Virus record (IMG/VR): IMGVR_UViG_2563366844_000003
Reading direction: 5' to 3' (one strand)
Origin: a virus
Taxonomy: Duplodnaviria; Heunggongvirae; Uroviricota; Caudoviricetes
Length of the DNA: 19,234 nucleotides
The notes beneath the pieces were generated by a model. That model saw only the letters and a program-made list of their open reading frames with translations. It had not been told where the DNA came from and made no database searches. Made by a program: the position numbers and the translations under genes. The number at the start of each line of letters is the position of its first letter. Positions within the stretch are counted from its first letter, which is position 1. This document shows, piece by piece, positions 1 through 19,234 of the stretch.

Positions 1-1260
1 ATGCCAAAACTCACAGATATGCAGATCCGCGCATGGATAAAGGCGGGAGACAGATTTGATGGCAAGGCAGACGGCAACGGCCTTTATATTTGCTACCCCA
101 AAAACTACACAGTCCCGTTCTGGCGATTCCGCTATAAGCTCGCAGGAAAGCAGCGGGCTATGGTTATAGGCTCTTACTCCGAACTGTCACTATCAAAAGC
201 CAGAGAAACAGCAAAAGAGCTGTCAGCCAGAGTTGCTCTTGGCTATGACGTAGCAGCAGAGAAACAGGTACGAAAAGCTGAAGCACTGGCAAAAATGGAG
301 GCTGAGAAAAACGCTATACGCGTTTCAGATCTGGCCGCCGAATACTTCGAGCGCCAGATACTTCCGAGATGGAAACATCCCGATATCCTTCGCCGGAGAA
401 TTGATAAGGATATTAACCCCTGCATTGGGCATATGAAGGTAGAGGACGTTAAGCCACGCCACATTGACGACATGTTGAAAGGTATCGTTGACCGAGGAGC
501 ACCAACGATAGCAACAGATGTATTACGCTGGACACGCCGTATCTTTGACTATGGAATAAAACGCCACGCTCTGGAGATAAACCCTTGTTCAGCGTTTGAA
601 GTATCTGATGCTGGTGGTAAAGAGGTTTCCCGCGACCGTTGGCTAACTCGCGATGAGCTTATCAGGCTATTCGAGGCTATGCGCACCGCAAAAGGATTCA
701 GCCGCCAGAACGAACTGACATTTAAGCTATTGCTGGCACTATGCGTTCGTAAGATGGAGTTATGTGCCGCACGATGGGAAGAGTTTGATTTAGATGGTGC
801 GGTATGGCATTTGCCGGAAGAACGCAGCAAAAACGGAGACCCTATTGATATACCTCTACCTTCCCCAGCCGTTGAATGGTTGAGAGAGCTACACACCTTT
901 TCATGTAATAGCGCATGGGTGCTTCCGGCCAGGAAGATGCAAAACAGAATGATCCCACATATTCAGGAAAGCACTTTACCCGTAGCACTGGCTAAGGTTC
1001 GCGCCGAAATGCCGGATGTGCCTAATTTCACGATTCACGACTTCCGACGCACCGCACGTACTCATTTAGCAGCGTTGGGTGTTGATCCTGTTGTGGCGGA
1101 ACGATGCCTCAATCATCGCATTAAGGGCGTAGAGGGGATTTATAACCGCCATCAGTATTTTGATGAGCGTAAAGCAGCACTGGCACAGTGGGCTGATCTG
1201 CTTGTGGCACTGGAAAGCGGAAAAGACTACAACGTAACGCCTCTCAGAAGGGCGAACTAA
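1..1260 (+). CDS. int: Tyrosine site-specific integrase, P4/CP4-57 type
   Basis: 419-aa ORF with a P4-type N-terminus (MPKLTD...IRAW.KAG). C-terminal catalytic region has HDFRRTARTHLAALG (H-x-x-R) and the terminal tyrosine in GIYNRHQY. Confidence 0.9.
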   Translation: MPKLTDMQIRAWIKAGDRFDGKADGNGLYICYPKNYTVPFWRFRYKLAGKQRAMVIGSYSELSLSKARETAKELSARVALGYDVAAEKQVRKAEALAKMEAEKNAIRVSDLAAEYFERQILPRWKHPDILRRRIDKDINPCIGHMKVEDVKPRHIDDMLKGIVDRGAPTIATDVLRWTRRIFDYGIKRHALEINPCSAFEVSDAGGKEVSRDRWLTRDELIRLFEAMRTAKGFSRQNELTFKLLLALCVRKMELCAARWEEFDLDGAVWHLPEERSKNGDPIDIPLPSPAVEWLRELHTFSCNSAWVLPARKMQNRMIPHIQESTLPVALAKVRAEMPDVPNFTIHDFRRTARTHLAALGVDPVVAERCLNHRIKGVEGIYNRHQYFDERKAALAQWADLLVALESGKDYNVTPLRRAN

Positions 1261-1355
1261 CTGAATAGATTGAGCCTAGCTCGACGGGGCGAAAAGCGGG
1301 AAGCCTTACCGCCTGGCTCAATCACAAAATAAGGCGCAGCGTAAAAGGTGACGCA

Positions 1356-2201
1356 ATGAAAAAACTACCACCAAATCTTTTTTTCCGACTTAATAGAGCA
1401 GCAAATTTATTAGAAATAGAAGTCGATGATCTTCTACTTATGGGAGTATCAGGCTCTATATTTTTGAGCACAATAATTCACCAGTATGAAGGCGTACTCT
1501 ATCAAGCGGGAAACTTGCCACCAGACCACGGCAGCAAAGACATAGAAAACTTATTATTTGGTTCTATTATTTCTACTAGAGAAGATACCGAAAGATATCT
1601 AAATGAAGGTGTTTTCGATGGTATGAAGTGCTTAGCAAGTGGATTATGGCACGTTCCTAGTGATTTCATTGCTTCCCTTGCAGGGGTTAAGAGAGCCCCT
1701 GACATTCCACTCATATTCTCACCAGCATATATAAAAAAAGAACTAGACATCACATCAGGACGTTACTTTTTCTACGATTTTCGCGAACATGATACCACCG
1801 TATCGTCTGTGGAAGATTTGTATATATCAAGACCGTGGGTTGAATATATAGCTGAAAGCATGGATAAAAATCAGCCAATACCCAGCATACTCCATTTGGG
1901 TTCACACGATCTTTATGAAAAGGAATTTAAAAACATAGAGCATGGAAATAGAGCACGACATAGCCTAAACCGTGAGAATAGCATTATGGCGTTGATTTAT
2001 GTGAAACGGCACTATCCTGAAGAGTGCAAAGGGAAAAACGGGAAAGAAACCAACGAAGCGTGGGCAAACGCTACGATAGACCACTGGCCACATGTGGGTG
2101 GCGATTATGATGAACCATCTACAGATTATTTAAAGAAGATCATATCTGACATGGACAGATTGCCGGAAAAACGTACCACGGCAGGAAAGAAGAAATCATG
2201 A
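1356..2201 (+). CDS. Hypothetical 281-aa protein, AT-rich cargo gene in the integrase-proximal slot
   Basis: Intact ORF with AAGGTG-like SD upstream. Visibly AT-richer than flanking int and alpA. No recognisable motif by eye. Confidence 0.6.
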   Translation: MKKLPPNLFFRLNRAANLLEIEVDDLLLMGVSGSIFLSTIIHQYEGVLYQAGNLPPDHGSKDIENLLFGSIISTREDTERYLNEGVFDGMKCLASGLWHVPSDFIASLAGVKRAPDIPLIFSPAYIKKELDITSGRYFFYDFREHDTTVSSVEDLYISRPWVEYIAESMDKNQPIPSILHLGSHDLYEKEFKNIEHGNRARHSLNRENSIMALIYVKRHYPEECKGKNGKETNEAWANATIDHWPHVGGDYDEPSTDYLKKIISDMDRLPEKRTTAGKKKS

Positions 2202-2202
2202 T

Positions 2203-2234
2203 AATAAAATTTAGTATCGTGACAATAAAATTTA
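2203..2234. repeat. Direct repeat AATAAAATTTA x2 (2203-2213, 2224-2234) upstream of alpA
   Basis: Two identical 11-mers 21 bp apart in the AT-rich intergenic region before alpA. Confidence 0.35.
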
Positions 2235-2270
2235 CTGTAATTCACTTTTGAGCATGCACACCATTAAATA

Positions 2271-2309
2271 CCCGTAACGAAGCAACAACTATCGCTAAGA
2301 GGTTACGGG
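2271..2309 (+). promoter_or_regulatory. Inverted repeat CCCGTAAC...GTTACGGG whose right arm overlaps the alpA ribosome-binding site
   Basis: 8-bp perfectly complementary arms (2271-2278 and 2302-2309) with a 23-nt spacer. The right arm lies inside GAGGTTACGGGAAGC immediately 5' of the ATG at 2314. Confidence 0.3.
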
Positions 2310-2313
2310 AAGC

Positions 2314-2517
2314 ATGAACACCGACACGATTCCTACAAAAGGCTATATCAGACGCTTTCGCCTGGCTGAATTGCTGGGCGTTAGTGTATCCACCATCGAC
2401 CGTAAAGTAAGAAACGGTTCACTACCACGTCCGGTAAAGCTGGGAGAAAAAATAACTGCGTTTGATGCGGTTGAGATTCACAACTGGCTGGCAGAACGCC
2501 GCGGGAAGGTGGCCTGA
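2314..2517 (+). CDS. alpA: AlpA-family (MerR-like excisionase-type) transcriptional regulator
   Basis: 67 aa. LAELLGVSVSTIDRKVRNGSLPRPVKLGEKITAFDAVEIHNWL matches the AlpA helix-turn-helix pattern. Stop overlaps the next start (ATGA). Confidence 0.85.
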   Translation: MNTDTIPTKGYIRRFRLAELLGVSVSTIDRKVRNGSLPRPVKLGEKITAFDAVEIHNWLAERRGKVA

Positions 2518-2948
2518 TGGAAAAGAAAAACCGCCCATTACAGGCGGCTAATTCAGATATTCGCGTATCTGATGTTACGCCCCTTACAAAATCCCTTCAA
2601 GAACCAAAGCGCACACCGAAAAAGCATCGTGCCAGAGTCTATATGCTGCGTACTGGTATAGAGGGATGGACAGAAAATGACATTCTTCGCTACTGCCGTC
2701 TGTCTTCTGGTCGTAACTATGCAACAGAGTTAGAACGCCAGCTTGGAATCACTCTGGAGCGTATCGACGAAAAGAATCCTGATGGTATCGGAACACACCT
2801 TCGCTACCGTTTCTCCTGCCGTGGTGATGTTCTGAAAGTGATCACTCATATTAACCATCTTGCGAACATAAATGATCACAACGGACTTTCTCAGCAGGAA
2901 ATTGCCGACATTCTGAAACTCTACCCGGACGCGTTTAACGCCGCCTAA
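2517..2948 (+). CDS. Hypothetical protein, translationally coupled to alpA
   Basis: 143-aa ORF. Start overlaps the alpA stop. No motif recognised. Confidence 0.6.
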   Translation: MEKKNRPLQAANSDIRVSDVTPLTKSLQEPKRTPKKHRARVYMLRTGIEGWTENDILRYCRLSSGRNYATELERQLGITLERIDEKNPDGIGTHLRYRFSCRGDVLKVITHINHLANINDHNGLSQQEIADILKLYPDAFNAA

Positions 2949-2960
2949 CGGAGACTGAAA

Positions 2961-3794
2961 ATGAACATCGAAAAAAGCAGATTAATTTCTGAGGCCGCCC
3001 CTCATCTGAACGCCTCTCTGGGCACAATTAACGGTAATGAATTTGCCGCAATTGTCCCGGTTATTCCTGGTCATATCGGTGGGCGTGAAACCAATATTGT
3101 TAGCGCAAAAGCGTTACACAAAGCGTTGGGCGTGGGAAAAGACTTCTCTACATGGATCACTGATCGCATCTCTGAATATGACTTCACCATTGGGCACGAT
3201 TACTCAGTCCATAAAACAATTTCCCCAAATTTGGGGAAAAGCCCGAATGGCGCGGCTTACAGCAAGATTAAGCAGTCTGGCAGACCCGGCAAAGACTATC
3301 TGTTAAGTGTCGGAATGGCGAAAGAACTGGCAATGATCGAACGCAATGATCAGGGTCGCGCTATCCGTCGTTATTTCATCCAGTGCGAGGAAGAATTACA
3401 GCGTAGCGTGCCTGAAATCGCCGCCCGCTATCGTCGCCAGCTAAAAGCCCGTATCAGTGCCGCAAACAACTTTAAGCCAATGTGCGATGCGCTGAATATG
3501 GCCCGTGCCGAGATGGGTAAAACGACGCAGCAACACCACTACACAAACGAGAGCAATATGATTTCTCGTATCGTTTTTGGTGGGCTAACTGCTAAGCAGT
3601 GGGCGCGGATAAATGGCTATTCTGGCGAACCTCGCGACCATATGAACGCAGAACAGCTTGAGCACCTCTCATATCTCGAAAGCACCAATATCACGTTAAT
3701 TGATATGGGCATGGAATATGAGCAGCGCAAAGGAGAACTCACCCGCCTGTCGCAACGCTGGCTCGCCAAGCGTCTGGAGGCGGTCCATGTTTAA
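2961..3794 (+). CDS. Phage antirepressor, AntA-domain family
   Basis: 277 aa. N-terminal ALHKALGVGKDFSTWITDRISEYDF and the block MAKELAMIERNDQGRAIRRYFIQCEEEL match the conserved AntA antirepressor signature as I recall it. GGAG SD 7 nt upstream. Confidence 0.75.
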   Translation: MNIEKSRLISEAAPHLNASLGTINGNEFAAIVPVIPGHIGGRETNIVSAKALHKALGVGKDFSTWITDRISEYDFTIGHDYSVHKTISPNLGKSPNGAAYSKIKQSGRPGKDYLLSVGMAKELAMIERNDQGRAIRRYFIQCEEELQRSVPEIAARYRRQLKARISAANNFKPMCDALNMARAEMGKTTQQHHYTNESNMISRIVFGGLTAKQWARINGYSGEPRDHMNAEQLEHLSYLESTNITLIDMGMEYEQRKGELTRLSQRWLAKRLEAVHV

Positions 3795-3969
3795 GCCGAC
3801 AGGAACACCCCAACCTCAAAAACGCTACAAAGATGCCCACGGAGCACTCGTTACTGTCGAAAGCGTGTCTCACAACCGAGTGACGTTTTATCGCGACGGG
3901 TATCAATCGCCATGCGTACAACCGCTGGCACGTTTCATGAAGGAGTTTGCGGAGGTTAACAAATGCTAA
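3787..3969 (+). CDS. Small conserved prophage protein (DUF4222-like, tentative)
   Basis: 60-aa ORF starting at ATG 3787, which overlaps the antirepressor stop (ATGTTTAA). MFKPTGTP...RVTFYRDGY...PCVQPLARFMKEF resembles a small family common in enterobacterial prophages. The ORF track extends it upstream to 3700, inside the preceding gene. Confidence 0.45.
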   Translation: MFKPTGTPQPQKRYKDAHGALVTVESVSHNRVTFYRDGYQSPCVQPLARFMKEFAEVNKC

Positions 3970-5030
3970 CCGCCCAGAAGAAGATATTTTCACTGGCTGG
4001 TATGTCGCCAAAATCCAGCAATATGACAGCAAAGTCTGGCATTAATACAGCAGACACAAGCAAAGTTTATCATTTTCTGGTGGTAGGAGCGGATGCCTTA
4101 ACTATGTCAGAAATTACGGTCGATGGTGTTAGCGTTGAGAAGGTCAGCGGCTGCGCCAGAGAATTTCTGGTCGTAGATGGCTTTCTCTGCTCGCGTAGTG
4201 ACTCCACAAAAACCTTCGTCCACACGCGCGACGTTAACGAAATGAGCGCGATGTATTGTGCATCTGGTGCTTCCAATTCTGAGTTTTCGGAGTCCATAAA
4301 AAAGAGCTTGCCGTTATGCGGCAACACGGTTTATGGTTATAAGGCACCTCATAAAACGGGTGCCGGGATTGGCGTCCTGGTAAATCGAATGGCGACATAT
4401 GACGCGCCGAGCGTCTTTTTTTATGTCGTAGGTCTGACTCACCCATTTTTTGGGCGTTGGTGTATAATCCAGCGCCTTTGTCAATCAATGGTGGCTCAGG
4501 CAGGGGCTTCTTCGGAAGCGCCGGTATCCATTCGAGCCGGTTACGCCAACCCTGTCTGGGCTACCACCAGCGAAATTGGCGTTTCCGGTGGTAGCGTTAC
4601 ATGCTATCGAATGGAGGCTGCCACATGCTGGCTACTACCCCTACCCAAAAACCGCAATTTATCTGGATTATCGCCGCAGTTCGCCGCGATTGCCCGACAA
4701 TTACCGCCAAAATTCATCATATTGCTGCCGAGTCTGAACGCGATGCTCGCCGTTCTCTGGTGCGCGATCACGTCTGCTTTTTTGCTGGTCGTATCCGCAT
4801 GGAGGTGGCACATGATTAAAACCTACGATGTGCATATGGATCCCCTCGAACGCACAAGCCAGATCATCACACTGACAGAAGTGATTAACGACATTCTGGT
4901 GAGCAACTCTCCCTCACGAGACGAAAGACTGAAGGCGTTACTCGCGATATTGGATCTCGCCGTTCGTGACGTTCATTTCCTGCTGGAAGGTGGCGAAATG
5001 CCAGGAAAAACGGGGGCAACCAATGAATAA
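3963..5030 (+). CDS. Uncertain long ORF (355 aa); possibly composite, with a regulatory region and nested small ORFs
   Basis: Strong GGAGG SD 7 nt before ATG 3963 and no in-frame stop to 5030. The 4400-4810 portion contains a terminator-like hairpin plus T-run, a TATAAT box, three open frames and a low-complexity Cys/Trp-rich translation. Confidence 0.3.
4401..4422 (+). terminator. Putative intrinsic terminator (GACGC-gccga-GCGTC followed by T7)
   Basis: 5-bp GC stem, 5-nt loop, seven consecutive T. Lies inside the 3963 ORF, so it is functional only if that ORF is not translated through. Confidence 0.3.
4430..4470 (+). promoter_or_regulatory. Putative promoter with consensus -10 TATAAT (4463-4468) for the operon leading to the primase
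   Basis: Perfect TATAAT hexamer preceded by TG-rich sequence. The -35 is only a weak match (CTGACT region). Sits immediately after the terminator-like hairpin. Confidence 0.3.
4625..4819 (+). CDS. Small ORF (64 aa), first candidate gene of the primase operon
   Basis: GGAGG SD (4613-4617) 7 nt before ATG 4625. The SD-to-ATG 17-mer ATGGAGGCTGCCACATG is nearly duplicated at 4797-4814. Overlaps another frame, so low confidence. Confidence 0.25.
   Translation: MLATTPTQKPQFIWIIAAVRRDCPTITAKIHHIAAESERDARRSLVRDHVCFFAGRIRMEVAHD
4812..5030 (+). CDS. Small ORF (72 aa), C-terminal part of the 3963 frame with its own strong start
   Basis: GGAGG (4801-4805) 6 nt before ATG 4812. Stop overlaps the next start (ATGAATAA). 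Translation is protein-like. Confidence 0.4.
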   Translation: MIKTYDVHMDPLERTSQIITLTEVINDILVSNSPSRDERLKALLAILDLAVRDVHFLLEGGEMPGKTGATNE

Positions 5031-5217
5031 CTCAATTAATGCCCATCGACTTACGTCCGCACTTCAATTAATCGAGCAAGCAGCGGCTGTCCTGGTTGCT
5101 GTCAGTCTTTCGGCTGAAGAAATGGACGCTGTTGATGTCGTGGATGCGATTAAAGCGTGCTCATCTTTGGTTAACGATGCCCGTGCAGAGCTGGTAATTC
5201 TTGGGGGTGAAAAATGA
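5023..5217 (+). CDS. Hypothetical small protein (64 aa)
   Basis: ATG 5023 overlaps the upstream stop; ends in ATGA overlap with the next ORF. Confidence 0.5.
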   Translation: MNNSINAHRLTSALQLIEQAAAVLVAVSLSAEEMDAVDVVDAIKACSSLVNDARAELVILGGEK

Positions 5218-5477
5218 ATATCAACTTAATTTATCGTCATCCGTGTGAGCTGGAAATTGAATCATTGCTGAGCCGTGAAGAGCCATATCCAGACACATTC
5301 ACTCTTGCAGATCGCACGACTGAACGGCTTACCAGAGCGCGCACAGGTCTGGTTCATGTGATGAATGAGATTCTTCCATCGGTGGGAGGGGAACAGGCGA
5401 CAGTAATCACTAGCTGGCTACAAAAAGTTACCTCTCTGATAGATATCAGTTTAATCGATGCGGAGAGTGCGAAATGA
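5214..5477 (+). CDS. Hypothetical small protein (87 aa)
   Basis: Start/stop overlaps with both neighbours (ATGA), consistent with translational coupling. Confidence 0.55.
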   Translation: MNINLIYRHPCELEIESLLSREEPYPDTFTLADRTTERLTRARTGLVHVMNEILPSVGGEQATVITSWLQKVTSLIDISLIDAESAK

Positions 5478-5695
5478 CTAACATCCAGCTCATTGAAGCG
5501 CAATGTCGCATCGAACAGGTTCAGACTGTTTTAGGGTTCTGGCTTGAAGGGGCCAGCCCCAGCAACAGAGACAAGTTAATGATTGGCGCGGTTATGTCAC
5601 TGCTCAATGGCGTACCAGAAGCTATTCAGGAAGCGGACGAATTGTTGGGCAAATATGAGTTACAGAATCATTCAGGCGAGGCGAAACATGAATAA
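5474..5695 (+). CDS. Hypothetical small protein (73 aa)
   Basis: Coupled to neighbours; stop overlaps the start of the next gene (ATGAATAA at 5688-5695). Confidence 0.55.
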   Translation: MTNIQLIEAQCRIEQVQTVLGFWLEGASPSNRDKLMIGAVMSLLNGVPEAIQEADELLGKYELQNHSGEAKHE

Positions 5696-6290
5696 TTTCT
5701 TAACGTTCCATGCAGAAGCAACGCCTGACGGCGTAAACATCATGTACCGCAGCAACGATGGCATGACAGAACGCGTTGAGGCCGTCTCATATATTGATGC
5801 CGTAAATCGTCTGGATGCCGGGGATTATGACGATAAACCAGATGAAGGTATGTCAATACATCTCGCTATTGCCGATGGCGGCAACCAGGGATATTTCGAT
5901 TACACATCACAGCATAACGTCATTATGTGGAGATGGCTGATCGCAACAGTATTCATGCTGGAAATGAGAGAGGAAAACGGCACTGTCAGCATCATTGATG
6001 ATACTGGCAATCCTTCCGAAGTGGCTGTTTATTCCAACGGCATCGTCGCCATGCCGCTGTATCCAGTAGCAGAGCGTCTCGCTATGGCAAACAACATTGA
6101 GGGCGCGATGATAGAACGTTTTGGCATCGAGTCTGGCACAGAACGCGCCATCATTTTCTACAGAGCCATGATGGATGTGGAACAAGGAGCACTGACTCCA
6201 TTTGGTCGTGAAACGCTTGCTGAACTTCACAACAGCTTTATAGCTGAACTGAATGAAAACGGCATGCCAGCGGAACCAGTGACGCACTGA
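5688..6290 (+). CDS. Hypothetical protein (200 aa)
   Basis: Most plausible start is ATG 5688, overlapping the upstream stop; the track's 5583 start lies inside the previous gene. Confidence 0.6.
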   Translation: MNNFLTFHAEATPDGVNIMYRSNDGMTERVEAVSYIDAVNRLDAGDYDDKPDEGMSIHLAIADGGNQGYFDYTSQHNVIMWRWLIATVFMLEMREENGTVSIIDDTGNPSEVAVYSNGIVAMPLYPVAERLAMANNIEGAMIERFGIESGTERAIIFYRAMMDVEQGALTPFGRETLAELHNSFIAELNENGMPAEPVTH

Positions 6291-6300
6291 GGATGGAGCC

Positions 6301-6642
6301 ATGATTACTAAAAATTTCCGACTGAATGCGCTGGCAAATAAGTATGCGTCGGCACTGTATAACCACATTACCTCCACCAGCGACGGGGACTATTTCATGG
6401 TTGATGCGGACGGCGAGGCCGTACGTGTGGAAATCGTCAATGGAGTAAAAGGCGTTCGCAGCCTGATCGATAGCTACACACTGGCAGCCATGAAAGTGTT
6501 CTACCCGCAGTGGGAAACCGTGGGGATCGAGCTTCTTGAGCGTTGCGTCAATAAGGACGGATTGACTGACGTCGGGCGTGAGATATGGCAAAGCATGGTT
6601 AATGACATGGGCGCAACTGTAGCGGGAGGTTCTCATGCGTGA
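6301..6642 (+). CDS. Hypothetical protein (113 aa)
   Basis: GAGG SD before ATG 6301; stop overlaps the next start. Confidence 0.6.
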   Translation: MITKNFRLNALANKYASALYNHITSTSDGDYFMVDADGEAVRVEIVNGVKGVRSLIDSYTLAAMKVFYPQWETVGIELLERCVNKDGLTDVGREIWQSMVNDMGATVAGGSHA

Positions 6643-7006
6643 AAATGCAGAAATGGCGCTTAGCTCCGCAATCGGAGAGCAGGTGGCAAAGATTGCTGGT
6701 GCTGTGTGGATTCATAACCTTCATTCTACTGGTGAAGAGAAAATGGCAATTCAGACGCCAGAGGGACGCACCATTACTACATCTCTGAAGCCGTCAGATG
6801 TTTGTGATCTGATTTGCGCATTCATGTACCCAGCAATGAGGACTGTCCACGGCGATCAGTGGAAACTTGCGACAACCGCTGAATTTGATATGTGGCTAAA
6901 CAATGATGGCATGCTGACTGATTACGGAATAACCAAGTGGCAGATGCTGGTTAGCCATATCGCAAACGCTATAGACCACGTGGGGTACGGTGATGCGAAA
7001 CATTGA
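6635..7006 (+). CDS. Hypothetical protein (123 aa)
   Basis: GGAGG SD before ATG 6635; 3' end overlaps the primase start. Confidence 0.6.
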   Translation: MRENAEMALSSAIGEQVAKIAGAVWIHNLHSTGEEKMAIQTPEGRTITTSLKPSDVCDLICAFMYPAMRTVHGDQWKLATTAEFDMWLNNDGMLTDYGITKWQMLVSHIANAIDHVGYGDAKH

Positions 7007-9749
7007 TCTTATCCGTCAGGTTATCAGTGCGTCTGAAAACAACTGGCCTCATGTGCTGGGCTGCCTGAACATAAATGTCCCTGACTCTCCGCGCCGTCAT
7101 GCTCCCTGCCCTGCATGTGGGGGCAAAGATCGATTCCGGTTCGATGACAACGGGCGCGGTAGCTTCATCTGTAATCAGTGCGGCGCTGGTGATGGGCTGG
7201 ATTTAATTAAACGCGTAAATAACTGCGACACAACAGAGGCGGCGCTTCTTGCCGCTGATGTTCTGGGTATTGATTACCGGACAACGGAAACACCAGAAGC
7301 CACCAGCCAGAAACGGGAACAACTGGAAACCAAGCGCCAGCGACGCGAACAGGAGCGCCTGAAAAGGGCAGAGAAGGACGAACAACAAAGACGGGATACG
7401 TTTTCCCGTCAGTTTGATGACATGCGCAGAAAGGCTGTAAACGGCAAATCTGATTATCTGGTTGCGAAAGGGGTAGGTGATTTTACATTCCCCGTGTTGC
7501 CCGATGGATCTCTGTTGCTGGCGCTGGTGGATAAATCCGGCGCAGTCACAGCAGCACAGACTATTACCTCACATGGTGAAAAAAGACTCCTGACAGGTTC
7601 AGCAAAGCGGGGGGCATATCACGCCATAAACGCACCAGAAACAACACAGAGCATCTTAATCGCAGAAGGGCTGGCAACGGCATTATCTGCCCATTTAATT
7701 CGCCCAGAGGCGCTTACAGTGGCGGCGATTGATGCCGGGAACCTGTTATATGTCGCCCAGGTACTGCGGGATAAATTTCCTTCAGCACAAATCATCATTG
7801 CTGCGGATAACGACCACAGCGAAGGAAGACAAAACACGGGGAGAAGAGCAGCAGAAAAAGCAGCTTTATCTGTTTCTGGATGGGTGGCATTACCCCCGAC
7901 AGATCACAAAGCAGACTGGAATGATTACCACCAAAAACACGGCATTAAATGCGCCACAGAAGCGTTCAATAAGTCAATGTACCAACCACAGGGTAATGGC
8001 GTGAAACAGGAGCCACAGACCATTGAGGGAAGCGATTTTAAGGTTATGGATACCGACCCACTGAAACCAAGAATAGAAAGCCGCGAGGATGGTATTTATT
8101 GGGTATCTCCGAGAGCTGACAGCCAGAGTGGAGAAATCATCAATAACGAAAGCTGGTTATGTTCTCCGTTAAGCGTTATCGGTACTGGCAGAGACGATAA
8201 AGACCAGTATCTCATTCTTCGCTGGCTGTCGTTTGGTTCTGAAACGCCGACAACCGCTGCCATTCCACTGGCTGATATTGGTGAACGTGAAGGATGGCGC
8301 ACACTTAAAGCTGGTGGGGTAACTGTCACGACCAAAAGCAGCCTCAGAGCAATACTGGCAGACTGGCTACAACGCAGTGGCTCTCGTGAATTGTGGCGTG
8401 TTGCTCATGCCACTGGCTGGCAATGCGGAGCGTACATCATGCCTGATGGGGAAATCATCGGAACACCTGAAAATCCTGTGCTGTTCAGCGGGAGAAGCTC
8501 AGCCGCAGCCGGATATACCGTCTCAGGGAGCGCGAAAAGCTGGCGTGATAACGTGGCGCGTCTGGCCTTTGGTAACTATTCAATGATGACCGGGATCGGC
8601 GCAGCACTGGCAGCGCCATTGATTGGGCTGGTGGGCGCTGACGGGTTCGGCATTCATTTCTATGAGCAGTCGAGCGCAGGTAAGACCACCACGGCAAACG
8701 TGGCGAGCAGCTTATACGGCAACCCTGATTTACTGCGGCTGACGTGGTACGGAACCGCGCTGGGGCTGGCAAATGAAGCTGCCGCCCACAATGACGGACT
8801 AATGCCGCTTGATGAAGTTGGTCAGGGCGCTGATCCTGTCAGTGTTTCACAGTCTGCCTATGCGTTATTTAACGGTGTAGGGAAACTGCAAGGCGCTAAA
8901 GATGGTGGAAACCGGGATCTAAAACGCTGGCGTACAGTGGCAATCAGCACCGGAGAAATGGATTTAGAAACATTTATCGCTACTTCCGGGCGAAAAACCA
9001 AAGCCGGGCAACTGGTGCGACTGCTGAATATTCCGTTGAGTAAAGCAGTACGCTTTCACGATTACCAGAACGGAAAACAGCACGCAGACGCACTGAAAGA
9101 CGCTTACCAGCATCACCACGGCGCAGCCGGGCGTGAGTGGATTAAATGGCTGGCAGACCACCAGCAACAGGCAATTAAAACTGTTCGTGACCGCGAAAGC
9201 AGATGGAGAAGTCTGATCCCATCCGATTATGGTGAGCAGGTTCACCGTGTAGCCGCGCGATTTGCCATTCTGGAGGCCGCATTGCTGTTAGGCGAGGTTG
9301 TAACAGGCTGGGATGCTCAGACATGCCGTGATGCGATACAGCACAGCTATAACGCATGGTTGCGCGAGTTCGGCACAGGTAACAAAGAACATCAGCAGAT
9401 TATTGAACAAACGGAGGCATTTCTTAATGCCTATGGGCTTAGCCGTTTTGCACCATTTCCATACAGCCCGGCAGATTTGCCCATCAAAGATTTAGCCGGA
9501 TACCGTCAGCGTGGAGAACATGACGAAAGCCCAATGATTTTCTACACATTCCCGGCCACATTTGAAAAGGAGATCGCATGTGGTTTCAACGCAAAACAGT
9601 TTGCTGAAGTGTTGAAAAAAGCCGGGATGCTAACCCCACCAAACAGCGGTCGTGGATACCAAAGAAAATCACCACGTATTCAGGGACGACAAATAAACGT
9701 TTATGTACTCAATTACCAGCCAGGAGATTACAACTCATCTGAAGAATGA
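6993..9749 (+). CDS. Replicative primase/helicase, P4-alpha-like (zinc-binding N-terminus, TOPRIM, P-loop NTPase)
   Basis: Zn-ribbon CPACGG...FICNQCG near the N-terminus. TOPRIM-like ILIAEGLATA and IIIAADNDHSEG (acidic E and DxD). P-loop-like SSAGKTTT. Start is probably ATG 6993; the track begins at the in-frame GTG 6990. Confidence 0.9.
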   Translation: MRNIDLIRQVISASENNWPHVLGCLNINVPDSPRRHAPCPACGGKDRFRFDDNGRGSFICNQCGAGDGLDLIKRVNNCDTTEAALLAADVLGIDYRTTETPEATSQKREQLETKRQRREQERLKRAEKDEQQRRDTFSRQFDDMRRKAVNGKSDYLVAKGVGDFTFPVLPDGSLLLALVDKSGAVTAAQTITSHGEKRLLTGSAKRGAYHAINAPETTQSILIAEGLATALSAHLIRPEALTVAAIDAGNLLYVAQVLRDKFPSAQIIIAADNDHSEGRQNTGRRAAEKAALSVSGWVALPPTDHKADWNDYHQKHGIKCATEAFNKSMYQPQGNGVKQEPQTIEGSDFKVMDTDPLKPRIESREDGIYWVSPRADSQSGEIINNESWLCSPLSVIGTGRDDKDQYLILRWLSFGSETPTTAAIPLADIGEREGWRTLKAGGVTVTTKSSLRAILADWLQRSGSRELWRVAHATGWQCGAYIMPDGEIIGTPENPVLFSGRSSAAAGYTVSGSAKSWRDNVARLAFGNYSMMTGIGAALAAPLIGLVGADGFGIHFYEQSSAGKTTTANVASSLYGNPDLLRLTWYGTALGLANEAAAHNDGLMPLDEVGQGADPVSVSQSAYALFNGVGKLQGAKDGGNRDLKRWRTVAISTGEMDLETFIATSGRKTKAGQLVRLLNIPLSKAVRFHDYQNGKQHADALKDAYQHHHGAAGREWIKWLADHQQQAIKTVRDRESRWRSLIPSDYGEQVHRVAARFAILEAALLLGEVVTGWDAQTCRDAIQHSYNAWLREFGTGNKEHQQIIEQTEAFLNAYGLSRFAPFPYSPADLPIKDLAGYRQRGEHDESPMIFYTFPATFEKEIACGFNAKQFAEVLKKAGMLTPPNSGRGYQRKSPRIQGRQINVYVLNYQPGDYNSSEE

Positions 9750-9772
9750 GCTTCTTCATGTGCGTAGAAAAG

Positions 9773-9887
9773 GTGTTGGTTCAGTTGGTTCAGTTGGTTC
9801 AATTTATAAATGGTATTGTTTTATAAGGATTTTATTCTTTTTATTGAACCAACACTGAACCAACAACACGGTATTTTGAACCAACAC
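9773..9887. repeat. Iteron block 1: three tandem GTTGGTTCA (9775-9801), an AT-rich spacer, then three inverted copies TGAACCAAC (9845-9853, 9856-9864, 9877-9885); putative replication origin
   Basis: Exact 9-mers counted directly. Classic iteron plus AT-rich architecture, 26 bp downstream of the primase stop. Confidence 0.7.
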
Positions 9888-9935
9888 AATGTGACTGAAT
9901 TGATGCGCACAACACCTGGCTGGCATCAGAGAGTG

Positions 9936-10011
9936 TTTTACGAGACTTTCGTAAAATCCTGTGTACAAGGGCGTGACGTTTTTGAAAGTGAGCACTACGA
10001 AATTTTCGTAG
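9936..10011. promoter_or_regulatory. Two related palindromes sharing a TACGA/TCGTA half-site: TTTTACGA-n5-TCGTAAAA (9936-9956) and CTACGAAA-n1-TTTCGTAG (9995-10011)
   Basis: Perfect 8-bp inverted arms in both. Located between the iterons and the terminator; candidate operator sites or RNA hairpins. Confidence 0.3.
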
Positions 10012-10205
10012 TTCAGAAAACAGCCCTTGAGAAGTTGTTATGCCTGTTCAGCAAACCATCCGCATAGCTGATCGCGAATCAAATTACCAATGGAGCCAGA
10101 AGCAAGGGCAGAACTGAAAAGCGCCTGCCGTGAAGAGTAATGCGACACCATAAATATAGTTTTTAGAGTCCATAAAAAACCTGTCAAAACCTGACACACA
10201 GAACG

Positions 10206-10239
10206 ATGCCACCAGCTACTGAGCGGTGGCATTTTTTTT
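10206..10239 (+). terminator. Rho-independent terminator closing the primase/origin transcription unit
   Basis: ATGCCACC...GGTGGCAT stem (8 bp, extendable with inner pairs) followed by eight consecutive T. Confidence 0.65.
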
Positions 10240-10249
10240 GTGCTATATG

Positions 10250-10320
10250 TTTCATATTTTGCAATTACGATGATGAATGTTGCGATTTGTGAAACTATAA
10301 TAACTGTTGTTTTATACAGT
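10250..10320 (+). promoter_or_regulatory. Putative promoter region for the cargo operon (TATAAT at 10296-10301)
   Basis: AT-rich tract with a consensus -10 hexamer and TTGCAA/TTGCGA -35-like elements at non-ideal spacing, between the terminator and the SD of the small ORF. Confidence 0.3.
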
Positions 10321-10334
10321 TCTAAGGGGGCGTT

Positions 10335-10496
10335 ATGGCTATTTCAGTAAAGCCGGTATTGATAAGTGAGAAGCAAATGGAAGCGATAAAGAAAATTCAG
10401 GAAGAGCAGCGTAAAAAATCAGGAATTGGAGTAGCGCCAACTCTGCATGAAATTGCACGAGGGTTAATAGATAAGGCGCTGGCAGGCTGTATGTGA
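10335..10496 (+). CDS. Small ORF (53 aa) absent from the ORF track; possible ribbon-helix-helix-like regulator
   Basis: Strong SD AAGGGGG 5-6 nt before ATG 10335. Translation MAISVKPVLISEKQMEAIKKIQEEQRKKSGIGVAPTLHEIARGLIDKALAGCM has a beta-strand then two-helix pattern compatible with an RHH fold (by eye only). Confidence 0.4.
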   Translation: MAISVKPVLISEKQMEAIKKIQEEQRKKSGIGVAPTLHEIARGLIDKALAGCM

Positions 10497-10512
10497 AAAT
10501 GGATGGCATCGC

Positions 10513-10974
10513 ATGGAACTAAAATTTATTGATAACCCTGTGCGATTACAGGCCTTTCTTAACGAGCCTGGCAATACCGAAAATATTGTTGAGCCGGGGC
10601 ACACGTACTACATCAAGCCTGATGCGGTATATCTCGGTATCTACGAAGGATTGGTGCTGGCTGGCGTTCATGAAGTGCGTAACTTCTGGCATAACATTGT
10701 TGAATGCCATGCGGTGTACGACCCCGGATTCCGTGGTGAATATGCACTGCAAGGGCATCGATTATTCTGCAAATGGCTTCTCAAAAACTCACCATTCCTT
10801 AACAGCATTACCATGGTTCCTGACACCACCAAATACGGACGGGCAATTATCCGTTTGCTTGGCGCTACCCGTGTTGGTCACCTTGATGATGCTTATATCA
10901 GATGTGGTAAACCCGTCGGCGTAACGCTTTATCAGTTAACTCGGCAACAATATAAGGAATTCAGCGAATGTTAA
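10513..10974 (+). CDS. Putative virion-associated protein, first gene of the ejection-protein-like operon (position analogous to P22 gp14)
   Basis: 153-aa intact ORF whose stop overlaps the next start. Assignment rests on operon position and size, not a recognised motif. Confidence 0.65.
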   Translation: MELKFIDNPVRLQAFLNEPGNTENIVEPGHTYYIKPDAVYLGIYEGLVLAGVHEVRNFWHNIVECHAVYDPGFRGEYALQGHRLFCKWLLKNSPFLNSITMVPDTTKYGRAIIRLLGATRVGHLDDAYIRCGKPVGVTLYQLTRQQYKEFSEC

Positions 10975-11645
10975 TTACCCATATAGCTCATAAATATCTC
11001 AATCGTGCCGTATACGAAAAAGGCGGTGATGGTGGTGCCTCTAAAGCTCAGGCGAAGGCCCAGCAGCAGGCAATTGATTTGCAGCGCGAGCAGTGGAATA
11101 CGGTGATGAATAATCTCAAGCCGTATGCAGAAGTCGGATTGCCTGCTTTACAACAACTACAAGGACTGATGACTCTGGAAGGGCAGAATAAAGCCGCGAA
11201 TGATTTCTTTGGTTCTGGTTTATATAAAACACAGGCAGATCAGGCCCGTTATCAGAACCTTGTCTCAGCAGAAGCTACCGGGGGGCTTGGCTCAACAGCT
11301 ACCAGTAACCAGTTATCTTCCATTGCGCCCATGCTTTATAACAATTGGCTCAGTGGGCAAATGCAAAATTATGGAAACCTGCTAAATGTCGGGATGAATG
11401 CGGCATCAGGGCAGGCAACAGCAGGGCAAAACTACGCCAATAATACCGGACAACTCTTGCAGGGGCTTGGCGCTATTCGTGCAGGTCAGGCGCAGCAGCC
11501 ATCCAGTCTTGCGCGTGGTATTGGTGGGGCGGCATCAGGCGCTTTAGCGGGTGCGCAACTTGGTTCCGTTGTTCCGGGTATAGGTAATGTCGCCGGGGCT
11601 ATTGGTGGTGGGCTTATTGGTCTTGTTGGGGGGCTTGGATTCTAA
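10968..11645 (+). CDS. Putative ejection/DNA-transfer protein (P22 gp7-like architecture; Gly-rich hydrophobic C-terminus)
   Basis: 225 aa. Gln/Ala-rich N-terminal half and a glycine-zipper-like tail GIGGAASGALAGAQLGSVVPGIGNVAGAIGGGLIGLVGGLGF. Stop overlaps the next start (TAATG). Confidence 0.7.
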   Translation: MLITHIAHKYLNRAVYEKGGDGGASKAQAKAQQQAIDLQREQWNTVMNNLKPYAEVGLPALQQLQGLMTLEGQNKAANDFFGSGLYKTQADQARYQNLVSAEATGGLGSTATSNQLSSIAPMLYNNWLSGQMQNYGNLLNVGMNAASGQATAGQNYANNTGQLLQGLGAIRAGQAQQPSSLARGIGGAASGALAGAQLGSVVPGIGNVAGAIGGGLIGLVGGLGF

Positions 11646-12964
11646 TGGCGACATGGCAACTTGGCGGGCTGCCTAGCATGGCACCGCAAAATGATAATGC
11701 TCCTCGTTCTTCCGTTCCTCAGCCTGTGCAGTATCAGCAGCAGCCAAACGTAGGTTTAATGGCGCTACAGGGGCTAAGAGGCGTTGCTGAGATTAATCAG
11801 CAGGCGCAAATTTCCCAGCAGCTAAAAGAATATCAGGCACGGTTGGGTAGTGCGGTAGCTAATAATGATCGTGTTGGAGTGCAGAAGTTAATGGCCCAGT
11901 ATCCCCAGTTTATGGCTGATTCTCAAAAACAGATGGGATTCATTGATGCTGAGCAAAATCGACAGACCGCTGACGCTGCCATGAATCTGCGTCTTGCGTC
12001 ACAAACTGGAGATCCACTGACCATGCAGAAGGCCATTCAGCAGGCAAATCCAGTATTACAGCGATTTGGTCTTCCTGCTGAAGAGGTTTATCAGTCTTGG
12101 CAGAATGACCCACAGGAATTCAACAGAATCACTGACCTCATCCACCTCCATGCTGATCCAAATAGTTACTTTAGTGTTCAAGAGAAGCAGCAAGGGCAGA
12201 GCATTGCACAGCAGAACGCAGATACATCTGCATATAATGCTCAGGTTAATGCGGAACAGGGTAATCGGCGTCTCGATATGGAGCAGTTCAAAGTCCTATC
12301 CGATAACCAACTACGCACGAGAGAAATGGTTCTGAAAGCACGACTTGGACGTGCTCAAAATGACATCGAGAGAGACAAGCTCAATGCTGAACTGAGCAAA
12401 GTACAGCAGGCGAAAGTGGAGAAGATGAACGATAAAATTAATACTGTTGCAGGTAACATCGACTCCTTGAACTCTGCGCTTGAAGTGGGTCATGAACTGG
12501 CGGGAATTGTAGGGAAACATCCTTCGGCCGTTACCCGCTCGCAGAACTATAACCCCCTGACGCTGGGGTTTGGATTCCTTCCTGATGTAGCAGAAGACAC
12601 ACGAAGCCTACGCGCCAAAGCTGATGAATACAACCTAAAGGTTATTCTGCCTAGCCTCAAAGGGACTTTTGGCTCTAACCCAACCGAAGGGGAAAGGGCT
12701 GCCCTTATGCAATCTCAAAATGGCATTAAGTCAGCAACCAGCAATGAGGCATTTTTGCGAGAGTTGAATAAAGCGCAGGACGTAATTATTCGAATGCAGA
12801 AACGACAGATTGCCGGGCTCGGTATTCCTGTAACCAAATCAAAGGACGAAGAAACTGATACCAAAATGCTGTTGCAGGATCCTTCACTGATTAAGGATTA
12901 TGTGACCGCACATGGCTATCTGCCGGAAAGTTACTATCAGGCAAAACTTAAGGGATGGCAATGA
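11645..12964 (+). CDS. Putative ejection protein (P22 gp20-like; Gln-rich coiled-coil)
   Basis: 439 aa, Gln-rich and predicted alpha-helical. Coupled start/stop with both neighbours. Confidence 0.7.
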   Translation: MATWQLGGLPSMAPQNDNAPRSSVPQPVQYQQQPNVGLMALQGLRGVAEINQQAQISQQLKEYQARLGSAVANNDRVGVQKLMAQYPQFMADSQKQMGFIDAEQNRQTADAAMNLRLASQTGDPLTMQKAIQQANPVLQRFGLPAEEVYQSWQNDPQEFNRITDLIHLHADPNSYFSVQEKQQGQSIAQQNADTSAYNAQVNAEQGNRRLDMEQFKVLSDNQLRTREMVLKARLGRAQNDIERDKLNAELSKVQQAKVEKMNDKINTVAGNIDSLNSALEVGHELAGIVGKHPSAVTRSQNYNPLTLGFGFLPDVAEDTRSLRAKADEYNLKVILPSLKGTFGSNPTEGERAALMQSQNGIKSATSNEAFLRELNKAQDVIIRMQKRQIAGLGIPVTKSKDEETDTKMLLQDPSLIKDYVTAHGYLPESYYQAKLKGWQ

Positions 12965-15681
12965 TGGCACAACTGACAGAAAAACAGAAAGCCTATTCCC
13001 GTCATCTCGATGAAAAATATGGTTTCCCATCAGGGACGATGGAAACATTAGTTGGCAATGAATCTAGTGGTAACGGAAGTGCCGAGTCACCGAAAGGAGC
13101 TAGAGGATTTGCTCAACTGATGCCCTCAGTAATGAGTGATGCTGGTTATCGTGGAACTGATCCGCGCTCACTGCCATTTGAAAAGCAAATGGATATCGCA
13201 GCAAACCATCTCAATAAAGGAATGAAGCGATTTGGTGATATTGGTATGGCATTGGCTGGGTATAATTCTGGCTATGCTCGTATTAATGCCGTCAGAAACG
13301 GTAAATCTACACTGCCAGATGAAACGGCTAATTACGTAAGTAAATTTGCAGATGCCGGAATAATCCCTGATGACAGTGAAATCTTGCAGTTTGCACAAAC
13401 CAGTCAACATCGCAATCTTCAGCAGCCTGACTACTCAGAGCTTGATAAAGAAATCTCTCAGGTGGGAGATATTTCTGCATGGGAAGCAAAACGTCAGCAA
13501 TTTAAGAACATAGAAGCAGGACTACCAACAGCCAGTTCATGGGAGCAGAAAAGAGCTCAGTTTCTCGCCGATGAAAATGCCGGGGAACCGCAGCAGCAAG
13601 TAGCCAAGTCTAACCTTAATCCTGAGATGGAATATCTTTCGCCAGGACTGAAAGCTGCGCCAGAGCAGATGGCCAGAGGGATTGCTAATATACCGTTTGA
13701 TGTAATGGACGCAGGCGTGGGGGTAGTCAATGCGGCGCAATCAGCCGGAGCATGGGCAGCTCAGAAGCTTGGTGTGGGTGATGGCACATACACGCCCATA
13801 TCACCTGTCTTTCGCCCAGTAGACCAACCTACAGATCCATACGCGCAGGCTGGTGAGCAGCTAGCACCTTACCTTATTACAGGATTAGGTGCAGGAAAGG
13901 CAGCTACCGCAGCTTCTTCCGTTGCCAACGCTCCACGTGCTGAACGTGCGGCCACAAAGGTGGCTAGTATGTTGGCAGAAAACCTGCCAGGTACATTGGT
14001 GAACGCCCAAAAGAACGGGCAGATCAGCCCAGAAGACCTAGCAAAAGAGACAGGTATTGGCCTAGCAGGATCGCTAGGAGCACGCGCTTTAATAAAGAGC
14101 GGACAGACAGCCAGTGACGTAATGCGAGATGTATTGCGGAGTAATACAAATCAATCAGGCCATGTGTTAGGGGCAGCAAATACTCTGGAAACCGCCAATG
14201 ATGTATCGAAAGCAGCGCGTTCTGCCGTAGGCCGAGAGCATATCGCATCGCAGGCATCAAACGTCAGAGATGATGTCGCTAAGGCGGCGAAAATCACTGG
14301 TATTAATATCAACACCCTGACGCCCGGAATGCGCTCAGGTAGTCGTGGAATTGCCCAAGCAGAAGGTGTTCTGGCATCAACTCCTGGGAATGTTCAGGAT
14401 GCTCACCTTACGGCCTTCAATGAAATATCCTCAAAGTTGAATAAGCAGTTGTCTGATTTCGGTGCTGAGTCTGGAAGCGCATCAGAAAAAAGCGCAGCAA
14501 TTAAAGAGCGCATCATCGCGAGCCTCAGTGATATGAAAACAGCAGAGAATATGGCATGGGCAGAACTGCGAAGCACGATGCCACGCGAAAGGATGAAAAT
14601 GAGTAATGGGATGGCTGTCGTCCAAGCAGAAAAAGCAGCCAATGTTCCACTCAGCCCGGAGATGAAACAGTTTCAGGCTGCCAACAACCAAGGTGGCGGC
14701 ATAACCTTCGACGGGATGAAGGCATGGCGTGCTAAGTTTGCTGATGCTGAACAAGCAAACACCCGGGCAGGTAAGGCCAATGCCGCCCGGATTGCCGGAG
14801 AAATGCGCAGAGCTATCACTGATGACATGCGCATCATGGCTGAAAAAGGAAACTTCCTCACAGAATGGCAGAAAGCTAACGATCTCTCTAAAAGTTACAT
14901 TATCGCCAAACAAAATGCCGAATCTGTTTTTGGTCGAGATCTCGCATCAGACGCTATGGTAAGAAAAGGTGCCGATACGCTTAAGGCATCCGCAAACACT
15001 GGAACGGGAGCTTTTCACCGCCTTATCTCCGCGCTGCCGGAAGCAGAACGCCAACCAGCAATAGCATCTATTCTTCAGCATGCTGTGGCGCAGGGAGAGA
15101 AGGGAGGAATCGGTGAAGAGTCTGGTATCCAGTATTTTGCCAAGCTCATGACCCAGCAGAATGTAAACGCCATCAGTCGTCATGCGCCAGATCTCGGTAG
15201 AATGATGAAAGAGTTCGGTGTACTCGCTAAAGCCAGCACCAGACCGCAGCGATACGTAGAGCGCACGGGAAGAACAACTGAGGCTCTCAAAACGCTCGAT
15301 TCAGGCCTTCCAAAGATCGTCGGTGTGATCATGAACGGAGTTCAACAGTCAGGTGCGATCGCTGGAGGCTTTGGCGGTGGTGTAATTGGTTCGATTAGTG
15401 GTTTGGTTGCTGGTGGCGCACTGAGAAATACTGTGGCTAAGATTGGGGCGACAAGAAGTGGTCGATATGCGATAGAGAAAGCCGTTCAGGAAGCTACAAA
15501 AGCAGTGCGCGCAGGGGCATCACCAGCAGCGATCGCCGCAGCAGAGAAACGATTTTCGACCAATAAAATTGCCATGAAAGCAATTCGTGATGCCGTTGGG
15601 GCTGAAGAATTCGTGAAACTGACAAGGGCCGGGATTGTAGCTACCCTCAGTGGCATGAAAGATGTTAGCGAATGGGAATAG
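12955..15681 (+). CDS. Large internal virion/ejection-type protein with N-terminal lytic transglycosylase (SLT) domain
   Basis: 908 aa. SLT motifs GNESSGNGSAESPKGARGFAQLMP (putative catalytic Glu at nt 13060-13062) and ALAGYNSGYARINAV. True start is probably ATG 12961 or 12964, which have better SD spacing from AAGGGA. Confidence 0.85.
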   Translation: MAMMAQLTEKQKAYSRHLDEKYGFPSGTMETLVGNESSGNGSAESPKGARGFAQLMPSVMSDAGYRGTDPRSLPFEKQMDIAANHLNKGMKRFGDIGMALAGYNSGYARINAVRNGKSTLPDETANYVSKFADAGIIPDDSEILQFAQTSQHRNLQQPDYSELDKEISQVGDISAWEAKRQQFKNIEAGLPTASSWEQKRAQFLADENAGEPQQQVAKSNLNPEMEYLSPGLKAAPEQMARGIANIPFDVMDAGVGVVNAAQSAGAWAAQKLGVGDGTYTPISPVFRPVDQPTDPYAQAGEQLAPYLITGLGAGKAATAASSVANAPRAERAATKVASMLAENLPGTLVNAQKNGQISPEDLAKETGIGLAGSLGARALIKSGQTASDVMRDVLRSNTNQSGHVLGAANTLETANDVSKAARSAVGREHIASQASNVRDDVAKAAKITGININTLTPGMRSGSRGIAQAEGVLASTPGNVQDAHLTAFNEISSKLNKQLSDFGAESGSASEKSAAIKERIIASLSDMKTAENMAWAELRSTMPRERMKMSNGMAVVQAEKAANVPLSPEMKQFQAANNQGGGITFDGMKAWRAKFADAEQANTRAGKANAARIAGEMRRAITDDMRIMAEKGNFLTEWQKANDLSKSYIIAKQNAESVFGRDLASDAMVRKGADTLKASANTGTGAFHRLISALPEAERQPAIASILQHAVAQGEKGGIGEESGIQYFAKLMTQQNVNAISRHAPDLGRMMKEFGVLAKASTRPQRYVERTGRTTEALKTLDSGLPKIVGVIMNGVQQSGAIAGGFGGGVIGSISGLVAGGALRNTVAKIGATRSGRYAIEKAVQEATKAVRAGASPAAIAAAEKRFSTNKIAMKAIRDAVGAEEFVKLTRAGIVATLSGMKDVSEWE

Positions 15682-15831
15682 ACGCTCTAACTAACAAAAC
15701 CATAATAGCCAAGGACGGCATACTGATATTGAGCCAACTATAAAAATTCCATATCACATTACGAGCCTGTGGCTTACATTCGCTTACAGTGATGATAATT
15801 TATAACCACGCAATTCTTAGGTGAGATTATC

Positions 15832-16530
15832 ATGATTAAAAATCTTCTTTTAATATTATCCCTGTCATTATTGGCTGGATGCGTACAAAAACCGTTAGTA
15901 ACGGTCAATGCTTTATCCTCCGGGCAATCTGTCGGTAAGAAGTTCTTGATCATCCCCGCAAGCCAAGAACTTTGGAACACCAAACAGATTGAATACACTC
16001 AAATAGCTACGGTAGTAGCCGCCAGTTTATCAAGCCAAGGATATACACAAGTTAAAGATGAAAAATTGGCTGACCAGGTAATTCTCTTGAACTTTTTGAG
16101 AAGCGGGGCCATTTCAAATACTCGTAATGTAACCATCCCAATATACGGGCAAACTGGTGTGAGCTCAGCAACAACGTACGGAAACTCGAACACCACGTTC
16201 AATAGTTATGGTGGTGGCTACGGTACGGCTAATACCACTGGAACGGCAACAACAGTTTATACGCCTACTTATGGAATTACTGGCGCGTATAACACAACTG
16301 TGACGGACACGTTCTACGGCGCAGGGGTGATACTCCAGTCGTTTGATGCCAAGGCTTATCTCAATAATAGGCAGATTAATATGTTATGGAAAGTTGGTAG
16401 CTCAGTCGTCTCGCAACAGTCTGATGGAATTGCTGATTACAAAGGGTTGGCGAGAATAGCCGCTAGCTATGCCGGGAAAAATACAGAAGGTGATATAACT
16501 TTTAATGTTGACCCTAAAGCACCAAATTAA
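15832..16530 (+). CDS. Lipoprotein with Thr/Gly/Tyr-rich low-complexity core
   Basis: Signal peptide plus lipobox LLAGC. Central T/G/Y/N-rich tract (about aa 110-160). AGGTGAG SD. AT-richer than the upstream operon. Confidence 0.8.
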   Translation: MIKNLLLILSLSLLAGCVQKPLVTVNALSSGQSVGKKFLIIPASQELWNTKQIEYTQIATVVAASLSSQGYTQVKDEKLADQVILLNFLRSGAISNTRNVTIPIYGQTGVSSATTYGNSNTTFNSYGGGYGTANTTGTATTVYTPTYGITGAYNTTVTDTFYGAGVILQSFDAKAYLNNRQINMLWKVGSSVVSQQSDGIADYKGLARIAASYAGKNTEGDITFNVDPKAPN

Positions 16531-16537
16531 CTAATAA

Positions 16538-16553
16538 GCCCGGTACGCCGGGC
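16538..16553 (+). terminator. GC-rich hairpin GCCCGG-tacg-CCGGGC after the lipoprotein gene (weak terminator candidate)
   Basis: 6-bp GC stem with a 4-nt loop, 8 bp after the stop, but a poor U-tract (ATTCAT). Confidence 0.3.
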
Positions 16554-16743
16554 ATTCATGCCCCTATTATTCATGAATCGCTTTTTCTGGAAGGTATGCG
16601 ACAAACGTTAAGTGACATTGCCTACACATTCGGGGCGGGATTTCAAATCCGCTCCCAGTTGATGGGGCCGTTACAGTACGCGCATATCCGCTTTATGTGA
16701 AACAGGAAGATTTTTCTGATATCACTGCCACAGCAAAACACCA

Positions 16744-16956
16744 ATGTCGAGACAAGTACGCGCGCGAGGGTTATCAGTTGCAAAAAGTTTTGCAACTGCG
16801 TCCGACCAGTACGCACACAATGGAGGGGAGTACCATAAAACTGTTCTCTACATAAGACAGAGTGATGGTGATGTGTTGATTATCGGCTTATATGCGCACA
16901 GGACGCGCTATGACGATGTTTTATGCGGGTACACCAATCACATATATCTGGTGTGA
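16744..16956 (+). pseudogene. Possible remnant of a RelE/ParE-superfamily toxin gene (C-terminal motif only)
   Basis: C-terminal HKTVLYIRQSDGDVLIIGLYAHRTRYDD loosely matches the RelE/ParE C-terminal pattern, but the N-terminal 35 aa are not toxin-like and overlap repeat sequence. Weak. Confidence 0.2.
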
Positions 16957-17055
16957 TAAATCGCGTTACATGACCTCTCATGTTGTGCTGGTGGTTATCA
17001 CGACGTTCTGAATCTGGCCTTTGCCTGGTATTTTGCGACAAGTACGCGCGCGTAG
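16752..17055. repeat. Direct repeats GACAAGTACGCGCGCG (16752-16767 and 17040-17055) flanking a 24-bp perfect palindrome CAGTTGCAAAA-AG-TTTTGCAACTG (16775-16798)
   Basis: Exact 16-mer occurs twice 288 bp apart. A third TACGCGCGCG occurs at 19012-19021. Confidence 0.6.
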
Positions 17056-17600
17056 CATCGAAATAATCGGATGGCGTATGCTGCTGGTAATATGAAGACC
17101 GATAGCATTAACCGAAAGGAGAAAGACTTCTCGATAACGGCAAGATCGCGGCAAGGGGGCTGAATTGCGAGGCGAGATTAAGCAACTGTCTTGAACGTAA
17201 AAATCATGGAGCAACATGATGGTACGATTCATTCCATTCTTCGTTCTTTCTGAGCATTGCGTTCAGGCTTAGTCAAAATTAGTGTTGCGAGCGGACCTAT
17301 TAGTAATTGTTAGTGCGATGCGCCTGTTATGGATTGTTATGGTTGTGGCAGGCCTGATTAATATCCAGTATGACCACCAGCTATGAGAAGCCACCTCAGT
17401 GGTTCGCAGTTGCAGGTTTGCACTCAGGTTCGCAGGGTTTTGGCTACTTTCACGTGCGAACCTGCAGAATTGCAAAGGACAACTAAGTCCTCTGGCCAAC
17501 TCCCGGTTTATGAGCGACACAGTCCGCCTGGCGCATCGTTTTCGTCGAGTGCGCCCATCAGCTTGTCCATGGACTATCCACCACTCGATATTAAAGCTAA

Positions 17601-17786
17601 TCATTGGTTGCCAGCCCGCGAATCAAGTTTATTCTGGATCCAAGCTTCAACCTCCTCAAGCGACCATCTAGCTGATCTACCAATTTTAACTGGCTGTGGA
17701 AACGTGCCCGTCTTAACCCATGAGTAGATTGCCGTTTTCTTGAAGCCCGTTCTGAGCATGACTTCGCTTAATTTGATAAGGCGCAT
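17601..17786 (-). CDS. alpA: Second AlpA-family transcriptional regulator, opposite strand
   Basis: 61 aa. MRLIKLSEVMLRTGFKKTAIYSWVKTGTFPQPVKIGRSARWSLEEVEAWI is a textbook AlpA sequence. GGAG SD on the minus strand upstream. Confidence 0.85.
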   Translation of the reverse strand: MRLIKLSEVMLRTGFKKTAIYSWVKTGTFPQPVKIGRSARWSLEEVEAWIQNKLDSRAGNQ

Positions 17787-17835
17787 AGAGGCTCCTCTGC
17801 TTTAGATTAAGCATAGTGACAATCTGGCTTTGGGC

Positions 17836-17870
17836 GGTATCCAAAAGCGAGGTATCCATGTTGGTATCCA
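17836..17870. repeat. Three direct GGTATCCA repeats (17836-17843, 17851-17858, 17863-17870) in the divergent region upstream of minus-strand alpA
   Basis: Exact 8-mers spaced 15 and 12 bp apart, start to start. Confidence 0.5.
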
Positions 17871-17984
17871 CCAAAACGCTGTTTACCAAAAAAGTTACCA
17901 CCGGAACAGGACATTTTGAGCTGTAACTTAACACATAGCATATGGAGTTCACGTATAGACTTCACGCACAACGGCTCCGGCCAG

Positions 17985-18013
17985 TGAAGAATCACCCTGG
18001 CTGGCAATATAAT
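17985..18013 (+). promoter_or_regulatory. Putative promoter (-10 TATAAT at 18008-18013) for the small + strand ORF
   Basis: Consensus -10 hexamer with a weak -35 (TGAAGA) at 17-bp spacing. Confidence 0.3.
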
Positions 18014-18038
18014 GCCGATCACCATCAGAGGGGAATCC

Positions 18039-18215
18039 ATGACACCACGAGAAATCGAGCTGCTGACCATTGCCAAGCTGGAGCATGACGGCCACCAGCT
18101 CAGCCCGGCAGAACTGCGGGAATTAAGGCGCCAGCTGGCAGAGGGCCCTGTAATAGCCAGGCGGTACCGCGAAATGATGACCAGCGCCGCTCCGTGCGCG
18201 GTGAGCAGCACCTAA
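18039..18215 (+). CDS. Small hypothetical protein (58 aa)
   Basis: GAGGGG SD 5 nt before ATG 18039. The track's start at 18012 overlaps the -10 box and lacks an SD. Confidence 0.45.
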   Translation: MTPREIELLTIAKLEHDGHQLSPAELRELRRQLAEGPVIARRYREMMTSAAPCAVSST

Positions 18216-18276
18216 CCAGCACTAGACAAGCCCTGTGCTGGTGGATGTCCCTCATAATTAGCGGTTTTTAAACGGC

Positions 18277-18401
18277 GTGTTGGTTCACGGCCTCTTTTTG
18301 TTGGTTCAAAAATGGGGGGTGTTGGTTCACTTTTTGCGAATAATCCTTTTAAAAACAATACTCTTTACAAATTGAACCAACTGAACCAACTGAACCAACA
18401 C
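18277..18401. repeat. Iteron block 2: three spaced GTTGGTTCA (18279-18287, 18300-18308, 18321-18329), an AT-rich spacer, then three tandem TGAACCAAC (18373-18399); inverted copy of block 1
   Basis: Same 9-mer as block 1, with the tandem and spaced arrays swapped. The reverse complement of the spacer aligns with the block-1 spacer (shared ATTTRTAAA...GTATTGTTTT...AGGATT...ATTC). Confidence 0.7.
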
Positions 18402-18435
18402 CTTTTTGCTTATCTATATAGTCTGAGAGGCAGAA

Positions 18436-18723
18436 ATGATGAGGGACAGGAAAGCTGAAGAGCTGGAGTCAAAAGGGCTATGCCGGAGAGCTGCCGCACG
18501 ATGGGCAGAAGTCATGACGCTGGCAGATGGCGATAAAGAACGTGAACATGCAGCAAACAGACGCTCTGAATGTATCCGTAGGGCGGCACGCCCACCAGCA
18601 ACTACAGACAGATTCGGAGATTTAAGACAGGCAGTTAAGCGAACTCATTCGGCTCTTGGTATGGATGAGGAAGCGAGAGGGTACTTCAGGCGTTATCGCG
18701 ATAAAGATTGCCAGAGACAGTAA
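18436..18723 (+). CDS. PerC-family transcriptional regulator (tentative)
   Basis: 95 aa. N-terminus KAEELESKGLCRRAAARWAEVM resembles the PerC motif (AEKLEAKGLWRRAA.RW.EV) as I recall it. GAGAGG SD. Confidence 0.6.
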   Translation: MMRDRKAEELESKGLCRRAAARWAEVMTLADGDKEREHAANRRSECIRRAARPPATTDRFGDLRQAVKRTHSALGMDEEARGYFRRYRDKDCQRQ

Positions 18724-19106
18724 TGCTCTCTCTGTTTTGGCAAATTACCCCTCACTTTGAAGGGATCGGAGCTATAAAAATGGTGTTATCCGGCTTCCTG
18801 CATTGCAGGTTTTCGAAAAAATCAATGGGTTAGGTCATCGTGCAAATTTGCACTCTGCCAGCCAACGCAATTTCTCGTTGGCGAAAATATCAGGTATTTA
18901 CTGAACGAACGGTCTACCAGTCTATTCAGTTACCAGTTGCACATGGCTGTTTCATGTGAGAACGGAGGTTTTTTCGGACATCACTATTGGGTACAGCAAT
19001 TTCACGAGCAATACGCGCGCGCAGGACAACAAGCCTGAACATGATTACACACCTCGATCGTGAGGGATGTAGACAATGGCTTCTGACCAAAGCACCCAAA
19101 AAAACC

Positions 19107-19128
19107 GTGTACATAAGGGTGTACATAA
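19107..19128. repeat. Direct repeat GTGTACATAA x2 (19107-19116, 19119-19128) with palindromic TGTACA cores
   Basis: Two exact 10-mers separated by GG. Candidate regulator binding site near the window end. Confidence 0.35.
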
Positions 19129-19234
19129 TCAAAAACCGCATTATAAAGAAACCAGCCACAATGAGGCATTAAAGCCAACACTCTACAAACAGATTCAATC
19201 GAGTAAGCGGCATCGCATTGTAGGCCATTGTTAA

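Follow-up and report, generated by a model that had tools for sequence, protein, structure and literature searches.

An exchangeable orphan gene between int and alpA of an EcCIMP1-like island: a possible phage-recognition module

The 281-residue open reading frame between the integrase gene int and alpA of the island analysed here (hereafter the target ORF; the window is the whole stretch of 19,234 nucleotides) is a real gene that occupies a variable slot. It is swapped between islands as a cassette that includes the DNA directly upstream of alpA. Its fast-evolving middle domain and its joint movement with this DNA suggest that the gene probably shapes the response of the island to phages. Our tentative reading, held at somewhat less than even confidence, is that it may act as a phage-recognition module coupled to alpA induction. 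The features discussed below are listed in Table 1.

Table 1. Features of the int-alpA region and the PerC-type gene (positions in the window)
Feature	Position	Strand	Basis or remark
int, tyrosine integrase, 419 aa	1-1260	+	Left island end; Pfam Arm-DNA-bind_3, Phage_int_M, Phage_integrase
int-alpA RNA motif, Rfam RF02996	1269-1335	+	cmscan 60.6 bits vs. gathering score 35.8
Shine-Dalgarno AAGGTG of the target ORF	1345-1350	+	Read from sequence; 5 nt 5' of the ATG
Target ORF, 281 aa, ATG start; F1 family (uncharacterised, slot-specific)	1356-2201	+	ORF call within the window; homologues, alignment, AlphaFold2
N-terminal winged-helix module, residues 1-50	1356-1505	+	Family-conserved, net acidic
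Hypervariable middle domain, residues 42-176	1479-1883	+	Low identity, replacement sites
Conserved helical C-terminal module, residues 196-268	1941-2159	+	Alignments, hhalign, pLDDT
Basic tail RTTAGKKKS	2160-2198	+	Directly after the C-terminal module
Palindrome 1, GATAATAAAATTTAGTATC	2200-2218		Begins inside the stop codon of the target ORF
Palindrome 2, ACAATAAAATTTACTGT	2222-2238		21 nt centre-to-centre from palindrome 1
Predicted alpA promoter	2241-2269	+	Putative -35 TTCACT 2241-2246, 17-nt spacer, -10 TTAAAT 2264-2269
alpA leader hairpin, CCCGTAAC-N23-GTTACGGG	2271-2309	+	Encloses the Shine-Dalgarno; right cassette anchor
alpA, 67 aa	2314-2517	+	Pfam Phage_AlpA, E 2.2e-8
PerC-type gene	18436-18723		

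The island and its exchangeable slot

That the target ORF is a gene and not a chance reading frame follows from its full-length homologues in other Enterobacterales (37-58% identity), the confidence of its AlphaFold2 model (see below) and the identical coding sequence carried in RefSeq as WP_000735991.1. An earlier reading, made from the sequence only, had described the ORF as AT-richer than both neighbours and devoid of any recognisable motif, and both observations hold. Its GC content is 0.396, compared to 0.494 for int, 0.488 for the alpA-to-antA stretch and 0.481 for the whole window, and its GC3 is 0.344 vs. 0.44-0.53 in neighbouring genes. The protein has no match in Pfam, NCBIfam, PHROGs, PADLOC or the PDB sequences; for PADLOC-DB v2.0.0 this extends to E-values up to 10.

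The DNA of the window is present in 37 of 5,426 complete E. coli genomes, strain 042 among them, where the annotation has the integrase adjoining yicC; in the E. coli genomes the island is inserted between yicC and dinD. It begins with int, the target ORF, alpA, a PM1773-family protein and the AntA antirepressor, continues through DUF4222, Ash and a Zn-ribbon/Toprim/DUF927 primase, and ends with DUF2824, P22 gp7, a P22 injectosome translocase, an SLT-domain protein and PerC. isrK and C4 RNAs are also present, along with the antirepressor. This gene set, a length of ~20 kb and the absence of genes for capsid, tail and lysis mark the element as an EcCIMP1-like PICI, whose mobilisation would depend on a helper. 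It is not a P4-like satellite, one of the two element types that the sequence-only reading had named as precedents, because psu, sid and delta are found neither in the annotation of the 042 island nor in Pfam scans of the ORFs of the window. [quoted passage not shown] EcCIMP1 itself is mobilised by the P22-like phage Kapi1, and its excision needs alpA and int, which are genetically sufficient for it (PMC11773190).

Among E. coli islands at yicC|dinD whose int and alpA are ~91-99% like those of the window over the matched parts, we find at least five different occupants between the two genes; the types were collected from sampled result tables and their counts are lower bounds. Next to the target (281 aa, the reference for what we call family F1) there is a 321-aa protein (AR_0085 type) that has its N- and C-terminal modules in common with the target and another middle, the C-terminal match reaching an hhalign probability of 97% over 95 columns. 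A 316-aa protein (L006 type) carries the same N- and C-terminal motifs as judged by eye. In a 293-aa family only the first ~43 residues align, and not significantly (hhalign E 0.0025, probability 12% over ~43 N-terminal columns); the C-terminal modules are unrelated, and we do not claim homology of this family to F1. A 216-aa protein accompanied by 470 nt of non-coding DNA (L008 type) is unrelated to the target, as is a 283-aa DUF6387 protein found in a more diverged island (~80% identical). In the islands compared, the slot holds a single gene each time, of ~216-380 aa, and all occupants are AT-rich (GC 0.36-0.43).

The target gene is not part of a universal core, since EcCIMP1 carries a small unrelated gene in the slot, and in EcCICFT073, an island that helper phages induce, alpA apparently follows int directly without any slot gene (PMC6092414). 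The sequence-only reading had proposed a search for gene replacement in this interval, and had named conservation in all related elements as the contrary outcome. What we find is replacement, with at least five alternative occupants beside closely matching int and alpA and a slot content that varies between islands. In its location between int and alpA and in its varying content among related islands, the slot matches the known PICI 5' accessory region. The idea of an integrase-adjacent cargo hotspot stands as far as a replacement slot is concerned; the single-gene content and the restriction of F1 to the slot depart from typical defence hotspots.

The boundaries of the exchanged unit can be read from what is kept around it. 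On the left, the boundary is the start codon: the RF02996 leader before it is kept whatever gene follows, upstream of F1, F2 and DUF6387 occupants alike, and in other islands the AAGGTG Shine-Dalgarno is kept together with it. In one locus (L007) the outer stem of this leader changes in a compensatory manner. On the right, the alpA leader hairpin is kept with alpA in the islands compared and varies with AlpA type; another locus (L012) has a different palindrome where the hairpin stands. Given these boundaries, the exchanged unit is the ORF with ~70 nt of 3' flank, and it therefore carries the two palindromes and the predicted alpA promoter. Comparison of the window with the island of QDFD216 illustrates the exchange, int being 81.6% identical (dN/dS 0.03) and alpA 91.7% (dN/dS 0.06). 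For the ORF the identity is 98.6%, and in the 112-nt 3' flank only two bases are different, both outside the palindromes. Because the unit that is swapped includes the predicted alpA promoter region, a link to the regulation of the island is suggested.

F1 is a small enterobacterial family. A word-indexed search of 5.8 billion proteins returned only ~10 clusters of it, and an exhaustive HMMER search of 1.84 billion representatives returned 46 clusters (50% identity), all of ~280-380 aa. All 17 readable genomic contexts, which cover several genera and attachment sites, adjoin an integrase or alpA. In 14 of them, from E. coli, Leclercia, Enterobacter and metagenomes, the member lies between a tyrosine integrase and alpA, counting one locus (L015) where no AlpA was called, yet the gap encodes an AlpA-like ORF; in the other three the integrase side is unreadable and alpA follows directly. 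The islands that bear F1 mostly have a DUF927 or Toprim primase. A tblastn search of 50,697 phage genomes found no member, and one of plasmids found F1 in only three Klebsiella records; the two inspected have it beside alpA, and one of the Klebsiella records is a 21.8-kb circular sequence with island gene content. A scan of representative genomes by protein alignment found nothing, and when an 18-mer from the leader was used, most matches were chance ones in GC-rich genomes and two loci only were informative. F1 is thus confined to the int-alpA slot.

Domain structure and evolution of the F1 protein

Alignment of F1 reveals three parts: a conserved N-terminus (consensus PPLEYC.L.RAA.LL.CE..DLLHW...GAI.L), a barely alignable middle and a conserved C-terminus (consensus HGN.ER.A.NRE..L.AAIY.L..YP.EC.G), with HGN..R...NRE....AL......YP.EC.G as the motif of the module at residues 196-268. 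The extreme C-termini distinguish subfamilies, with RTTAGKPK in that of the target and ITNEDVILRHLRAA.NG in another. Relative to the closest paralogous type, identity is 28-40% in the middle domain vs. 62-76% at the ends. The AlphaFold2 model, built with 43 family sequences, has a mean pLDDT of 82.9, rising above 90 in the N-terminal domain (residues 1-45) and the C-terminal module (200-270); the middle is modelled as a mixed alpha/beta domain and the C-terminal module as all-helical.

Remote homology and structure, to which the sequence-only reading had looked for an identification, yield part of an answer: the AlphaFold2 model contains a winged helix, and there is no structural match beyond it. 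No enzymatic, toxic or membrane domain was seen in the target. The winged-helix domain is net acidic across F1, its second helix has no basic or polar residues and the whole target protein is acidic, which makes DNA binding doubtful.

Several candidate assignments were rejected. A MerR-family regulator does not fit, the winged helix being followed in the AlphaFold2 model by a long beta strand (38-50) and not by a coiled coil. A small terminase, in which a winged helix stands beside repeats, and an HNH-like nuclease, brought to mind by the HGN motif, are both at odds with a middle domain that is mixed alpha/beta and hypervariable and with a C-terminal module that is all-helical. The single PDB match of the C-terminal module was driven by the expression-tag sequence ENLYFQG.

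The winged helix also raises the question of an integrase accessory or recombination directionality factor, that is, an excisionase-like protein that would aid excision or integration. We regard this as highly improbable. The proteins of the excisionase/AlpA type are basic winged helices of ~60-80 aa that co-evolve with their integrase, and the 281-aa target, four times the size of Xis or AlpA, has an acidic helix 2 and no Pfam match; it falls below the thresholds of both HTH_17 and Phage_AlpA, and only one of 40 F1 members reaches HTH_17 (E 0.005). Moreover, the cassette and int are exchanged independently, as the figures for QDFD216 demonstrate (98.6% vs. 81.6%), and the same int pairs with unrelated occupants; this contradicts such a role and sets the target apart from the excisionase/AlpA class. 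In EcCIMP1, finally, alpA and int suffice genetically for excision (PMC11773190).

The alleles of the target itself comprise three distinct proteins encoded by five DNA sequences. Between the window and the alleles of 042 and TUM10008 there are four synonymous and no replacement changes. By comparison, 11 codons differ between the window and the QDFD216 allele, 13 between the window and the metagenomic P0002 allele, and five between QDFD216 and P0002, and every one of these differences is a replacement. Between the allele groups this gives ~16 replacement and 0 synonymous changes (P = 0.023 against neutrality, with 21% of sites synonymous), and the heterogeneity between branches is significant (P = 2e-4). 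Of the 15 substituted positions, 14 fall in residues 42-176 (P = 3e-4) and none in the winged helix. In this small sample the middle domain thus appears to be under diversifying selection, as indicated by the clustering of replacement-only change there.

These observations have to be weighed against the original proposal of the sequence-only reading, an anti-phage gene, which we spell out as a protein that gives phage resistance or superinfection immunity by itself and takes no part in the control of alpA. Made together with int in the quiescent island, it would stop infection directly, its middle domain capturing a phage protein as a stoichiometric inhibitor, as PICI Tai proteins do. Several points speak for it: PICI immune systems lie at the 5' or 3' ends of islands (PMC11364771), closely matching islands carry unrelated, AT-rich genes in place of one another, the middle domain changes by replacements only, and in several cassette types the gene is followed by a terminator-like hairpin of its own. 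In addition, promoter prediction gives nothing in the int-ORF interval, which makes a shared transcript with int plausible, and EcCIMP1 confers superinfection immunity without a recognisable defence system (PMC11773190). On the other hand, PADLOC gives no reproducible match in the target, in 42 relatives or in six other slot occupants. Its results for the 43 F1 members are two unrelated single matches, and a weak PDC-S31 match of the AR_0085 protein (E 0.002), absent in the 43 family members, is regarded as chance. The protein lacks an enzymatic, toxic or membrane domain, its sole structural match being the winged helix; F1 was found at this position only and never in a phage genome, an uncommon pattern for mobile defence genes; and the slot holds one gene of similar size, unlike the P4 and P2 hotspots. 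We consider a stand-alone anti-phage gene a serious alternative, and somewhat the less likely of the two phage-related readings.

The composition of the gene, AT-rich and foreign-looking, would also suit accessory cargo unrelated to phages, such as a modulator of host expression or physiology that, like the PerC-type protein of the island, is carried in a recombination-prone slot. The island does carry other host-directed regulators (PerC), the PerC-like protein of EcCIMP1 represses LEE (PMC11773190), and a winged-helix fold is compatible with a regulator. Nevertheless, clustered replacement-only change points more to an arms race than to a host-directed role, and cargo of this kind leaves the strict linkage to alpA and to such islands in 17 of 17 readable contexts unexplained. 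We therefore judge it unlikely.

The DNA upstream of alpA and a candidate link to island induction

The 3' flank of the target ORF contains two palindromes followed by a predicted alpA promoter, and the repeat unit of the palindromes has no further occurrence within the window. The -10 hexamer ends one base before the alpA leader hairpin; as it lacks an A at position 2, a consensus promoter scan missed this promoter. A pair of palindromes at a distance of ~21 nt stands ahead of the alpA leader in seven RTTAGK-subfamily loci, which come from E. coli, Leclercia, Enterobacter and metagenomes and encode proteins 31-58% identical to the target. The five loci that were aligned all keep the -10 and the 17-nt spacing, with spacers of differing sequence; four of them also keep the -35, which reads TTCCTT in the fifth (L124). 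The palindromes and the promoter hexamers are therefore conserved within the subfamily of the target, and we infer that they represent operator-like sites and an alpA promoter.

Elsewhere in F1 the arrangement recurs with other sequences. The other subfamily has AGTA-N-TACT palindromes in the same place, partly inside terminator hairpins, and the 293-aa family has yet another palindrome in its flank, with arms of 12 bp. A core pattern, A[CG]TA-N3-7-TA[CG]T, chosen post hoc from the same related sequences, occurs 16 times in 13 F1 flanks vs. 0.58 times in shuffles and is absent from five non-F1 flanks. In held-out loci it was matched strictly in one of three, so a single operator motif for all of F1 was rejected and conservation is claimed only within subfamilies.

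The sites appear to belong with the slot gene. Neither of the two AlpA types, 67 and 72 aa long, is restricted to particular slot families, and each is found both with and without the palindromes; it is therefore the slot gene, and not AlpA, that the sites go with. In a natural domain swap (P0014), the site type follows the physically adjacent C-terminal module, and in a Shimwellia member that joins the N-terminal module to a foreign C-terminus the sites are apparently absent, the flank having been judged by eye; this domain-swap test is confounded by the linkage of the C-terminal module and the sites. Among the seven RTTAGK-subfamily loci, residue 202 (His vs. Phe/Tyr) seemed by eye to match the half-site base (G/A or C), but this does not hold for the other subfamily and was abandoned.

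Under the reading that we tentatively favour, the ORF would be the protein part of an exchangeable int-alpA cassette. The hypervariable middle domain would bind a phage-encoded protein, and the conserved ends would couple this binding to the adjacent alpA promoter, either through binding of the palindromes, most plausibly by the basic C-terminal helix and tail, or through AlpA being held by the acidic winged-helix domain. The allele would then set which phages can switch the island on, and the gene would function as a gate like that of SaPI Stl. The phage ligand, the binding of DNA or of AlpA, and a positive or negative effect on alpA are all postulates of this model.

In favour of the coupled module, F1 and unrelated orphans recur directly upstream of alpA: DUF6387 precedes alpA in ICEKp258.2 (PMC10763509), and in K-12 CP4-57 the order is intA, yfjH, alpA. 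The slot holds one protein of similar size, F1 was met nowhere else, cis sites are kept and exchanged with the gene, and the replacement changes gather in the middle domain. Furthermore, the published account of Gram-negative PICIs names no phage inducer of alpA and describes the existence of a repressor as unclear (PMC6092414).

Against the coupled module, DNA binding is doubtful for so acidic a protein and winged helix. Relative to the predicted start the sites fall at ~-46 and -67, on the far side of the -35, where a classical repressor would not be expected. The target is co-directional with alpA, unlike stl and str, and no single site motif fits the whole of F1. EcCICFT073 is inducible, apparently without a slot gene, and EcCIMP1 has only a small, different gene. 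The isrK and C4 RNAs and the antirepressor could supply the regulation instead, and the link between the gene and the promoter region could merely reflect the position of the recombination anchors. The terminator-like hairpin that follows the gene in several other cassette types would suit independent cargo.

The literature searched contains no description of the F1 family, of its mosaic build or of its co-transfer with the predicted alpA promoter. The locus offers a cheap and concrete test for the helper switch of alpA, for a counterpart of Stl and for the source of the immunity of EcCIMP1 (PMC6092414, PMC11773190). The single-gene cassette provides a natural allelic series with clear boundaries and an arms-race signature, and the target adjoins the predicted alpA promoter in 37 complete E. 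coli genomes, one of them that of the well-studied strain 042. Should helper specificity or immunity be determined by the cassette, one recombination event would diversify the phage interactions of near-identical satellites; if it is a stand-alone defence gene, it would represent a new family without a known domain.

Comparison with known systems

EcCIMP1 shares the architecture of the target island (int, slot gene, alpA, antirepressor, Ash, DUF927 primase, DUF2824/DNA-transfer genes and PerC) and its length of ~20 kb. It differs in its integrase and in its attachment site, tRNA-Thr vs. yicC|dinD, and its slot gene, EcCIMP1_002, is small, was once mis-annotated as UvrB and is not a member of F1.

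The P4 hotspot between psu and int (PMC9122126) resembles the present slot in that cassettes next to the integrase of a satellite are replaced between conserved anchors. The target element is, however, an AlpA/DUF927-primase PICI with P22-type ejection genes, and whereas the number of genes in P4 hotspots ranges from one to many, with recognisable systems often among them, the slot described here holds one orphan of ~216-380 aa.

The immune genes at the 5' end of PICIs, including those for Tai proteins (Fillol-Salom 2022, as described in PMC11364771), are likewise proximal to int and vary in content. Tai proteins are small, have no known defence domains and can act by binding phage proteins. 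The target is homologous neither to Tai nor to a PADLOC model, and its family is found in one slot, whereas Tai homologues are mostly in phages.

K-12 YfjH (CP4-57) and DUF6387 (ICEKp258.2) are uncharacterised proteins of ~290-320 aa encoded directly upstream of alpA in integrase-bearing islands. They have no detectable sequence relationship to F1, and yfjH is transcribed divergently from alpA; the literature searched holds no functional data on either. By analogy, and as a speculation that we would sooner doubt than endorse, F1, the 293-aa family, DUF6387 and K-12 YfjH might be the missing phage sensors of Gram-negative AlpA-controlled islands. In that case each protein would serve as an allele-specific receptor, and capture of a phage protein by its variable domain would permit or prevent the induction of alpA; exchanged with the cognate alpA promoter region, a swapped cassette would re-target the satellite to a new helper.

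A parallel to this idea is Stl (Rpr), the master repressor of SaPIs and other Gram-positive PICIs, from which the target differs in several respects. There is no sequence or overall fold similarity. The target is co-directional with alpA and not divergent from it, and its candidate sites at 2200-2238 lie upstream of the predicted -35. Its winged helix is acidic, and operator binding and relief by a phage protein would apply here only by analogy. In addition, Gram-negative PICIs use the activator AlpA, and the target gene is absent from some of them. Like the target, Stl is encoded beside int and is highly divergent between islands; it combines a DNA-binding-type fold, of which the acidic winged helix would be the counterpart, with a variable part that contacts a helper-phage protein in the case of Stl, and it lies directly beside the promoter that starts the lytic programme of the island.

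Conserved elements flanking the slot gene

The genes found between int and alpA differ from island to island, while an int-alpA RNA leader is retained 5′ of unrelated slot genes. Its outer stem carries a compensatory change in locus L007 (ACCGGAAC/GTTCCGGT). The motif is missing in four loci, namely L006, L008, L011 and L017, where the slot ORF abuts int. The leader might exert a sib-like control on int, or else act as the slot gene's expression platform.

On the other side of the slot, a conserved hairpin accompanies both AlpA types and ends 4 nt before the alpA ATG. In locus L012, its place is taken by a different, perfect palindrome, GTTACCTGC-N16-GCAGGTAAC. The hairpin could be either a translational control element or an AlpA autoregulatory site. 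A minus-strand promoter-like site lies within the two palindromes that follow the ORF under study, and is directed into the 3′ end of that ORF. An antisense promoter is one possible reading of this site, and a fortuitous match in AT-rich sequence is the other.

Features of the window and of the comparison loci, with their coordinates
Feature	Location	Strand	Details
int-alpA RNA motif (Rfam RF02996)	window 1269-1335	+	60.6 bits; leader between int and the ORF under study
Promoter-like site	window 2225-2198	-	TTGTCA, 16 nt, TATCAT; 10/12 matches
alpA leader hairpin	window 2271-2309	+	CCCGTAAC-N23-GTTACGGG; encloses the alpA Shine-Dalgarno
isrK RNA	window 4344-4421	+	67.1 bits
C4 antisense RNA	window 4484-4571	+	79.5 bits
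P22-type DNA-ejection gene set	window 10513-15681	+	DUF2824, P22 gp7, P22 injectosome translocase domain protein, SLT-domain protein (908 aa)
Slot variant	L008 1566-2686		E. coli AHM8C212RI; 216-aa ORF and AT-rich DNA
AlpA-like ORF, uncalled	L015 7143-7525		in the gap after family member P0048; MTPIKRKILTKHEVKAILRL...
Slot ORF, 311 aa	L080 2998-3933 (reverse-complemented locus)		Shimwellia pseudoproteus; family N-terminal module
yfjH and alpA, K-12 CP4-57	L133 2645-3601 and 3645-3857		yfjH on the strand opposite alpA

Other occupants and variants of the slot

In the E. coli K-12 element CP4-57, the slot between intA and alpA is occupied by yfjH, which encodes an uncharacterised protein of 318 aa that is unrelated in sequence to the family of the ORF under study, and on which a literature search found no functional data. 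yfjH and alpA are divergent, with a gap of 43 nt, an arrangement that resembles stl/str of the SaPIs. In L008, there is a 4-nt overlap between the slot ORF and the int stop codon, and 470 nt of AT-rich DNA with no annotated gene separate the ORF from alpA. A rough extrapolation from sampled data makes this variant a candidate for the commonest among the islands between yicC and dinD.

The Shimwellia locus has the int-alpA RNA motif followed by a mosaic slot protein. This protein joins the family N-terminal module to an unrelated C-terminus, which shows that the module can be recombined onto other bodies. No alpA adjoins this slot ORF, and its 3′ flank holds different direct repeats (TCGCATTTARGTT, twice). 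In L015, the AlpA-like ORF was missed by gene calling.

Possible immunity RNAs, ‘plasmid’ records and a possible helper

Both isrK and the C4 antisense RNA lie inside a 355-aa ORF (3963-5030) labelled ‘ash family protein’ in RefSeq, which suggests an RNA-based immunity in the style of P1 and P4. The Pfam Phage_ASH match covers only residues 124-232 of this ORF, which is possibly an over-extended CDS call.

A family member followed by AlpA, antirepressor and DUF4222 genes, all of island type, is found on the circular, 21,845-bp K. pneumoniae ‘plasmid’ pKpvST101_4 (CP031371.2), deposited as non-mobilizable; a second record, NZ_CP033626.1, resembles it. The former could represent an island of the same kind as that in the window, excised and circularised.

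Finally, the satellite carries P22-type DNA-ejection genes and no capsid or tail genes, a content that fits a P22-like helper for the island. In this it resembles EcCIMP1, whose helper, Kapi1, is P22-like.

Follow-up and report, generated by a model that had tools for sequence, protein, structure and literature searches.

The segment from 4308 to 4820 of the window (the whole stretch of 19,234 nucleotides analysed here) is in all likelihood the immunity cassette of a P4-like or PICI-like satellite island, laid out on the P4 plan PLE-seqA-CI-seqC-kil and nested in a spanning open reading frame (ORF) of the eta/Ash type. It is a known kind of element, the RNA-based immunity switch of P4-like satellites, which is textbook P4/P1 biology and leaves the classification unchanged. 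A covariance-model search found two curated Rfam families within the cassette, isrK and the C4 antisense RNA, both above their gathering scores (Table 1), and P4 carries the identical pair with order and strand relative to the primase gene unchanged. The RNA families, the pair shared with P4 and the co-varying complementarity described below thus identify a P4-type immunity region upstream of the primase gene. This bears out the proposal of the first-pass annotation, and the small CI RNA, the repeated target sequences and the termination point that go with such a region were all located through Rfam matches and complementarity. The region combines an RNA element with an ORF that can be translated.

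Table 1 Features of the immunity cassette and of the ORFs around it, in window positions.
Feature	Position	Strand	Details
Spanning ORF of eta/Ash type, 355 aa	3963..5030	+	Own GGAGG at 3951-3955; start overlaps the DUF4222 stop (ATGCTAA); stop overlaps the next start (ATGAATAA)
PLE-like sigma-70 promoter (predicted)	4308..4337	+	-35 TTGCCG 4308-4313, 18-nt spacer, -10 TATGGT 4332-4337
IsrK/SeqA-like leader RNA	4344..4421	+	Rfam RF01394 isrK, 67.1 bits, gathering score 50, full model; contains hairpins 1 and 2
a1, TTGGCGT	4369-4375	+	Presented in the loop of leader hairpin 2
b1, TCGAATGG	4385-4392	+	Single-stranded in the leader
Leader intrinsic terminator	stem 4401-4405/4411-4415, U7 4416-4422	+	Part of the isrK match
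Spacer hairpin	4453..4476	+	Arms GGCGTTGG / CCAGCGCC, 8-nt loop TGTATAAT containing TATAAT 4463-4468; folding, covariation
C4/CI-type antisense RNA	4484..4571	+	Rfam RF01695, 79.5 bits, gathering score 45, model positions 1-87 of 87; 17-bp closing stem, hairpin 1, hairpin 2
b', TCCATTCGA	4527-4535		Loop of C4 hairpin 2
a', ACGCCAA	4543-4549		Single-stranded in C4
Alternative helix	4560..4595	+	3' strand of the C4 closing stem, GCTACCACC 4560-4568, pairs with GGTGGTAGC 4587-4595; a2 in the loop
Downstream target region	4576..4617	+	Takes in the 5' part of cassette 1 (4611-4627)
a2, TTGGCGT	4576-4582	+	Complementary to C4 a'
b2, TCGAATGGA	4607-4615	+	Complementary to C4 b'; overlaps GGAGG 4613-4617 of the Kil/Icd-like gene (ATG 4625)
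Kil/Icd-like ORF, 64 aa	4625..4819	+	NCBIfam NF033153 phage_ICD_like, E = 3.7e-20, 71.7 bits versus a cut-off of 25
Cassette 2	4799..4814	+	GGAGG 4801-4805 and ATG 4812, within the last Kil/Icd-like codons (ATGATTAA overlap); read from sequence

The RNA elements and their pairing sites

The leader RNA is directly preceded by a predicted sigma-70 promoter whose conserved position points to it as the equivalent of PLE. It aligns with the P4 PLE promoter (TTGCCT...TATAGT) and is predicted to start transcription at about 4344. Its hexamers are weak, with three and four matches out of six, and fall below the threshold of a simple promoter scan; in 64 distinct related loci, whose sequences have diverged, a -35/-10 pair is nevertheless found equally far from the start of the leader. 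The helices of the leader itself are 87-100% paired across 18 sequences, with compensatory changes, and the isrK fold, taken by itself, does not exceed its shuffles in stability (z-score -0.63). In structure, IsrK is homologous to SeqA (PMC4825925), and the P4 counterpart of the leader also matches the Rfam family RF03163 (c4-a1b1). The GC hairpin with a T7 run that had been noticed earlier at 4401-4422 is present as GACGC-GCCGA-GCGTC followed by T7, and is the terminator of the isrK match. We give this terminator weight because the Rfam match includes the hairpin and not because of a terminator scan, which on its own found two candidates where 1.8 were expected and was not significant.

RNA folding and covariance analysis across homologous elements, a check suggested by the first-pass annotation, came out in favour of a structured RNA. 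The C4 fold has a free energy of -47.2 kcal/mol and a z-score of -5.8, and its three helices (nos. 5-7) are 100% paired among 18 sequences, nine pairs being changed on both sides. For the structure as a whole, 95.9% of the cells are paired and 18 pairs are changed on both sides, a value that none of 500 shuffles reaches. The alternative helix and the C4 closing stem are mutually exclusive; the former is paired in 98.8% of the cells, with three pairs changed on both sides in the 18 sequences, and P4 also covaries at this position (GCTATCGCC/GGCGATAGC). We did not rely on the hairpin between a2 and b2 (69.8% paired, weakly supported) or on an anti-Shine-Dalgarno pairing of YUCC with GGAG, for which the columns are nearly invariant and hence uninformative.

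The complementarity between the C4 RNA and its flanking sites amounts in the window to 7-nt matches for the a sites and 8-9-nt matches for the b sites, with duplex energies of -10.3 kcal/mol for a':a2 and -13.5 kcal/mol for b':b2. It is maintained well beyond this island: among 82 distinct loci, own-locus complementarity of at least 7 nt was found for a1 in 89%, a2 in 98%, b1 in 67% and b2 in 82%, compared with 4-5% in cross-locus controls. A six-way alignment contains five a/b specificities, each of them altered coherently at a1/b1, a'/b' and a2/b2. All three sites co-vary among the 82 loci.

Two near-identical combinations of a Shine-Dalgarno sequence and an ATG had been pointed out in the first-pass annotation. 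The resemblance exceeds chance: the window has two occurrences of ATGGAGG-N3-4-CACATG, and 200 dinucleotide shuffles produced none; the first copy, ATGGAGGCTGCCACATG, lies at 4611-4627 as reported, while the second, ATGGAGGTGGCACATG, is shifted two bases to the right of the 4797-4812 given for it. The repeated CI targets are not these two cassettes but a1/b1 (4369-4392) and a2/b2 (4576-4615), and cassette 1 overlaps b2. Cassette 2 was considered as a third CI target and rejected. It can form only 5+2 bp with the b' loop (-7.8 kcal/mol versus -13.5 for b2), it is unchanged in relatives with a different b' (e.g. L003 and L130), and it shows no co-variation between immunity types. Judged from its sequence, cassette 2 is the probable coupling start of a 72-aa ORF at 4812-5030. 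GGAGGTG, encoding a C-terminal Glu-Val, is also kept at the ends of the kil/icd-like genes of P4, L005 and L006.

The Kil/Icd-like ORF is homologous to the P4 kil reading frame and is predicted to be the first gene translatable from the PLE-like transcript. Its product is a putative cell-division inhibitor or killer by family, and PGAP names it 'host cell division inhibitor Icd-like protein' in the relatives L003, L004 and L006. Neither the 72-aa ORF nor residues 1-127 of the spanning ORF have a family match in PHROGs, Pfam or NCBIfam.

How the switch may operate

For RNA processing, termination, the immunity phenotype and its override by translation we draw on work on P4, P1 and Gifsy-1, with the P4 mechanism cited through PMC10111431, PMC4825925 and PMC3632133. 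Transcription from the constitutive promoter would be halted in most cases at the intrinsic terminator, giving a short IsrK/SeqA-like RNA that bears a1 and b1. The C4/CI RNA would be contained in read-through transcripts and cut out of them as a stable small RNA; extrapolating from the C4/P4 CI class, RNase P and 3' trimming would yield a species of about 77-88 nt, and premature termination would be the means by which it confers immunity. Its a' and b' segments would pair with a2 and b2 on nascent transcripts, and also with a1 and b1. Pairing at b2 would mask the ribosome site of the Kil/Icd-like gene, and the untranslated RNA would be terminated, by extrapolation in a Rho-dependent manner, ahead of the downstream replication genes, up to the primase gene at 6990-9749, so that the element would, as we propose, be quiescent and immune to superinfection by elements of the same a/b specificity. 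Cassette 1 would then unite b2 with the kil/icd ribosome site, and cassette 2 would pass ribosomes from kil/icd to the next gene.

Whether the a1/b1 interaction is repressing or activating here is uncertain, since work on Gifsy-1 gives the short IsrK RNA an activating role in trans. According to that mechanism, shown experimentally in Salmonella Gifsy-1 (PMC4825925), the short leader binds up the C4-like segment of the read-through mRNA and switches on translation of the downstream ORF, and the locus in the window would mainly be an inducer switch and not an immunity repressor. In the Gifsy-1 region isrK-orf45(STnc1160)-anrP, a leader of the IsrK family has a promoter of its own and ends in a leaky terminator; downstream of it lies a processed RNA, about 80 nt long and complementary to the leader, and the mRNA takes alternative conformations (PMC4825925). 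The window shares with this region the Rfam isrK family, the leader-C4 complementarity and conserved, mutually exclusive helices. Gifsy-1 and the phage class differ, however, in having no spanning ORF, with a stop codon 3 nt before C4, and in encoding downstream a Rha/antirepressor-type protein of about 180-230 aa instead of kil/icd and replication genes. The window falls into the P4/PICI class, where a spanning ORF and a kil/icd-like first gene are followed by replication genes, and we consider it unlikely that the Gifsy-1 logic dominates here. The activation and immunity-repressor models are not mutually exclusive.

The TATAAT reported earlier is present at 4463-4468, but its interpretation as a promoter did not hold up. 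As the main promoter it was rejected on the grounds of the promoter scan, the comparison of spacers and the covarying hairpin. The P1 immI operon has a two-promoter arrangement, and TATAAT could likewise belong to an additional constitutive promoter, from which C4 RNA is made without the leader. The hexamer matches a -10 box perfectly, stands 20 nt upstream of the C4 model start and has been kept in the L003-type cassette even though the flanking stem diverged there. We nevertheless regard such a promoter as improbable. A -35 match is missing at 16-18 nt, the site does not appear among the results of the promoter scan, and the hexamer lies in the loop of a spacer hairpin (minimum free energy -15.8 kcal/mol, z-score -3.6) that is paired in 81.9% of the cells and carries four pairs changed on both sides among 18 sequences with a 65-nt spacer. 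The hexamer is confined to the lineage of the window and the L003 type. In most of the remaining 65-nt spacers the loop is not promoter-like (TGCTTATC or TTCTGTAT, for instance), the hexamer is absent from all other spacer-length classes, and in most loci the spacer measures just 24-32 nt, too short for a promoter. The P4 CI RNA, moreover, arises by processing of the PLE transcript (PMC4825925, PMC10111431).

The reading frame across the cassette

The first-pass annotation had suggested a control point rather than coding sequence, which would make the 355-aa ORF a gene-calling artefact in a region of non-coding RNA, with a frame open by chance. The frame-0 product of 4440-4810 is indeed rich in Trp and Cys, its Pfam domain is translated RNA in which a 10-residue motif is the terminator hairpin read as protein, and PGAP is inconsistent in near-identical relatives, calling either a full gene or a pseudogene plus an Icd-like gene. 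The statement that the region is open in three frames is true for 4468-4592 and not outside that interval (frame 0 is open at 3960-5027, frame 1 at 4468-4734 and frame 2 at 4403-4591 and 4595-4816). 'Rather than coding sequence' is nevertheless too strong, as the spanning frame is conserved and frame-preserving across relatives, like P4 eta. Of 74 distinct loci, 63 have no stop codon in this frame between the leader start and the kil ATG; for the two alternative frames the counts are 10 and 0. In the 63 stop-free loci the distances from isrK to C4 fall into eight spacer-length classes, all of them multiples of three. The ORF is intact in seven E. coli relatives with three different immunity cassettes, and in one relative deletions of 1 nt and 38 nt jointly restore the frame. 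It has its own GGAGG and overlaps its neighbours with both start and stop codon; the start of the P4 frame is likewise coupled to the upstream gene, by an ATGA overlap with ORF88. P4 eta provides an experimentally studied precedent, with an internal constitutive promoter, CI and seqA inside the gene and Kil as a truncated Eta (PMC10111431, summarising Forti et al. 1999). Taken with the behaviour of the offset lineages described below, this makes a frame open by mere chance decidedly improbable.

A frame disruption behind the 'ash' pseudogene calls of PGAP in L003 and L004 was looked for and rejected. The 1068-nt frame is intact in both, and the difference in pseudogene calls therefore comes from the annotation pipeline. 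For E. coli 042 and relatives PGAP labels the ORF at 3963-5030 'ash family protein'.

That the ORF is an ordinary protein gene, an 'Ash family' or Bro-network regulator in which the hairpin, the TATAAT and the SD-ATG combinations are incidental and the RNA matches reflect conserved coding, is very improbable in spite of this label, of the match to Pfam PF10554 (Phage_ASH, E = 3e-30), of the strong GGAGG and of the frame being kept open in relatives, as the Pfam match is limited to aa 124-232, i.e. to the RNA cassette at nt 4332-4658, substitutions in the cassette track base pairing (18 compensatory pairs) and three-site antisense complementarity, which protein constraint would not bring about, an Icd-like gene occupies another frame over 4625-4819, and the N-terminal part is without clear purifying selection and partly an antisense copy of a phage terS fragment. 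In P4 eta, too, the Phage_ASH domain (aa 22-146) lies over the equivalent RNA region. In the N-terminal 115 codons, differences are distributed over the codon positions as 15/6/16, with 12 synonymous versus 22 non-synonymous codon changes. This lack of clear purifying selection means that the protein product itself may be irrelevant.

What may matter instead is the passage of ribosomes. In P4, termination is prevented when Eta is translated from transcripts of the upstream promoter (PMC10111431, summarising Forti et al. 1999). By analogy, transcripts from an upstream promoter (alpA operon, from about 2300) would be translated continuously across the cassette in the 355-aa frame, and the RNA structures would be melted, termination prevented and immunity overridden, as reported for P4 eta.

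In the window, kil is not nested in the eta frame. The kil/icd ATG is offset by 137 nt (mod 3 = 2) relative to the C4 ATG, compared with 135, 138 or 141 nt in 54 other spanning loci. In all three lineages in which the frame is offset from kil/icd, the spanning frame is still open across that gene, with probabilities, given the protein sequence, of 0.11, 0.07 and 0.02. It is conceivable, if somewhat short of probable, that in this lineage a 1-nt deletion between the Shine-Dalgarno sequence and the ATG uncoupled the eta-like frame from kil/icd, yet selection keeps the +1 frame open over the whole of kil/icd (62 doubly coded codons), fused in frame to the next gene. In that case selection would act on translation of the cassette as such, by which ribosomes override RNA-mediated termination, and not on a protein product. 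Such an override would also account for the spacer indels of 63 diverse loci, whose lengths are exclusively multiples of three.

Relation to known systems and significance

With P4 the window has in common the two Rfam elements, which precede the primase gene in an identical order, a promoter that directly adjoins the leader, a/b sites on both sides of the RNA and a b2 site that overlaps the kil ribosome site. The two differ in specificity (a = TTGGCGT and b = TCGAATGG in the window, GTGAGAA and TTCACAGG in P4) and in the spacer between leader terminator and C4, which is 65 nt long in the window and 110 nt in P4. The spanning frame of the window is out of frame with kil/icd (offset 137 versus 138) and fused in frame to the following 72-aa gene. 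It also starts far upstream, after the genes for AntA and DUF4222, so that its upstream neighbour is the DUF4222 gene and not alpA, whereas the P4 frame follows alpA directly. Finally, the window island carries P22-like ejection genes. Among the ORFs scanned against Pfam, a set from which several small ORFs were left out, there was no match to the Sid, Psu or Delta families. The island has int, AlpA and a Zn-ribbon/Toprim/DUF927 primase, and its late region is P22-like. On these scans it falls outside the P4-like satellites in the strict sense.

In the immI region of P1 and P7, C4 reportedly pairs through a' and b' with a1/b1 and a2/b2, and b2 is said to cover the icd ribosome site (ascribed to Citron and Schuster, 1990). 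The immI operon (c4, icd, ant) thus resembles the window in its C4-family RNA, in a b2 over the ribosome site of an Icd-like first gene and in loop sequences that set specificity and lead to heteroimmunity (also Rfam RF01695, RF03163). It differs in that the antirepressor-like AntA of the window (2961-3794) is encoded upstream of the cassette and not downstream of icd, with replication genes following downstream. A close resemblance also exists to the Gram-negative PICIs with C4/isrK in a 'Bro zone' (Mageeney et al. 2023, PMC10111431), which combine int, alpA, genes of the Bro network (AntA, Phage_ASH) with embedded C4 and isrK, a primase and captured phage late genes. What sets the window island apart from them are its particular late genes (P22-like gp14, gp7, gp20 and gp16) and a pac-like fragment, neither of which we found described in PMC10111431. 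The unassigned ORFs of the island have no defence-system match in PADLOC or NCBIfam.

As a side observation, a fragment of a P22 pac site is located at 4111-4217 and is more novel than the immunity cassette itself; a search of phages with the pac-like 66-mer found no better match.

For annotation, our results mean that the label 'ash family protein' (Pfam PF10554) marks a translated RNA cassette. In such islands, the 'ash' label conceals the presence of two curated RNA genes, of a promoter and a terminator within the ORF, and of an Icd-like gene read in a different frame. From the a/b loop sequences (TTGGCGT and TCGAATGG in this case) one can predict mutual immunity among satellites and prophages. 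The 82 loci contain 18 types of a' and 50 types of b' in 70 combinations, and immunity groups could therefore be read straight from sequence. The frame-preserving spacers, in turn, generalise the idea derived from P4 eta: an override by translation across a regulatory RNA region appears to be conserved and not a peculiarity of P4.

Identity, structure and pairing sites of the RNA elements

A gathering-threshold Rfam scan yielded full-length matches for isrK (RF01394; 67.1 bits, gathering score 50) and for the C4 antisense RNA (RF01695; 79.5 bits, gathering score 45) inside the 355-aa ORF. A GACGC/GCGTC hairpin with a run of seven T behind it, already noted from the sequence alone, is indeed present and is the terminator of the isrK element, which forms the leader. 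Further downstream and in another frame than the annotated ORF, an Icd-like ORF matches the NCBIfam entry 'host cell division inhibitor Icd-like protein' (3.7e-20) and can be aligned with the kil frame of P4. In P4, isrK and C4 follow each other in the same order between an alpA-like gene and the primase gene, and for the P4 isrK copy there is a second Rfam match, to the family 'a1, b1 targets of C4'. These matches, along with pairing sites that change jointly, corroborate the first-pass annotation, which had placed a P4-type immunity region here. That the parts correspond is already stated in the literature, where IsrK is a structural homolog of SeqA (PMC4825925). Judged by its sequence, the element fits the C4, IsrK and Icd-like families. 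An island adjoining yicC in E. coli 042 is 99.2% identical to the window over the tested 1.2 kb, and related DNA is present in 1332 of 5426 complete E. coli genomes.

Features of the window and their coordinates
Feature	Position	Sequence	Context
int-alpA RNA (RF02996)	1269-1335 (+)		directly after integrase stop codon
355-aa ORF	3963-5030		frame 0
terS-like segment	4111-4217 (-)		antisense to 355-aa ORF
pac-like 22-mer	4196-4217	GAAGGTTTTTGTGGAGTCACTA	
Perfect hairpin	4298-4324	TTGCCGTTATGCGGCAA	after AAAAAAGAGC
Candidate promoter, -35	4308-4313	TTGCCG	18-nt spacer to -10
Candidate promoter, -10	4332-4337	TATGGT	
Leader (isrK)	4344-4421		
a1	4369-4375		within loop of leader hairpin 2
b1	4385-4392		
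Terminator	4401-4422		end of leader
Spacer hairpin	4453-4460/4469-4476		
C4 RNA	4484-4571		
b'	4527-4535	TCCATTCGA	loop of C4 hairpin 2; complementary to b1 and b2
a'	4543-4549	ACGCCAA	single-stranded in C4; complementary to a1 and a2
Alternative helix	4560-4568/4587-4595		
a2	4576-4582		
b2	4607-4615		
Cassette 1	4611-4627	ATGGAGGCTGCCACATG	GGAGG at 4613-4617
Icd-like ORF	4625-4819		
Cassette 2	4799-4814	ATGGAGGTGGCACATG	
72-aa ORF	4812-5030		frame 0
P22-type genes	10513-15681		
PerC-family gene	18436-18723 (+)		near right island end

Folding and covariance across homologous elements had been named as a check in the first-pass annotation. For 18 aligned sequences that share the spacer class of the window, pairing amounts to 95.9% over leader hairpins, terminator, spacer hairpin and the three C4 helices taken together, with 18 pairs changed on both sides; none of 500 shuffles reached this value, and slid controls gave 32-47%. 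The closing stem of C4 can also give up its 3' strand (4560-4568) to an alternative helix with 4587-4595, which places a2 in a loop and is 98.8% paired with three compensatory pairs. Support for an extra hairpin between a2 and b2 and for anti-SD pairing was weak or uninformative.

The duplexes between C4 and its target sites have energies of -13.5 (b':b2), -11.3 (b':b1) and -10.3 kcal/mol (a':a1 and a':a2 each), and the 3' end of b2 overlaps the GGAGG of the Kil/Icd-like gene. When the window is aligned with P4 and four E. coli relatives, five specificities are seen, in each of which all three copies are altered together. From viral contigs, 120 loci with the C4 core pattern (L007-L126) were collected. 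Among 82 distinct loci, complementarity of at least 7 nt within the own locus was found for a1 in 89%, a2 in 98%, b1 in 67% and b2 in 82%, as compared with 4-5% in cross-locus controls. Across the viral-contig loci and the E. coli loci L003-L006 and L127-L130, specificity is combinatorial: the 82 loci contain 70 combinations drawn from 18 types of a' and 50 types of b'. Own-locus co-variation of this kind between C4 loops and targets is what classically marks antisense immunity specificity.

Some islands, among them the window and the E. coli relatives L003 and L130, are near-identical and differ almost only in 250 nt (about 4369-4612), where one cassette has been swapped for another; this implies that cassettes are exchanged by recombination. 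Two viral contigs (L057 and L077) carry two C4 loci each, with unlike a/b specificities and 1.3-2.6 kb apart.

Predicted promoter and SD-ATG cassettes

The TATAAT at 4463-4468, previously read as a promoter, is present but lacks a -35 box and was not reported by the promoter scan. It resides in the loop of the spacer hairpin (z-score -3.6), and the same loop reads TGCTTATC, TTCTGTAT, TGTTTACA and similar in relatives; leader-to-C4 spacers are only 24-32 nt in most loci. By contrast, 64 distinct loci have a -35/-10 pair whose distance to the leader downstream is constant; examples of its hexamers are TTGACx, TTGCxx or TTGATT, and TATAGT, TATGGT or TACACT. The candidate pair in the window can be aligned with PLE, the P4 promoter preceding seqA and the CI RNA. 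A predicted promoter is thus embedded in the ORF as proposed, but 130 nt upstream of the TATAAT. Its -35 box is overlapped by a perfect hairpin that is kept in the E. coli relative L005, represents a predicted intrinsic terminator on the minus strand (6-bp stem plus T run) and could stop antisense transcription or serve as an operator.

Both SD-ATG cassettes exist, the first exactly where it had been noted and the second two bases to the right of the 4797-4812 originally assigned. Two matches to ATGGAGG-N3-4-CACATG exist in the window, as against none in 200 shuffles; the near-repeat is not due to chance. Cassette 1 combines b2 with the ribosome site of Kil/Icd. Cassette 2 is not a CI target, since its pairing with b' is weak (-7.8 kcal/mol) and it stays unchanged in relatives with other b'. 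Cassette 2 sits within the last Kil/Icd codons (ATGATTAA overlap) and starts a 72-aa ORF in the frame of the long ORF. The gene end GGAGGTG (C-terminal Glu-Val) is kept in the kil/icd-like genes of P4 and two E. coli relatives (L005 and L006). Note that GGAGG-N4-9-ATG is found at several other gene starts of the operon, including that of the 355-aa ORF (3951-3965).

Conservation of the spanning frame

The region had been described as open in three frames, which applies to the forward frames of 4468-4592 only, and as possibly a control point rather than coding sequence. The latter view conflicts with the behavior of frame 0, which is stop-free in the window from 3960 to 5027. Between leader start and kil ATG, this frame contains no stop in 63 of 74 distinct loci, the other frames in 10 and 0. 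In these 63 loci, leader-to-C4 distances are 102, 105, 132, 135, 144 (as in the window), 150, 180 and 189 nt, all eight being multiples of three. Seven E. coli relatives with three different immunity cassettes all keep the 355-aa frame intact, and in one of the seven, deletions of 1 nt and 38 nt jointly restore it. Its start (ATGCTAA) overlaps the DUF4222 stop and its end (ATGAATAA) the next start; from alpA (2314) to primase (9749), genes including the long ORF are closely spaced or overlapping on the same strand, with overlaps of a few nucleotides at most junctions.

The Pfam domain Phage_ASH covers only residues 124-232 (nt 4332-4658), exactly from the promoter -10 across leader, C4 and a2/b2 to the first kil codons; the domain boundaries are those of the RNA cassette. 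Its conserved ten-letter peptide is the translated terminator hairpin, and the match looks like an artefact. The spanning frame nevertheless acts as though it had to remain translatable. In the window class it and kil/icd are read in different frames, at an offset of 137 nt (135, 138 or 141 nt in 54 other loci), yet it is open across the entire kil/icd gene in all three lineages with the 137-nt offset (P = 0.11, 0.07 and 0.02, synonymous resampling conditional on the protein sequence). The N-terminal 115 codons exhibit no clear purifying selection.

The whole ORF is labelled 'ash family protein' in E. coli 042. PGAP calls for the same intact 1068-nt frame are uneven (L003, L004 and L006 versus L001 and L127-L130), being a full 'ash family protein' in some genomes and, in the remaining ones, an 'ash' pseudogene accompanied by an Icd-like gene of its own. 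The call for L005 is a 178-aa 'Icd-like' fusion through the RNA cassette.

P22-like features and relation to P4 and PICIs

Within the N-terminal third of the long ORF, 107 bp on the minus strand correspond to nt 268-374 of gene 3 (terS) of P22 with 88-89% identity. This similarity sets in precisely at the 22-bp pac site of P22, located by string search and confirmed in PMC5261728; the window matches P22 (GAAGATTTATCTGAAGTCGTTA) at 16/22 positions here and at 79/85 in the next 85 bp. No better match to the pac-like part was found among the phages of the collection. A 17-mer of this site fits the functional pseudo-pac pattern (PMC11226127) at 16 of 17 positions, and one mismatch each is found at 16707-16723 (+; AAGATTTTTCTGATATC), 9685-9701 (-) and 17270-17286 (-). 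Since four matches with at most one mismatch, including the site at 4216, compare with 1.1 expected, the pattern alone is weak evidence in the window. The block 4020-4295 is missing from L005.

Four consecutive genes downstream of primase match P22-type head-completion/ejection proteins: DUF2824, P22_gp7, gp20 injectosome translocase and a 908-aa SLT-domain protein that is gp16-like from its position. The DUF2824 protein we take, from gene order, to be P22 gp14-like. The 042 annotation suggests that these genes lie in the same yicC-dinD island. The segment at 4111-4217 may be a captured site for packaging by a helper phage of the P22 type, and the arrangement points to a satellite of such phages that took up its helper's packaging site and would provide P22-like virions with ejection proteins of its own. 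The island also contains the int-alpA RNA (60.6 bits, gathering score 35.8) and a gene for a PerC-family transcriptional activator (Pfam E = 8.5e-31); in strain 042, the island has a Doc-family toxin gene nearby as well.

P4 has a spanning ORF of 199 aa with an ATGA overlap with the stop of the alpA-like ORF88 and the same Pfam domain above the same RNA region. This ORF is eta. Within it lie CI, seqA and the constitutive promoter; a truncated form of Eta constitutes Kil, full-length Eta is translated solely from an upstream late promoter, and its translation prevents termination (PMC10111431, summarising Forti et al. 1999). By analogy, the window element would work like the P4 immunity region, with RNA processing, termination, immunity and translational override as expected from work on P4, P1 and Gifsy-1. 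One defining trait of P4, a kil gene in the frame of the spanning ORF, is absent from the window class. Sid, Psu and Delta families had no Pfam match among the scanned ORFs, a set that leaves out several small ones. Strictly speaking, the island is no P4; it fits the layout of Gram-negative PICIs, whose Bro zones are known to contain C4 and isrK matches (PMC10111431). The kind of element is already known and is found by standard RNA-family annotation. What is added here is modest: an eta variant that is out of frame, and the rule that distances are multiples of three.

Follow-up and report, generated by a model that had tools for sequence, protein, structure and literature searches.

Phage-inducible chromosomal islands (PICIs) serve as widespread carriers of virulence, defence, and regulatory genes. 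The PICI origin is described in the papers surveyed as a single iteron/AT-rich unit after rep (PMC6092414). It lies directly 3′ of rep, with two iteron sets around an AT-rich region, and its function has been tested for EcCICFT073 (PMC6092414). SaPI Rep recognises iterons via a C-terminal winged helix (PMC9371898). The island EcCIMP1 of E. coli MP1 has been shown experimentally to be excised and transduced by the P22-like phage Kapi1, and its dependence on this helper for excision, replication, and packaging is published; the origin and iterons of EcCIMP1 are not described in that paper (PMC11773190). We found no mention of a second inverted origin unit in the searched papers that discuss PICI iterons.

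The island and its two iteron blocks

The window, the whole stretch of 19,234 nucleotides analysed here, is a complete EcCIMP1-type PICI, a satellite of E. coli phages. EcCIMP1 is 98.3% identical to the window over 2507-18516 (16 kb) and has both iteron blocks. The primase, the ejection-protein genes, the opposite-strand alpA_1, and the perC-like gene are the same in the two islands, which differ in the integrase and att module (window 1-2506): EcCIMP1 is at thrW and the window island at yicC/dinD. The PICI gene set is present (int, alpA, antA, ash, and a Toprim-DUF927 primase). A tyrosine integrase occupies one end (Arm-DNA-bind_3, Phage_int_M, and Phage_integrase domains at 1-1260), an Rfam int-alpA RNA lies at 1269-1335, and a Phage_AlpA gene is found downstream of int at 2314-2517, the ORF map being mostly rightward and unidirectional as in other PICIs. 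Insertion is site-specific, between yicC and dinD in many genomes, and a GGTGTACATAAT repeat is present at both island ends. As in Gram-negative PICIs, the primase is fused to a helicase-initiator related to SaPI Rep, according to Pfam domains and PDB matches. The whole window has a single integrase and a single primase.

The features of the replication region and its surroundings are:

6990-9749, plus strand: Pri-Rep gene (919 aa), a Zn-ribbon and Toprim primase fused to a DUF927 helicase-initiator
9600-9746, plus strand: candidate iteron-reading tail, codons of primase residues ~871-919, with the motif GRGYQRKSPRI
9775-9801, plus strand: block 1, three tandem GTTGGTTCA iterons
9802-9844, no strand: block 1 AT-rich spacer, 43 nt, GC ~0.14
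9845-9885, minus strand: block 1, three spaced inverted iterons with start-to-start distances of 11 and 21 bp
9915-9925, plus strand: CCTGGCTGGCA motif, between the two blocks in compact relatives and at the left edge of the inserted cargo in the window
9926-18276, plus strand: cargo between the two blocks, comprising orf53, a P22-like ejection operon (DUF2824, gp7, gp20, and a gp16-like gene with an SLT domain), a lipoprotein-like ORF, a decayed/variable region, and the minus-strand alpA_1
17601-17786, minus strand: alpA_1 (Pfam Phage_AlpA, E = 1.9e-13)
18279-18329, plus strand: block 2, three spaced GTTGGTTCA iterons with start-to-start distances of 21 and 21 bp
18330-18372, no strand: block 2 AT-rich spacer, 43 nt, GC 0.23, with an invariant CTTTACAAAT at its end
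18373-18399, minus strand: block 2, three tandem iterons, reading TGAACCAAC on the plus strand
18400-18421, plus strand: right flank ACCTTTTTGCTTATCTATATAG, TTTTTGCTTATATATA-like, conserved after the second block in all iteron lineages
18436-18723, plus strand: perC-family gene directly downstream of block 2 (Pfam PerC, E = 8.5e-31; RefSeq annotation)

The 9-mer GTTGGTTCA has 12 exact copies in the window, all within the two blocks (9775-9885 and 18279-18399) and in mirror-image order, compared with ~0.15 expected by chance from an arithmetic estimate. Plus-strand copies start at 9775, 9784, 9793, 18279, 18300, and 18321, and minus-strand copies at 9845, 9856, 9877, 18373, 18382, and 18391. 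When one mismatch is allowed, 17 matches are found, compared with 4.4 ± 2.1 in shuffles, and none of 200 shuffles reaches 17. The flanking chromosomal sequence retrieved along with six E. coli loci also lacks the 9-mer.

These data confirm the first-pass annotation, which had reported two mirror-image iteron/AT-rich blocks around 8.4 kb of cargo. The outer arms (9768-9822 and 18352-18406) form an inverted repeat of 55 nt that is 95% complementary. Similarity extends beyond the 9-mer: block 1 and reverse-complemented block 2 are 78% identical over ~180 columns, both spacers are AT-rich and equal in length, and similarity stops at the outermost iterons. The description of block 2 as the reverse complement of block 1 holds for the mirror order but is inexact in the spacing of the spaced iterons (11/21 versus 21/21 bp). 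The second alpA of that annotation exists as the minus-strand gene alpA_1 and is not the plus-strand ORF at 18012-18215, which has no Pfam match. In EcCIMP1, alpA_1 is an accessory gene that is dispensable for the PICI cycle and related to xis of the helper phage (PMC11773190).

Block 1 is a canonical PICI/SaPI-type origin. It begins 26 bp past the Pri-Rep stop codon, directly 3′ of pri-rep, and its spacer, the length of which is constant in nearly all relatives, is the probable melting region. Block 2 has the same layout of opposite iteron sets, AT-rich region, and cognate iteron. It is located 8.5 kb downstream of pri-rep in the window, rather than immediately 3′ of it as in 24 compact relatives.

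Initiator and iteron types

Pri-Rep contains the Pfam domains Zn_Ribbon_Prim, Toprim_3, and DUF927, and its residues 404-814 match the SaPI 'Pathogenicity island protein' entries 8tch (E = 1.6e-11) and 5dgk of the PDB. Six iteron types occur among the islands (GTTGGTTC, GTTGTCTC, GTCGGTTC, ACGGGTTA, GTCGGGTA, and GGTCGGTT), and the type is always identical in both blocks of one island. The type also co-varies with the C-terminus of the primase. QRKS-PRI is present in all 28 primases of the GTTGGTTC type and QGRV--RE in all five of the GTTGTCTC type, and other types go with other motifs. In addition, ~80%-identical primases of different iteron type differ at residues ~871-919 and, more weakly, at residues 811-840. 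Judging from this co-variation, Pri-Rep probably recognises GTTGGTTCA through its extreme C-terminus, a tail that AlphaFold2 models with low confidence (pLDDT < 50). A short C-terminal motif of the primase would then predict iteron specificity, with the candidate code QRKSPRI for GTTGGTTCA and QGRVRE for GTTGTCTCA.

The second block in related islands

Among 52 related loci, the second block is positioned 33-64 bp after block 1 in 24 and 0.44-9 kb away in 11. Eleven related loci with the full 10 kb of downstream sequence have block 1 only. In the 24 compact islands, all from Enterobacterales, the two blocks make up a mirror-symmetric composite origin of ~290 bp. The joined blocks of the window can be aligned, without change of order, to the uninterrupted origins of Erwinia (73%), Yersinia (66%), and Rahnella (63%), and the join point falls directly after CTGGCTGGCA. 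We infer that the compact arrangement was split, rather than the reverse. In the window island, as in islands from at least nine further genera, the two modules are separated by accessory or packaging genes. By these comparisons, block 2 is not a second satellite but a component of the origin throughout the family.

Islands with separated blocks whose iterons, spacing, and AT-rich spacer are all intact occur in 10 genera, with primases 57-80% identical to that of the window. All 13 separated second blocks analysed have three spaced iterons, an AT-rich spacer, and three tandem iterons. Invariant among them are two iterons of the spaced set of three, most tandem-array positions, the 13/13/45 spacing, and CTTTACAAATT; the sequence between the iterons varies. 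A split island with the iteron type GGTCGGTT (L044) has the matching type in both blocks. The spacers of the separated second blocks are 43-52 nt long with a GC content of 0.12-0.28 (13 of 13), whereas 14 of the 24 adjacent second blocks have a GC-rich spacer of 34 nt (hypergeometric P ~3e-4 by our own arithmetic, the lineages not being independent). Therefore, the second block cannot be a second melting site in those 14 islands.

Private variants common to both blocks are found in several loci (L001, L010-L014/L020, L029, L037, and L046/L058). The arms differ by 9.4 within an island and by 10.9 between islands, a contrast reached by 43 of 20,000 permutations. Both observations suggest occasional gene conversion between the blocks.

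In the initiator-swapped islands B2C and ETEC1721, the helicase-initiator half and block 1 are replaced by a DUF5906-type cassette with different iterons, and block 2 is intact. The N-terminal 345 aa, comprising the Zn-ribbon and Toprim, are the sole part common to the window primase and the DUF5906-type protein of these sister islands. No cognate initiator for the orphan block 2 of B2C and ETEC1721 was detected in the genome. A decayed remnant in O111:H8 also keeps an intact block 2. Therefore, intact iterons are no proof of current function, and block 2 is dispensable in those islands. The origin of the DUF5906-type replicon also ends in the CCTGGCTGGCA motif.

Readings of the second block and known systems

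On balance, we favour a two-origin (bipartite) PICI replicon, with block 2 as its second origin module, complete and inverted. The sequences themselves show how the blocks are built, that they are conserved across genera, that block 1, block 2, and the primase C-terminus vary together, and that none of the matching complete E. coli genomes carries an inverted or collapsed isoform. After helper-induced excision as a circle of ~19 kb, Pri-Rep would bind the iterons of both blocks and load at both AT-rich spacers. The island would thus replicate from two origins, block 2 firing as well as block 1, or from two cooperating Rep-binding sites, possibly by looping like P4 ori/crr. One SaPI-type origin is believed to load two hexamers on its own (PMC9371898), so the mechanism does not call for a second origin.

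Block 2 could instead be a Rep-binding regulatory element that does not fire, which we consider unlikely. It might be an operator or promoter through which initiator levels act on perC (rightward) and on the leftward accessory genes, or it might restrain copy number as a Rep sink or handcuffing site. Its location fits: the intergenic region that holds it is divergent, flanked by minus-strand accessory genes and by perC, and the linkage of block 2 to perC in E. coli survives the swap of the initiator cassette. The TTTTTGCTTATATATA flank after the tandem iterons is kept in every iteron lineage, and the GC-rich spacers of the 14 compact islands indicate that iteron binding without melting is evidently viable. 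However, no sigma-70-like promoter is predicted in or adjoining block 2, and in L015, L021, L026, L029, and L030 the block that precedes perC is block 1 rather than block 2. Moreover, the geometry of an origin is retained in full by all separated second blocks, together with an AT-rich spacer as long as that of block 1, which is more than a mere operator would need.

It is less probable still that block 2 is a functionless relic of an ancestral compact double origin split by rearrangement, with its right half surviving only through youth or through hitch-hiking with perC. Single-block relatives exist, and the orphan blocks of the DUF5906-type islands and of the decayed remnant are consistent with such a history. 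A relic would hardly explain the intact split arrangement in 10 genera with such divergent primases, inter-iteron sequences that have diverged where the iterons have not, the type match of both blocks in L044, or arms homogenised within islands.

We give a small chance to an amplification device, proposed by analogy with the 2-micron plasmid. With only one of the origin regions replicated, one fork could be flipped by recombination or gene conversion between the inverted modules, turning theta into double-rolling-circle replication. The satellite would then produce head-to-tail concatemers by itself, which its P22-like helper could package by the headful mechanism, and the origin halves could serve as conserved anchors for the exchange of cargo cassettes between islands.

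The two remaining proposals of the first-pass annotation are both very improbable. A head-to-head fusion of two satellites, of which block 2 and the minus-strand alpA_1 would be the remnant of the second, draws on the opposite-strand alpA-family gene 490 bp from block 2 beside a decayed region, but there is no second integrase or primase remnant in the window, block 2 lies upstream of alpA_1 on the minus strand, unlike the PICI gene order, alpA_1 is already described as an accessory gene, and the 24 compact relatives place the second block in the same origin. A recombination switch that inverts or deletes the cargo could use the inverted arms (55 nt, 95-100% identical) and would fit the signs of gene conversion, but the inversion junction was found in 0 of 509 and the collapsed junction in 0 of 551 matching complete E. 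coli genomes, the scanned proteins include no invertase-type recombinase, and recombination between inverted repeats cannot delete the intervening segment. A site-specific invertible segment would have both orientations in populations and an invertase gene nearby, and neither was seen in these genomes and scanned proteins.

These results suggest that the origin is mirror-duplicated in a large PICI lineage of the Enterobacterales, to which the experimentally tractable EcCIMP1 belongs, and that kilobases of cargo can come between its halves. The two-origin or cooperating-site replicon is a concrete hypothesis testable with existing strains, and the blocks are a landmark for annotating such islands and for locating the variable cargo slot. 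If block 2 is silent, it is still a conserved predicted initiator-binding array beside perC and accessory genes, which would link replication to accessory-gene control.

Compared with PICI/SaPI origins, block 1 shares the opposite-orientation iterons around an AT-rich region 3′ of pri-rep (Ubeda et al. 2007; Fillol-Salom et al. 2018, PMC6092414; Qiao et al. 2022, PMC9371898). Its initiator is likewise a self-loading helicase homologous to SaPI Rep, and the initiator and its cognate origin are passed on as one cassette. Published descriptions give one such unit per island, whereas the window lineage has another in inverted orientation, next to the first or as far as 9 kb from it.

Satellite P4 has one primase-helicase-initiator and two separated clusters (ori and crr) of the same short iteron at a flexible distance. 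Its alpha protein combines a primase, a D5/DUF5906-type helicase, and a C-terminal iteron-binding domain, and crr consists of two direct ~120-bp repeats required in cis. The window likewise pairs one primase-helicase-initiator with two separated clusters of the same iteron, so the idea of a duplicated origin analogous to ori/crr stands as far as one lineage-specific iteron is present in both blocks and co-varies with the primase C-terminus. The analogy does not extend to the initiator, the helicase half of which is DUF927/SaPI-Rep-like and not P4-alpha/DUF5906, or to block 2, which repeats the whole origin once in inverted orientation and is not a pair of direct repeats; the orphan cases suggest that it is not required in cis. 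In some sister islands, the initiator is replaced by a P4-alpha-like (Toprim and DUF5906) cassette with its own two iteron clusters.

The yeast 2-micron plasmid combines inverted repeats with an origin and is amplified by double-rolling-circle replication. It differs from the window island, in which neither a dedicated recombinase nor orientation isoforms were found. Both carry inverted repeats on a small circular replicon, and by analogy only, recombination during replication could re-orient forks in the island.

Anatomy of the two iteron blocks

The 9-mer iteron GTTGGTTCA occurs in 12 exact copies in the 19,234-bp window, and all of them are confined to block 1 and block 2, in agreement with the first-pass annotation. 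With one mismatch permitted, 17 iteron matches are found, versus 4.4 ± 2.1 in shuffled sequences; 17 or more are reached in 0 of 200 shuffles.

Iterons of the two blocks (window coordinates, strand, description)
9775-9801, plus strand, three tandem iterons of block 1, matching GTTGGTTCA
9845, 9856 and 9877, minus strand, three inverted iterons of block 1, after a 43-nt spacer
18279, 18300 and 18321, plus strand, three iterons of block 2, matching GTTGGTTCA
18373-18399, minus strand, three tandem inverted iterons of block 2, after a 43-nt spacer

The likeness of the blocks extends beyond the 9-mer, as that annotation had also claimed. Block 1 aligns to the reverse complement of block 2 with 78% identity, the likeness ending at the outermost iterons, and a repeat finder returns an inverted pair of 55 nt at 95% identity (9768-9822 / 18352-18406). 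The proposed mirror architecture holds for the order and orientation of the iterons but not exactly for their spacing: the starts of the spaced iterons are 11 and 21 bp apart in block 1 and 21 and 21 bp apart in block 2. The GC contents of the spacers are 0.14 (block 1) and 0.23 (block 2), versus ~0.48 for the window.

Block 1 is a canonical PICI origin. PICI origins lie immediately 3' of the replication initiator gene (Fillol-Salom et al., PMC6092414), and residues 404-814 of the primase, its helicase part, match the SaPI Rep structures 8tch (E=1.6e-11) and 5dgk. A hairpin (GAAGAA-tgagc-TTCTTC, window 9741-9757) spans the primase stop codon and, lying between pri-rep and the origin, may act as a terminator or in translation. 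Its arms co-change in the related island locus L007 (GAGGAA...TTCCTC), and the pairing is only partly retained in other relatives.

The island that carries the blocks

The window is a whole genomic island, and many E. coli strains carry it integrated between yicC and dinD. Its layout is that of Gram-negative PICIs (PMC6092414).

Gene order of the island
Left part: int, alpA, antA, ash and several small ORFs
Middle: 919-aa Zn-ribbon/Toprim/DUF927 primase-helicase, then block 1
Cargo, first part: P22-like ejection operon (DUF2824, gp7, gp20 and a gp16-like gene with an SLT domain)
Cargo, second part: lipoprotein-like ORF, decayed region, minus-strand alpA
Right end: block 2, then perC

EcCIMP1 of E. 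coli MP1 is 98.3% identical to window 2507-18516 and contains both iteron blocks. In experiments, this PICI is excised and transduced by the P22-like phage Kapi1 (PMC11773190); the same paper makes no mention of iterons or an origin. Although published E. coli PICIs carry cosN, no GGGCGGCGACCT-like site of the lambda type is found above chance in the window, and the island family relies on a P22-like helper instead. The sole repeat found as an att candidate is the 12-nt GGTGTACATAAT. A full P22-like ejection-protein gene set (DUF2824, gp7, gp20, gp16-like/SLT) occupies window 10513-15681 on the plus strand of a satellite without capsid, tail or terminase genes. Because the near-identical EcCIMP1 is mobilised by the P22-like Kapi1, the satellite could be providing ejection proteins of its own or disturbing those of its helper.

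The second alpA reported in the cargo is present, with its location corrected to the minus strand at 17601-17786. In EcCIMP1, this gene (alpA_1) is an opposite-strand accessory gene related to the helper's xis, and the PICI cycle is independent of it (PMC11773190). The slot just left of block 2 (window 16500-18270) is variable and mostly holds opposite-strand accessory genes, as seen by comparing the window with the related loci L002, L003, L004 and L083. In the window, as in 042 and MP1, the slot is occupied by alpA_1; ETEC1721 has an Abi-family protein there, and ABU 83972 and B2C have other hypothetical ORFs. Window 16.5-17.6 kb contains no intact ORF with a database match. Three copies of a ~30-60-nt repeat that ends in GACAAGTACGCGCGCG lie towards the right of the window (16705-16766, 17024-17052 and 18962-19021); sister islands have two, 286 bp apart, and in a Serratia fonticola island (L063, ~13440-13470) the repeat adjoins block 2.

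In the left part, three RNAs score above the Rfam gathering thresholds, all on the plus strand: int-alpA RNA (1269-1335), the Hfq-binding sRNA isrK (4344-4421) and C4 antisense RNA (4484-4571). Because the latter two lie within the annotated 'ash' ORF (3963-5030), this annotation may mask a module for sRNA-based antirepressor control resembling that of P1/P7. Upstream of alpA, in intergenic sequence, the direct repeat ATCATGATAATAAAATTTA / ATCGTGACAATAAAATTTA (2195-2234) may be an operator of the alpA promoter and a route by which the helper phage induces the island.

Second blocks and initiators across Enterobacterales

The double origin is a family-wide feature, and block 2 forms its second half. 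A primase search with one genome per species yields 77 loci across Enterobacterales (primases 51-99% identical; handles L001 onwards); for 52 of these, iterons were mapped in the sequence 3' of the primase stop codon. The block 1 layout is nearly rigid in these 52 loci: three tandem iterons, 45 nt, iteron, 3 nt, iteron, 13 nt, iteron. At 24 loci, a second block follows 33-64 bp after block 1 and ends in three tandem inverted iterons, forming a roughly mirror-symmetric compact unit of ~290 bp (for example, L025, L036, L038, L046 and L049). At 11 loci from nine further genera (Lonsdalea, Chimaeribacter, Rosenbergiella, Pantoea, Serratia, Limnobaculum, Leclercia, Cedecea and Erwinia), the second block lies 0.44-9 kb downstream of block 1 and is equally rigid: iteron, 13 nt, iteron, 13 nt, iteron, 45 nt, three tandem inverted iterons. 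Within the sequence covered, 16 loci have block 1 only, 5 of them with <6 kb downstream. Compact and split forms also recur among IMG/VR contigs.

Block 1 of the window (with CCTGGCTGGCA, 9915-9925) and block 2 align in order with contiguous origins; the joined blocks are 73% identical to that of Erwinia, 66% to that of Yersinia and 63% to that of Rahnella. In these alignments, the two halves meet exactly at the end of CTGGCTGGCA. All lineages conserve (C)ACCTTTTTGCTTATATATA, the flank that follows the second block. For the window's iteron type, the collapsed, compact form is found in 0 of 551 matching E. coli genomes.

Origin modules of both DUF927-type and DUF5906-type replicons end with the motif (T)TCT(C)CTGGCTGGCA (window 9915-9925; L004, ~7030; between the two blocks in compact origins), which may be a module boundary or recombination anchor. 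The conserved halves and this boundary motif could serve as anchors for cassette exchange. Other local variations are a block 1 with seven tandem iterons rather than three in Erwinia (L064, 3983-4050) and a direct repeat, GTAAGACAnnGTAAGACA, 15-30 bp upstream of the second block in L015, L021, L023, L029 and L062; this repeat, present in five genera and absent from E. coli, may be an operator for a neighbouring gene. The Yersinia pekkanenii locus L036 contains three composite origins in 6 kb and a stretched primase match, suggesting tandem or rearranged islands.

Judged from sequence, both blocks belong to the island's own initiator. The iterons fall into six types (GTTGGTTC, GTTGTCTC, GTCGGTTC, ACGGGTTA, GTCGGGTA and GGTCGGTT), and every two-block island, including the split Limnobaculum island (L044), has the same type in both blocks. 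Iteron type goes together with a short motif close to the C-terminus of the primase: GRGYQRKS-PRI is present in 28 of 28 GTTGGTTC-type proteins, GRGYQGRV--RE in 5 of 5 GTTGTCTC-type proteins, and other motifs accompany the remaining types. This suggests a candidate pairing of QRKSPRI with GTTGGTTCA origins and of QGRVRE with GTTGTCTCA origins. Compared with the window protein, GTTGTCTC-type primases are more divergent than GTTGGTTC-type primases of matched overall identity (~80%) in two segments only, residues ~811-840 and 871-919; a SaPI-like domain for reading iterons would be expected in this region. A PDB sequence search with the last 140 aa of the primase returns nothing significant. In an AlphaFold2 model (30-sequence alignment), pLDDT is <50 over the last ~110 residues, a low confidence at which the resemblance of two helices and a beta-hairpin in the modelled tail to a winged helix is only suggestive.

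When 13 separated second blocks are aligned, no change is seen in CTTTACAAATT, in two spaced iterons out of three or at most tandem-array positions, and the sequences between iterons differ freely. An AT-rich spacer (43-52 nt, GC 0.12-0.28) is present in 13 of 13 separated second blocks, and a conserved 34-nt GC-rich spacer (GC 0.50-0.74) in 14 of 24 adjacent ones (hypergeometric P for 13/13 ~3e-4, with lineages that are not independent). Therefore, a stand-alone second block always has complete origin anatomy.

The two blocks of an island also share variants. In CV839-06, an A-to-G change in the middle tandem iteron is common to both blocks. The GTTGTCTC(A/T)-GTTGTCTTT pattern of L010-13 is unlike that of L014/L020, yet the two blocks of any one island agree in it; the middle position reads GTCGGTTCA in both blocks of L037 and GTTAGTTCA in both blocks of L029; and the 6-nt outer flanks are identical between blocks in L020, L037 and L046/L058. 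Across 12 islands and 47 positions, the arms differ by 9.4 within an island versus 10.9 between islands, a likeness reached by only 43 of 20,000 permutations. These observations suggest occasional gene conversion between blocks, or joint adaptation to the initiator. We rejected the block 1 spacer of CV839-06 as a sign of conversion; it is the common E. coli state, and that of the window is the variant. The shared A-to-G iteron variant is the sole remaining gene-conversion evidence from CV839-06.

A probable bipartite origin and its alternatives

We consider that the island probably has a bipartite, two-module origin. The functional reading of block 2 is weakened by the existence of single-block relatives and by three inspected E. 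coli cases of an orphan block 2. In B2C and ETEC1721, the primase gene stays identical or almost identical as far as residue ~345 (85% identity to the window protein is measured for residues 1-345), and an unrelated helicase half of the DUF5906, P4-alpha-like type follows.

Swapped initiator cassette, within the primase gene
L004 (island locus of B2C), 4531-8125
L083 (island locus of ETEC1721), 1028-4640

The iterons of this cassette (CCTGTACC/GGTACAGG) are different and form two clusters 1.1 kb apart, one on either side of two small ORFs, in an arrangement similar to ori/crr. Block 1 is gone in both strains, and block 2 is kept before perC with six perfect copies of GTTGGTTCA; no further copy of the iteron blocks is found in either genome. 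Six perfect iterons are also retained in a decayed O111:H8 remnant that consists of alpA_1, block 2 and perC only. With the orphan block intact in all three cases, perfect iterons do not prove that a block still functions, and some islands at least can do without block 2. In addition, one SaPI-type origin is thought sufficient for two hexamers (PMC9371898).

Alternatively, block 2 is possibly a regulatory element, consistent with its position between divergent genes and the conserved TATATA-containing flank that follows it. However, perC follows block 1 instead in five genera, and promoter and terminator scans around both blocks predict no sigma-70-like promoter at block 2, so a role as the perC promoter is unsupported. 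perC was likewise rejected as a general partner of block 2, since it follows block 1 in several genera. A head-to-head fusion of two satellites, which the first-pass annotation had considered from the inverted arrangement, is unlikely: the island has one integrase and one primase only, the gene order around block 2 is unlike that of a minus-strand PICI, and alpA_1 is a known accessory gene (PMC11773190). The inverted blocks are not supported as an inversion switch, another possibility raised there, since a synthetic inversion junction with both halves joined is found in 0 of 509 genomes and no invertase is present among the proteins scanned.

The PICI origin is already known, and EcCIMP1 is published. 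Apparently new are the inverted second origin module, its occurrence in compact or split form across Enterobacterales, and the coupling of iteron type to the C-terminal primase motif. A full-text literature search for the iteron sequence returns unrelated primer matches only, and the searchable PICI-iteron literature, outside figures and subscription journals, mentions neither the second block, its two states nor the motif link. The double block is real and general, lends itself to direct testing in an established experimental system, and adds to what is known of satellite replication without overturning it. The analysis itself establishes the anatomy of the blocks, their conservation and co-variation, and the lack of isoforms.

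For the bipartite origin, we propose that after helper-induced excision the C-terminal tail of Pri-Rep would bind the iterons of both modules and open the 43-nt AT-rich spacers. On the ~19-kb circle, replication would then start at two sites, 8.5 and ~10.6 kb apart, with block 2 firing as well as block 1. Alternatively, the two Rep-bound sites may cooperate by looping, as do ori and crr of P4. The compact form would be ancestral.

Follow-up and report, generated by a model that had tools for sequence, protein, structure and literature searches.

The repeat array at positions 9773–9887 of the window (the whole stretch of 19,234 nucleotides that was analysed) is probably an origin module bound by the primase-helicase, Pri-Rep, of a phage-inducible chromosomal island (PICI) of the EcCIMP1 type. 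Judging from the sequence and from analogy with better characterised elements, we put the probability of this reading at about 80%. The array is referred to as module A hereafter. The evidence consists of its sequence features and their statistics, a position and geometry that are conserved among relatives, the covariation of the repeat units (iterons) with a short part of Pri-Rep (the wing), and protein homologies. Module A is of an origin type that has already been described, and an origin after the primase gene is ordinary for such elements. What is new here is a second module, a series from compact to split arrangements with intervening cargo, and the pairing between wing and iteron. The origin of the EcCIMP1-type PICIs, previously undescribed, is now located as a prediction.

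Repeats directly after the primase gene

The primase reading frame comprises 919 codons (GTG at 6990; RefSeq start, ATG, at 6993) and stops with the TGA at 9747–9749. The earlier note had described 9-bp iterons in direct and inverted orientation around a 43-bp AT-rich tract, beginning 26 bp after this stop codon, and both points were confirmed: all the copies are exact, and the first 9-mer begins at 9775 (Table 1). The + strand copies of GTTGGTTCA are arranged in tandem with a spacing of 9 bp, and the start-to-start distances of the − strand copies are 11 and 21 bp. The boundaries 9773 and 9887 correspond to the ends of two 11-nt arms, GTGTTGGTTCA and TGAACCAACAC. This organization agrees with that of the PICI/SaPI origins in two respects. 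One is the position immediately 3′ of the initiator gene, with an iteron 26 nt after the stop codon, which is likewise found in about 60 relatives. Another is the presence of opposed iteron sets, three and three exact 9-mers, around an AT-rich region.

The statistics of the array are also clear. The window contains 12 exact copies of GTTGGTTCA against 0.15 expected, all of them in two clusters, and the largest number found in 200 dinucleotide-preserving shuffles of the window was 2. The window as a whole has an A+T content of 52%, and just 0.016% of its 43-bp windows are as AT-rich as the tract between the two iteron sets, which is the most AT-rich one of the island. The strong single-strand fold of module A (z = −5.3) is due to the inverted iterons.

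Several short motifs accompany the iterons. The leader motif is found at the same position in relatives with different iterons (L004–L056), and the motifs TTTGTAAAG and TTGTTTTATAAGG of the spacer are partly conserved across relatives. The CTGGCTGG(C) motif occupies the center between the two modules in compact relatives and is kept across iteron types. At the position of the left arm, the relatives carry two to seven tandem iteron copies. At a coverage of at least 80%, module A was found in 365 of the 5,426 complete E. coli genomes, typically at two places in each, and feature annotation is absent there.

Table 1 Coordinates of the features in the window
Feature	Position	Strand	Remarks
Tyrosine integrase gene	1–1260		Followed by the int-alpA RNA
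int-alpA RNA	1269–1335		Rfam match above the gathering score
isrK RNA	4344–4421		Rfam match above the gathering score
C4 antisense RNA	4484–4571		Rfam match above the gathering score
Pri-Rep initiator gene	6993–9749	+	919 aa
Leader between stop codon and first iteron	9750–9774		Contains the semi-conserved CA(C/T)(A/G)TGCG(T)AG motif (9759–9767)
Module A, left arm	9775–9801	+	Three tandem 9-bp iterons, GTTGGTTCA, at 9775, 9784, and 9793; exact matches
Module A, AT-rich spacer	9802–9844		43 bp, 86% AT; proposed melting site
Module A, right arm	9845–9885	−	Three inverted iterons at 9845, 9856, and 9877; exact matches
CTGGCTGG motif	9916–9923		Recurs in relatives
Variable cargo between the modules	10484–18298	+	Homology breakpoints against the 12-kb circle L001 at 10483 and 18299
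P22-type gp14/gp7/gp20/gp16-like DNA-ejection genes	10513–15681		phrog_651, phrog_598, phrog_917/2534, phrog_770; PHROG and NCBIfam matches
Module B, spaced arm	18279–18329	+	Iterons at 18279, 18300, and 18321; 21-bp spacing; exact matches
Module B, AT-rich spacer	18330–18372		43 bp, 77% AT; homologous to the module A spacer in reverse orientation
Module B, tandem arm	18373–18399	−	Three tandem iterons; exact matches

Structure of Pri-Rep

Pri-Rep is composed of a Zn-ribbon and TOPRIM primase part (residues ~35–319), a DUF927 helicase (366–644), and a C-terminal winged-helix-like domain (~850–910), and its Pfam matches are Zn_Ribbon_Prim, Toprim_3, and DUF927. The predicted wing of the winged-helix domain covers residues ~889–905, which are encoded by nt 9654–9704. 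Residues 8–362 align with the P4 alpha primase domain at 33% identity (359 aligned positions; E = 5e-42), and similarity between the two proteins was not found beyond residue 362. Over residues 404–814, the matches are to 8tch, a SaPI replication initiator and helicase (E = 1.6e-11), and to Cch, the helicase of SCCmec; in its helicase and C-terminal part, Pri-Rep is homologous to SaPI Rep or folds like it. It combines a primase domain of the alpha type (Zn ribbon and TOPRIM), as in P4-type elements, with two traits that are characteristic of PICI/SaPI replicons, a Rep-type self-loading helicase and a C-terminal winged-helix domain that is predicted to determine iteron specificity. A D5-type SF3 helicase or C-terminus (D5_N, DUF5906, Pox_D5), as in P4-type proteins, was not found in Pri-Rep. 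According to the work on SaPI Reps, the origin iterons are recognized by the C-terminal winged-helix domain, ATP is not required for binding or melting of the origin, and the Reps are self-loading 3′–5′ helicases (PMC9371898).

Conserved geometry and switching iterons among relatives

We collected 77 loci from one-genome-per-species contigs by primase protein similarity only, and sought their iterons de novo among 8-mers that are over-represented within 300 bp downstream of the stop codon. The same geometry after the stop codon was found in about 60 loci, with primase identities of 51–99%, plus L071 at 30%. The iterons start 22–48 nt past the stop codon in almost all loci whose downstream sequence is readable. 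The common layout consists of tandem copies with 9-bp spacing, an AT-rich gap of ~50 bp, and inverted copies at +0, +11, and +32.

The iterons themselves differ between lineages. At least eight types were found, each paired with a distinct wing sequence. GTTGGTTCA occurs in most loci, together with the wing QRKSPRIxGRQxNVYV; GTTGTCTCA occurs in L008, L010, L011, L012, and L018, together with QGRV-REDGRQIRVYV; TAACCCGT in L016, L030, and L037, with KRKALKRIGGKQHTFY; GTCGGTTC in L022, L043, L044, L056, and L059, with TRKTLRIDGKQPRFVV; and TTATCCCA in L057, L063, and L064, with QIRTPRLKHLNNARPWTYV. The remaining iterons are GTCGGGTA (L047), TAACCCAC (L054), and CAGGGGCA (L071, where the 30%-identical protein is from a Desulfohalobiaceae MAG).

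The switching is best seen between elements of type 1 and type 2, whose overall similarity is about equal. They have the whole scaffold in common, from the leader and the spacers to the central CTGGCTGG and the flank on the right, whereas, wherever a full iteron is present in both types, each copy in either module is TGAACCAAC or TGAGACAAC according to the type. From type 1 to type 2, the wing changes from QRKSPRI to QGRV-RE. A comparison of L006 and L008 localizes the change: the identity is 98–100% at 700–900 bp upstream of the stop codon, falls to 54–69% over the last 100 bp of the gene, and recovers further downstream. As read from the sequences, this is what a co-adapted pair of initiator and iteron looks like. 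Since the wing-coding DNA lies only ~50–100 bp from the iterons, co-inheritance by linkage could produce part of this covariation. The pairing of protein wing and DNA iteron is readable, with at least eight natural specificities on one scaffold, and could be used for building orthogonal replicons.

Among the relatives, mainly those with the GTTGGTTCA iteron, conservation extends to the iterons and to their phasing, and it is the intervening DNA that has diverged. The column conservation of iterons and spacers (0.96 vs 0.57) is biased, because these sequences were chosen by their iteron content, and it serves as an illustration; the unbiased evidence for conservation is the protein-anchored locus set described above.

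A second, mirror-image module

The earlier note had described a single repeat region, which corresponds to module A; a second cluster at 18279–18399 had been missed. This cluster, module B, is an imperfect reverse complement of module A, and the two form an inverted repeat of ~130 bp. The alignment of module A with the reverse complement of module B has 38 bp of full identity across the tandem arm, and parts of the spacer are conserved as well. The distance from A to B in the window is about 8.4–8.5 kb, including ~7.8 kb of variable, helper-phage-like cargo. Relatives with several types of iteron retain the right flank of module B, TTTTGCTTAT(C)TATATA. In L001, the three 9-mers of module B and their 21-bp spacing are the same as in the window, although the DNA between them has diverged, which indicates that module B is maintained.

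To see how the two modules are arranged elsewhere, the own iteron of each locus was mapped across the whole available sequence for 63 loci. In about 31 of these, module A is directly followed by the second module, so that 11–12 iterons lie within ~250–330 bp. In 15 loci, including the window, L001, and L002, the second module was found 0.3–9 kb downstream. Module A alone was found in about 17 of the 63 loci, within 10 kb or less of downstream sequence (less than 6 kb in six of them). Roughly a quarter of the relatives thus show module A alone within this span, and module B is not universal. Its spacer is GC-rich in several lineages. The two tandem triplets point toward one another in all of the IMG/VR contigs, at a distance of either 231 bp or 7.5–10.5 kb, and the Rahnella locus L036 has exactly the A and B layout of the window with the modules only 58 bp apart. 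A search of IMG/VR for distant B modules with other iteron types gave mostly single modules, as was also the case among the type-4 loci, which tempers the view of module B as a general requirement.

As a separate observation, L034 (Yersinia pekkanenii) carries three origin-like iteron clusters, at −5736, −1154, and +27 from the primase stop codon. The primase match there exceeds the usual length by ~1.1 kb, and 'HNH endonuclease domain-containing protein' is the name given to a related fragment. The gene may contain an insertion, or the replicon may be duplicated, either partially or in tandem.

The presence of two clusters admits another reading, in which module A is a crr-like, cis-acting auxiliary site for Pri-Rep, and replication starts at the distal module B or only upon looping between A and B. 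In the annotated P4 record, crr is located ~46 bp after the alpha stop codon and ori ~4.7 kb away, both with the type-1 repeat. The P4 analogy of the earlier note has to be corrected in this respect: the P4 cluster directly after alpha is crr, not ori. Since that cluster is annotated apart from the origin, the start site in the window could be module B, which has an AT-rich spacer of its own (77%) and perfectly conserved iterons. Besides, the tested ori fragment of EcCICFT073 held both ends of a compact composite. Nevertheless, we regard the crr-like reading as unlikely. Module A is present in nearly every relative with readable downstream sequence, always AT-rich, and it holds the most AT-rich tract of the island, whereas module B is missing within 10 kb or less in the ~17 loci counted above and has the GC-rich spacers just mentioned. 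The origins of SaPIs and PICIs are also located directly 3′ of rep (PMC6092414, PMC9371898).

Since modules A and B form an imperfect inverted repeat that brackets variable cargo, they might, instead of being replication sites, mark the ends of a cargo cassette that can move or invert, as its terminal inverted repeats, or be scars of recombination. We give this idea hardly any credence: the modules abut without cargo in the ~31 compact relatives, a transposase or invertase gene was not recognized among the scanned cargo ORFs, and the iterons and their phasing, rather than the DNA between them, are what the relatives (mainly those with the GTTGGTTCA iteron) have conserved.

Other readings of the iterons

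Another function to be considered is transcriptional: the iterons may mainly be operators, through which Pri-Rep or another regulator controls the cargo operon and perC, with replication not being primary. The positions of the modules are compatible with such a function, in that module A precedes the cargo genes, the tandem arm of module B ends 36 bp ahead of the perC start codon (18436), and a conserved TTTTGCTTATATATA-like flank follows module B in many relatives, ahead of ssb or perC. However, a sigma-70-type promoter was not found near A or B, and a promoter reading of the modules was rejected for the same reason. The geometry is that of the tested PICI/SaPI origins, directly 3′ of the initiator gene, and the iterons covary with the helicase's own C-terminal domain. 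A mainly regulatory function is therefore very improbable, while a dual role of the iterons, in operator function and in replication, is possible.

Further readings were tried and rejected. For a host-factor (DnaA-type) origin, the scans with the DnaA-box and IHF consensus sequences revealed no enrichment: DnaA-box-like matches in the window are no more frequent than in the shuffles, the only one inside either module being a one-mismatch site at 18335–18343 in the module B spacer, and the IHF consensus was not found in the modules, its single match in the window being at 18820, outside both. A terminator between the stop codon and the iterons was not found; a weak GAAGAA/TTCTTC hairpin lies across the stop codon without a T-run. 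As for an RNA element, neither module gave an Rfam match. An origin held in common with the helper phage was also discarded, as Kapi1 contains zero copies of GTTGGTTCA.

Gene content of the island

The window is a whole 19-kb E. coli PICI with the gene order of EcCIMP1. In E. coli CV839-06, the same island is flanked by yicC and dinD (99% coverage, 98.4% identity). As judged from the sequence, the gene content, the chromosomal flanks, and the int-alpA RNA are those of a Gram-negative PICI, a class of 10–20 kb islands with int-alpA-pri in one direction, an attachment site of their own, an incomplete set of virion genes, and induction by a helper phage, the last reported for EcCIMP1. The integrase gene is followed by genes for AlpA and an AntA antirepressor, the P4-like isrK and C4 RNAs, and several small ORFs, and then by the primase-helicase gene, module A, the ejection gene set, a few more ORFs, module B, and PerC. 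The isrK and C4 antisense RNAs, which are P4-type immunity RNAs, fall inside the RefSeq 'ash family protein' ORF (3963–5030), so this ORF may be over-called.

The DNA between the modules varies by locus. In the window it carries the P22-type ejection genes, and the phrog_770 ejection protein, the last of the set, is fused to a lytic transglycosylase domain. At the same inter-module position, the relatives carry tape-measure genes (L019:14632-18039 and L055:16234-18909) or genes for SLT-domain proteins (L021 and L060), L060 also having the P4 'Beta protein'. It seems that satellites of this family supply DNA-delivery proteins of their own, which fit the type of helper.

Some records of small 'plasmids' are related PICIs in circular form. 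The 12,152-bp circular E. coli 'plasmid' NZ_CP148430.1 (L001) is the same element with a shorter, different cargo and both modules. Because it joins the right end of the window to the left end, it represents the excised circle, and its junction is of the attP type, as in an excised circle. The 19.2-kb circular 'plasmid' of Klebsiella pneumoniae, CP031370.2 (L080), is a related PICI. Both had been deposited as small non-mobilizable 'plasmids', and both have int and primase genes.

Three side observations concern the rest of the island. One is the abundance of Chi (GCTGGTGG): 15 copies were found in the 19.2-kb window, 7 on the + strand and 8 on the − strand (e.g., 18237–18244 on + and 10209–10216 on −), where shuffles of the window gave an expectation of 0.70 and a largest count of 3. 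The density is 0.73–0.99 per kb in the island of the window, EcCIMP1, EcCICFT073, and the two circular 'plasmid' islands, 0 in P4, 0 in the helper Kapi1, and 0.1–0.25 in the chromosomal flanks. A prior report on Chi density in PICIs was not found in our literature search. The Chi sites may protect linear or concatemeric replication products from RecBCD.

Another is a segment of ~110 bp (4111–4224) that is 87–88% identical to the pac-containing part of gene 3, the small terminase gene of P22. Of the 22 bases of the P22 pac site, 16 are matched where the window aligns with it; the exact pac 22-mer, allowing up to 3 mismatches, was not found in the window. This pac-like segment may offer a route for packaging of the island by P22-like helpers. 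The packaging mechanism of EcCIMP1 has been left open (PMC11773190).

The last concerns the ~600-bp unannotated stretch between module A and the cargo. Two 15-bp palindromes, TACGAGACTTTCGTA (9939–9953) and TACGAAATTTTCGTA (9996–10010), sit there 57 bp apart, and a direct repeat, AAAACCTGTC/AAAACCTGAC, is found at 10176–10195, with a terminator-like hairpin at 10215–10230. From their sequences, these repeats and palindromes look like operators for a dimeric regulator.

Proposed mode of replication

The conserved position and geometry and the wing-linked switching of the iterons fit the published PICI/SaPI origin layout. Together with the homology to SaPI Rep, this fit supports, by inference from sequence and analogy, the primase-binding origin that had been proposed in the earlier note.

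The steps of binding, melting, helicase loading, and initiation at module A, as well as any role of module B, are inferred, with the biochemical steps taken from the work on SaPIs and PICIs. After induction of the helper phage and excision of the island, the 919-aa Pri-Rep would settle on the 9-bp iterons, contacting them with the beta-hairpin wing of its C-terminal winged-helix domain. Its assemblies (oligomers) on the two opposed iteron sets would then open the 43-bp AT-rich spacer, and the DUF927 helicase, which is of the SaPI-Rep/Cch type, would load itself at the melted spacer. The fused P4-alpha-like TOPRIM primase would make the primers, and the host polymerase would complete the process.

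Module B has the same iterons and would most likely be bound by the same Pri-Rep. It may act from a distance, as a helper or a brake, or serve as another start site of opposite orientation. Because A and B abut in many relatives, giving an origin of ~300 bp, and are apart here, module B is probably a distant auxiliary or a second start.

A broader idea, which we offer tentatively and with more doubt than confidence, is that this PICI family has an origin built of two modules in mirror symmetry (tandem iterons, AT-rich spacer, and spaced iterons, followed by spaced iterons, spacer, and tandem iterons), the center of which is the place where 'late' cargo derived from helper phages is inserted. 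If this is true, one initiator would act on two half-origins ~8.5 kb apart, and the split origin would work by looping, as for P4 crr/ori and R6K, or as two opposed start sites. The architecture of the origin would then be directly linked to the capture of helper genes by satellites. The split, mirror-image layout around the cargo is a testable lead on both satellite replication and the acquisition of helper-like genes.

Comparison with known systems

A tested precedent is found among the PICIs and SaPIs: initiator-dependent autonomous replication of a cloned pri-rep with its ori has been demonstrated for EcCICFT073 and for SaPIs, and the circular 'plasmid' records of related islands are suggestive in this regard. 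The origins of the E. coli PICIs are located immediately 3′ of pri-rep and have an AT-rich region with a set of iterons on either side (Fillol-Salom et al. 2018, PMC6092414). A pri-ori clone of EcCICFT073 supported plasmid maintenance, and deletion of ori or pri impaired it (PMC6092414). In the EcCICFT073 locus, the CTGTCTACC-type iterons that we found span 7010 to 7236 and include a tandem pair facing inward at either end; ssb and perC come next. According to the published primers, the tested fragment ends at ~7307 and the delta-ori construct at ~7000. These limits indicate that the validated 'ori' is the whole compact composite, not one half, and EcCICFT073 therefore does not demonstrate that a half resembling module A is sufficient.

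The features that the window has in common with the PICI/SaPI replicons (EcCICFT073, SaPIbov1, SaPI1, and SaPI5) are an ori 3′ of the initiator gene, opposed short iterons with an AT-rich center, a self-loading helicase initiator with a C-terminal winged-helix domain and sometimes a fused primase, and the int-alpA-pri/rep context. The differences are threefold. The helicase is of the D5_N/DUF5906/Pox_D5 kind in EcCICFT073, whereas DUF927 and a P4-alpha-type TOPRIM primase are found in the window; the iterons are CTGTCTACC in the former and GTTGGTTCA in the latter; and two mirror modules ~8.5 kb apart take the place of the one compact stretch of ~230–300 bp in the known PICI/SaPI replicons.

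The resemblance to P4 is partial. The N-terminal Zn-ribbon/TOPRIM primase domain is homologous, the window has P4-like C4 and isrK RNAs, and in both elements one short repeat forms two separate clusters, one just past the primase gene and the other kilobases off. P4 alpha reportedly binds both crr and ori, which are said to be required in cis. On the other hand, P4 alpha has a D5-type helicase and an origin-binding part that are not homologous to the DUF927-type Pri-Rep. The P4 alpha analogy of the earlier note hence holds for the primase domain and the two-locus layout, and fails for the helicase and the origin-binding part. The P4 type-1 iteron, TGTTCACC, is absent from the window, where GTTGGTTCA is the repeat at both loci. 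In addition, P4 crr consists of a direct duplication of 120 bp and does not mirror ori, whereas module B mirrors module A.

Iteron plasmids with distant clusters, such as P1 (oriR/incA) and R6K (gamma with the alpha and beta origins), also have one initiator acting at two loci. There, the distant iteron locus serves as an enhancer (looping in R6K) or a brake (handcuffing in P1). Their initiators, RepA and pi, are without helicase or primase and unrelated to Pri-Rep, and their origins depend on the host DnaA. These plasmids are offered only as an analogy for what module B may do.

As a whole element, a close relative is EcCIMP1 of E. coli MP1, which excises, circularizes, and is transduced upon induction of the P22-like helper vB_EcoP_Kapi1; the paper describing it mentions an origin or iterons nowhere (PMC11773190). 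EcCIMP1 and the window are alike in gene order, a near-identical Pri-Rep, ejection-protein cargo, PerC, and both iteron clusters. They differ in the integrase and attachment site, which is proA/tRNA-Thr in EcCIMP1 and yicC-dinD in the window. Module A of EcCIMP1 (L083:19276-19396) also has, between the first two spaced iterons, a 10-bp duplication (ACACGGTATT) that is absent from the window. This insertion changes the spacing from 11/21 to 21/21 bp, that is, by one helical turn, so the phase of the iterons is kept.

Follow-up and report, generated by a model that had tools for sequence, protein, structure and literature searches.

The 19,234-nucleotide window analyzed here (the whole stretch of IMG/VR virus record IMGVR_UViG_2563366844_000003) is an EcCIMP1-type phage-inducible chromosomal island (PICI), that is, a phage satellite and not a phage, and its cargo of DNA-ejection genes is headed by a short gene (positions 10335..10496, plus strand) that encodes a 53-residue protein with a predicted ribbon-helix-helix (RHH) fold. 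This protein founds a new, unnamed RHH family within a well-known kind of small protein. It is proposed here, with a probability of roughly 0.5, that it acts as an Arc/CopG-like autorepressor of an insulated, SOS-responsive cargo promoter.

The architecture of the window is that of a PICI, with an integrase (1-1260), an AlpA-type regulator (an AlpA-like helix-turn-helix gene at 2314-2517), and a primase-replication module that includes a TOPRIM/DUF927 primase (6990-9749). The island also holds an int-alpA RNA, an antirepressor, an isrK RNA, a C4 RNA, an Ash-family gene, and a PerC homologue (18436-18723), and a homologous island adjoins tRNA-Thr, between the proA and pao genes. EcCIMP1 itself is like the window in its integrase, AlpA, antirepressor, Ash, TOPRIM-DUF927 primase, DUF2824, "DNA transfer" genes, and PerC. 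Islands of this type are switched on by helper-induced AlpA, and EcCIMP1 is mobilized by the P22-like phage Kapi1 (PMC11773190). In that study, the genes EcCIMP1_017-019, which follow the primase gene, were taken as candidate packaging genes; a search of its main text and of supplements turned up no mention of the small open reading frame (ORF), its promoter, the dyads, or the LexA box described below.

The small ORF runs from an ATG at 10335 to a TGA at 10494-10496, with MAISVKPVLISEKQMEAIKKIQEEQRKKSGIGVAPTLHEIARGLIDKALAGCM as its product, and is preceded by a Shine-Dalgarno sequence, AAGGGGG (10324..10330, plus strand), that was read from the sequence 4 nt before the start codon and that takes the form GGAGG or GGGGG in all relatives. 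Both elements lie exactly where an earlier, sequence-only reading of the window had placed them. That reading had also called the ORF unannotated, which holds for the list of ORFs that it used but not for RefSeq, where the product is the hypothetical protein WP_001018524.1. Conservation of the frame, proposed at the time as a check, was examined over the 45-codon core of the ORF across loci of eight other genera: 43 of 45 third codon positions are variable, as compared to 21 of 45 first positions and 11 of 45 second positions, a wobble pattern that is directly visible in the DNA alignment, and pairwise dN/dS is 0.04-0.2 with synonymous sites that are often saturated. The 53-codon frame is therefore a real, conserved gene, far beyond chance, and a spurious ORF at 10335-10496 is excluded. 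The same codon-position pattern excludes an ORF of 56 aa on the antisense strand (10339-10509). Two further ORFs in the vicinity were treated as non-genes, namely an ORF of 85 aa between the primase gene and the terminator (9810-10067), whose ATG is lost in a related locus (L011), and a minus-strand ORF of 64 aa (10038-10232) that has no family match and that accumulates substitutions without codon bias.

Of 5426 complete E. coli genomes, about 500 (~9%) contain the DNA that carries the gene. Homologues of the ORF were recovered from Leclercia, Cedecea, Raoultella, Klebsiella, Citrobacter, Pantoea, and Lonsdalea, and proteins from Serratia and Salmonella are also homologous to the 53-residue product. 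When 1.8 billion representatives were searched exhaustively with a profile, 60 clusters were returned, nearly all of them 50-90 aa in length, and a tblastn search of the 53 residues against 50,697 phage records returned no match.

The family consensus is xxKPVLLsxxQxxALxxIQExERKxSxxGxAPtIHxIARxLxDKAL, with R42 invariant and S29, G32, P35, A41, and L49 nearly invariant. AlphaFold2, supplied with a 38-sequence alignment, produced a model (pLDDT 91.6) with an extended N-terminus and helices at residues 12-28 and 37-52, which is the RHH arrangement, in which an extended strand at the N-terminus leads into two helices within ~45-50 residues; the model is of a single chain, in which the strand is extended and without the partner strand with which RHH homodimers form their antiparallel DNA-reading ribbon. 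In structure comparisons, the closest analogue is the N-domain of the relaxosome protein TraM, followed by PutA-RHH, NikR, HP0222, ParD, a CopG-family protein, AmrZ, CdbA, Arc, omega, and SvtR, such that the best matches are nearly all DNA-binding RHH domains. A long helix A and an 8-residue inter-helix loop are common specifically to the 53-residue protein and TraM. Sequence comparisons point to no named family. Pfam, NCBIfam, PHROGs, and PADLOC yielded nothing useful for the 53 residues, PDB sequence and profile searches yielded chance matches only, and none of the 38 members matches an RHH Pfam model (RHH_1, Arc, CopG, ParG, TraM, and others) even at E = 10. Further, hhalign comparisons of the family with Arc/Mnt, CopG, NikR, ParG, and TraM were not significant. 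Scans of each member against Pfam at E = 10 gave scattered single matches only, including LexA_DNA_bind and Sigma70_r3, and the best of a poor set of hhalign results was for a LexA-N-like winged helix (26% probability). A truncated winged helix of this kind was rejected, given that a third, recognition helix is absent and that the "turn" glycine is not conserved. An RHH fold is thus supported by the structural model, and sequence comparison gives no support for placing the protein in a named RHH family; of the earlier suggestion of an RHH-type protein that could regulate the cargo, the structural part is supported and the functional part is plausible.

The main internal doubt about DNA binding comes from the predicted strand, V-K-P-V-L-I, as ribbons that read bases are rarely so hydrophobic. 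The basic N-terminal arm that is present in relatives is also absent from the E. coli variant, and its net charge is only about +3. A hydrophobic strand and a low charge would suit a small adaptor or chaperone of ejection or tape-measure proteins that does not bind DNA and has a strand-helix-helix shape by chance, as would the constant adjacency of the gene to DNA-delivery genes, with stop and start codons that overlap in many loci. Such a role is nevertheless considered very unlikely. The small protein is conserved while the delivery proteins next to it are mutually unrelated, its best structural matches are the DNA-binding domains listed above, and the invariant R42 is accompanied by a near-invariant S29-G32-P35-[ST]36 loop at the N-terminus of helix B. 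RHH proteins contact phosphates at the N-terminus of helix B.

The region upstream of the gene has the layout of an insulated promoter. An intrinsic terminator (10206..10239, plus strand) ends the primase, or backbone, transcription unit and consists of an 8-bp GC-rich stem (ATGCCACC at 10206-10213 paired with GGTGGCAT at 10225-10232) with a 3-bp stem inside it, and a T8 stretch that ends at 10239. The strong terminator that had been noted at this position was borne out by its predicted RNA fold of -24.4 kcal/mol (z = -6.2), which none of 200 shuffled sequences equaled in stability. Three related loci (L003, L009, and L024) carry non-homologous terminators at the same position, and a search of Rfam over 9750-10335 identified no RNA family. 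Downstream of the terminator is a perfect -10 hexamer, TATAAT (10296..10301, plus strand), that is conserved across genera at 1.63 bits. A weak and moderately conserved (1.16 bits) -35 hexamer, ATGAAT (10273..10278, plus strand; consensus aTGATC in relatives), is placed 17 nt upstream of it; the position of this -35 is inferred, and a consensus scan did not detect ATGAAT. Two 15-bp dyads, exactly 30 bp apart, bracket the -35. Dyad 1, the distal box (TTTCATATTTTGCAA, 10250..10264, plus strand), is a candidate operator that shortly precedes the -35 and has no mismatch to TTKCA-N5-TGMAA, and dyad 2, the proximal box (TTGCGATTTGTGAAA, 10280..10294, plus strand), is a candidate operator with one mismatch that occupies the 17 nt separating the -35 from the -10. 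Half-sites are 10 bp apart within each dyad, and with 30 bp between the dyads all four share one face of the helix. Relatives from several genera have this same fixed layout from terminator to Shine-Dalgarno.

Conservation within this layout favors the dyads as functional sites. Among 45 distinct promoters, the half-sites carry 1.67 bits in dyad 1 and 1.63 bits in dyad 2, as compared to 1.11 and 1.01 bits for their respective N5 spacers, with the adjacent flank at 0.65 bits, which puts the half-sites level with the -10. Where the window and L011 differ within dyad 2, the changes are confined to the N5 and leave the half-sites intact. The dyad pattern is enriched about 80-fold upstream of the small ORF (27 occurrences in 2276 nt versus 35 in 235,214 nt) and was found in 50 of 50 satellite-type IMG/VR loci, in 41 of which it forms the 30-bp pair. 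The geometry of the dyads is that of the Arc operator. The anatomy of this dual-dyad promoter is that of a repressor operator, for which it is a sequence-level candidate.

It may be asked whether the dyads belong to the RHH protein at all. They could instead be the site of another regulator, whether the satellite's own AlpA/helix-turn-helix protein, a helper-phage factor, or a host factor, with the RHH protein acting elsewhere. A 15-bp inverted repeat with a 10-bp half-site spacing also suits helix-turn-helix dimers, and induction by AlpA is how islands of this type are turned on. Moreover, no covariation between protein and operator was seen, since the half-sites are unchanged in L013 and L016 despite differing strand residues. 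Another owner of the dyads is nonetheless rather unlikely, given how closely they are associated with the small ORF. Dyads occur nowhere else in the 19-kb window, nor as a pair in the helper-type phage Kapi1; they stay with the small ORF in L016 despite unrelated upstream genes and no primase nearby; and in L008, L012, and L018, in which the small ORF is part of another operon or of a phage, both the promoter and the dyads are absent. Inspection by eye of 10240-10300 revealed no TGT-N12-ACA activator sites of the P2/P4 Ogr/delta type.

A second candidate control element, a LexA-type SOS box (AACTGTTGTTTTATACAGTT, 10302..10321, plus strand), follows the -10, ahead of the Shine-Dalgarno, and covers the transcription start predicted near 10308. 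No other CTGT-N8-ACAG occurs in the 19-kb window, and this 16-bp palindrome, AT-rich at its center, overlaps the promoter and start site in the manner of LexA-controlled promoters. With a matrix built from 19 published E. coli SOS boxes, which themselves score 12.8-25.9, the box scores 18.2 bits, against 8.6 for the runner-up site in the window; none of 100 shuffles reached 18.2. A LexA-type box is at the same place in 14 of 14 E. coli-type IMG/VR loci and also in loci of the Pantoea/Lonsdalea type; L009, L010, L024, L072, and L074 all carry it. In about 27 Klebsiella-type loci, which represent about half of the satellite loci, the box is one nucleotide too short for LexA. The cargo promoter is thus probably SOS-controlled in the E. 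coli lineage, as judged from sequence. This box had gone unseen in the sequence-only reading.

From this arrangement we infer that the 53-residue protein binds the dyads, that this binding represses the promoter, and that LexA binds the box. In the proposed mechanism, the gene would open a transcription unit of its own within the PICI, and the terminator would isolate this cargo unit from the AlpA-driven backbone. RHH dimers would pair on each 15-bp dyad, and the two dyads, three helical turns apart, would occlude RNA polymerase around the -35. The operon would in this way repress itself, and membrane- and wall-active ejection proteins would be kept low. Pure negative autoregulation alone leaves the switching on of the operon unexplained, and the lack of protein-operator covariation, the shortened boxes of many satellite loci, and the longer, dyad-free homologues of phages likewise count against this mechanism. 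In the E. coli lineage, LexA may serve as a second lock, to be released by the SOS signal that also induces the helper prophage.

The cargo that follows matches the ejection-like operon that had been recognized downstream of the small ORF, and Pfam and PHROG identify it as P22-type. All four genes are on the plus strand. The first cargo cistron begins 16 nt past the stop of the small ORF and encodes a DUF2824, P22 gp14-like protein (10513..10974; Pfam PF11039, E 2e-61; phrog_651) that is 83% identical to its Kapi1 homologue. It is followed by genes for a P22 gp7-like ejection protein (10968..11645; Pfam PF25688, E 2e-72), a P22 gp20-like ejection (injectosome translocase) protein (11645..12964; Pfam PF16928, E 4e-22), and a gp16-like DNA transfer protein with an N-terminal lytic transglycosylase domain (12955..15681; Pfam SLT, E 1e-12; phrog_770, E 2e-120). 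Kapi1 is the only phage with a good DNA match to the window, and that match is limited to the DUF2824 gene; in Kapi1, the gp14, gp7, gp20, and gp16 genes come directly after the tail needle gene, without the small ORF. A search with PADLOC identified no defense system in the window's cargo nor in ten cargo proteins from other loci.

The content of this slot differs among relatives. The window and many E. coli loci carry the P22-type gp14/7/20/16 set, and L011, which stands for the 241 E. coli records that fall within a band of 90-95% identity, carries gp20 and gp16 only, with the gp20-like ejection gene next to the small ORF. Loci L003, L006, L007, and others carry T7 gp14-like and SLT internal virion proteins, L004 carries SLT "lytic tail" proteins, and L005, L009, L010, and L024 carry tape-measure proteins. 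DNA-delivery genes are recognizable directly downstream of the small ORF in 40 of 50 IMG/VR satellite loci and a recognizable alternative in none of the 50, and in most other loci examined the small ORF is likewise ahead of DNA-delivery genes. Across these loci, RHH subtypes and cargo types occur in shuffled combinations. Because a constant small ORF and promoter are followed by variable genes, the small ORF marks the left border of a recombination-prone DNA-delivery slot. This variability also bears on the idea that the 53-residue protein is an RHH antitoxin with the DUF2824 protein as its toxin, which is extremely improbable. The downstream gene may be DUF2824, a gp20-like gene, a tape measure, or an SLT gene; the 53-residue protein has no C-terminal extension for toxin binding; DUF2824 is the P22 gp14-type head-morphogenesis family and occurs in Kapi1 without the small ORF; and PADLOC matches no such system. 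A more far-reaching model is that the conserved slot (terminator, dual-dyad promoter, SOS box, and RHH gene) of a widespread enterobacterial PICI lineage takes in helper-matched delivery modules by repeated recombination, whether P22-type ejection proteins, T7-like internal core proteins, or siphovirus tape measures, that would arm hijacked virions with injection machinery of the satellite's own. The RHH protein would then be more than a repressor, bound to DNA in the manner of TraM and linking the packaged DNA to the ejection apparatus. Taken as a whole, this model is doubtful.

Homologues in phages provide a further view of the family. A sub-family of 88-113 aa with acidic C-termini is encoded within structural operons on phage contigs of 39-46 kb, where the gene comes after a phrog_418 internal virion protein gene and directly before an SLT internal virion protein gene. 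No dyads are present at these phage-type homologues, and a CCTCCTG...CAGGAGG hairpin encloses their Shine-Dalgarno. Stenotrophomonas phage BUCT708, a relative in culture, has no such gene at that junction. In L019 and L020, the phage-type gene lies behind a satellite primase, together with its SLT neighbor and the 3' end of the preceding phage gene, a capture that indicates traffic between phages and satellites. This phage-borne branch may point to a role linked to DNA delivery itself, and the RHH protein would then be a TraM-like DNA-handling factor that marks or holds satellite or phage DNA, at an end or at a specific site, for the ejection or tape-measure machinery, with autoregulation secondary. 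Consistent with such a factor are the position of the phage-type gene before an SLT gene in a dyad-free structural operon, its move into satellites along with that neighbor, the long helix A and loop that are shared with TraM, and the three unrelated architectures of delivery genes that follow the small ORF in satellites. Against it, the satellite protein is 60-100% identical while its delivery neighbors are unrelated, which argues against a specific partner, and the absence of the gene from BUCT708 implies that it is dispensable for that virion type. Further, the dyads are exactly on the promoter, where regulators bind, and Kapi1 has no paired dyads. A primary role in DNA handling is for these reasons considered unlikely, albeit worth weighing, and autorepression of the cargo promoter is the preferred reading.

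As far as the searched literature shows, a conserved RHH/SOS promoter cassette in front of interchangeable injection modules, in satellites from many genera of enterobacteria, is undescribed. Helper-matched DNA-injection proteins are not generally regarded as satellite cargo. The small gene provides a fixed left border for the swappable cargo region of EcCIMP1-type satellites, and the putative compact unit of promoter, operator, and repressor offers a handle on why satellites need ejection proteins of their own. If the circuit of RHH autorepression and LexA control is true, it would explain how potentially toxic ejection and transglycosylase proteins are silenced in the lysogen-free state.

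Among systems already described, Arc and Mnt of the phage P22 immI region are similar in the proposed mode of control but have no detectable sequence similarity to the 53-residue protein, which has a longer helix A and a longer inter-helix loop. Two candidate dyads 30 bp apart are present here rather than one, DNA-ejection genes lie downstream here rather than an antirepressor, and binding is predicted for the protein described here. CopG, ParD, the NikR N-domain, omega, and AmrZ share the fold, and are small autoregulators that head an operon; unlike CopG/RHH_1-type repressors, however, the members of the present family reach no RHH Pfam model. The likeness to the TraM N-domain (pED208, 3OMY/3ON0; F, 4QPO) is structural only, with a non-significant hhalign result (P 0.03). 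The 53-residue protein lacks both a Pfam TraM match and the C-terminal domain for tetramerization and TraD binding, which places it outside the TraM family, and the element that encodes it is a chromosomal PICI rather than a conjugative element. A regulatory precedent is packaging operon I of the staphylococcal pathogenicity islands (SaPIs), which is LexA-controlled (Ubeda 2007, as cited in PMC6092414). As described there, operon I is like the cargo unit in being virion-related, in lying downstream of the replication module, and in having its own SOS promoter apart from the master switch, with the qualification that LexA binding in the unit described here is predicted. The host here is Gram-negative, the cargo comprises ejection genes rather than genes for a terminase small subunit and capsid size, and, by comparison with that account, an RHH gene and dyads are added. 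Should the proposed circuit hold, release of the cargo together with induction of the helper would be explained in parallel to the LexA control of SaPI operon I.

The genes that follow the small ORF, which is predicted to encode a ribbon-helix-helix (RHH) protein, were examined in the window (10513-15681) and in the homologous loci L003-L011, L013, L024, and L028-L077. Across many enterobacterial genera, EcCIMP1-type satellites have a single fixed slot 3' of the small ORF that is occupied by DNA-delivery genes of helper type; depending on the locus, these encode P22 ejection proteins, T7-like internal virion proteins, lytic transglycosylase (SLT) proteins, or tape measure proteins. Cargo type and RHH subtype are shuffled among the satellite loci, which implies that recombination has occurred repeatedly directly 3' of the small ORF. 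No description of such a fixed delivery-gene slot in EcCIMP1-type satellites was found in the literature searched.

Comparison of window positions 11645-15681 with positions 29086-32582 of Kapi1, the P22-like helper phage that mobilizes EcCIMP1, revealed uneven relatedness. The island homologs of DUF2824 and gp7 share 83% and 57% identity, respectively, with their Kapi1 counterparts, whereas the gp20- and gp16-like proteins share only 25-26%. As judged from these identities, the cargo of the window is a mosaic, and it probably fits a different helper, or an additional one, besides Kapi1.

Phage-type homologs of the small ORF (L012, 5890-6000; L018, 6647-6756; L019, 5140-5245; and L078-L086) encode 88-113 aa with a C-terminal EEE and are located on phage contigs of 39-46 kb, within the structural operons. 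A hairpin (CCTCCTG...CAGGAGG) sequesters their Shine-Dalgarno sequence, an arrangement suggestive of control at the translational level. Stenotrophomonas phage BUCT708, a cultured relative, does not carry the gene. Further, L019 and L020 represent a satellite with a DUF927 primase upstream, and at approximately 5050-5245 they contain the 3'-terminal part of a phage gene for an internal virion protein; the phage-type small ORF and the SLT gene come next. This order looks like a visible scar of a module captured from a phage.

A second conserved small ORF of 64-70 aa (MNITDEELLQ...; L003, 8262-8474; L006, 8250-8444), for which no PHROG match was found, separates the RHH gene from the T7-like internal virion genes in some loci. 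The module is atypically placed in Citrobacter amalonaticus (L008, 7256-9066): here, an integrase lies on one side of the small ORF and the alpA region on the other. The ORF is part of an operon and has neither the dyads nor the promoter, and the two proteins encoded after it (187 and 114 aa) are of unknown family.

The 585-nt gap between primase and small ORF is 97% conserved between the window and the E. coli variant locus L011, exceeding the conservation of the small ORF itself. Two ORFs in this gap, one of 85 aa (9810-10067, + strand) and one of 64 aa (10038-10232, - strand), were considered as genes and judged probably not to be: the ATG of the former is lost in L011 (91% identity), and codon-position bias is absent from both. 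The cargo operon has a LexA-type SOS box (CTGT-N8-ACAG; 10302-10321) that overlaps its predicted transcription start. This box is canonical in E. coli-type and Pantoea-type loci and 1 nt short (CTGTATAAATATCAG) in about 27 Klebsiella-type loci, across which the shortened element is itself conserved.

Elsewhere in the window, Rfam matches above the gathering score identified an int-alpA RNA (1269-1335) in the gap separating the integrase from the following gene, together with isrK and C4 antisense RNA (4344-4421 and 4484-4571) inside or adjoining the Ash-family gene region. By these matches, the backbone of this phage-inducible chromosomal island is predicted to carry RNA immunity in the style of P4 and P1.

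Follow-up and report, generated by a model that had tools for sequence, protein, structure and literature searches.

Homologues of P22 ejection proteins as a conserved core module of EcCIMP1-like phage-inducible chromosomal islands

Results

The 19,234-nucleotide stretch of DNA analysed here (the window) is a near-complete phage-inducible chromosomal island (PICI) of the EcCIMP1 family, a member of an E. coli satellite family, and profile searches indicate that four of its genes encode homologues of P22 gp14, gp7, gp20 and gp16. The element type is already known and the presence of DNA transfer-like and DUF2824-like genes in EcCIMP1 was published in 2025; what is new here is the ejection-module identity of these genes, their core conservation, the selection acting on them, the island-specific gp20 and the allele pairs. 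The best explanation of the whole, to which we give about an even chance, is that the island's ejection proteins (E-proteins) are built into helper capsids and determine the way in which satellite DNA gets into cells.

The island is 19.3 kb long, bounded by att repeats and inserted between yicC and dinD. From 2507 to 18516 the window is 98.3% identical in nucleotide sequence (16,066 aligned bases) to EcCIMP1, the PICI of E. coli MP1 (Pick, Stadel and Raivio, ISME J 2025; PMC11773190), and the antirepressor, Ash, the primase, a 53-aa ORF, gp14-gp7-gp20-gp16, a 232-aa ORF and alpA_1 are common to both at 97-100% amino acid identity. The integrase/alpA end of EcCIMP1 is unlike that of the window (the integrases are 28% identical in amino acids), the PerC end is divergent (52%), and EcCIMP1 is integrated at tRNA-Thr, whereas the window element lies at yicC-dinD with a TGTACATAnnGGTGTACATAAT repeat. 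EcCIMP1 has been studied experimentally, whereas the window element, with its different integrase, is known here from sequence alone. In EcCIMP1, and only there, AlpA-driven switch-on, excision and replication under a helper have been shown; the helper is the P22-like podovirus Kapi1, which induces the island and transduces it at about 4.8e3 particles per ml (PMC11773190).

The island has these sequence hallmarks of a PICI: a terminal integrase with flanking att repeats, an alpA gene adjoining int, and a primase and origin of its own. The attR repeat TGTACATAAGGGTGTACATAAT lies at 19108..19129 (+ strand) and its attL partner beyond the start of the window, 58-79 nt upstream of int. A repeat search found att at the island ends only, with no internal copy (L001, 11922-11943 and 31247-31268; also L004), so that the alternative allowed for in the earlier note, the truncated end of an ordinary prophage inserted beside a satellite, fails.

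The first gene encodes a tyrosine integrase (1..1260, + strand; Pfam Arm-DNA-bind_3/Phage_int_M/Phage_integrase), of a type unlike that of EcCIMP1 and targeting the yicC-dinD intergenic site. It is followed on the same strand by an int-alpA RNA (Rfam RF02996, 1269..1335; 60.6 bits, the gathering score being 35.8), an AlpA-family regulator (2314..2517; Pfam Phage_AlpA, 2.2e-08), an AntA/AntB-type antirepressor (2961..3794; Pfam AntA, 1.3e-21) and an Ash-family ORF region (3963..5030; Pfam Phage_ASH). A DUF4222 ORF lies at 3787-3969. Inside the Ash region, Rfam matches to isrK RNA (4344-4421, 67.1 bits) and C4 antisense RNA (4484-4571, 79.5 bits) mark a predicted P1/P4-type RNA immunity region. 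The primase/helicase (6990..9749, + strand) combines Zn-ribbon, Toprim_3 and DUF927 domains by Pfam and matches PHROG 1139 at 2.2e-177; directly 3' of its gene, repeat analysis located a first iteron cluster of GTTGGTTCA units (9768..9889), a putative origin. Between this replication unit and the ejection operon are a terminator-like hairpin with a T-run (10215..10238, + strand) and a TATAAT (10296-10301), both consensus matches only. The operon opens with the 53-aa ORF (10335..10496, + strand), which has no family match and is conserved ahead of the module in every island variant, even those that lack gp14 and gp7.

The four genes at 10513-15681 lie on the + strand, free of frameshifts and internal stops, and overlap at every junction: by 7 nt between gp14 and gp7, by 1 nt (TAATG) between gp7 and gp20, and by 10 nt between gp20 and gp16. 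The earlier note had described exactly this arrangement and had likened it to the P22 ejection genes, and both statements are borne out by the ORF list, by Pfam and PHROGs searches and by the gene order of the P22 annotation (14-7-20-16, co-directional). The gp14 homologue (10513-10974, 153 aa) matches DUF2824 (Pfam, 2.4e-61) and PHROG 651 (7.3e-66), and the gp7 homologue (10968-11645, 225 aa) matches Pfam P22_gp7 at 1.9e-72. The gp20 homologue (11645-12964, 439 aa) matches Pfam Inj_translocase over residues 34-196 (3.7e-22) and PHROGs 917 and 2534, the latter over residues 1-384. The gp16 homologue (12955-15681, 908 aa) carries an N-terminal SLT domain (Pfam, residues 17-119, 1.1e-12), in which we read the lytic-transglycosylase motifs ES (E36-S37), AQLMP and GYNSG, and matches PHROG 770 over residues 189-864 (1.8e-120); PF26808 (Phage_P22_gp16) is recorded on its close homologues. 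The start of this gene is probably at 12961, since the NCBI annotation of near-identical copies places it there, at an ATGA overlap, giving 906 aa.

Pick et al. termed the same genes 'DNA transfer-like' or DUF2824-like packaging candidates and did not recognise an ejection module (PMC11773190). A packaging or capsid-morphogenesis module, redirecting helper packaging or head assembly to island DNA, would suit the position downstream of the primase, which packaging genes occupy in other Gram-negative PICIs (PMC11773190), and the label 'head morphogenesis' that DUF2824/gp14 carries in P22. We nevertheless consider this reading very unlikely. The large proteins fall in the P22 gp7, gp20 and gp16 families, whose members are injected together with the DNA and make up its entry conduit. 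P22 mutants in genes 7, 16 and 20 still produce DNA-filled particles. Nor did profile and sequence searches of the window reveal a TerS, an Rpp, a Sid-like or a scaffold-like protein, or a site resembling the pac site of P22.

The E-protein genes are the sole virion-related genes of the island. Pfam, PHROGs and tblastn with the Kapi1 virion proteins detected no capsid, terminase, tail or lysis gene in the window, nor homologues of portal, scaffold, gp4/gp10/gp26 or tailspike, in agreement with the earlier description of an int-alpA-primase-iteron backbone devoid of capsid, portal, terminase and tail genes. In the same tblastn scan the other Kapi1 virion proteins had zero matches in the window or in islands L001, L002, L004-L008 and L011, and six prophage loci possessed all virion proteins. 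The module therefore stands outside any virion gene cluster, with neither the needle gene gp26 upstream nor a tailspike gene downstream. Amino acid identity to Kapi1 is 83% for gp14 (Kapi1_055), 57% for gp7 (Kapi1_056), 26% for gp20 and 24% for gp16. Across 50,697 phage records the gp20 homologue reaches no more than 28% full-length identity, and the best full-length phage relatives of the gp16 homologue are Dewey and Huey (46.5%).

Comparison of E. coli and Leclercia islands gave dN/dS values of 0.065-0.082 for all four genes, at dS of at least 1, which points to strong purifying selection on these intact genes and upholds the earlier claim of a selected functional operon. The module lies directly after the replication gene, without any other virion gene, in islands of at least eight genera; intact operons were found in islands of Escherichia, Leclercia, Buttiauxella, Salmonella, Citrobacter, Pectobacterium and Serratia and also in metagenomes, and the same module and backbone occur at two different att sites. 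The co-occurrence of operon and backbone, which the earlier note had proposed to look for in related genomes, is thus widespread, and the module belongs to the conserved core of EcCIMP1-like islands, a place that the earlier word 'cargo' understates. From evenly spaced sampling of the match list, such islands are estimated to occur in about 9% of complete E. coli genomes.

A few copies have decayed: one island (L006) has a gp14 pseudogene and has lost gp7 and gp20, another (L005) has a truncated gp16 and a third (L024) a split gp16, which suggests that loss of the module is tolerated in some lineages. Such copies would be expected if the module were a non-functional remnant of a P22-like prophage that had ended up beside or within an integrative element. 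That origin is scarcely credible for the module as a whole, given dN/dS near 0.07, intact operons in so many genera and at different att sites, the absence of an internal att site, the position of the module between the island's two iteron clusters, and the excision and circularisation of EcCIMP1, module included, as a single 19,963-bp unit (PMC11773190). The selection and distribution data effectively refute it.

Between islands, gp20 is 66-88% identical and the primase 49-73%, and module and primase co-diverge weakly (Spearman 0.64, p = 0.12, n = 7). Every sampled context of a gp20 homologue at least 62% identical was an island, and P22-like phages and prophages appeared among the sampled contexts only at 51% identity or below, so the island gp20 looks like an island-specific sequence type. 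Among E. coli islands, one backbone is combined with at least four distinct gp20/gp16 allele pairs; these appear to be interchangeable, and in part they are mosaic with Kapi1. One pair shares about 93-95% identity with Kapi1 in certain segments, but about 28% towards the C terminus of gp16. Islands L005, L022 and L027 lack gp14 and gp7 and retain gp20 and gp16 together, matching the finding that in P22 gp16 and gp20 need cognate pairing and gp7 is exchangeable (PMC10461980).

This diversity also bears on the idea that the island supplies ejection proteins as a form of insurance, exploiting defective or incompatible P22-like prophages with damaged E-genes. The island often occurs without an intact Kapi1-like prophage, a Kapi1-like prophage being present in only 2 of 21 EcCIMP1 strains, and alpA_1 (17601..17759, - strand; WP_049066248.1, identical to that of EcCIMP1), a second AlpA/Xis-like HTH protein, can support excision of Kapi1 in place of the helper's xis, a parallel to the published idea of an excisionase backup (PMC11773190). 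P22 virions deficient in gp16 can be complemented in trans. However, insurance leaves the gp20/gp16 allele diversity and the island-specific clade unexplained, no defective helper without E-genes was identified here, and both this idea and loading into helper capsids need incorporation into virions, so the two overlap; on its own we regard it as decidedly unlikely.

Downstream of gp16 lies the gene of a 232-aa predicted lipoprotein (15832..16530, + strand) with a signal peptide and a LAGC lipobox. It is conserved just after type-A gp16, at 87-93% amino acid identity, in islands of Salmonella, Citrobacter and metagenomes, and in variants B and C the gene of a protein with four transmembrane segments takes its place. 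The lipoprotein has no family match in Pfam or PHROGs and was negative in PADLOC; we regard it as a candidate exclusion factor, its gene position just after gene 16 being that of sieA in P22. The E-proteins, the lipoprotein or both could accordingly act against P22-like phages, by mis-incorporation that lowers infectivity or by exclusion of an incoming ejectosome. In lysogens EcCIMP1 adds superinfection immunity against Kapi1, no known defence system having been found in it (PMC11773190), nor by PADLOC in the window, and mixed non-cognate gp16/gp20 yield non-infectious P22 particles (PMC10461980). Yet Kapi1 titres after induction are the same with or without EcCIMP1 and infection of non-lysogens is not altered (PMC11773190), which argues against the strong poisoning of helper virions that the earlier note had entertained, at least for Kapi1. 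Lacking export signals, the E-proteins would need to act from within virions; a poison would call for less than a full cognate set that even includes the assembly factor gp14; and neither a SieA homologue nor the motif FnRYPnEAnnFNK was found in the window and the islands examined (tblastn and motif scan; SieA types B and C, motif only). Interference is, in our judgement, unlikely.

The second iteron cluster (18277..18406) is inverted and crr-like, 55 nt of it being 95% complementary to the first cluster, and together the two clusters bracket the ejection module. A PerC-family regulator (18436..18723, + strand; Pfam PerC, 8.5e-31) precedes attR. EcCIMP1-like islands carry PerC-type virulence regulators and defence genes.

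Discussion

Our results suggest that, in the life of the helper phage, DNA entry is the step on which EcCIMP1-type satellites act. When a P22-like helper goes lytic, AlpA would activate the island, which would excise and replicate, and the ejection operon would be transcribed as a separate unit downstream of the primase. Its products could then be co-assembled into helper-encoded procapsids, so that particles with island DNA, and possibly those with helper DNA, would form the trans-envelope channel from the island's cognate gp20/gp16 pair, which would bring its own peptidoglycan-cutting domain. P22 virions can be assembled with complete foreign sets of E-proteins that are only 22-26% identical, and these sets function (PMC10461980); the helper tail protein gp10 is reported to be the template of the gp7*-gp20-gp16 channel (PMC13622523).

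The likely benefit would be DNA entry independent of the helper's gp20/gp16 allele, in favour of which we note the several allele pairs on one E. coli backbone, one of them mosaic with Kapi1. Cells into which the ejectosome of the helper gains entry poorly, lysogens among them, could then be open to the satellite. The sensitivity to SieA-type exclusion by resident P22-like prophages is set by gp20 and gp16, and an allele of its own might also let the island evade SieA, a benefit that is purely inferred. SieA-escape mutations lie towards the C termini of gp16 and gp20, and E-proteins of the HK620 type escape SieA partially (for the latter, PMC10461980). Against such a benefit, Leavitt et al. 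found most types of E-protein to be excluded by two SieA types that differ greatly. The low transduction of EcCIMP1 and the unchanged Kapi1 titres imply either that the module is not obviously needed or that Kapi1 is not the cognate helper. The rarity of Kapi1-like prophages among EcCIMP1 strains, the decayed copies of the module and its weak co-divergence with the primase also weigh against the loading of helper capsids. A broader proposal, which we hold tentatively and at somewhat less than an even chance, is that EcCIMP1-like PICIs are a widespread clade of Enterobacterales satellites with their own ejectosome and envelope protein, in which loading of this ejectosome into P22-like helper capsids lets the satellite, and not the helper, decide the mode of delivery and the cells reached, for example by bypassing SieA in lysogens; the clade-defining ejectosome would here be the cognate gp20/gp16 pair, with or without gp14 and gp7.

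Satellites are known to interfere with their helpers at the level of gene expression, capsid size, packaging specificity or tail attachment. Should loading of E-proteins into helper capsids prove true, the entry step would join this list, as piracy at a stage not described for any satellite, and the extreme diversity of gp20 and gp16 in P22-like phages would gain a rationale in an arms race with exclusion systems and satellites. Three or four 'hypothetical/packaging' genes of published EcCIMP1 are reinterpreted here, and since EcCIMP1 and Kapi1 are experimentally tractable the idea is directly testable.

With P22-like phages (P22, Sf6, HK620, CUS-3, Kapi1, Dewey and Huey) the island shares the E-protein families and their gene order, but in the phages the module lies beside the tail needle and tailspike genes. 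Fusions of SLT to gp16 also exist in real phages, namely Dewey and Huey, and in Serratia and metagenomic prophages. The resemblance to P4-like satellites lies in int, alpA, the primase/helicase, an ori/crr-like iteron pair and C4-type RNA immunity. The earlier label 'P4-like satellite' was right as to the satellite and imprecise as to P4: no Sid, Psu, Delta or Epsilon homologue was found by Pfam and/or PHROGs among the 20 window proteins scanned (a set without the DUF4222 ORF, alpA_1 and the remaining minus-strand ORFs of 16978-18211), the window primase is of the DUF927 type, and the helper of P4 is a P2-like myovirus whereas the proven helper of EcCIMP1 is a P22-like podovirus. In the literature searched we found no described satellite with its own ejection proteins, so the earlier impression of novelty holds for the ejection identity, unrecognised before, and not for the element and its DNA transfer-like genes. 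T7 gp16, an internal virion protein, likewise has an SLT domain at its N terminus and the catalytic Glu-Ser motif, but the rest of the island gp16 is P22-gp16-like, not T7-gp16-like. SaPIs with their capsid-size proteins and cf-PICIs with their own capsids are likewise satellites that encode homologues of helper structural proteins; those virion parts act on capsid assembly and packaging, whereas the island homologues belong to the step of DNA delivery.

A P22-type ejection module

The earlier note had likened four co-directional ORFs to P22 gp14, gp7, gp20 and gp16; all four are found at exactly the positions it gave, and profile searches against Pfam and PHROGs confirm the homology. The gp14 homologue (153 aa, 10513-10974, +) matches DUF2824 (2.4e-61) and PHROG 651, 'head morphogenesis'; the gp7 homologue (225 aa, 10968-11645, +) matches PF25688 (1.9e-72); the gp20 homologue (439 aa, 11645-12964, +) matches Inj_translocase (3.7e-22) and PHROGs 917 and 2534; and the gp16 homologue (908 aa, 12955-15681, +) matches PHROG 770 over residues 189-864 (1.8e-120). 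The gene order is that of P22 and successive genes overlap by 7, 1 and 10 nt; the NCBI annotation of near-identical copies starts gp16 at an ATGA overlap, which gives 906 aa. The profile search also finds an SLT lytic-transglycosylase domain at the N-terminus of gp16 (residues 17-119, 1.1e-12), with the ES, AQLMP and GYNSG motifs kept; its catalytic residue is E36 in the 908-aa numbering. None of the four proteins had a match when PDB sequences were searched. Heading the operon is a 53-aa ORF (10335-10496, beginning MAISVKPVLISEKQMEAIKKIQEEQRKK) that is retained in every island variant, including those devoid of gp14 and gp7; it had no family match and, by eye, looks like a putative small regulator of the ribbon-helix-helix type.

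Identity to Kapi1, the proven P22-like helper, decreases along the operon, from 83% for gp14 and 57% for gp7 to 26% for gp20 and 24% for gp16. Among 50,697 phage records, the closest full-length relatives of gp16 are those of the P22-like coliphages Dewey and Huey (46.5%, both with SLT), and CUS-3, epsilon34 and HK620 reach 48-52% over the gp16 portion of the protein; no phage gp20 in this set is more than 28% identical over its full length, and the sole megablast match to the operon covers about 370 nt of gp14 at about 90%.

Structure and insertion of the island

A region of E. coli CV839-06 matches the window at 98.4% identity; in that strain the element is one insertion, with the core genes yicC and dinD on either side. 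The insertion is bounded by an imperfect 22-nt direct repeat (TGTACATAnnGGTGTACATAAT), with one copy 58-79 nt upstream of int, just beyond the window, and the other at window 19108-19129, a distance of 19,325 bp in CV839-06; no internal copy was found in the CV839-06 island. In a tblastn scan, the terminase subunits, portal, scaffold, coat, gp4, gp10, gp26 and tailspike of Kapi1 had no match in the window or in those related islands that the scan covered, and in six P22-like prophage loci scanned alongside, all of these virion genes surround gp14-7-20-16. The alternative that the operon is the truncated end of a neighbouring prophage, which the earlier note had itself raised, is refuted.

Iterons (GTTGGTTCA) occur in two clusters 8.4 kb apart that flank the ejection module, the second AlpA/Xis-like gene (alpA_1) and a lipoprotein gene; one (9768-9889) is directly 3' of the primase gene and the other (18277-18406) is inverted, an arrangement similar to the ori/crr pair of P4. 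Rfam places an int-alpA RNA between int and the next gene (1269-1335), and isrK (4344-4421) and a C4 antisense RNA (4484-4571), of the P1/P4-type RNA immunity, inside an annotated 355-aa 'Ash family' ORF, which may therefore be over-called; the annotation of EcCIMP1 shows a pseudogene and an Icd-like gene in the same region. Just downstream of PerC, 25 nt (18775-18799) match exactly the Kapi1_032 antirepressor gene (13227-13251 of the Kapi1 locus; blastn-short E = 5.7e-07), which could reflect a regulatory site common to both, or chance. The chromosome flank of CV839-06 beyond the window holds a 'reverse transcriptase family protein' gene between slmA and pyrE (8142-9101 of comparison locus L001), possibly a defence gene of the retron type, with no apparent relation to the island.

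Distribution, selection and exchange

Species-representative genomes were searched with gp14 and 5.8 billion proteins with gp20, and the gene neighbourhoods were inspected. Relatives of gp20 lie in islands of E. coli (99% identity to the window), Leclercia (88%), Citrobacter (84%), Salmonella (82%), Pectobacterium (73%), Serratia (69%) and Buttiauxella (66%), in islands from metagenomes (71% and 49%) and in a decayed island copy on an unassigned sequencing-run contig (62%). Others belong to P22-like phages or prophages in metagenomes (51%, locus L028, and 43%) and to P22-like prophages of Serratia (46% and 45%) and Providencia (38%). For the contexts sampled, the supportable gp20-identity threshold for island-only contexts is 62%; a threshold of 49% is ruled out by L028. 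In the island contexts inspected, a DUF927 primase accompanied by AlpA, Ash or antirepressor genes precedes the small ORF; next come the ejection genes and then PerC, and further virion genes do not occur.

Comparing the E. coli and Leclercia islands gives dN/dS values of 0.066 for gp14, 0.072 for gp7, 0.065 for gp20 and 0.082 for gp16 (dS 1.0-2.0), which argue for a selected module and against the rival reading of it as debris, with which decayed copies would agree. As a rule, conservation across islands is higher for the ejection proteins than for the primase (gp20 66-88%, primase 49-73%). Strict co-divergence of module and primase was not significant (rho 0.64, p = 0.12); modules are thus exchanged between islands. 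Island gp7 (7 of 8 sequences) and type-A gp20, the allele type of the window, form their own clades in rough NJ trees, the mis-assigned gene chains of two loci (L005, L012) being left out. The analysis shows the identity, genomic context, selection and distribution of the ejection module, which is a conserved, selected core of the satellite family.

The segment from the primase 3' end to the lipoprotein gene has matches in 968 of 5,426 complete E. coli genomes, 71 of which contain the full block; by estimates from evenly spaced sampling of the match list, the match ends at the first ~160 nt of gp20 in ~160 genomes, breaks just before gp14 in ~130 and is limited to the promoter and small-ORF region in ~100. 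Representatives of these classes share one backbone and differ in their ejection alleles. The E. coli island L004 has gp14-gp7 with a 473-aa gp20 and a 701-aa gp16, the latter without BLASTP similarity to the window gp16 and 67% identical to phages N7 and HZ41; L005 has neither gp14 nor gp7, a 478-aa gp20 and a truncated gp16; and the module of L006 is decayed. L027 has a DUF5906 replication protein and a 447-aa gp20 and 705-aa gp16 that are mosaic with Kapi1 (gp20 75% identical overall and ~95% in the C-terminal 260 aa; gp16 ~93% in the first 180 aa and ~28% beyond). We conclude from these loci that gp20 and gp16 always move as a pair and that exchange with helper-type phages is ongoing.

The DUF5906 (P4-alpha-like) protein of L027 (6315-8666) replaces the DUF927 primase at the same yicC-dinD site in an otherwise near-identical E. 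coli island, so the replication module is swappable too. Abi-family (Abi_2) genes between the ejection module and PerC in L005 (17296-18273) and in the island variant L022 (16471-17433) suggest that a variable slot for defence genes or cargo lies 3' of the module.

The gene following gp16

The 232-aa protein encoded at 15832-16530 carries a classic lipoprotein signal (MIKNLLLILSLSLLAGC); it has no family match, and NCBIfam and PADLOC gave no informative matches. It is found, at 87-93% aa identity, directly 3' of type-A gp16 in Salmonella, Citrobacter and metagenomic islands. Its gene is located near the equivalent position of P22 sieA; SieA, the superinfection-exclusion protein, was rejected as an identity for the ORF after gene 16, there being no similarity and no motif. 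The superinfection immunity described for EcCIMP1, which lacks an explanation, could be due to this lipoprotein. Immediately 3' of gp16 of the other type lies a reverse-strand gene for a 129-aa protein with about four hydrophobic segments (L004 17190-17579, L005 16073-16462), which matches P22 sieA in position and orientation, without SieA similarity or motif. The same slot holds a 91-92-aa single-TM protein in Serratia-type islands and a 142-aa lipoprotein in the island variant L024.

Discussion

Published results make the incorporation of island E-proteins into virions plausible. Leavitt et al. (PMC10461980) showed that complete foreign sets of E-proteins sharing only 22-26% identity are built into P22 virions and work there, that gp16 needs its cognate gp20, and that gp7 can be exchanged. 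Yu et al. (PMC13622523) report that the tail hub gp10 serves as template for the channel of gp7*, gp20 and gp16. The island data fit this model, in that the helper-facing gp14 and gp7 are helper-like and gp20 and gp16 are kept as a highly divergent unit with a peptidoglycan hydrolase domain. Expression timing, virion incorporation and benefit are inferred. In the reading that we favour, and rate about as likely as not, satellite E-proteins would be loaded into helper capsids and, once there, would determine DNA delivery by the particles carrying the satellite. A plausible gain is that exclusion in P22-like lysogens is evaded, since SieA is escaped through C-terminal changes in gp16 and gp20 or, in part, by E-proteins of the HK620 type (PMC10461980). 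Recognition of the ejectosome leads to a testable idea, piracy at the stage of DNA entry.

Against this reading stand the very low transfer of EcCIMP1 by Kapi1 and the unaffected titre of Kapi1 (PMC11773190), the lack of a Kapi1-like prophage in most carrier strains (two of 21 have one in the published figure) and the decayed modules of some islands. Among rival readings, a role in interference or exclusion would suit the reported immunity and sits less easily with the unaffected titre. As insurance for defective helpers, the module would supply E-proteins that a helper lacks. A packaging role is a further rival; the Pfam and/or PHROGs scan of 20 proteins found nothing homologous to Sid, Psu, Delta, TerS or capsid proteins, and neither a P22 pac-like site nor sequence common with the Kapi1 terS region turned up convincingly, the best pac match having 6/22 mismatches.

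Pick, Stadel and Raivio (ISME J 2025; PMC11773190) described EcCIMP1, a PICI of 19,963 bp in E. coli MP1. It excises and circularises only with the Lederbergvirus Kapi1 present or induced, requires its own integrase and alpA to do so, and is transduced specifically by Kapi1; its authors did not identify phage-like structural genes in it. Our literature search found no paper describing ejection proteins, as such, encoded by a satellite. The novelty that is left lies in recognising the conserved late module of this family as an ejectosome that is complete, under selection and specific to islands, and whose gp20/gp16 alleles are interchangeable. The element itself is not a new kind, its family having been published in 2025, and the label 'P4-like' is imprecise. 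Window 2507-18516 is 98.3% identical to EcCIMP1, with 97-100% aa identity in the four ejection proteins, whereas the integrase end (28% aa, another att site) and the PerC end are unlike; this near-identical middle with differing ends marks the window as a new EcCIMP1-family member whose integration module has been swapped.

Follow-up and report, generated by a model that had tools for sequence, protein, structure and literature searches.

A predicted lytic transglycosylase–gp16 fusion closes a P22-type ejection-protein cassette in a probable phage satellite of Escherichia coli

The window, by which we mean the whole stretch of DNA analysed (19,234 nucleotides), is a ~19.2-kb island inserted between yicC and dinD. 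Its features are collected in Table 1. The island possesses an integrase gene at one end, together with alpA and a primase gene, and it is a discrete insertion flanked by candidate att repeats, as is typical of PICIs (~10–20 kb). Specifically, the candidate attR core is matched by an attL located 58–80 bp upstream of int, just beyond the window, and the pair constitutes a 21-nt imperfect direct repeat. Profile searches of the ~19.2-kb island revealed no capsid, portal, terminase, tail, or lysis genes and no TerS-, Rpp-, or scaffold-like gene, and no holin, spanin, or type IV secretion genes were found in the island. One hallmark of PICIs, that they carry no phage structural or lysis genes, does not hold: the homologues of gp7, gp20, and gp16 are virion (ejection) proteins. 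The first-pass annotation had assumed a phage context for the gene of interest. In fact, the gene resides within what appears to be a capsid-less PICI satellite, adjoining homologues of gp14, gp7, and gp20.

Table 1. Coordinates of the island's features, counted from the first nucleotide of the window
Feature	Position	Strand	Basis or remark
Tyrosine integrase, of another type than that of EcCIMP1	1..1260	+	phrog_1, E = 1e-63
AlpA-family regulator, downstream of int, same orientation	2314..2517	+	PF05930, E = 2.2e-8, above cut-off
TOPRIM/DUF927 primase-helicase (PICI replication module)	6990..9749	+	phrog_1139, E = 2e-177
gp14 homologue (DUF2824)	10513..10974	+	PF11039, E = 2.4e-61; phrog_651; 83% identical to Kapi1 gp14
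gp7 homologue (P22_gp7 ejection protein)	10968..11645	+	phrog_598, E = 1.5e-69; 56% identity to P22 gp7
gp20 homologue (Inj_translocase, periplasmic-tube ejection protein)	11645..12964	+	PF16928, E = 3.7e-22; phrog_917/2534
SLT-gp16 fusion gene	12955..15681	+	last gene of the ejection-protein operon; 908 aa from first ATG
Predicted family-1 lytic transglycosylase (SLT) domain, residues ~17–135	13003..13359	+	Pfam, PDB profiles, AlphaFold, Foldseek
Predicted catalytic Glu36 codon (GAA)	13060..13062	+	invariance in homologues; alignment with T7 gp16 E37
Gln/Glu-rich linker, residues 136–236	13360..13662	+	composition; AlphaFold low confidence, short helices
Conserved junction segment, residues 237–312 (NIPFD...PTDPYAQAGE)	13663..13890	+	common to P22 gp16 residues 73–137
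gp16-type body (CUS-3/HK620/epsilon34/Dewey type), helical	13891..15678	+	phrog_770, tblastn, AlphaFold
Gly-rich hydrophobic segment, residues 788–825, within the gp16-type body	15316–15429	+	hydropathy peak, invariant glycines
Candidate attR core GTACATAAGGGTGTACATAAT	19109..19129	+	direct repeat

EcCIMP1 is a PICI of E. coli MP1, and its helper is vB_EcoP_Kapi1 (Pick, Stadel & Raivio, ISME J 2025, PMC11773190). Over 16 kb (window 2507–18516), the DNA of the island and that of EcCIMP1 are 98.3% identical. The two elements have alpA, Ant, the primase, alpA_1, and a perC-like gene in common, and EcCIMP1 carries the same cassette, including a copy of the SLT-gp16 protein that is 99.7% identical. 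The elements differ in their integrases (28% identity), in their right ends (the PerC homologues are 52% identical), and in their insertion sites: yicC/dinD here versus the tRNA-Thr gene between proA and yagU in MP1. Excision of EcCIMP1 requires Kapi1, which also transduces the island (PMC11773190); this transduction is very inefficient, and the island leaves Kapi1 titres unaltered. Helper-dependent excision, replication, and transfer are known for the EcCIMP1/Kapi1 pair; the present island carries a different integrase. The region was earlier called a defective prophage. From these sequence comparisons, we judge the island to be an EcCIMP1-type PICI, a satellite of P22-like podophages such as Kapi1, rather than a phage. 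The EcCIMP1 study identified no structural genes, whereas here one such class, ejection, is present; the study names the cassette genes as candidates for packaging and mentions neither ejection nor a transglycosylase (PMC11773190).

The cassette genes follow the order gp14–gp7–gp20–gp16, as in P22, Kapi1, and Dewey. Stops and starts overlap, the operon is translationally coupled, and SLT-gp16, whose start is overlapped by the stop of the gp20 homologue, closes the block. None of the four genes is disrupted in any island examined. Comparison of E. coli, Citrobacter, and Leclercia islands yields dN/dS ratios of 0.04–0.10 for all four genes at dS of ~0.4–2.6, and ~0.05 for the SLT domain alone. 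These values indicate strong purifying selection on the complete ejection-protein set. Window positions 10513–11102 share 81% DNA identity with Kapi1, which shows recombination with helper-type phages.

The SLT-gp16 gene reads as first proposed: 12955–15681 on the plus strand consists of 908 open codons followed by a stop. RefSeq places the start at 12961, two codons downstream of the first ATG, giving 906 aa. A widespread E. coli protein (621 member sequences) matches the 908-aa protein at 100% identity, and of 5,426 complete E. coli genomes, 72 cover at least 80% of the gene. Among the E. coli matches listed, all copies are full-length, 99.2–100% identical, and annotated as normal CDSs.

The first-pass annotation had placed a family-1 SLT signature (catalytic Glu-Ser, a GLMQ-like motif, and AYNxG) at the N-terminus, and called for a Pfam search for SLT. 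That search matches PF01464 to residues 17–119 with 48 bits (E = 1.1e-12); given the curated gathering cut-off of 21.3 bits, the match lies far beyond chance. The motif positions were also sound. The first motif, GNESSGNGSAESPKGARGFAQLMP, occupies residues 34–57 exactly; the second, expected at about residues 100–115, is ALAGYNSGYARINAV at residues 99–113; and the codon at 13060–13062 is indeed the GAA of Glu36. Within these motifs, the Glu-Ser, G-x-x-Q, and Y-N-x-G elements are intact as E36-S37, G51-F-A-Q54, and G102-Y103-N104-S-G106. In a set of 24 homologues with identities down to 48%, residues E36, S37, S38, G51, Q54, Y103, and G106 never vary, and N104 is at least 90% conserved. A PDB profile search matches the N-terminus to Slt/Slt70 (6e-12 to 1e-10) and to T7 gp16 (1.5e-8). 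An AlphaFold model of residues 1–160 (pLDDT 91.1, pTM 0.85) has the goose-lysozyme-like all-helical catalytic fold, and its top Foldseek matches in the PDB are all lytic transglycosylases (probability 1.00, TMq 0.5–0.68), with T7 gp16 the best (TMq 0.68). Sequence inspection of the 908-aa protein located no signal peptide or lipobox. Profile and model together assign the N-terminus to the family-1 (Slt70-type) lytic transglycosylases, and we infer that the domain is an active enzyme with muralytic activity.

Downstream of the domain, the ~780 residues described at first pass as largely Ala/Gly/Gln-rich and likely helical are so by count and by model: residues 237–908 contain 17% Ala and 10% Gly, the linker contains 13% Gln, and AlphaFold predicts mostly helix, with helices at 520–760 and 830–900, though confidence is low at residues 151–515. 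The linker harbors an internal duplicated motif (SAWEAKRQQF/SSWEQKRAQF). The segment that follows, residues 237–312, seems to be where recombination has joined the SLT module to various gp16 bodies. Concerning the body, the phrog_770 profile matches residues 189–864 (E = 1.8e-120), and the gene 16 products of Dewey, CUS-3, epsilon34, and HK620 are 46–52% identical to SLT-gp16 by tblastn and alignment. Precomputed annotations assign PF26808 (Phage_P22_gp16) to the identical protein and to its homologues; our Pfam profile search returned PF26808 neither for the 908-aa protein nor for any other gp16 tested. PDB profile and structure searches found no solved structure matching the body. The Gly-rich segment at 788–825 has a Kyte–Doolittle maximum of 1.55, which is borderline for a transmembrane helix, and AlphaFold confidence is low there. 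By sequence, the remainder of the protein is a P22 gp16-family ejection (internal virion) protein. The finding of an SLT domain joined to a phrog_770/PF26808 body agrees with the initial proposal of a peptidoglycan-cutting internal virion protein architecture.

That the protein might be a distinct fusion, larger than P22 gp16, was also suggested initially. P22 gp16 does lack SLT, but the architecture is recurrent and already annotated. SLT is present in 9 of the 21 gp16-family representatives checked, and SLT-gp16 fusions occur in the isolated P22-like phages Sf101, Dewey, and Huey and in Serratia and Tatumella prophages. Specifically, Shigella phage Sf101 encodes gp13, a 911-aa "transglycosylase," and Escherichia phages Dewey and Huey encode an 875-aa "DNA transfer protein." Like the island protein, the phage copies consist of SLT, a linker, the conserved PTDPYAQAGE segment, and a gp16 body, and the SLT-bearing gene 16 stands after genes 14, 7, and 20. 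Full-length identity to the island protein is 46% for Dewey and 56% for a Serratia prophage copy; the body of Sf101 is unrelated. Unlike the island gene, the phage copies belong to complete genomes in which portal, coat, tail, and lysis genes are present. Island copies group apart from them as a clade of their own, their identity to phage copies not exceeding 75% in the SLT module and 63% in the body. P22-like phages have been generalised as lacking a gp16 transglycosylase (PMC8954989), and these fusions make that generalisation too broad. The fusion is not new. As a protein, SLT-gp16 is an ordinary member of a recurrent architecture, and its satellite context is the more interesting fact.

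We consider it probable that SLT-gp16 is an SLT-extended, gp16-family, virion-borne DNA-ejection (pilot) protein, and that the satellite operon's set would load into helper virions. During lytic growth of the helper phage, the satellite would be induced and would express its own matched ejection-protein set, and these proteins would be loaded into helper-built procapsids. Upon infection of a new cell, the ejection proteins would exit via the tail, with gp7 and gp20 forming a trans-envelope tube. The SLT domain would then breach the peptidoglycan locally, Glu36 serving as acid catalyst; because the domain has no signal peptide, it would reach the periplasm only via the virion channel. Finally, the gp16 body would engage the inner membrane and let DNA through. 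The entry of the satellite's own DNA-delivery proteins into helper-built virions is the most likely arrangement; the timing of cassette expression and the benefit to the satellite are presumed. In P22, foreign E-protein cassettes assemble into virions and work, and gp16 and gp20 need to be a matched pair (PMC10883804), a requirement that fits a satellite carrying a complete set. Other considerations temper the idea. The inefficient transduction of EcCIMP1 and the unaltered Kapi1 titres make a large effect on virions not evident. The helper Kapi1 already encodes an ejection cassette of its own, different from that of the island, and the satellite set is not obviously required. The island gp20 and gp16 are 26% and 24% identical to their Kapi1 counterparts, and mixing proteins this divergent could do harm instead of good. 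The corresponding T7 transglycosylase is required only where peptidoglycan is highly cross-linked; thus, the SLT domain may be conditionally dispensable.

An alternative, in our view unlikely, is that the cassette is a weapon or shield: either mismatched gp16/gp20 assemblies would poison helper virions, or the island's ejection proteins would interfere with the DNA conduits of incoming Kapi1. Mismatched gp16/gp20 pairs do render P22 particles non-infectious, and the low identities to the Kapi1 proteins suit this idea. Moreover, EcCIMP1 makes Kapi1 lysogens more immune to superinfection, no known defence system was detected in it, and conduit interference would account for the island's contribution. 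However, Kapi1 titres after induction are unaltered by EcCIMP1, which speaks against poisoning. Against a shield, the lack of a signal peptide implies a cytoplasmic protein, apart from incoming conduits and peptidoglycan, and immunity required island and prophage together and was not mapped to cassette genes. Less probable again is the suggestion of the EcCIMP1 authors that genes lying after the primase gene steer DNA packaging or capsid assembly to the satellite's advantage. The location is that of the packaging modules of other Gram-negative PICIs. However, each of the four proteins is clearly homologous to its counterpart in the P22 14/7/20/16 set, and P22 gp7, gp20, and gp16 are documented ejection proteins that exit the virion and form the DNA conduit. 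A peptidoglycan-cutting domain would have no role in packaging, and the island has none of the TerS-, Rpp-, or scaffold-like genes sought.

We give slightly less credence to the idea that a P22-like prophage recombined into the island and left the cassette as an inert remnant, with SLT-gp16 lacking current function. The Kapi1-like stretch displays recombination, and the term defective prophage was once applied to the region, but dN/dS of 0.04–0.10 at dS of ~1 across three genera had already disfavoured this possibility. The intactness of all four genes, the full-length, normally annotated E. coli copies, the coverage in 72 complete genomes, and the functional, mobilisable nature of EcCIMP1-type elements likewise oppose it. 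Least credible is a cell-wall enzyme acting inside the producer, either a lysis or endolysin-like factor or a VirB1-like conjugative transglycosylase: the SLT domain and the names "DNA transfer protein" and "endolysin" among PHROG matches invite this reading, but it was already disfavoured by the lack of a signal peptide or lipobox and of holin, spanin, or type IV secretion genes, by the ~670 residues of gp16 ejection family, and by synteny with gp14/gp7/gp20.

Loading of the satellite's ejection proteins into helper virions, if it occurs, would give the unassigned "packaging module" of these type-C PICIs a role, would provide a natural experiment on ejection-protein compatibility, and would connect satellites with superinfection exclusion, whose targets in P22 are gp16 and gp20. 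A validated satellite family keeps a full set of ejection genes, distinct from that of its helper and unrecognised as such in its publication. In the literature searched, the known targets of satellites are capsid size, packaging, and tails; no satellite is described there as contributing the machinery for DNA entry. We speculate, tentatively, that EcCIMP1-type satellites use their complete, self-matched ejectosome (gp14, gp7, gp20, and SLT-gp16) to re-equip hijacked helper virions for DNA delivery. If so, satellite particles could enter cells that exclude the helper's ejection proteins, such as lysogens expressing SieA-like inner-membrane exclusion proteins, and could cross cell walls poorly handled by an SLT-less helper. 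This would be molecular piracy aimed at DNA entry, not at capsid size or packaging specificity.

Known systems resemble SLT-gp16 in part. E. coli Slt70, MltC, and MltE and Pseudomonas aeruginosa Slt and MltD have the same catalytic fold and signature motifs. These bacterial lytic transglycosylases serve housekeeping functions, are exported by Sec, and carry accessory domains of their own, whereas the SLT module here lacks an export signal and is joined to an ejection protein of the virion. P22 gp16 (609 aa) and Kapi1 gp16 (722 aa) share gene position and presumed role with SLT-gp16, but they have no SLT domain and their bodies are different mosaic types. P22 gp16 residues 73–137 are 46% identical to residues 237–312 of SLT-gp16, and the C-terminal helix matches too; for Kapi1 gp16, the 24% identity covers residues 399–899. 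T7 gp16 (internal virion protein D; PDB 7eyb, 9jyy, 7k5c) likewise begins with a family-1 lytic transglycosylase, its catalytic E37 aligning with E36, followed by a large body that in T7 engages the inner membrane. Its gene is the last of a three-protein ejectosome operon, and the protein is delivered via the virion channel without a signal peptide. T7 gp16, at 1318 aa, resides in an ordered core stack, while the P22-type body belongs to a different family (PF26808). By hhalign, only residues 21–133 align with T7 gp16 (residues 22–144), and the PDB profile match is likewise confined to 11–135. Membership in the T7 gp16 family was rejected, as homology is limited to the first ~135 residues. From these alignments, T7 gp16 is best described as an analogue of SLT-gp16 with a homologous N-terminal module.

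The open reading frame is genuine (908 codons, then a stop); the RefSeq version begins at the ATG two codons further on and is 906 aa long. Its N-terminal domain is a predicted lytic transglycosylase, as the first-pass annotation had proposed from active-site motifs. Specifically, the Pfam SLT family (PF01464) matches residues 17-119 with E = 1.1e-12 and 48 bits, against a gathering score of 21.3. The first peptide quoted in that annotation occupies residues 34-57 exactly; the second is present, at residues 99-113 rather than at about 100-115. The codon of the putative catalytic Glu36 is GAA at 13060-13062, where the annotation had placed it. In an alignment of 24 homologues, with identity down to 48%, E36, S37, S38, G48, A49, G51, Q54, M56, P57, A99, L100, Y103, and G106 are invariant, and N104 is at least 90% conserved. 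Against the PDB, a single-sequence phmmer search gave no matches and a profile was required: the 24-homologue profile finds Pseudomonas aeruginosa Slt (6e-12), Escherichia coli Slt70 (1e-10), MltC, MltE, and T7 gp16 (1.5e-8, query 11-135 on gp16 15-149). By hhalign, E36 aligns with E37 of T7 gp16, the residue named as catalytic (PMC8954989). The AlphaFold model of residues 1-160 has a pLDDT of 91.1 and a pTM of 0.85, and its top Foldseek matches in the PDB are all lytic transglycosylases. The best query-normalised TM-score, 0.68, belongs to T7 gp16 in the virion core (9jyy_I, rmsd 3.4 Å), with Slt at 0.59-0.67 and T7 gp16-N of the ejectosome (7k5c_B) at 0.61. The N-terminus is hydrophilic and carries neither a signal peptide nor a lipobox.

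The rest of the protein is, to judge from its sequence relatives, a P22 gp16-family ejection protein. The PHROG family phrog_770 ("DNA transfer protein") covers residues 189-864 with E = 1.8e-120, and PF26808 (Phage_P22_gp16) is annotated together with PF01464 on the identical database protein and its homologues. These matches bear out the earlier view of the fused body as an internal-virion-type protein. By tblastn, the gene 16 products of phages CUS-3, HK620, epsilon34, SEN22, and Sodalis phiSG1 are 48-52% identical over residues ~177-901. P22 gp16 itself shares only a segment (target 237-312, gp16 73-137, 46% identity) and the C-terminal helix, a limited similarity that fits the known mosaicism of gene 16. 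Structure prediction, which the first-pass annotation had suggested for the C-terminal region, succeeds there in part: the full-length model is confident for the SLT domain only, with moderate confidence for helices 520-760 and 830-900 and low confidence for residues 151-515 and a Gly-rich hydrophobic stretch, 763-823. The P22 SieA-escape residues, gp16 G532 and P546, map near target residues 793 and 804 in this Gly-rich segment, where the alignment is weak. Profile and structure searches of the PDB matched no solved structure to the body, and NCBIfam offers no specific model for any protein of the cassette (gp14, gp7, gp20, and the gp16-type protein).

Two short stretches within the gene deserve mention. 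In the linker, residues 174-203 (window 13474-13563) contain a short internal duplication, SAWEAKRQQF / SSWEQKRAQF, and nearly all homologues keep W196. In position, the stretch is the counterpart of the gp15-binding "molecular tape" of T7 gp16, although homology was not detected. Near the C-terminus, window 15457-15506 matches SEN22, a Salmonella phage, in its gene 16 at 98% identity and codes for the invariant motif SGRYAIEKA; it may be a recombination joint. These 50 bp are the sole megablast match of the gene to phage genomes, the genes being otherwise too diverged, and relatives were found by protein-level search.

The suggestion that this may be a distinct fusion does not hold: the SLT-gp16 architecture is common in P22-like phages and prophages and is already annotated. 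Two P22-like phage isolates, Dewey and Huey, each have an SLT-gp16 protein of 875 aa, 46% identical over its full length, in a complete 14-7-20-16 context, and Shigella phage Sf101 has a 911-aa "transglycosylase" in the gene 16 position. Serratia and Tatumella prophages and one further phage contig also carry the fusion. An exhaustive body-only search returned just 75 cluster representatives; an N-terminal SLT domain is present in 8 of 10 long-class representatives, in none of 10 short-class ones, and also in P0042. The SLT modules fall into two types with ~35% mutual identity. Two Serratia prophages have bodies 98% identical with different SLT modules, while Sf101 and Dewey have their N-terminal 305 residues in common and the Sf101 body is unrelated; together, these cases indicate that the SLT module is shuffled at a conserved PTDPYAQAGE segment. 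What the first-pass annotation saw and how it read it are correct, and the protein is a further member of a known architecture.

The gene lies in a satellite rather than in a phage. In E. coli, the window maps as a discrete insertion with yicC on one side and dinD on the other, and PHROG and Pfam scans of essentially all of its ORFs reveal no capsid, portal, scaffold, terminase, tail, or lysis genes.

Features of the island, in order along the window
Feature	Position (nt)	Strand	Family or placement
Integrase	1-1260		
281-aa ORF	1356-2201		
AlpA	2314-2517		PF05930
Ant/Bro-N, DUF4222, and Ash regulators			between AlpA and primase
Primase	6990-9749		TOPRIM/DUF927
First GTTGGTTCA cluster	9775-9885		directly past primase stop codon
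53-aa ORF	10335-10496		directly upstream of gp14
gp14			DUF2824; after primase
gp7			after gp14
gp20			Inj_translocase; after gp7
SLT-gp16 gene	12955-15681	+	after gp20
232-aa ORF	15832-16530		directly past SLT-gp16 gene
Unknown ORFs			after SLT-gp16 gene
Second AlpA/Xis-like gene		-	after unknown ORFs
Second GTTGGTTCA cluster	18279-18399		directly upstream of perC
PerC-family gene			last gene
Right copy of GTACATARRGGTGTACATAAT	19109-19129		candidate att core

An imperfect direct repeat of 21 nt has one copy upstream of int and the other at the right end of the window. This candidate att core, GTACATARRGGTGTACATAAT, thus stands at both island ends; 58-80 bp separate its left copy (11920-11943 in the E. 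coli CV839-06 locus, L001) from the int start codon, which places that copy just beyond the window. The 9-mer GTTGGTTCA occurs exactly 12 times against 0.15 expected, in two symmetric clusters of three forward and three reverse copies each, which flank an 8.4-kb segment containing the ejection cassette. The usual PICI origin lies directly after the primase, and the clusters could be origin iterons or operators. A promoter and terminator scan around the cassette was uninformative, with 6 promoter-like sites against 10.9 expected. A 53-aa gene holds the same pre-gp14 position in EcCIMP1 (a published PICI), in Citrobacter islands, and in a metagenomic island, L018. The 232-aa ORF matches nothing in Pfam, PHROG, or NCBIfam; EcCIMP1 has it at 100% identity, a 232-aa gene sits in the same position in L018, and the Citrobacter islands examined lack the ORF. 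The 281-aa ORF matches no PHROG or Pfam family. Outside the window, ~3 kb upstream of the island in the slmA-pyrE interval of strain CV839-06 (L001 8142-9101), there is a gene of the reverse transcriptase family; it may represent a retron or some other type of defence element, and appears unrelated to the ejection cassette.

The same island type with its cassette exists in Citrobacter, in Leclercia, and on one metagenomic contig at the yicG-ligB locus; such context statistics come from about a dozen inspected loci rather than a census, and a contig scan gave 4 loci. When the islands of E. coli, Citrobacter, and Leclercia are compared, all four genes give dN/dS values of 0.04-0.10 (dS ~0.4-2.6), and the SLT domain gives ~0.05. 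Of 5,426 complete E. coli genomes, 72 cover at least 80% of the SLT-gp16 gene, and every listed copy is chromosomal, single-copy, full-length, and 99.2-100% identical. The island copies make up a separate clade: they are 75-100% identical among themselves, against at most 75% (SLT) and 63% (body) when set beside phage copies. Satellites maintain the cassette, which is distinct from that of the helper. Between primase and cassette, the Citrobacter islands (L004-L006) and L018 carry SSB, ProQ-like, and 329-aa genes that E. coli islands lack, and the Leclercia island (L013) has the same spacing between primase and cassette. After the cassette, L004-L006 and L018 have another integrase, accompanied by Abi_2 or Schlafen-like genes, which suggests tandem islands at a yicG-ligB hotspot.

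What might a satellite do with such genes? In P22, gp7, gp20, and gp16 exit the virion ahead of the DNA and form a trans-envelope conduit (PMC10883804; PMC8954989), and by homology their island counterparts would do the same. P22 hybrids show that foreign ejection-protein cassettes assemble into functional P22 virions, that gp16 has to be matched to its gp20 partner, and that ejection-protein type, probably via gp16, alters sensitivity to SieA exclusion (PMC10883804). In T7, the N-terminal transglycosylase of gp16 is required for genome entry only when peptidoglycan is highly cross-linked (PMC8954989). Taken with the homology, the hybrid results make it plausible that the satellite loads its own complete, matched ejection set into helper procapsids, and we infer that the SLT domain would then cut peptidoglycan as satellite DNA enters. 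EcCIMP1 is transferred inefficiently, and the island leaves helper titres unchanged (PMC11773190); both observations count against a strong effect. A rival explanation is that the cassette serves interference or superinfection immunity; another is that it redirects packaging. Readings of the cassette as an inert or degraded prophage remnant, or of the protein as a lysis or conjugation enzyme, were rejected. Our literature search, incomplete in coverage and thus absence of evidence only, found no papers on satellite-encoded ejection proteins.

Among the closest known systems is EcCIMP1, the PICI of E. coli MP1, whose excision requires the presence of the P22-like phage Kapi1 and which Kapi1 transduces (PMC11773190). 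EcCIMP1 is 98.3% identical to the window over 2507-18516, and its SLT-gp16 protein is 99.7% identical. The integrases share 28% identity and the insertion sites differ (yicC/dinD versus tRNA-Thr in MP1); the integration module (window 1-2506) has been swapped. The validated helper, Kapi1, is 83% identical to the island in gp14, 57% in gp7, 26% in gp20, and 24% in gp16, there in the C-terminal part only, and its gp16 lacks the SLT domain. Window 10513-11102, spanning gp14 and the 5' end of gp7, has 80.7% DNA identity to Kapi1, which suggests satellite-helper recombination at the cassette start; the only other Kapi1-like DNA is a 60-bp match at 18775-18834. That gp14 type tracks helper portal and coat type was considered and rejected: a P22-like gp14 accompanies the Kapi1-like portal and coat of one Serratia prophage, and an island-like gp14 goes with the P22-like portal of a further prophage. 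The island (~19.2 kb) has about half the length of the 39.4-kb Kapi1 genome, so a headful-packaging P22-like capsid would take roughly two island copies; no gene for small-capsid redirection was seen in the island. The EcCIMP1 report describes no phage-like structural genes and contains neither "ejection" nor "transglycosylase" (PMC11773190); the ejection-protein nature of the cassette went unrecognised by its authors. The added value here is context: an ejection-protein cassette resides in a published PICI family, and from this follows a testable hypothesis, that satellites provide their own DNA-entry machinery.

Follow-up and report, generated by a model that had tools for sequence, protein, structure and literature searches.

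An EcCIMP1-like satellite and its lipoprotein gene

The window, the whole 19,234-nucleotide stretch of DNA that was analyzed, matches EcCIMP1, a phage-inducible chromosomal island (PICI) of Escherichia coli MP1 for which induction and transduction by vB_EcoP_Kapi1, a P22-like phage, were demonstrated experimentally (PMC11773190). The match, at 98.3% identity, spans positions 2507-18516 only; positions 1-2506, at the integrase end, and 18517-19234, at the distal end, differ from the MP1 element, so the window represents an EcCIMP1-like variant with a swapped integration module. In E. coli NC101 the element occupies a tRNA-Thr site flanked by proA and the vat island. The genes and signals that concern us lie in the second half of the window:

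10513..15681, + strand: P22-type ejection module (Pfam and PHROGs matches)
10513-10974, + strand: gp14/DUF2824 (Pfam/PHROGs)
10968-11645, + strand: gp7 (P22_gp7; Pfam/PHROGs)
11645-12964, + strand: gp20 (Inj_translocase; Pfam/PHROGs)
12955-15681, + strand: gp16 with SLT domain (Pfam/PHROGs)
15773..15801, + strand: promoter-like phylogenetic footprint in alignment A2, of putative function
15773-15778, + strand: -35-like CTTACA, followed by a 17-nt spacer
15793-15794 and 15796-15801, + strand: extended -10, with TG and the -10-like TAATTT
15819-15825, + strand: Shine-Dalgarno sequence AGGTGAG, 6 nt before the ATG, read from the sequence
15832..16530, + strand: lipoprotein gene
16538..16563, no strand assigned: GC-rich stem-loops directly 3' of the stop codon (terminator scan)

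The original prediction placed the lipoprotein gene downstream of an ejection operon, and that operon is genuine, with gp14, gp7, gp20, and gp16 all of the P22 type. These genes were termed merely possible packaging genes in the description of EcCIMP1 (PMC11773190), and we found the module with two different primase types. Positions 10335-15681 hold a full P22-type ejection set, including a conserved 53-amino-acid (aa) ORF, and no other virion genes. Elsewhere in the window, three RNAs scored above the Rfam gathering scores: int-alpA RNA (1269-1335), the Hfq-binding RNA isrK (4344-4421), and a C4 antisense RNA (4484-4571). The latter two fall inside a 355-aa ORF at 3963-5030, annotated as an "ash family protein" in NC101; since this ORF holds both RNAs and is a partial pseudogene in MP1, part of it may be noncoding.

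The lipoprotein ORF starts with ATG and encodes 232 aa, and its product is 100% identical to the MP1 protein with the RefSeq entry WP_000594596.1. The gene is real: it is annotated in RefSeq, and homologs occur in many genera at identities that range from 90% to below 30%. The stretch around it (window 15700-16650) was present in 76 of 5,426 complete E. coli genomes, chromosomal every time, and this patchy presence indicates that the gene is dispensable. Its GC content is 0.426, compared with 0.496 for gp16 and 0.373 for the 150-nt spacer between them, in agreement with the higher AT content noted earlier relative to the upstream operon. The Shine-Dalgarno sequence that had been assigned to the gene was also located, as AGGTGAG.

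Alignment A2 compares the DNA that precedes the gene in E. coli, other Enterobacteriaceae, Pluralibacter, and the two P22-like prophages of Serratia. Its invariant columns, CTT.CAT and ATG.T.ATTT, coincide with the -35-like and -10-like elements, and the 17-nt spacer between them varies. A consensus σ70 scan did not flag a promoter upstream of the lipoprotein gene, because the hexamers are weak. At the other end, the first stem after the stop codon is GCCCGG-TACG-CCGGGC (16538-16553), and a second, overlapping stem occupies 16550-16563. These stem-loops are terminator-like, yet the T tract is weak on the + strand; the first stem has just 6 bp, and no inverted repeats of at least 12 nt were detected. 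The terminator scan found nothing between gp16 and the lipoprotein gene. With a promoter-like signal of its own and no terminator after gp16, the gene could be expressed both alone and by read-through, and read-through from the upstream ejection operon is probable.

Two homologs that are 89 to 90% identical (P0002 and P0003, 272 aa; L002-L004:10001-10120) were annotated to start 40 codons before the conserved Met and signal peptide. The conserved promoter-like region falls within this N-terminal extension, which probably reflects a miscalled start. On the 3' side, about 1 kb of the window (16531-17600) contains no annotated coding sequence in NC101 or MP1; related satellites of other Enterobacteriaceae have an ORF of 189 to 209 aa in this interval.

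A lipoprotein with a conserved β-hairpin

The product is predicted to be an outer-membrane-type lipoprotein of 232 aa. Its N-terminus consists of the signal peptide MIKNLLLILSLSLLAG and then Cys17, the first mature residue, which is predicted to be lipidated; Val18 is at position +2. The lipobox LLAGC that had been read from the sequence was confirmed at L13-C17, and the N-terminus satisfies the pattern [LVI][ASTVI][GAS]C. Cys is nearly invariant at the lipobox column of alignment A1, and of the 184 family proteins, 157 carry a lipobox-like motif. In E. coli, Asp at +2 acts as an inner-membrane retention signal. Val18 at this position, and no Asp, predicts sorting to the outer membrane by the Lol pathway under the E. 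coli rule. The predicted parts of the protein map to the gene as follows:

15832..15882, + strand: lipoprotein signal peptide, residues 1-16, with lipobox LLAG/C (translation)
15883..16128, + strand: N-terminal half of the α/β core, residues 18-99 (strand-strand-helix-helix-strand)
16129..16311, + strand: long β-hairpin, which is the Thr/Gly/Tyr tract, residues 100-160 (model and conservation)
16138-16182, + strand: conserved hairpin base strand, P103-G117
16183-16248, + strand: variable hairpin tip, residues 118-139
16249-16284, + strand: conserved hairpin base strand, T140-G151
16312..16530, + strand: C-terminal half of the α/β core, residues 161-232, and stop codon (model, alignment A1)

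Direct comparison of the lipoprotein with Pfam, NCBIfam, PHROGs, and PADLOC gave nothing above threshold; no model of PADLOC-DB v2 matched at an E value of up to 1, and a profile search of PDB sequences gave no match at an E value of up to 10. The score against DUF4136 (PF13590) was 14.2 bits (E = 0.062), below the gathering threshold of 32.8 bits. The same domain was matched by 16 of the 31 alignment members at an E value of 0.01 or less, the best at 1e-17. A word-indexed search returned 37 homologs, the distant ones annotated as PF13590, with identities of 90% in Kluyvera, Pluralibacter, and other Enterobacteriaceae, 62 to 63% in Serratia, and down to about 30%. An exhaustive profile search then gave 3,845 representative clusters, counted at 50% identity, with E values of 1e-3 or less, 660 of them at 1e-30 or less. 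Most clusters are 210 to 260 aa long and matched over their full length. Genome hits came from Proteobacteria, Verrucomicrobiota, Planctomycetota, Nitrospirae, Bacteroidota, Chlamydiae, and spirochaetes. From these profiles we assign the lipoprotein, as a divergent member, to a large DUF4136-related family. Both the element, which is published, and the Pfam superfamily were already known; we found no functional information on DUF4136 in the literature.

The tract that drew attention to the gene, TTYGNSNTTFNSYGGGYGTANTTGTATTVYTPTYGITGAYNTTVTD, corresponds to residues 114-159. It is indeed rich in Thr, Gly, and Tyr (18 T, 10 G, and 7 Y among the 58 residues from 103 to 160), but it is not the oddity of one protein for which it was taken: it is a family signature and a deeply conserved structural element. 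Among 166 family members, G106, G109, G148, and G151 are conserved in all; T108 and T141 are conserved in 98%, P103 and P145 in 97%, Y147 in 96%, and Q107 in 92%. Distant homologs are 56 to 68% identical in the hairpin base strands, compared with 13 to 16% in the α/β core. The hairpin tip, residues 118-139, is as divergent as the remainder of the protein, and enterobacterial members have 9 extra residues in it, an insertion shared by only 10 to 16% of the family. The tract is thus the most conserved part of the family and not low-complexity filler.

An AlphaFold2 model built from a 31-sequence alignment (pLDDT 85) consists of an α/β core and a single, very long, protruding β-hairpin, with strands at 82-124 and 132-172 and the tip SYGGGYG. 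Helices comprise the signal peptide and residues 45-67, 173-179, and 200-212. The two base motifs of the hairpin, P-x-x-GQTGVSS..T.G and TT.Y.PTYGITG, lie opposite each other in the model. One face of the base is modestly hydrophobic (I102, I104, and V110 on one strand, Y143, Y147, and I149 on the other), and the remainder is Thr/Ser/Gly. A clean amphipathic pattern of the transmembrane kind was not found in the hairpin; with so sparse a Tyr/Ile/Val face on a Thr/Ser/Gly-rich hairpin, membrane insertion is uncertain.

Structure comparison of the model gave scores of 10.7 for PelC, 9.5 for TraT, 9.0 for the DUF4136 protein BT2437, 8.6 for CsgG, and 7.6 for LptE. Foldseek returned core relatives of the same PelC/TraT/CsgG/LptE type, together with a likeness of the hairpin to the pore stems of aerolysin, ε-toxin, lysenin, and anthrax PA. 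We rejected an aerolysin-like pore-forming toxin, because the hairpin geometry alone matches and TM-scores are 0.1 to 0.16. Among the viral structures of BFVD there was no real relative, just one LptE-like entry. The homology and structure search that the original prediction had proposed gave nothing above threshold in direct family scans, and it did place the protein in a DUF4136-related family with a PelC/TraT/LptE/CsgG-like core.

The solved DUF4136 structure, BT2437 (PDB 4f54), shares its fold with the lipoprotein model. The lipoprotein itself scores below the DUF4136 cutoff, and its subfamily is marked by the long GQTG...PTYGITG hairpin. Two of the fold relatives, PelC and TraT, are deposited as ring oligomers, a dodecamer and a decamer, respectively; CsgG likewise forms rings. 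By analogy with these relatives, it is a reasonable inference that the lipoprotein may oligomerize through its hairpin.

TraT (PDB 9fsm, 9fs5, and 9e2v), a lipoprotein encoded by F-like plasmids, confers surface exclusion and complement resistance. In the TraT decamer a long β-hairpin extends from an LptE-like core and builds a β-barrel (PMC11733297, PMC12658005), and a core of this type with a long β-hairpin is also seen in the lipoprotein model. However, the lipoprotein scores 12.9 bits against the TraT profile (PF05818), for which the gathering threshold is 31 bits; hhalign against F-plasmid TraT gave a probability of 60% over the N-terminal 76 columns only, which are partly signal peptide; and the transmembrane α-helical hairpin of TraT (α3/α4) has no equivalent in the model. 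We rejected membership of the TraT family on these grounds. The two would also differ in target, with TraT acting on conjugation and the lipoprotein on phage.

An alternative is that the gene would serve lysogenic conversion for host fitness, with a surface role of the TraT/Bor/Iss kind: complement resistance, surface exclusion in conjugation, or a change in adhesion or the envelope barrier. We consider this unlikely. The subthreshold TraT score and the missing transmembrane helices count against it, as do relatives in environmental bacteria that never meet complement, and positions in the sieA slot and the P2 hotspot, described below, indicate phage-related selection.

The other fold relatives suggest a further alternative, a general envelope lipoprotein with a nonphage function that hitchhikes on mobile elements, for example, as a polysaccharide- or LPS-binding scaffold or a small outer-membrane channel. 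PelC, LptE, and CsgG act in polysaccharide export, LPS assembly, and curli secretion, and a family of this size across many diderm phyla is in keeping with such a role. However, these proteins have dedicated partners (PelB for PelC, CsgE/F for CsgG, and LptD for LptE), whereas the lipoprotein gene has no conserved neighbor and is borne on mobile elements. The contexts of its relatives bear further on this alternative.

Genomic contexts of the family

Relatives were found on 12 IMG/VR viral contigs. A tblastn search of 50,697 deposited phage genomes, including that of the helper Kapi1, gave no match to the lipoprotein. Where the surroundings of relatives could be annotated, the following arrangements were seen:

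EcCIMP1-like satellites (two primase types): lipoprotein gene after the gp14-gp7-gp20-gp16 module, in all related satellites
Two complete P22-like Serratia prophages (L007 and L071): lipoprotein gene between gp16 and arc/tailspike
Serratia nevei prophage (L009:1807-13758) and related IMG/VR contigs: gene preceded by T7-like internal virion proteins and followed by the tailspike
Rouxiella λ-like tail module: relative between gpK and gpJ
P2-like prophage of Photobacterium sp. Hal280 (L052:4409-13522): homolog of 30% identity between GPA and the portal/terminase genes
Several proteobacterial elements: relatives adjoining P4-type integrases or AlpA
Various islands: relatives beside a reverse transcriptase and KilA-N, a type II restriction enzyme, or Rap1a and BrnT
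Kosakonia pseudosacchari (L027:8191-10693): lone homolog of 63% identity, 370 bp after tRNA-Thr(CGT), downstream of proBA

The slot between gene 16 and the tailspike gene (gene 9) of P22-like prophages houses sieA (PMC10883804), and it is this slot that the homologs occupy in the Serratia P22-like prophages, again behind a gp14-gp7-gp20-gp16 module like that of the satellites. In the satellite the lipoprotein gene likewise follows gp16, without a tailspike gene. The S. nevei homolog (39% identity) has five T7-like proteins upstream (phrog_308, 418, 992, 1145, and 684) and tailspike, holin, and lysozyme genes downstream, so the position after the ejection proteins and before the tailspike recurs with a nonhomologous ejection apparatus. 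The interval between GpA and portal, in which the Photobacterium homolog lies, is the main defense hotspot of P2-like phages (PMC13586616).

The Kosakonia homolog sits at the integration site of EcCIMP1, yet no phage or satellite genes adjoin it; the locus may be a remnant or a mini-island. In Vibrio fluvialis (L011:8536-10708) a homolog shares its strand with a 426-aa reverse transcriptase (RVT_1) located 185 bp upstream; the island also holds a resolvase, RNase H, KilA-N, and an integrase. Some distant relatives have ordinary chromosomal surroundings, as in a Limisphaerales genome where one is flanked by secA and addB. The family is therefore not exclusively mobile, and its ancestral function may be unrelated to phages.

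An all-against-all BLAST comparison of ORFs within 6 kb at 64 loci found no conserved neighbor gene, which argues against a dedicated export or assembly partner. The single small "neighbor" that recurred at these loci was rejected, as it is an antisense ORF within the lipoprotein gene itself. For the hitchhiking envelope lipoprotein, then, the position between secA and addB of at least one distant relative is a point in favor, but an export or assembly role predicts a conserved partner gene or operon, most annotated contexts that we examined are mobile elements or variable, defense-like regions, and presence in E. coli is patchy (76 of 5,426 complete genomes). On balance we regard this explanation as distinctly unlikely.

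In satellites and in P22-like and T7-like contexts the gene is tightly linked to genes for ejection or internal virion proteins, which could instead point to a helper that acts late in the life cycle. Expressed by read-through from the ejection operon, the lipoprotein would spare progeny DNA from lysing cells and debris, or would aid release at the outer membrane. T5 Llp has been proposed to keep progeny from wasting DNA on such cells and debris. The lack of a detectable terminator after gp16 fits this account, as does the S. nevei arrangement, where the lipoprotein gene is about 3 kb upstream of holin/lysozyme with the tailspike gene in between. Against it stand the conserved promoter-like footprint that belongs to the gene itself and its occurrence alone, with no phage genes near. 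It is, moreover, absent from most P22-like phages, including Kapi1, and so is unneeded for the lytic cycle. A late helper therefore seems highly unlikely to us.

Taken together, a base composition that differs from its flanks, absence from Kapi1, and presence in unrelated prophages and satellites give good support to the view that the lipoprotein gene is an accessory moron, an optional cargo of temperate phages and satellites. The description of the gene as moron-like had anticipated this, and the promoter-like footprint, the stem-loop after the stop codon, the lower GC content, the absence from Kapi1, and the occurrence in at least five unrelated types of mobile element all agree with it.

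A candidate role in superinfection immunity

EcCIMP1 adds superinfection immunity against Kapi1 in Kapi1 lysogens; alone it leaves nonlysogens unprotected from Kapi1, and full immunity takes both elements (PMC11773190). PADLOC and DefenseFinder detected no known defense system in EcCIMP1, and the word "lipoprotein" does not appear in that paper (PMC11773190). The sieA slot in Serratia, the GpA-portal hotspot of P2-like phages, and the EcCIMP1 immunity phenotype all favor exclusion as a function, and by analogy the lipoprotein is a plausible candidate exclusion determinant. Carriage in cargo slots is, as functional evidence, guilt by association. Since EcCIMP1 alone does not protect, a constitutive and self-sufficient blocker of Kapi1 is unlikely; if the lipoprotein is responsible, it would need a Kapi1 factor or helper-dependent expression, or would act on top of Kapi1's own barriers.

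We propose that the lipoprotein would be delivered to the outer membrane by the Lol pathway and would assemble there into a ring like those of PelC, TraT, and CsgG. Its subunits may be joined by a β-barrel or β-sheet made of the conserved bases of the hairpins, with the variable tips directed outward. Such a ring could hinder a step in the entry of incoming phages at the outer membrane or in the periplasm, resulting in superinfection exclusion, and may lie behind the EcCIMP1-dependent immunity of Kapi1 lysogens. From the data above we infer the oligomer, the topology, the exclusion activity and its target, and the role in EcCIMP1 immunity. The whole reading, a satellite-borne outer-membrane lipoprotein moron that forms a hairpin ring, acts in superinfection exclusion, and is the prime candidate for EcCIMP1 immunity, is one that we hold tentatively, at somewhat below an even chance.

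A stronger version would make the family a new class of envelope antiphage proteins carried by phages and satellites, in which a ring with a GQTG/PTYGITG hairpin barrel would keep incoming podoviruses from assembling their trans-envelope ejection channel or would obstruct the outer-membrane proteins on which that channel relies. We think this doubtful. If true, it would account both for EcCIMP1 immunity and for the repeated placement of the gene after ejection and internal virion protein genes.

Comparison with established exclusion proteins sets the proposed function in context. P22 SieA resembles the lipoprotein in genomic position, the two being accessory genes, expressed from prophages, of the same gene 16-tailspike slot, but SieA is a polytopic inner-membrane protein with the motif FxRYPxEAxxFNK that blocks DNA crossing the inner membrane (PMC10883804). 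This motif was not found in the lipoprotein, which has a single lipoprotein signal peptide and a sequence unrelated to SieA. Llp of T5 and Cor of φ80, N15, and HK022 are outer-membrane lipoproteins encoded by phages, and they act at the envelope to prevent reinfection (PMC9586334). They are small and bind FhuA, whereas the lipoprotein has 232 aa and another fold. We found no homology of the lipoprotein to SieA, Llp, or Cor, and no known exclusion protein has its architecture. If the lipoprotein does block entry, it would represent a new architecture for envelope exclusion that is fold kin of TraT, and would link the solutions of phages and plasmids.

The candidate role offers a named and easily testable gene for the published and unexplained immunity conferred by EcCIMP1, for which one knockout suffices. 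It also provides a first functional hypothesis and a structural signature for a very large family (3,845 clusters) that lacks an assigned function and that recurs in the cargo and defense slots of P22-, T7-, λ-, and P2-like prophages and of P4/PICI-type satellites.

Two further observations concern the ejection genes and the slot itself. The specificity of SieA-type exclusion maps to gp16 and gp20 (PMC10883804), and a satellite that carries its own ejection proteins could alter or escape exclusion of this type. In Kapi1, the gp16-tailspike slot (L077:13681-14223) has no lipoprotein homolog and is occupied by two small ORFs with signal peptides, Kapi1_059 and Kapi1_060.

Follow-up and report, generated by a model that had tools for sequence, protein, structure and literature searches.

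Short fragments of phage small-terminase genes, possible mimics of helper packaging sites, in a non-coding kilobase of an EcCIMP1-type chromosomal island

P4 and SaPIbov5 are satellites that carry cos sites, and E. coli phage-inducible chromosomal islands (PICIs) with Rpp, a protein that binds the small terminase (TerS), were reportedly described by Fillol-Salom in 2019. The Vibrio satellite PLE holds a 14-bp copy of the pac sequence of its helper, which is required for transduction as a backup route (Boyd & Seed, 2024, PMC11417361). For P22, the pac site and the pseudo-pac sites of Salmonella are treated by Wu et al. (2002), as cited in later papers, and the pseudo-pac pattern is that of Maier et al. 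(2024, PMC11226127). EcCIMP1, an island of E. coli inserted at tRNA-Thr, is excised and transduced specifically with the P22-like helper vB_EcoP_Kapi1, at a very low reported frequency (Pick, Stadel & Raivio, 2025, PMC11773190). Neither capsid nor terminase genes could be identified in it, and the way in which it is packaged was stated to be unknown (PMC11773190). EcCIMP1 is reported to aid Kapi1 replication rather than to block it (PMC11773190).

The DNA analyzed in this study (hereafter the window) is the whole stretch of 19,234 nucleotides of an IMG/VR record assigned to the Caudoviricetes. Compared with EcCIMP1 of E. coli MP1, positions 2507-18516 are 98.3% identical over 16 kb, and both ends of the window differ. 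The window is an integrated EcCIMP1-type PICI: in addition to this near-identity it carries int, alpA, a primase, P22-like ejection genes, alpA_1 and perC. Up to the region of interest, the gene order is integrase, an antA-like gene, ash, a TOPRIM/DUF927 primase, P22-like ejection-protein genes (DUF2824, gp7, gp20 and a gp16-like transglycosylase) and a lipoprotein-like gene; 3′ of it follow alpA on the minus strand, iterons and perC. The region, 16560-17600, lies where the P22-like ejection-protein module joins the accessory/alpA_1/perC end. Neither TerS nor TerL was detected in the window. About one in ten complete E. coli genomes has an island of this type; these islands have exchanged ejection genes with the helper and form hybrids with lambdoid prophages (L007 and P0023), and the neighboring cargo of island variants is defense-like (Abi, ImmA/IrrE, Doc and Panacea). 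In GTDB, taken as one genome per species, a search with the open reading frame (ORF) of the region found no relatives, and a search with an ejection protein found two loci, one of them in Leclercia.

The initial annotation had seen no convincing ORF in this kilobase, and its non-coding status is borne out. In the nearest genome, which is 99.9% identical over 16500-17650, no CDS is annotated between the lipoprotein-like gene and alpA, and the only ORF noted is frameshifted in most variants. Island variants differ here by indels of 1, 2, 10 and 11 nt. The left part, which we refer to as segment B (16632-17061, plus strand), is a conserved, unannotated stretch of EcCIMP1-type islands that remains 94-97% identical among variants with different flanks; carriers number about 500-540 among the E. 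coli records searched, an estimate derived from listing ranks. Among 15 distinct versions of segment B, no variation occurs at 16650-16741 and very little elsewhere, except at 16742-16870, a hypervariable stretch. At its right edge, variable cargo starts at 17061, 17097, 17117 or 17166 depending on the variant, and includes an IS3 with ImmA/IrrE, Abi, two small genes, or alpA_1.

Downstream, 17183-17269 (minus strand) holds the 3′ end of an IS110-family element, with the last 20 codons of the transposase (encoding LNAMLRKNEEWNESYHHVAP and the stop) and the right end, 95.8% identical to an intact IS in O26:H11 and joined to the native sequence at a short microhomology. Since it does not have a complete DEDD transposase with both ends, it is a stub and not an element. 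The idea that a further segment (D) is the bridge-RNA end of an IS110 element was rejected, as similarity to the intact IS does not extend past the 3′ stub. The last part, 17270-17600, is a non-coding stretch 3′ of alpA_1. It includes a hairpin (17411-17466) and, at about 17326-17345, a 10-bp tandem repeat, TGTTATGGAT. It was found in only 153 genomes, at full length in all of them and only together with alpA_1, and it carries a 10-nt indel among variants. In Leclercia it is 72-80% conserved, with the hairpin kept and the stem sequence different. The bordering gene alpA_1 (17601-17786, minus strand) is an Xis-like member of the AlpA family (Pfam Phage_AlpA, E 1.9e-13) and has been reported as a stand-in excisionase for Kapi1 (PMC11773190).

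The perfect 24-bp palindrome described earlier at 16775-16798 consists of two 11-nt arms, fully complementary to each other, separated by a 2-nt center that is not palindromic. The arms are conserved and the center is variable, and the predicted hairpin has a folding energy of -15.2 kcal/mol (z -3.0). The homologous regions examined of Leclercia and the IMG/VR relatives showed no counterpart, and by this comparison the palindrome appears specific to the E. coli versions. No family matched among the Rfam 15 covariance models, the sole match being a chance snoRNA (E 0.46) outside the region, and scans for promoters and terminators found nothing within it beyond the chance level.

A degraded toxin-antitoxin locus had been suggested from a 70-aa ORF at 16744-16956 with a RelE/ParE-like C-terminus. 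The ORF exists, and the toxin likeness is without profile support: neither Pfam (E up to 1 and up to 10) nor PHROGs gave a ParE/RelE or any other match for the 70-aa, the intact 104-aa or the reconstructed 97-aa form, and tblastn against 50,697 phage records found none either. What is present is a frameshifted remnant (16697-16956, plus strand) made up of the frames 16697-16855 and 16744-16956. Strain 214-4 has an annotated 104-aa hypothetical ORF at this position, the frame of which is broken in the window by a 1-nt deletion. Most variants have a shortened or frameshifted ORF, and the frame that is restored depends on the indel; the 42 homologues of the ORF from a large protein search are unnamed fragments from E. 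coli and Salmonella that vary in length and frame. A DUF4222 origin for the start of the ORF was considered and dropped, as P0023 is a junction chimera and the profile spans the N-terminal part only. Nor was a conserved upstream frame found that could encode a partner antitoxin. The likeness to RelE/ParE type II toxins is superficial, limited to a small basic ORF ending in ..HRTRY; the window ORF matches no profile, has no antitoxin beside it and does not keep its reading frame. The 16-mer of the initial annotation lies instead in a known gene, that of the phage small terminase; with ParE/RelE similarity lacking as well, this is the outcome that the annotation itself had named as refuting.

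This 16-mer, GACAAGTACGCGCGCG, was correctly noted as an exact repeat, with copies at 16751-16766 and 17037-17052 only, so that the earlier start positions were off by 1 and 3. The third copy of the shorter TACGCGCGCG, claimed at 19012, is also there, and its starts are 16757, 17043 and 19012. With at most one mismatch TACGCGCGCG has 5 matches against 1.27 expected, and 5 out of 200 shuffles reach 5; for exact 16-mer pairs, our own arithmetic gives an expectation of about 0.04 in 19 kb. All three copies are alike over ~29-30 nt, and TACGCGCGCG is the 3′ half of a motif of about 30 nt, called motif 2 below. Scores for motif 2 come from a weight matrix built from diverged relatives only, for which the 99th percentile of shuffles is 18.7 bits. 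Copy 1 (16740-16769, plus strand, 25.8 bits) reads ..AKHQCRDKYAREG.. in frame and holds the first 16-mer. Copy 2 (17026-17055, plus strand, 28.6 bits) reads FCDKYARVA, holds the second 16-mer and has no other conserved element between it and the variable cargo. Copy 3 (18995-19024, plus strand, 20.7 bits) reads QQFHEQYARAGQQ and holds the third TACGCGCGCG. Three motif-2 copies are common to EcCIMP1 and the window, and EcCIMP1 and other variants have a copy-2-like version where copy 3 sits, just after perC.

Applied to Kapi1, the same matrix gives one strong match of 24.2 bits, which lies inside terS, followed by a next-best match of 12.9 bits. The best Kapi1 match of the whole region is between copy 2 and the Sf6-type terS at 18879-18892, exact in 14 of 14 positions and encoding ..AKHEDFRDKYAKA.., and 19-21 of the 30 positions of motif 2 are alike in Kapi1 terS by our own count. 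In IMG/VR the exact 16-mer is found in 84 stretches that include, besides island copies, about 20 intact TerS ORFs, where it encodes the DKYAR of a conserved TerS motif. The source of motif 2 in Sf6/Kapi1-type terS corresponds to codons 55-64. Profile searches gave weak results: a terS DNA profile (nhmmer) gave E 0.09 for copy 2 and weak values of E 0.09-0.2 overall, and a TerS protein profile was not significant on the motif-2 copies (E 3-32). A whole decayed terS gene was looked for with an HMM of 120 Sf6-type TerS and rejected, as window tiles gave no significant match and only short fragments match. These comparisons indicate that the repeats are fragments of phage small-terminase genes and not IS or REP ends. 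The earlier proposal of remnants of a mobile or recombination element holds in so far as there are remnants, a recombination-prone junction and an IS110 stub, and fails for the repeats themselves.

Sf6-type terS genes are mosaic, with two alleles at 76% identity over nt 1-176 and 96-99% identity over nt 177-429, and motif 2 starts at the junction between the two parts. Synonymous-site conservation as a sign of pac in Sf6-type terS is confounded by this two-allele mosaic. An alignment of Sf6-type with gp3-type TerS, which would have placed motif 2 at the pac position, was rejected when BLASTP found no homology between them. A position for the Sf6-type pac site was reportedly given by Leavitt et al. 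in 2013.

A second motif lies beside motif 2 copy 1. Motif 1, the 27-mer GAAGATTTTTCTGATATCACTGCCACA at 16706-16732 (plus strand), is related to the pac site of P22 gp3-type terS and is identical to the annotated P22 pac in 16 of 22 positions; 16707-16723 agrees with 16 of the 17 positions of the published, experimentally derived pseudo-pac pattern and with 11 of the 12 positions of the pac core. It is invariant in all 15 E. coli versions, next to the hypervariable stretch. A second, weak motif-1-like copy, GGAGGTTTTTTCGGACATCACTATTGG at 18964-18990 (plus strand), follows perC, and its spacing to motif 2 copy 3 equals that in the array units of relatives. Both were scored with a matrix built from 9 Leclercia array repeats only: motif 1 reaches 19.1 bits (99th percentile of shuffled maxima, 18.0) and the copy after perC 16.4 bits (95th percentile of shuffles, 15.9). 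On the whole 41.7-kb P22 genome this matrix places the annotated, experimentally defined pac as the single top match at 27.6 bits, with the next at 11.7 bits and none of 300 shuffles reaching it. There is no motif-1 site in the Kapi1 genome. The exact window version at 16706 was found in IMG/VR in island copies only, with no terS allele carrying it.

Diverged relatives have motif 1 in arrays, with 3-10 copies each. An element of Leclercia adecarboxylata, with 79% nucleotide identity in the ejection genes, has at the homologous site about 10 copies of motif 1 interleaved with 4 copies of motif 2, with the motif-1 consensus GAAG(A/G)TTT(A/T)T..G...TCACTA(C/T)GCGA and two strict matches to the pseudo-pac pattern. 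Three IMG/VR relatives have 3 copies of motif 1 each, with 2 copies of motif 2 seen in two of them, and where the flank was checked these arrays come directly after the terminator of the lipoprotein gene. The motifs are thus kept at this locus, as 3+2 or ~10+4 copies, in relatives with 69-79% identity in the neighboring genes. For the rest of segment B, comparison with the Leclercia relative gave no similarity, and the array regions examined of the IMG/VR relatives showed none either. The array consensus matches some intact gp3-type terS genes (86-90% identical to P22 gp3) in 27 of 27 nt at the pac position. At one core position it differs from the P22 pac, with G in place of C, and the pseudo-pac pattern admits only T or C there.

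Two further terS fragments were found. Within the region, 17073-17152 (plus strand) is a piece of a Terminase_2-type terS (PF03592) from the part coding for the helix-turn-helix, with one frameshift. It is identical to the terS gene of a Leptolyngbya phage in 65 of 81 nt (80%; E 7e-10 against the whole phage collection), and its 20-mer recurs in 6 other viral contigs, 4 of them in Terminase_2 TerS ORFs. Outside the region, upstream of the Ash domain, 4111-4217 (minus strand) is a 107-nt P22-type fragment matching nt 268-374 of P22 gene 3 in 94 of 107 positions (88%; E 3e-34). It starts exactly at the first base of pac, and its first 27 nt are identical, 27 of 27, to the pac position of the intact gp3-type terS alleles L278, L284 and L285.

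Taken together, these matches show that the conserved content of the region consists of short fragments of helper-phage terS genes, from two or three families and from the DNA-recognition/pac part, and that these terS-derived motifs are arrayed and conserved at this locus. The rest of the kilobase is decayed filler, comprising the frameshifted ORF, the IS110 stub and the hairpin-bearing tail of the alpA_1 unit. Motif 1 agrees with the 22-bp site, the 12-bp core and the pseudo-pac pattern of a P22-type pac, and the window has no terS in which such a site would lie. Since the copies are in non-coding DNA outside any terS, they would count as mimics rather than as the pac site of a phage. For motif 2, a terminase-less, helper-dependent satellite has a sequence that uniquely matches Kapi1 terS, at a spot that is itself only a candidate pac. 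From this we infer terminase binding and a role in packaging for the motifs. The explanation that we favor, on balance and with some reserve, is that the region holds a set of pac-site mimics suited to several types of helper terminase, used to package an island that has no terminase of its own. Upon induction of the helper the island would excise and replicate, the helper small terminase would bind the mimic sites and the large terminase would cut nearby, and headful packaging would proceed over island concatemers, rightwards because the motifs are on the plus strand. With sites for several types of terminase, the island could use a wider range of P22-like helpers. Against this explanation stand the imperfect E. 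coli copies, whose exact motif-1 version no terS allele carries, the deviating core position of the array consensus, the lack of a motif-1 site in Kapi1, which is the proven helper, the incomplete agreement of motif 2 with Kapi1 terS, the profile searches without significance, the lack of BLASTP homology between the two TerS types and the very low transduction frequency. An extended form of the proposal, which we put forward tentatively and with less confidence, is a multi-specificity cassette with mimic arrays for at least two, perhaps three, TerS families (P22 gp3-, Sf6- and Terminase_2-type), so that P22-like helpers could package the island regardless of their terS allele.

The main rival is that the fragments are recombination scars without present function, which we regard as rather unlikely. 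Terminase cuts at pac give recombinogenic ends, and the conserved 5′ parts of terS could serve as crossover points between phage and island; pac-proximal terS fragments would therefore accumulate at module junctions. The fragment at 4111-4217 does begin at pac just as a packaged phage DNA end would, motif 2 begins at the terS mosaic junction, variable cargo begins right after motif-2 copies, ejection genes have moved between island and helper, lambdoid-prophage hybrids occur (L007, P0023) and the E. coli motif copies have diverged. Scars are, however, expected to be single and decaying, whereas the relatives have arrays of 3-10 copies, limited to the 27-nt pac portion and in some cases identical in 27 of 27 nt to live terS alleles. 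The motifs also persist at the locus in relatives for which comparison with the rest of the E. coli segment B gave no similarity, motif 1 is invariant beside a hypervariable stretch, and in each of three TerS families it is the DNA-recognition part that the fragments stem from, all of which speaks against scars. Alternatively, the arrays could be decoys rather than sites that promote transfer of the island; they would titrate the helper small terminase, lowering helper packaging or guarding against P22-like phages that are not helpers. Decoys would leave the same sequence evidence as mimicry, and the cargo nearby is defense-like (Abi, ImmA/IrrE, Doc, Panacea), but EcCIMP1 is reported to aid Kapi1 replication (PMC11773190), and a decoy cut by terminase would be packaged anyway and so overlaps with mimicry. 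We consider decoys improbable.

More improbable still is that the motifs have nothing to do with packaging and are operator or iteron sites for a DNA-binding protein of the island (AlpA, PerC, the primase or Ash). They are repeated sites in direct orientation, in non-coding DNA near regulators, and true iterons (TGTTGGTTCA) are found nearby; these iterons, however, belong to a different sequence family, and the motifs match terS of phages that do not have these island proteins, with P22 pac as the unique top match. Least credible of all is a degraded toxin-antitoxin locus or a real small-protein gene in which the repeats are incidental coding sequence. An intact ORF of 86-104 aa does exist in a minority of variants, with annotation in strain 214-4, and its flanks are well conserved. 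Against a gene of this kind are the lack of any Pfam or PHROG match, including ParE/RelE, and of any phage tblastn match, the broken frame of most variants, the absence of a partner antitoxin frame and the fact that the motifs in relatives cross frames and stop codons.

Pac-site mimicry, if correct, has several consequences. Candidate cis-acting packaging sites address a published gap, namely how EcCIMP1 is packaged. In the multi-specificity form of the proposal, motif 2 would pinpoint the Sf6/Kapi1-type pac at terS codons 55-64, and a P22-like phage that carries a particular gp3 allele should help the island far better than Kapi1 does. The mimicry reading also predicts which helper terminase alleles mobilize these islands along with their defense or virulence cargo. 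In addition, short terS-derived repeats in elements without a terminase could provide a computational route to the pac sites of satellites.

The locus can now be set against the systems described at the outset. The window belongs to the same element family as EcCIMP1. Two papers that mention EcCIMP1 contain no description of these sites, and one of them (PMC11773190) treats neither this non-coding region nor any pac-like site. With P22 pac the likeness lies in motif 1, which matches the 22-bp site, its 12-bp core AAGATTTATCTG and the pseudo-pac pattern, and in the packaging direction, which follows the strand of the motif. The real pac, however, is inside terS, whereas the island copies are in a satellite and outside any terS, and the array consensus deviates at core position 10. 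The pseudo-pac sites of Salmonella are chance matches, unlike the island motifs, which are conserved and repeated. As in P4, SaPIbov5 and the PICIs with Rpp, a terminase-less satellite would carry a packaging site of the helper or redirect the helper TerS; those elements use cos (with Rpp in the latter case), whereas the island would use headful (pac) packaging with multiple mimic sites, and no redirecting protein was identified. PLE resembles the island in being a satellite with a short helper-derived sequence, which in PLE is a copy of pac. It differs in parasitizing the lytic phage ICP1 and in encoding a TerL inhibitor and packaging specifiers, while the candidate sites of EcCIMP1-type islands are arrayed, derive from two or three terminase families and occur without recognizable packaging proteins. 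Mimicry at this locus would extend pac-site mimicry from the Vibrio PLE to enterobacterial PICIs, in an arrayed and multi-helper form. Arrayed pac-like fragments for several terminases in an enterobacterial PICI would then be a new form of a known strategy, alongside the pac mimicry of PLE and the cos sites of other satellites.

Two further pieces of small-terminase genes lie in the window. At 4111-4217, on the minus strand, 107 nt match P22 gene 3 with 88% identity, the first base of the match being the start of the packaging site (pac). Since this fragment runs antisense inside the ash ORF, within its annotated N-terminal extension, the extension is probably not genuine coding sequence. The other piece (17073-17152) comprises 81 nt with 80% identity to the part of a Terminase_2-type small-terminase gene that codes for the helix-turn-helix; in the phage collection it matches only two phages of Leptolyngbya, and such a link to cyanobacterial phages is odd in an island from E. 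coli. Neither of two weak signals at the 3′ end of the primase gene is significant: a match to a relaxed pseudo-pac pattern at 9685-9701 on the minus strand, and a Sf6-TerS-like frame with stops at 9583-9690 (E 0.03-0.2).

Small-scale variation among strains was seen at several points in the non-coding region. Positions 16742-16870 are hypervariable and are bordered on both sides by invariant DNA, with indels in an A-run, which is the centre of the palindrome, and in a G-run; the reading frame that is restored here differs by strain, through different indels. An 11-bp direct-repeat indel (CGGCAAGATCG, ~17139-17149) is likewise polymorphic, and a 10-bp tandem repeat (TGTTATGGAT, 17326-17345) is present in 2 or 3 copies depending on the strain. 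Between these two repeats lies the 3′ stub of an IS110-family element (17183-17269), consisting of the right end and the last 20 codons, whose junction with native DNA falls at a microhomology of ~15 nt. The same insertion sequence or its stubs are found in approximately 2,000 E. coli genomes. A long hairpin with a 12-13 bp stem and GGTTCGCAGGG within its loop follows at 17401-17466. The Leclercia relative (L193, 15620-15670) retains it with a different stem sequence, and there an Abi-like gene is inserted directly after it.

In the slot that follows copy 2 of the terS-like motif 2 (17062-18277, compared with L005, L006, L008, L010 and L193), the cargo varies by island: some carry an IS3 element together with ImmA/IrrE, others an Abi gene, small genes or alpA_1. 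After perC comes a second slot, occupied by genes for a Doc toxin, a Panacea-domain protein or pRiA4b-ORF3. Both slots look like accessory or defence hotspots. Upstream of perC, 18278-18402 contains three iterons TGTTGGTTCA together with inverted GAACCAAC copies, and a related cluster in inverted orientation is located just 3′ of the primase gene (9768-9889). These two clusters likely form a replication origin pair.

One of three IMG/VR contigs (L020, L025 and L087) joins head genes like those of Kapi1, the P22-like helper phage (L028), to an island-type gp16 and the conserved non-coding segment B, which reflects recombination between helper and satellite or else a chimeric assembly. Compared across these contigs, the ejection-protein genes of the island are in parts 81-89% identical to Kapi1's own.

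Follow-up and report, generated by a model that had tools for sequence, protein, structure and literature searches.

The window, that is, the whole stretch of DNA analysed here (19,234 nucleotides), is a single phage-inducible chromosomal island (PICI) of the EcCIMP1 type, approximately 19.2 kb in length and located in the 3' end of yicC. The analysis is centred on its right-hand end, positions 17601-18723, which the original prediction described as a second regulatory module composed of a leftward alpA gene, a triple GGTATCCA repeat, a small open reading frame, an inverted iteron block, and a PerC-like gene. All of these parts are present where they had been placed. The features relevant to the following discussion are:

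6990-9749, plus strand: Pri-Rep, with zinc ribbon, Toprim, and DUF927 domains (Pfam; 2167 homologues), the presumed iteron-binding initiator
9775-9885, no strand: origin cassette 1, the canonical PICI origin directly 3' of Pri-Rep, with a tight triple, an 86% AT centre, and three spaced iterons
17601-17786, minus strand: alpA_1, an AlpA/Xis-family winged-helix gene of 61 aa (Pfam Phage_AlpA), accessory copy
17836-17870, plus strand: direct-repeat "TerS-box" array of three GGTATCCA copies starting at 17836, 17851, and 17863 (spacing 15/12 bp), a candidate mimic of a packaging (pac) signal
17985-18013, plus strand: sigma-70-like promoter candidate TGAAGA-17-TATAAT for orf58 (our own scan, consensus match only)
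18039-18215, plus strand: orf58, a small protein gene, read as 58 aa from the ATG at 18039 or as 67 aa from 18012
18279-18329, plus strand: origin cassette 2, arm of three GTTGGTTCA iterons in 21-bp phase, starting at 18279, 18300, and 18321
18330-18372, no strand: origin cassette 2, AT-rich centre (77% AT versus 52% for the window)
18373-18399, minus strand: origin cassette 2, three contiguous iterons in 9-bp phase, starting at 18373, 18382, and 18391
18395-18422: weak promoter-like site CCAACA-16-TATAGT, overlapping the last cassette 2 iteron just upstream of perC
18436-18723, plus strand: PerC-family gene (Pfam PerC), 95 aa, an allele other than EcCIMP1_025
19107-19206, plus strand: attR, with two GTGTACATAA arm-type repeats (19107-19128) and a core-like CAGATTCAATCGAGTAA (19190-19206), located by comparison of attL, attR, and the empty site

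The window is 98.3% identical at the DNA level to EcCIMP1 across positions 2507-18516 (16,071 bp aligned), and the gene order also matches. The integrase gene (1-1260) is followed by the AlpA master-regulator gene (2314-2517), Pri-Rep (6990-9749), and the origin (9775-9885), while P22-like DNA-transfer genes, a PerC-family gene, and an opposite-strand AlpA-family gene at the far end are also found. EcCIMP1 is the PICI of E. coli MP1, characterised in 2025 (Pick, Stadel & Raivio, ISME J 2025; PMC11773190). Its helper phage Kapi1 brings about excision, circularisation, and transfer, the whole 19-20 kb element moving as a unit, and Kapi1-mediated transfer is very low (PMC11773190). EcCIMP1 has no terS, its authors could not explain its packaging, and it increases superinfection immunity (PMC11773190). 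The 16 kb that the two islands have in common take in alpA_1 and orf58, Pri-Rep and both origin cassettes, the GGTATCCA array, and the genes for P22-like DNA transfer. Each island also has a PerC-family gene and two AlpA genes, of which the second is encoded at the distal end on the other strand. They differ in the integrase/alpA module and in the insertion site (the yicC 3' end here, tRNA-Thr in MP1). In addition, the perC allele of the window is only 52% identical and the three genes after perC are absent.

Because the gene content of 17601-18723 has already been published, the "second regulatory module" is in itself ordinary. The two cis elements of this region, cassette 2 and the GGTATCCA array, appear to be undescribed in the published literature: the EcCIMP1 paper makes no mention of iterons, an origin, or a packaging signal (PMC11773190), and a literature search with the iteron sequence returned nothing relevant. 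While the gene content was known, the functions of both elements are ones that we infer. An Rfam search of 16.5-19.2 kb returned no RNA families. An apparent match of the module to 2560 genomes was rejected, as it was due to a 95-bp IS110-family fragment at 17179-17275. Retrieval of loci from species genomes on the basis of PerC gave only one locus, a canonical PICI of E. albertii.

The presence of a second alpA gene on the opposite strand, together with an inverted copy of the origin cassette, had suggested that the module is what remains of a second, oppositely oriented satellite. The occurrence of the alpA_1-cassette-perC block in a decayed, Rep-less island at thrW (L004) is in line with this proposal. 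The original prediction had itself named a single att pair and the lack of a second integrase remnant as grounds for abandoning it, and since this is what the extended context of five E. coli genomes contains, the proposal fails. In all five, one island with one integrase has yicC on one side and dinD on the other (yicG in genomes lacking dinD), no second integrase remnant was found, and comparison of attL, attR, and the empty site, the latter present in 1558 of 5426 E. coli genomes, gives one att pair. The transfer of the 19-20 kb EcCIMP1 element as a unit (PMC11773190) and the family-wide occurrence of second cassettes in intact islands of several genera also stand against a second satellite. 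Furthermore, a chimeric junction query found the inverted arrangement in 0 of 5426 genomes, which counts against the same proposal and led to the rejection of an invertible segment between the inverted cassettes. A satellite remnant is therefore scarcely credible.

The alternative offered for the two alpA genes was a circuit with dual control of excision and transcription. The two AlpA proteins are indeed distinct, the alpA_1 product being only 26% identical to the first AlpA (2314-2517). It matches Pfam Phage_AlpA (PF05930; E=1.9e-13, 50.5 bits versus a cut-off of 21) and the PHROG annotation "excisionase and transcriptional regulator" (1.3e-12), is identical in 61/61 residues to EcCIMP1 alpA_1, and is 43% identical to the Xis of helper phage Kapi1. 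Differing roles have been documented experimentally in the near-identical EcCIMP1, where alpA is the master regulator, and alpA_1 supports the excision of Kapi1 (PMC11773190). The EcCIMP1 island itself excises and transfers without alpA_1 (PMC11773190). The alpA_1 product is a Xis-like accessory protein, and the identical EcCIMP1 protein was shown to be able to assist excision of the helper prophage without being needed by the island itself. A 111-aa open reading frame overlapping the alpA_1 stop (17269-17604) was taken as spurious, since it has no family matches and an implausible composition.

The assignment of the PerC-like gene holds in a profile search (Pfam PerC, PF06069; E=8.5e-31, 106.5 bits versus a cut-off of 22.6). 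Its product also matches phrog_994 (4e-34), and a match to the ANR family is weak and below the cut-off. The gene is a PerC/ANR-like allele of an accessory regulator. That it might cross-talk with virulence genes of the host, which had been considered conceivable, is sound in principle: the PerC-like EcCIMP1_025 represses LEE1 in C. rodentium (PMC11773190), although the product of the window allele is only 52% identical to EcCIMP1_025.

The iteron blocks had been paired with the two alpA genes, an account that proves incomplete, as each of them is a copy of the origin cassette that belongs to Pri-Rep. Within the window, GTTGGTTCA has 17 matches with at most one mismatch, versus 4.4 expected. 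When reverse-complemented, cassette 1 aligns with cassette 2 over approximately 130 bp, and the geometry of the pair is exactly mirrored in MP1. One point of the description requires amendment: in each block, iterons of both orientations surround a centre rich in AT, and each is consequently a complete origin-type cassette. In the canonical PICI/SaPI origin, two iteron sets surround an AT-rich region directly 3' of pri-rep (Fillol-Salom et al. 2018, PMC6092414). Both cassettes show this arrangement of iterons, and cassette 1 fits exactly. Cassette 2 differs in location, as it lies 8.5 kb downstream of the initiator gene. The family departs from the canonical type in possessing either a second complete cassette at a distance of 6.5-8.5 kb or an extended origin closed by another inverted tight triple. 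Other PICI types (L006, L007, L008, L011) have a single cassette.

A second cassette or second inverted triple is present in 16 of the 17 examined loci with a TOPRIM/DUF927 Rep, covering seven genera (the one not scored is E. coli L026), and the cargo of these loci lies between the two origin halves. Every DUF927 Rep sampled (approximately 80% identity, seven genera) uses GTTGGTTCA, and iterons matching cassette 1 are found 3' of Rep genes with 80% identity in Salmonella, Klebsiella, Citrobacter, Enterobacter, Pectobacterium, and Lonsdalea. A distant second cassette with the matching 0/21/42 and 94/103/112 geometry occurs in Salmonella and Citrobacter; in Salmonella and in Citrobacter L022, perC instead follows cassette 1. 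The second cassette of Klebsiella L019 has near-identical geometry (5/6 iterons detected), and its start lies 29 bp upstream of an alpA gene on the minus strand. The remaining genera have one extended origin that closes with a second inverted tight triple, and its right edge is homologous to that of the distant cassette (Salmonella, Citrobacter, and Lonsdalea compared). L003, which has a different Rep type with a swapped C-terminus, possesses an inverted iteron pair of its own, with cargo in between, and has kept the old cassette beside perC.

The proposed mechanism is that Pri-Rep would bind both cassettes, which together would form a bipartite cis-acting replication region in the manner of ori and crr of phage P4. 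The region between them holds helper-interaction cargo, namely P22-like genes (gp14/7/20/16), a gene for a lipoprotein, and a variable slot occupied here by alpA_1. P4 ori/crr is the closest analogue of the paired cassettes. In both systems, matching iterons in both orientations form two clusters; in P4, crr lies 3' of alpha, and ori lies 4.5 kb away beside the AlpA-family gene vis and a divergent operon. Likewise, identical initiator iterons occur here in two separated clusters, one of them 3' of the primase-helicase gene. As Ziegelin et al. reportedly described in 1993, P4 alpha binds type I iterons. The systems differ in that P4 crr consists of two 120-bp direct repeats and P4 ori contains type 2 repeats, whereas each site here is a single cassette, the two being inverted copies of one PICI-type cassette. 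Moreover, the Rep helicase domain is DUF927 in these islands. The plasmids P1 (incC/incA) and F possess a second, controlling iteron cluster and are regulated by handcuffing. They share with the present islands an initiator-binding iteron cluster outside the minimal origin, but in the plasmids that cluster has no AT-rich unwinding element and acts negatively, in contrast to the full cassette found here.

Alternatively, cassette 2 may be a by-product of origin recombination that has no replication role and is kept similar to cassette 1 by gene conversion, or may serve only as a Rep-responsive operator or promoter region of the downstream gene, here perC. Several observations are consistent with this. 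Cassette 2 is intact in L003, with its swapped Rep C-terminus, and in the Rep-less L004 and L012, so that its conservation could partly reflect recent ancestry or gene conversion. The half of the centre adjoining the tight triple is nearly identical in cassettes 1 and 2 in most E. coli loci, and in L001 one T>C change is found in both, which indicates gene conversion. The flank ACCTTTTTGCTTAT(C/A)TATATA also travels with the cassette. Finally, the last iteron overlaps the -35-like hexamer of the weak promoter before perC, whose transcription may therefore also respond to Rep occupancy. However, among eight cassette 2 variants with three spacer types, iteron columns are 99% conserved, while conservation falls to 61% in the spacers and 52% in the flank. 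Gene conversion cannot explain the conservation of the three spaced iterons, because the spacers differ between cassettes 1 and 2 and among cassette 2 variants. Geometry and iterons are, moreover, kept across four genera with differing downstream genes. This alternative is unlikely, although it deserves to be kept in view, and a P4-like bipartite replication region is preferred.

The GGTATCCA array is the second cis element. The window contains 7 exact copies of GGTATCCA versus 0.34 expected, and in shuffled windows a triple spaced 15/12 has an expected frequency of 0.005 per window. The triple is carried by 73 IMG/VR loci, and in 69 of them it lies within a terminase small-subunit (terS) gene of phrog_1206, with no AlpA nearby. 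When TerS homologues were retrieved by protein similarity, the triple was found at the same codons in 8/8, with 15/12 spacing in 7/8 (12/13 in EhrS_49). Among these eight, the three copies are alike within a phage, except for the first base of the middle copy in SEN34 and EhrS_49, while the repeat type varies between phages (GGTACGCA, GGTTGCCA, GGTATCCA, GGTTTCCA). One of the differences between phages is a synonymous change present in all three copies, and across the phrog_1206 genes compared the repeat type follows the sequence of the TerS HTH helix. The triple inside terS would serve phrog_1206 phages as their pac site; to our knowledge, the pac site of this family has not been mapped so far.

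That the array lies in terS genes, its copies co-varying and tracking the HTH helix, suggests that the island copy is probably a stand-alone packaging-signal mimic. Unlike the phrog_1206 arrays, which are embedded in terS after the HTH domain, it is intergenic, and the window has no terS gene. The array would recruit the terminase of a helper and thereby allow a terS-less island to be packaged. The pac site of P22 lies within gene 3. More generally, direct repeats at or in terS are small-terminase recognition elements in pac phages such as SPP1 and P22 (PMC6092414, PMC4737164), although the TerS HTH domain of Bacillus phage SF6 has little specificity for pac repeats (PMC4737164). Satellites that carry a helper site, such as cos in EcCICFT073-type PICIs (PMC6092414), are similarly terS-less and equipped with a short cis site from a phage packaging region. 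The present case differs in its triple 8-mer array, the phrog_1206 TerS type, and the mismatch to the proven helper. Kapi1, the sole proven helper, has a terS unrelated to the phrog_1206 type and lacks a GGTATCCA array. The possibility that the GGTATCCA copies are Kapi1 Xis sites was rejected, since Kapi1 has no such cluster near att or in terS.

The original prediction had treated the repeats as the target of AlpA, which is probably wrong given the matching arrays embedded in terminase small-subunit genes. Lambda Xis binds the tandem direct repeats X1/X1.5/X2, and Xis-type proteins in general bind tandem direct repeats. By analogy, the triple could be an operator of AlpA_1 (or AlpA), where a head-to-tail, Xis-like filament would auto-regulate the alpA_1 promoter. 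The array is located 50-85 bp upstream of the alpA_1 start, and the repeat closest to the gene extends into the -35 position that would go with a weak -10 (TATGCT). In the window as well as in L027 and L072, stand-alone arrays adjoin AlpA_1-type genes, which lends some plausibility to a connection with AlpA_1. Against it, 69 of the 73 viral-contig arrays are inside terS genes away from any AlpA, and the repeat type covaries with the TerS helix. In addition, the L072 array is 3' of the alpA homologue and outside its promoter, L027 stacks several array sequence types beside one AlpA, and both L026 (AlpA 85% identical) and the Klebsiella alpA are without an array. An operator function is thus rather improbable.

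A further explanation accepts the link with terminase and regards the stand-alone array as a decoy that hinders phages with that terminase, the island not being packaged by it. Interference with helper packaging is common among PICIs, and EcCIMP1 contributes to superinfection immunity (PMC11773190). A prophage with the matching terS type is present in only 13 of 5426 E. coli genomes, and this rarity also favours a decoy. Nevertheless, a single array of three sites is a weak sink, and where satellites carry a helper's cos or pac site, it serves to package the satellite itself (PMC6092414, for cos). When approximately 640 kb of island loci were scanned, triple arrays were found only in alpA_1-cassette islands and in L027. 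The latter carries GGTATCCA and GGTTGCCA arrays found by the scan and GGTAACCA and GGTTTCCA arrays found by eye, a multi-type battery that fits a broadening of helper range at least as well. The decoy is accordingly given little chance, and the packaging-signal mimic is preferred.

Taken together, it is reasonably probable that 17601-18723 is the right-hand accessory and cis-acting end of an EcCIMP1-type PICI, with cassette 2 as part of a bipartite origin and the array as a packaging mimic. A broader reading is more tentative, and we put its chances at slightly short of even. Portable, stackable TerS-box arrays (EcCIMP1-type islands, L027 with four types, L072) would be modular packaging signals whose sequence encodes terminase specificity and sets helper range. 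At the same time, the DUF927-Rep origin would be split or duplicated into two inverted, cooperating cassettes bracketing helper-interaction cargo, as in P4 ori/crr. For an island of unexplained packaging, the array provides a 35-bp candidate site and a predicted terminase type (phrog_1206, THGAINKRAK helix). If true, the packaging reading predicts better helpers than Kapi1, and the covariation of the terS arrays, among copies and with the HTH helix, would constitute a readable recognition code for one small-terminase family. As regards replication, the cross-genus occurrence of a second cassette bracketing accessory genes suggests a P4-like bipartite region in these PICIs, with the inter-cassette interval as a possible cargo slot.

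The small open reading frame between the array and cassette 2, orf58, has zero matches in Pfam, PHROG, and NCBIfam. It is nevertheless a real small gene; in related islands perC is normally followed by a 61-aa gene, of which orf58 is a paralogue. Its N-terminus, MTPREI.LLT.AKLEH.GHQL, is common to the copies in L005, L010, and L011, and over 32 codons there are 8-11 synonymous versus 8-9 non-synonymous differences. Its last nine, C-terminal residues are unlike those of the MP1 copy. At the extreme right of the window, the odd last 28 nt correspond to the chromosomal flank in strains without dinD.

The window matches complete islands that lie in the yicC-dinD interval of E. coli chromosomes, and the element is inserted in yicC, at its 3' end. 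Window 19190-19206 holds an imperfect core repeat, CAGATTCA..GAGTAA, arm repeats of the TGTACATA type occur at both element ends, and the site is empty in 1558 of 5426 complete genomes. The odd last 28 nt of the window correspond to the chromosomal flank of strains without dinD. Remnants of a second satellite had been proposed as one origin of the rightmost module; no second integrase was found in any genomic context examined, extended contexts included, which rules out this option and leaves a single island. The terminal 52-aa ORF (19076-19234) overlaps the two GTGTACATAA arm-type repeats of attR and the att core, and is probably not a gene. A ~95-bp fragment at 17179-17275 has 94-96% identity to DNA that, in over 2400 E. 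coli genomes, adjoins transposase genes of the RNA-guided IS110 family, and it accounts for the inflated match count of the module.

Positions 2507-18516 share 98.3% identity with EcCIMP1 of E. coli MP1, the PICI described by Pick, Stadel and Raivio (PMC11773190). All parts listed in the original prediction (a minus-strand alpA, a triple repeat, a small ORF, iteron block 2, and a PerC gene) were found in the sequence, and the PerC-like similarity held in a profile search.

Features of the module and the first iteron block
17601-17786, minus strand: alpA_1, the second AlpA-family gene in the window (Pfam E=1.9e-13)
Starts at 17836, 17851, and 17863: three exact direct repeats of GGTATCCA
17985-18013: promoter-like TGAAGA-17-TATAAT site ahead of orf58
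18039 (ATG) to 18215, plus strand: orf58, a small ORF of 58 aa
18279-18329, plus strand: block 2, three copies of GTTGGTTCA in 21-bp phase
18373-18399, minus strand: block 2, three copies of GTTGGTTCA in 9-bp phase
18436-18723: PerC-family gene (profile E=8.5e-31)
9775-9885: block 1, immediately 3' of the primase-helicase gene

The second AlpA is identical to EcCIMP1 alpA_1 (61/61 residues) and shares only 26% identity with the first AlpA (2314-2517) and 43% with Xis of Kapi1, the proven helper phage of EcCIMP1. EcCIMP1 has two AlpA genes: the canonical alpA, its master regulator, which is induced by the helper, and alpA_1, on the opposite strand at the far end; excision and transfer proceed without alpA_1, which aids Kapi1 excision once Kapi1 xis is deleted (PMC11773190). 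The PerC-family protein of EcCIMP1 represses LEE1 in Citrobacter rodentium (PMC11773190), although this protein, EcCIMP1_025, is only 52% identical to the window allele. The gene-level second module is thus already published: the different roles of the AlpA pair and PerC cross-talk with host genes, both anticipated for this DNA, are known from EcCIMP1. The slot left of block 2 holds alpA_1, the array, and orf58 in the window, MP1, and 042, whereas other islands have either an ImmA/IrrE pair there or unrelated genes, two or three of them, on the minus strand; this variable cargo fits alpA_1 as an accessory gene.

At the position of orf58, RefSeq/PGAP calls an antisense 45-aa ORF on the minus strand (WP_001384871.1; window 17948-18085) in the chromosomal islands L001 and L002, which is likely a mis-annotation. 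In related islands, perC is followed by a conserved 61-aa gene of which orf58 is a paralogue, and the homology boundary of other islands coincides with the orf58 ATG. Over 32 codons, synonymous differences are about as numerous as non-synonymous ones, and orf58 would accordingly be under purifying selection. The C-termini of the window and MP1 copies diverge.

No second GGTATCCA cluster occurs in the window. At least 120 IMG/VR loci match the first two repeats, and the third repeat lies at the same distance in 73 of them. In 69 of these 73, the triple array lies within the gene for a small terminase subunit of ~200 aa (phrog_1206, E=2e-89), directly past the N-terminal HTH domain. Because this set was picked by DNA pattern, eight TerS homologues chosen by protein similarity alone were used as an unbiased check. 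All eight have three direct repeats, located at identical codons, with a spacing of 15/12 in seven and 12/13 in EhrS_49. The copies are alike within each phage and different between phages, except that the first base of the middle copy deviates in SEN34 and EhrS_49. Val-Ser is encoded by GGTTTCCA and GGTATCCA alike, the synonymous change being present in all three copies. The repeat type follows the HTH recognition helix.

Repeat types and recognition helices of terS arrays
GGTACGCA: HK639, SEN34, KO-TP1, GF-2, and EhrS_49; helix (S/T)EG(A/G)IRKRAK (5/5)
GGTTGCCA: PSTCR7lys; helix THQAISKRAK
GGTATCCA: Pseudomonas phage USP_18; helix THGAINKRAK
GGTTTCCA: Cruim01; helix SHTAINKRSK

The match within arrays and the tracking of the helix indicate that the terS-embedded triple is a putative DNA site read by the product of its own gene. 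The usual meaning of such a site is a pac recognition element, a reading for which SPP1 and SF6 provide both precedent and caveat (PMC4737164).

The window array equals the GGTATCCA-type terS arrays in sequence, order, and spacing, and partly in inter-repeat bases, but it is intergenic. In ~640 kb of island loci, a scan for triple 7-mers of whatever sequence with 15/12 spacing found such arrays only in islands with the alpA_1 cassette and in the metagenomic locus L027; 0.005 arrays are expected per shuffled window. Several array types lie in one 260-bp stretch of L027 (5300-5560), adjoining two AlpA-like genes, and the AlpA there is 84% identical. The scan found GGTATCCA and GGTTGCCA, while GGTAACCA and GGTTTCCA were found between them by eye; two of the types match the terS arrays of PSTCR7lys and Cruim01. 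In the viral contig L072 (2195-2490 and 5478-5810), an AlpA_1 homologue of 54% identity is followed, 90 bp downstream, by a stand-alone GGTATCCA array, and a truncated TerS-like ORF of 110 aa retains its HTH domain. The array is located 3' of the homologue, outside its promoter. The window array could be read as an AlpA operator, but a stand-alone terminase-recognition (pac-mimic) site is the likelier reading.

The repeats are absent from Kapi1, whose terS differs, and among the 5426 E. coli genomes just 13 have a prophage with the terS type of the array. Kapi1-mediated transfer of EcCIMP1 is very poor, and the majority of EcCIMP1 hosts carry no Kapi1-like prophage (PMC11773190); both observations would fit the existence of other, better helpers.

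Iterons and an origin are not mentioned in the EcCIMP1 paper (PMC11773190). Block 1 adjoins a 919-aa primase-helicase (zinc-ribbon/Toprim/DUF927), and block 2 aligns over ~130 bp, flanks included, with the reverse complement of block 1; the centre of block 2, between the two iteron sets, is 77% AT. Canonical PICIs (L006, L007, L008, L011) follow the order pri-rep, single origin cassette, one or two genes, perC. EcCIMP1-type islands have an inverted cassette pair 8.5 kb apart, and the geometry is exactly mirrored in MP1. Over 8 distinct variants with three spacer types, the iteron columns of block 2 are 99% identical, the inter-iteron spacers 61%, and the left flank 52%, which is comparative evidence that block 2 is presumably under selection. 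In L001, the two cassettes share one T>C change in their middle tight iterons (21784-21792 and 30407-30415), which suggests gene conversion of one inverted copy by the other. An invertible switch between the cassettes was rejected, the inverted junction being found in 0 of 5426 genomes.

Pri-Rep, the presumed initiator, would bind both cassettes, which would act jointly in cis. Either sign is conceivable for the joint effect: positive on the model of P4, or negative on that of plasmid handcuffing. Phage P4 is the closest precedent: the same type 1 iterons are annotated in crr and ori of its record, with crr immediately 3' of alpha and ori 4.5 kb off, beside the AlpA-family vis gene. As a caveat to a cis function, intact GTTGGTTCA cassettes persist with a non-cognate Rep or without Rep (L003, L004, L012). 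Two cis elements appear to be new, namely the second inverted origin cassette, which together with block 1 encloses the cargo, and the stand-alone TerS-box array; the functional readings of both elements are drawn from comparative patterns.

The iterons are unchanged 3' of the genes for Rep homologues of ~80% identity in six further genera (Salmonella, Klebsiella, Citrobacter, Enterobacter, Pectobacterium, and Lonsdalea). Each non-E. coli Rep locus has a distant second cassette (Salmonella L018, Citrobacter L022 and L024) or an extended 12-14-iteron origin closing in a second, inverted tight triple. In L018 and L022, perC lies away from the distant cassette, and in Klebsiella L019 the second cassette lies upstream of an alpA on the minus strand, at a distance of 29 bp. 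The right edges of the Lonsdalea extended origin and the Citrobacter distant cassette are homologous and are followed by the same 379-aa gene, which places cargo between two origin halves.

In L003 (5444-9040; strain MS14385), the N-terminal primase half of Pri-Rep is 85% identical to that of the window, and the helicase/C-terminal half is swapped for a DUF5906 helicase and DNA-binding module with its own ACCTRTACC iterons, in two inverted blocks around two uncharacterised genes. This island retains the old GTTGGTTCA cassette beside perC. The metagenomic locus L026 (2587-2698) combines P22-like ejection genes with an AlpA_1 of 85% identity; the GTTGGTTCA cassette of L026 is at the opposite end, past an integrase gene, an arrangement that differs from the window.

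The window itself carries a P22-like virion-internal set at 10513-15681, namely DUF2824 (gp14-like), P22_gp7, Inj_translocase (gp20-like), and a 908-aa SLT-domain gp16-like protein. These genes parallel Kapi1_055-058, and it is unusual for a satellite to supply its own DNA-ejection proteins. Rfam matches above the gathering score are the isrK Hfq-binding RNA (4344-4421), the C4 antisense RNA (4484-4571), and the int-alpA RNA (1269-1335). The C4 match, a P1/P7/P4-type immunity RNA, falls within a stretch with the annotation 'ash family/Icd-like'; the int-alpA match lies directly past the integrase gene.
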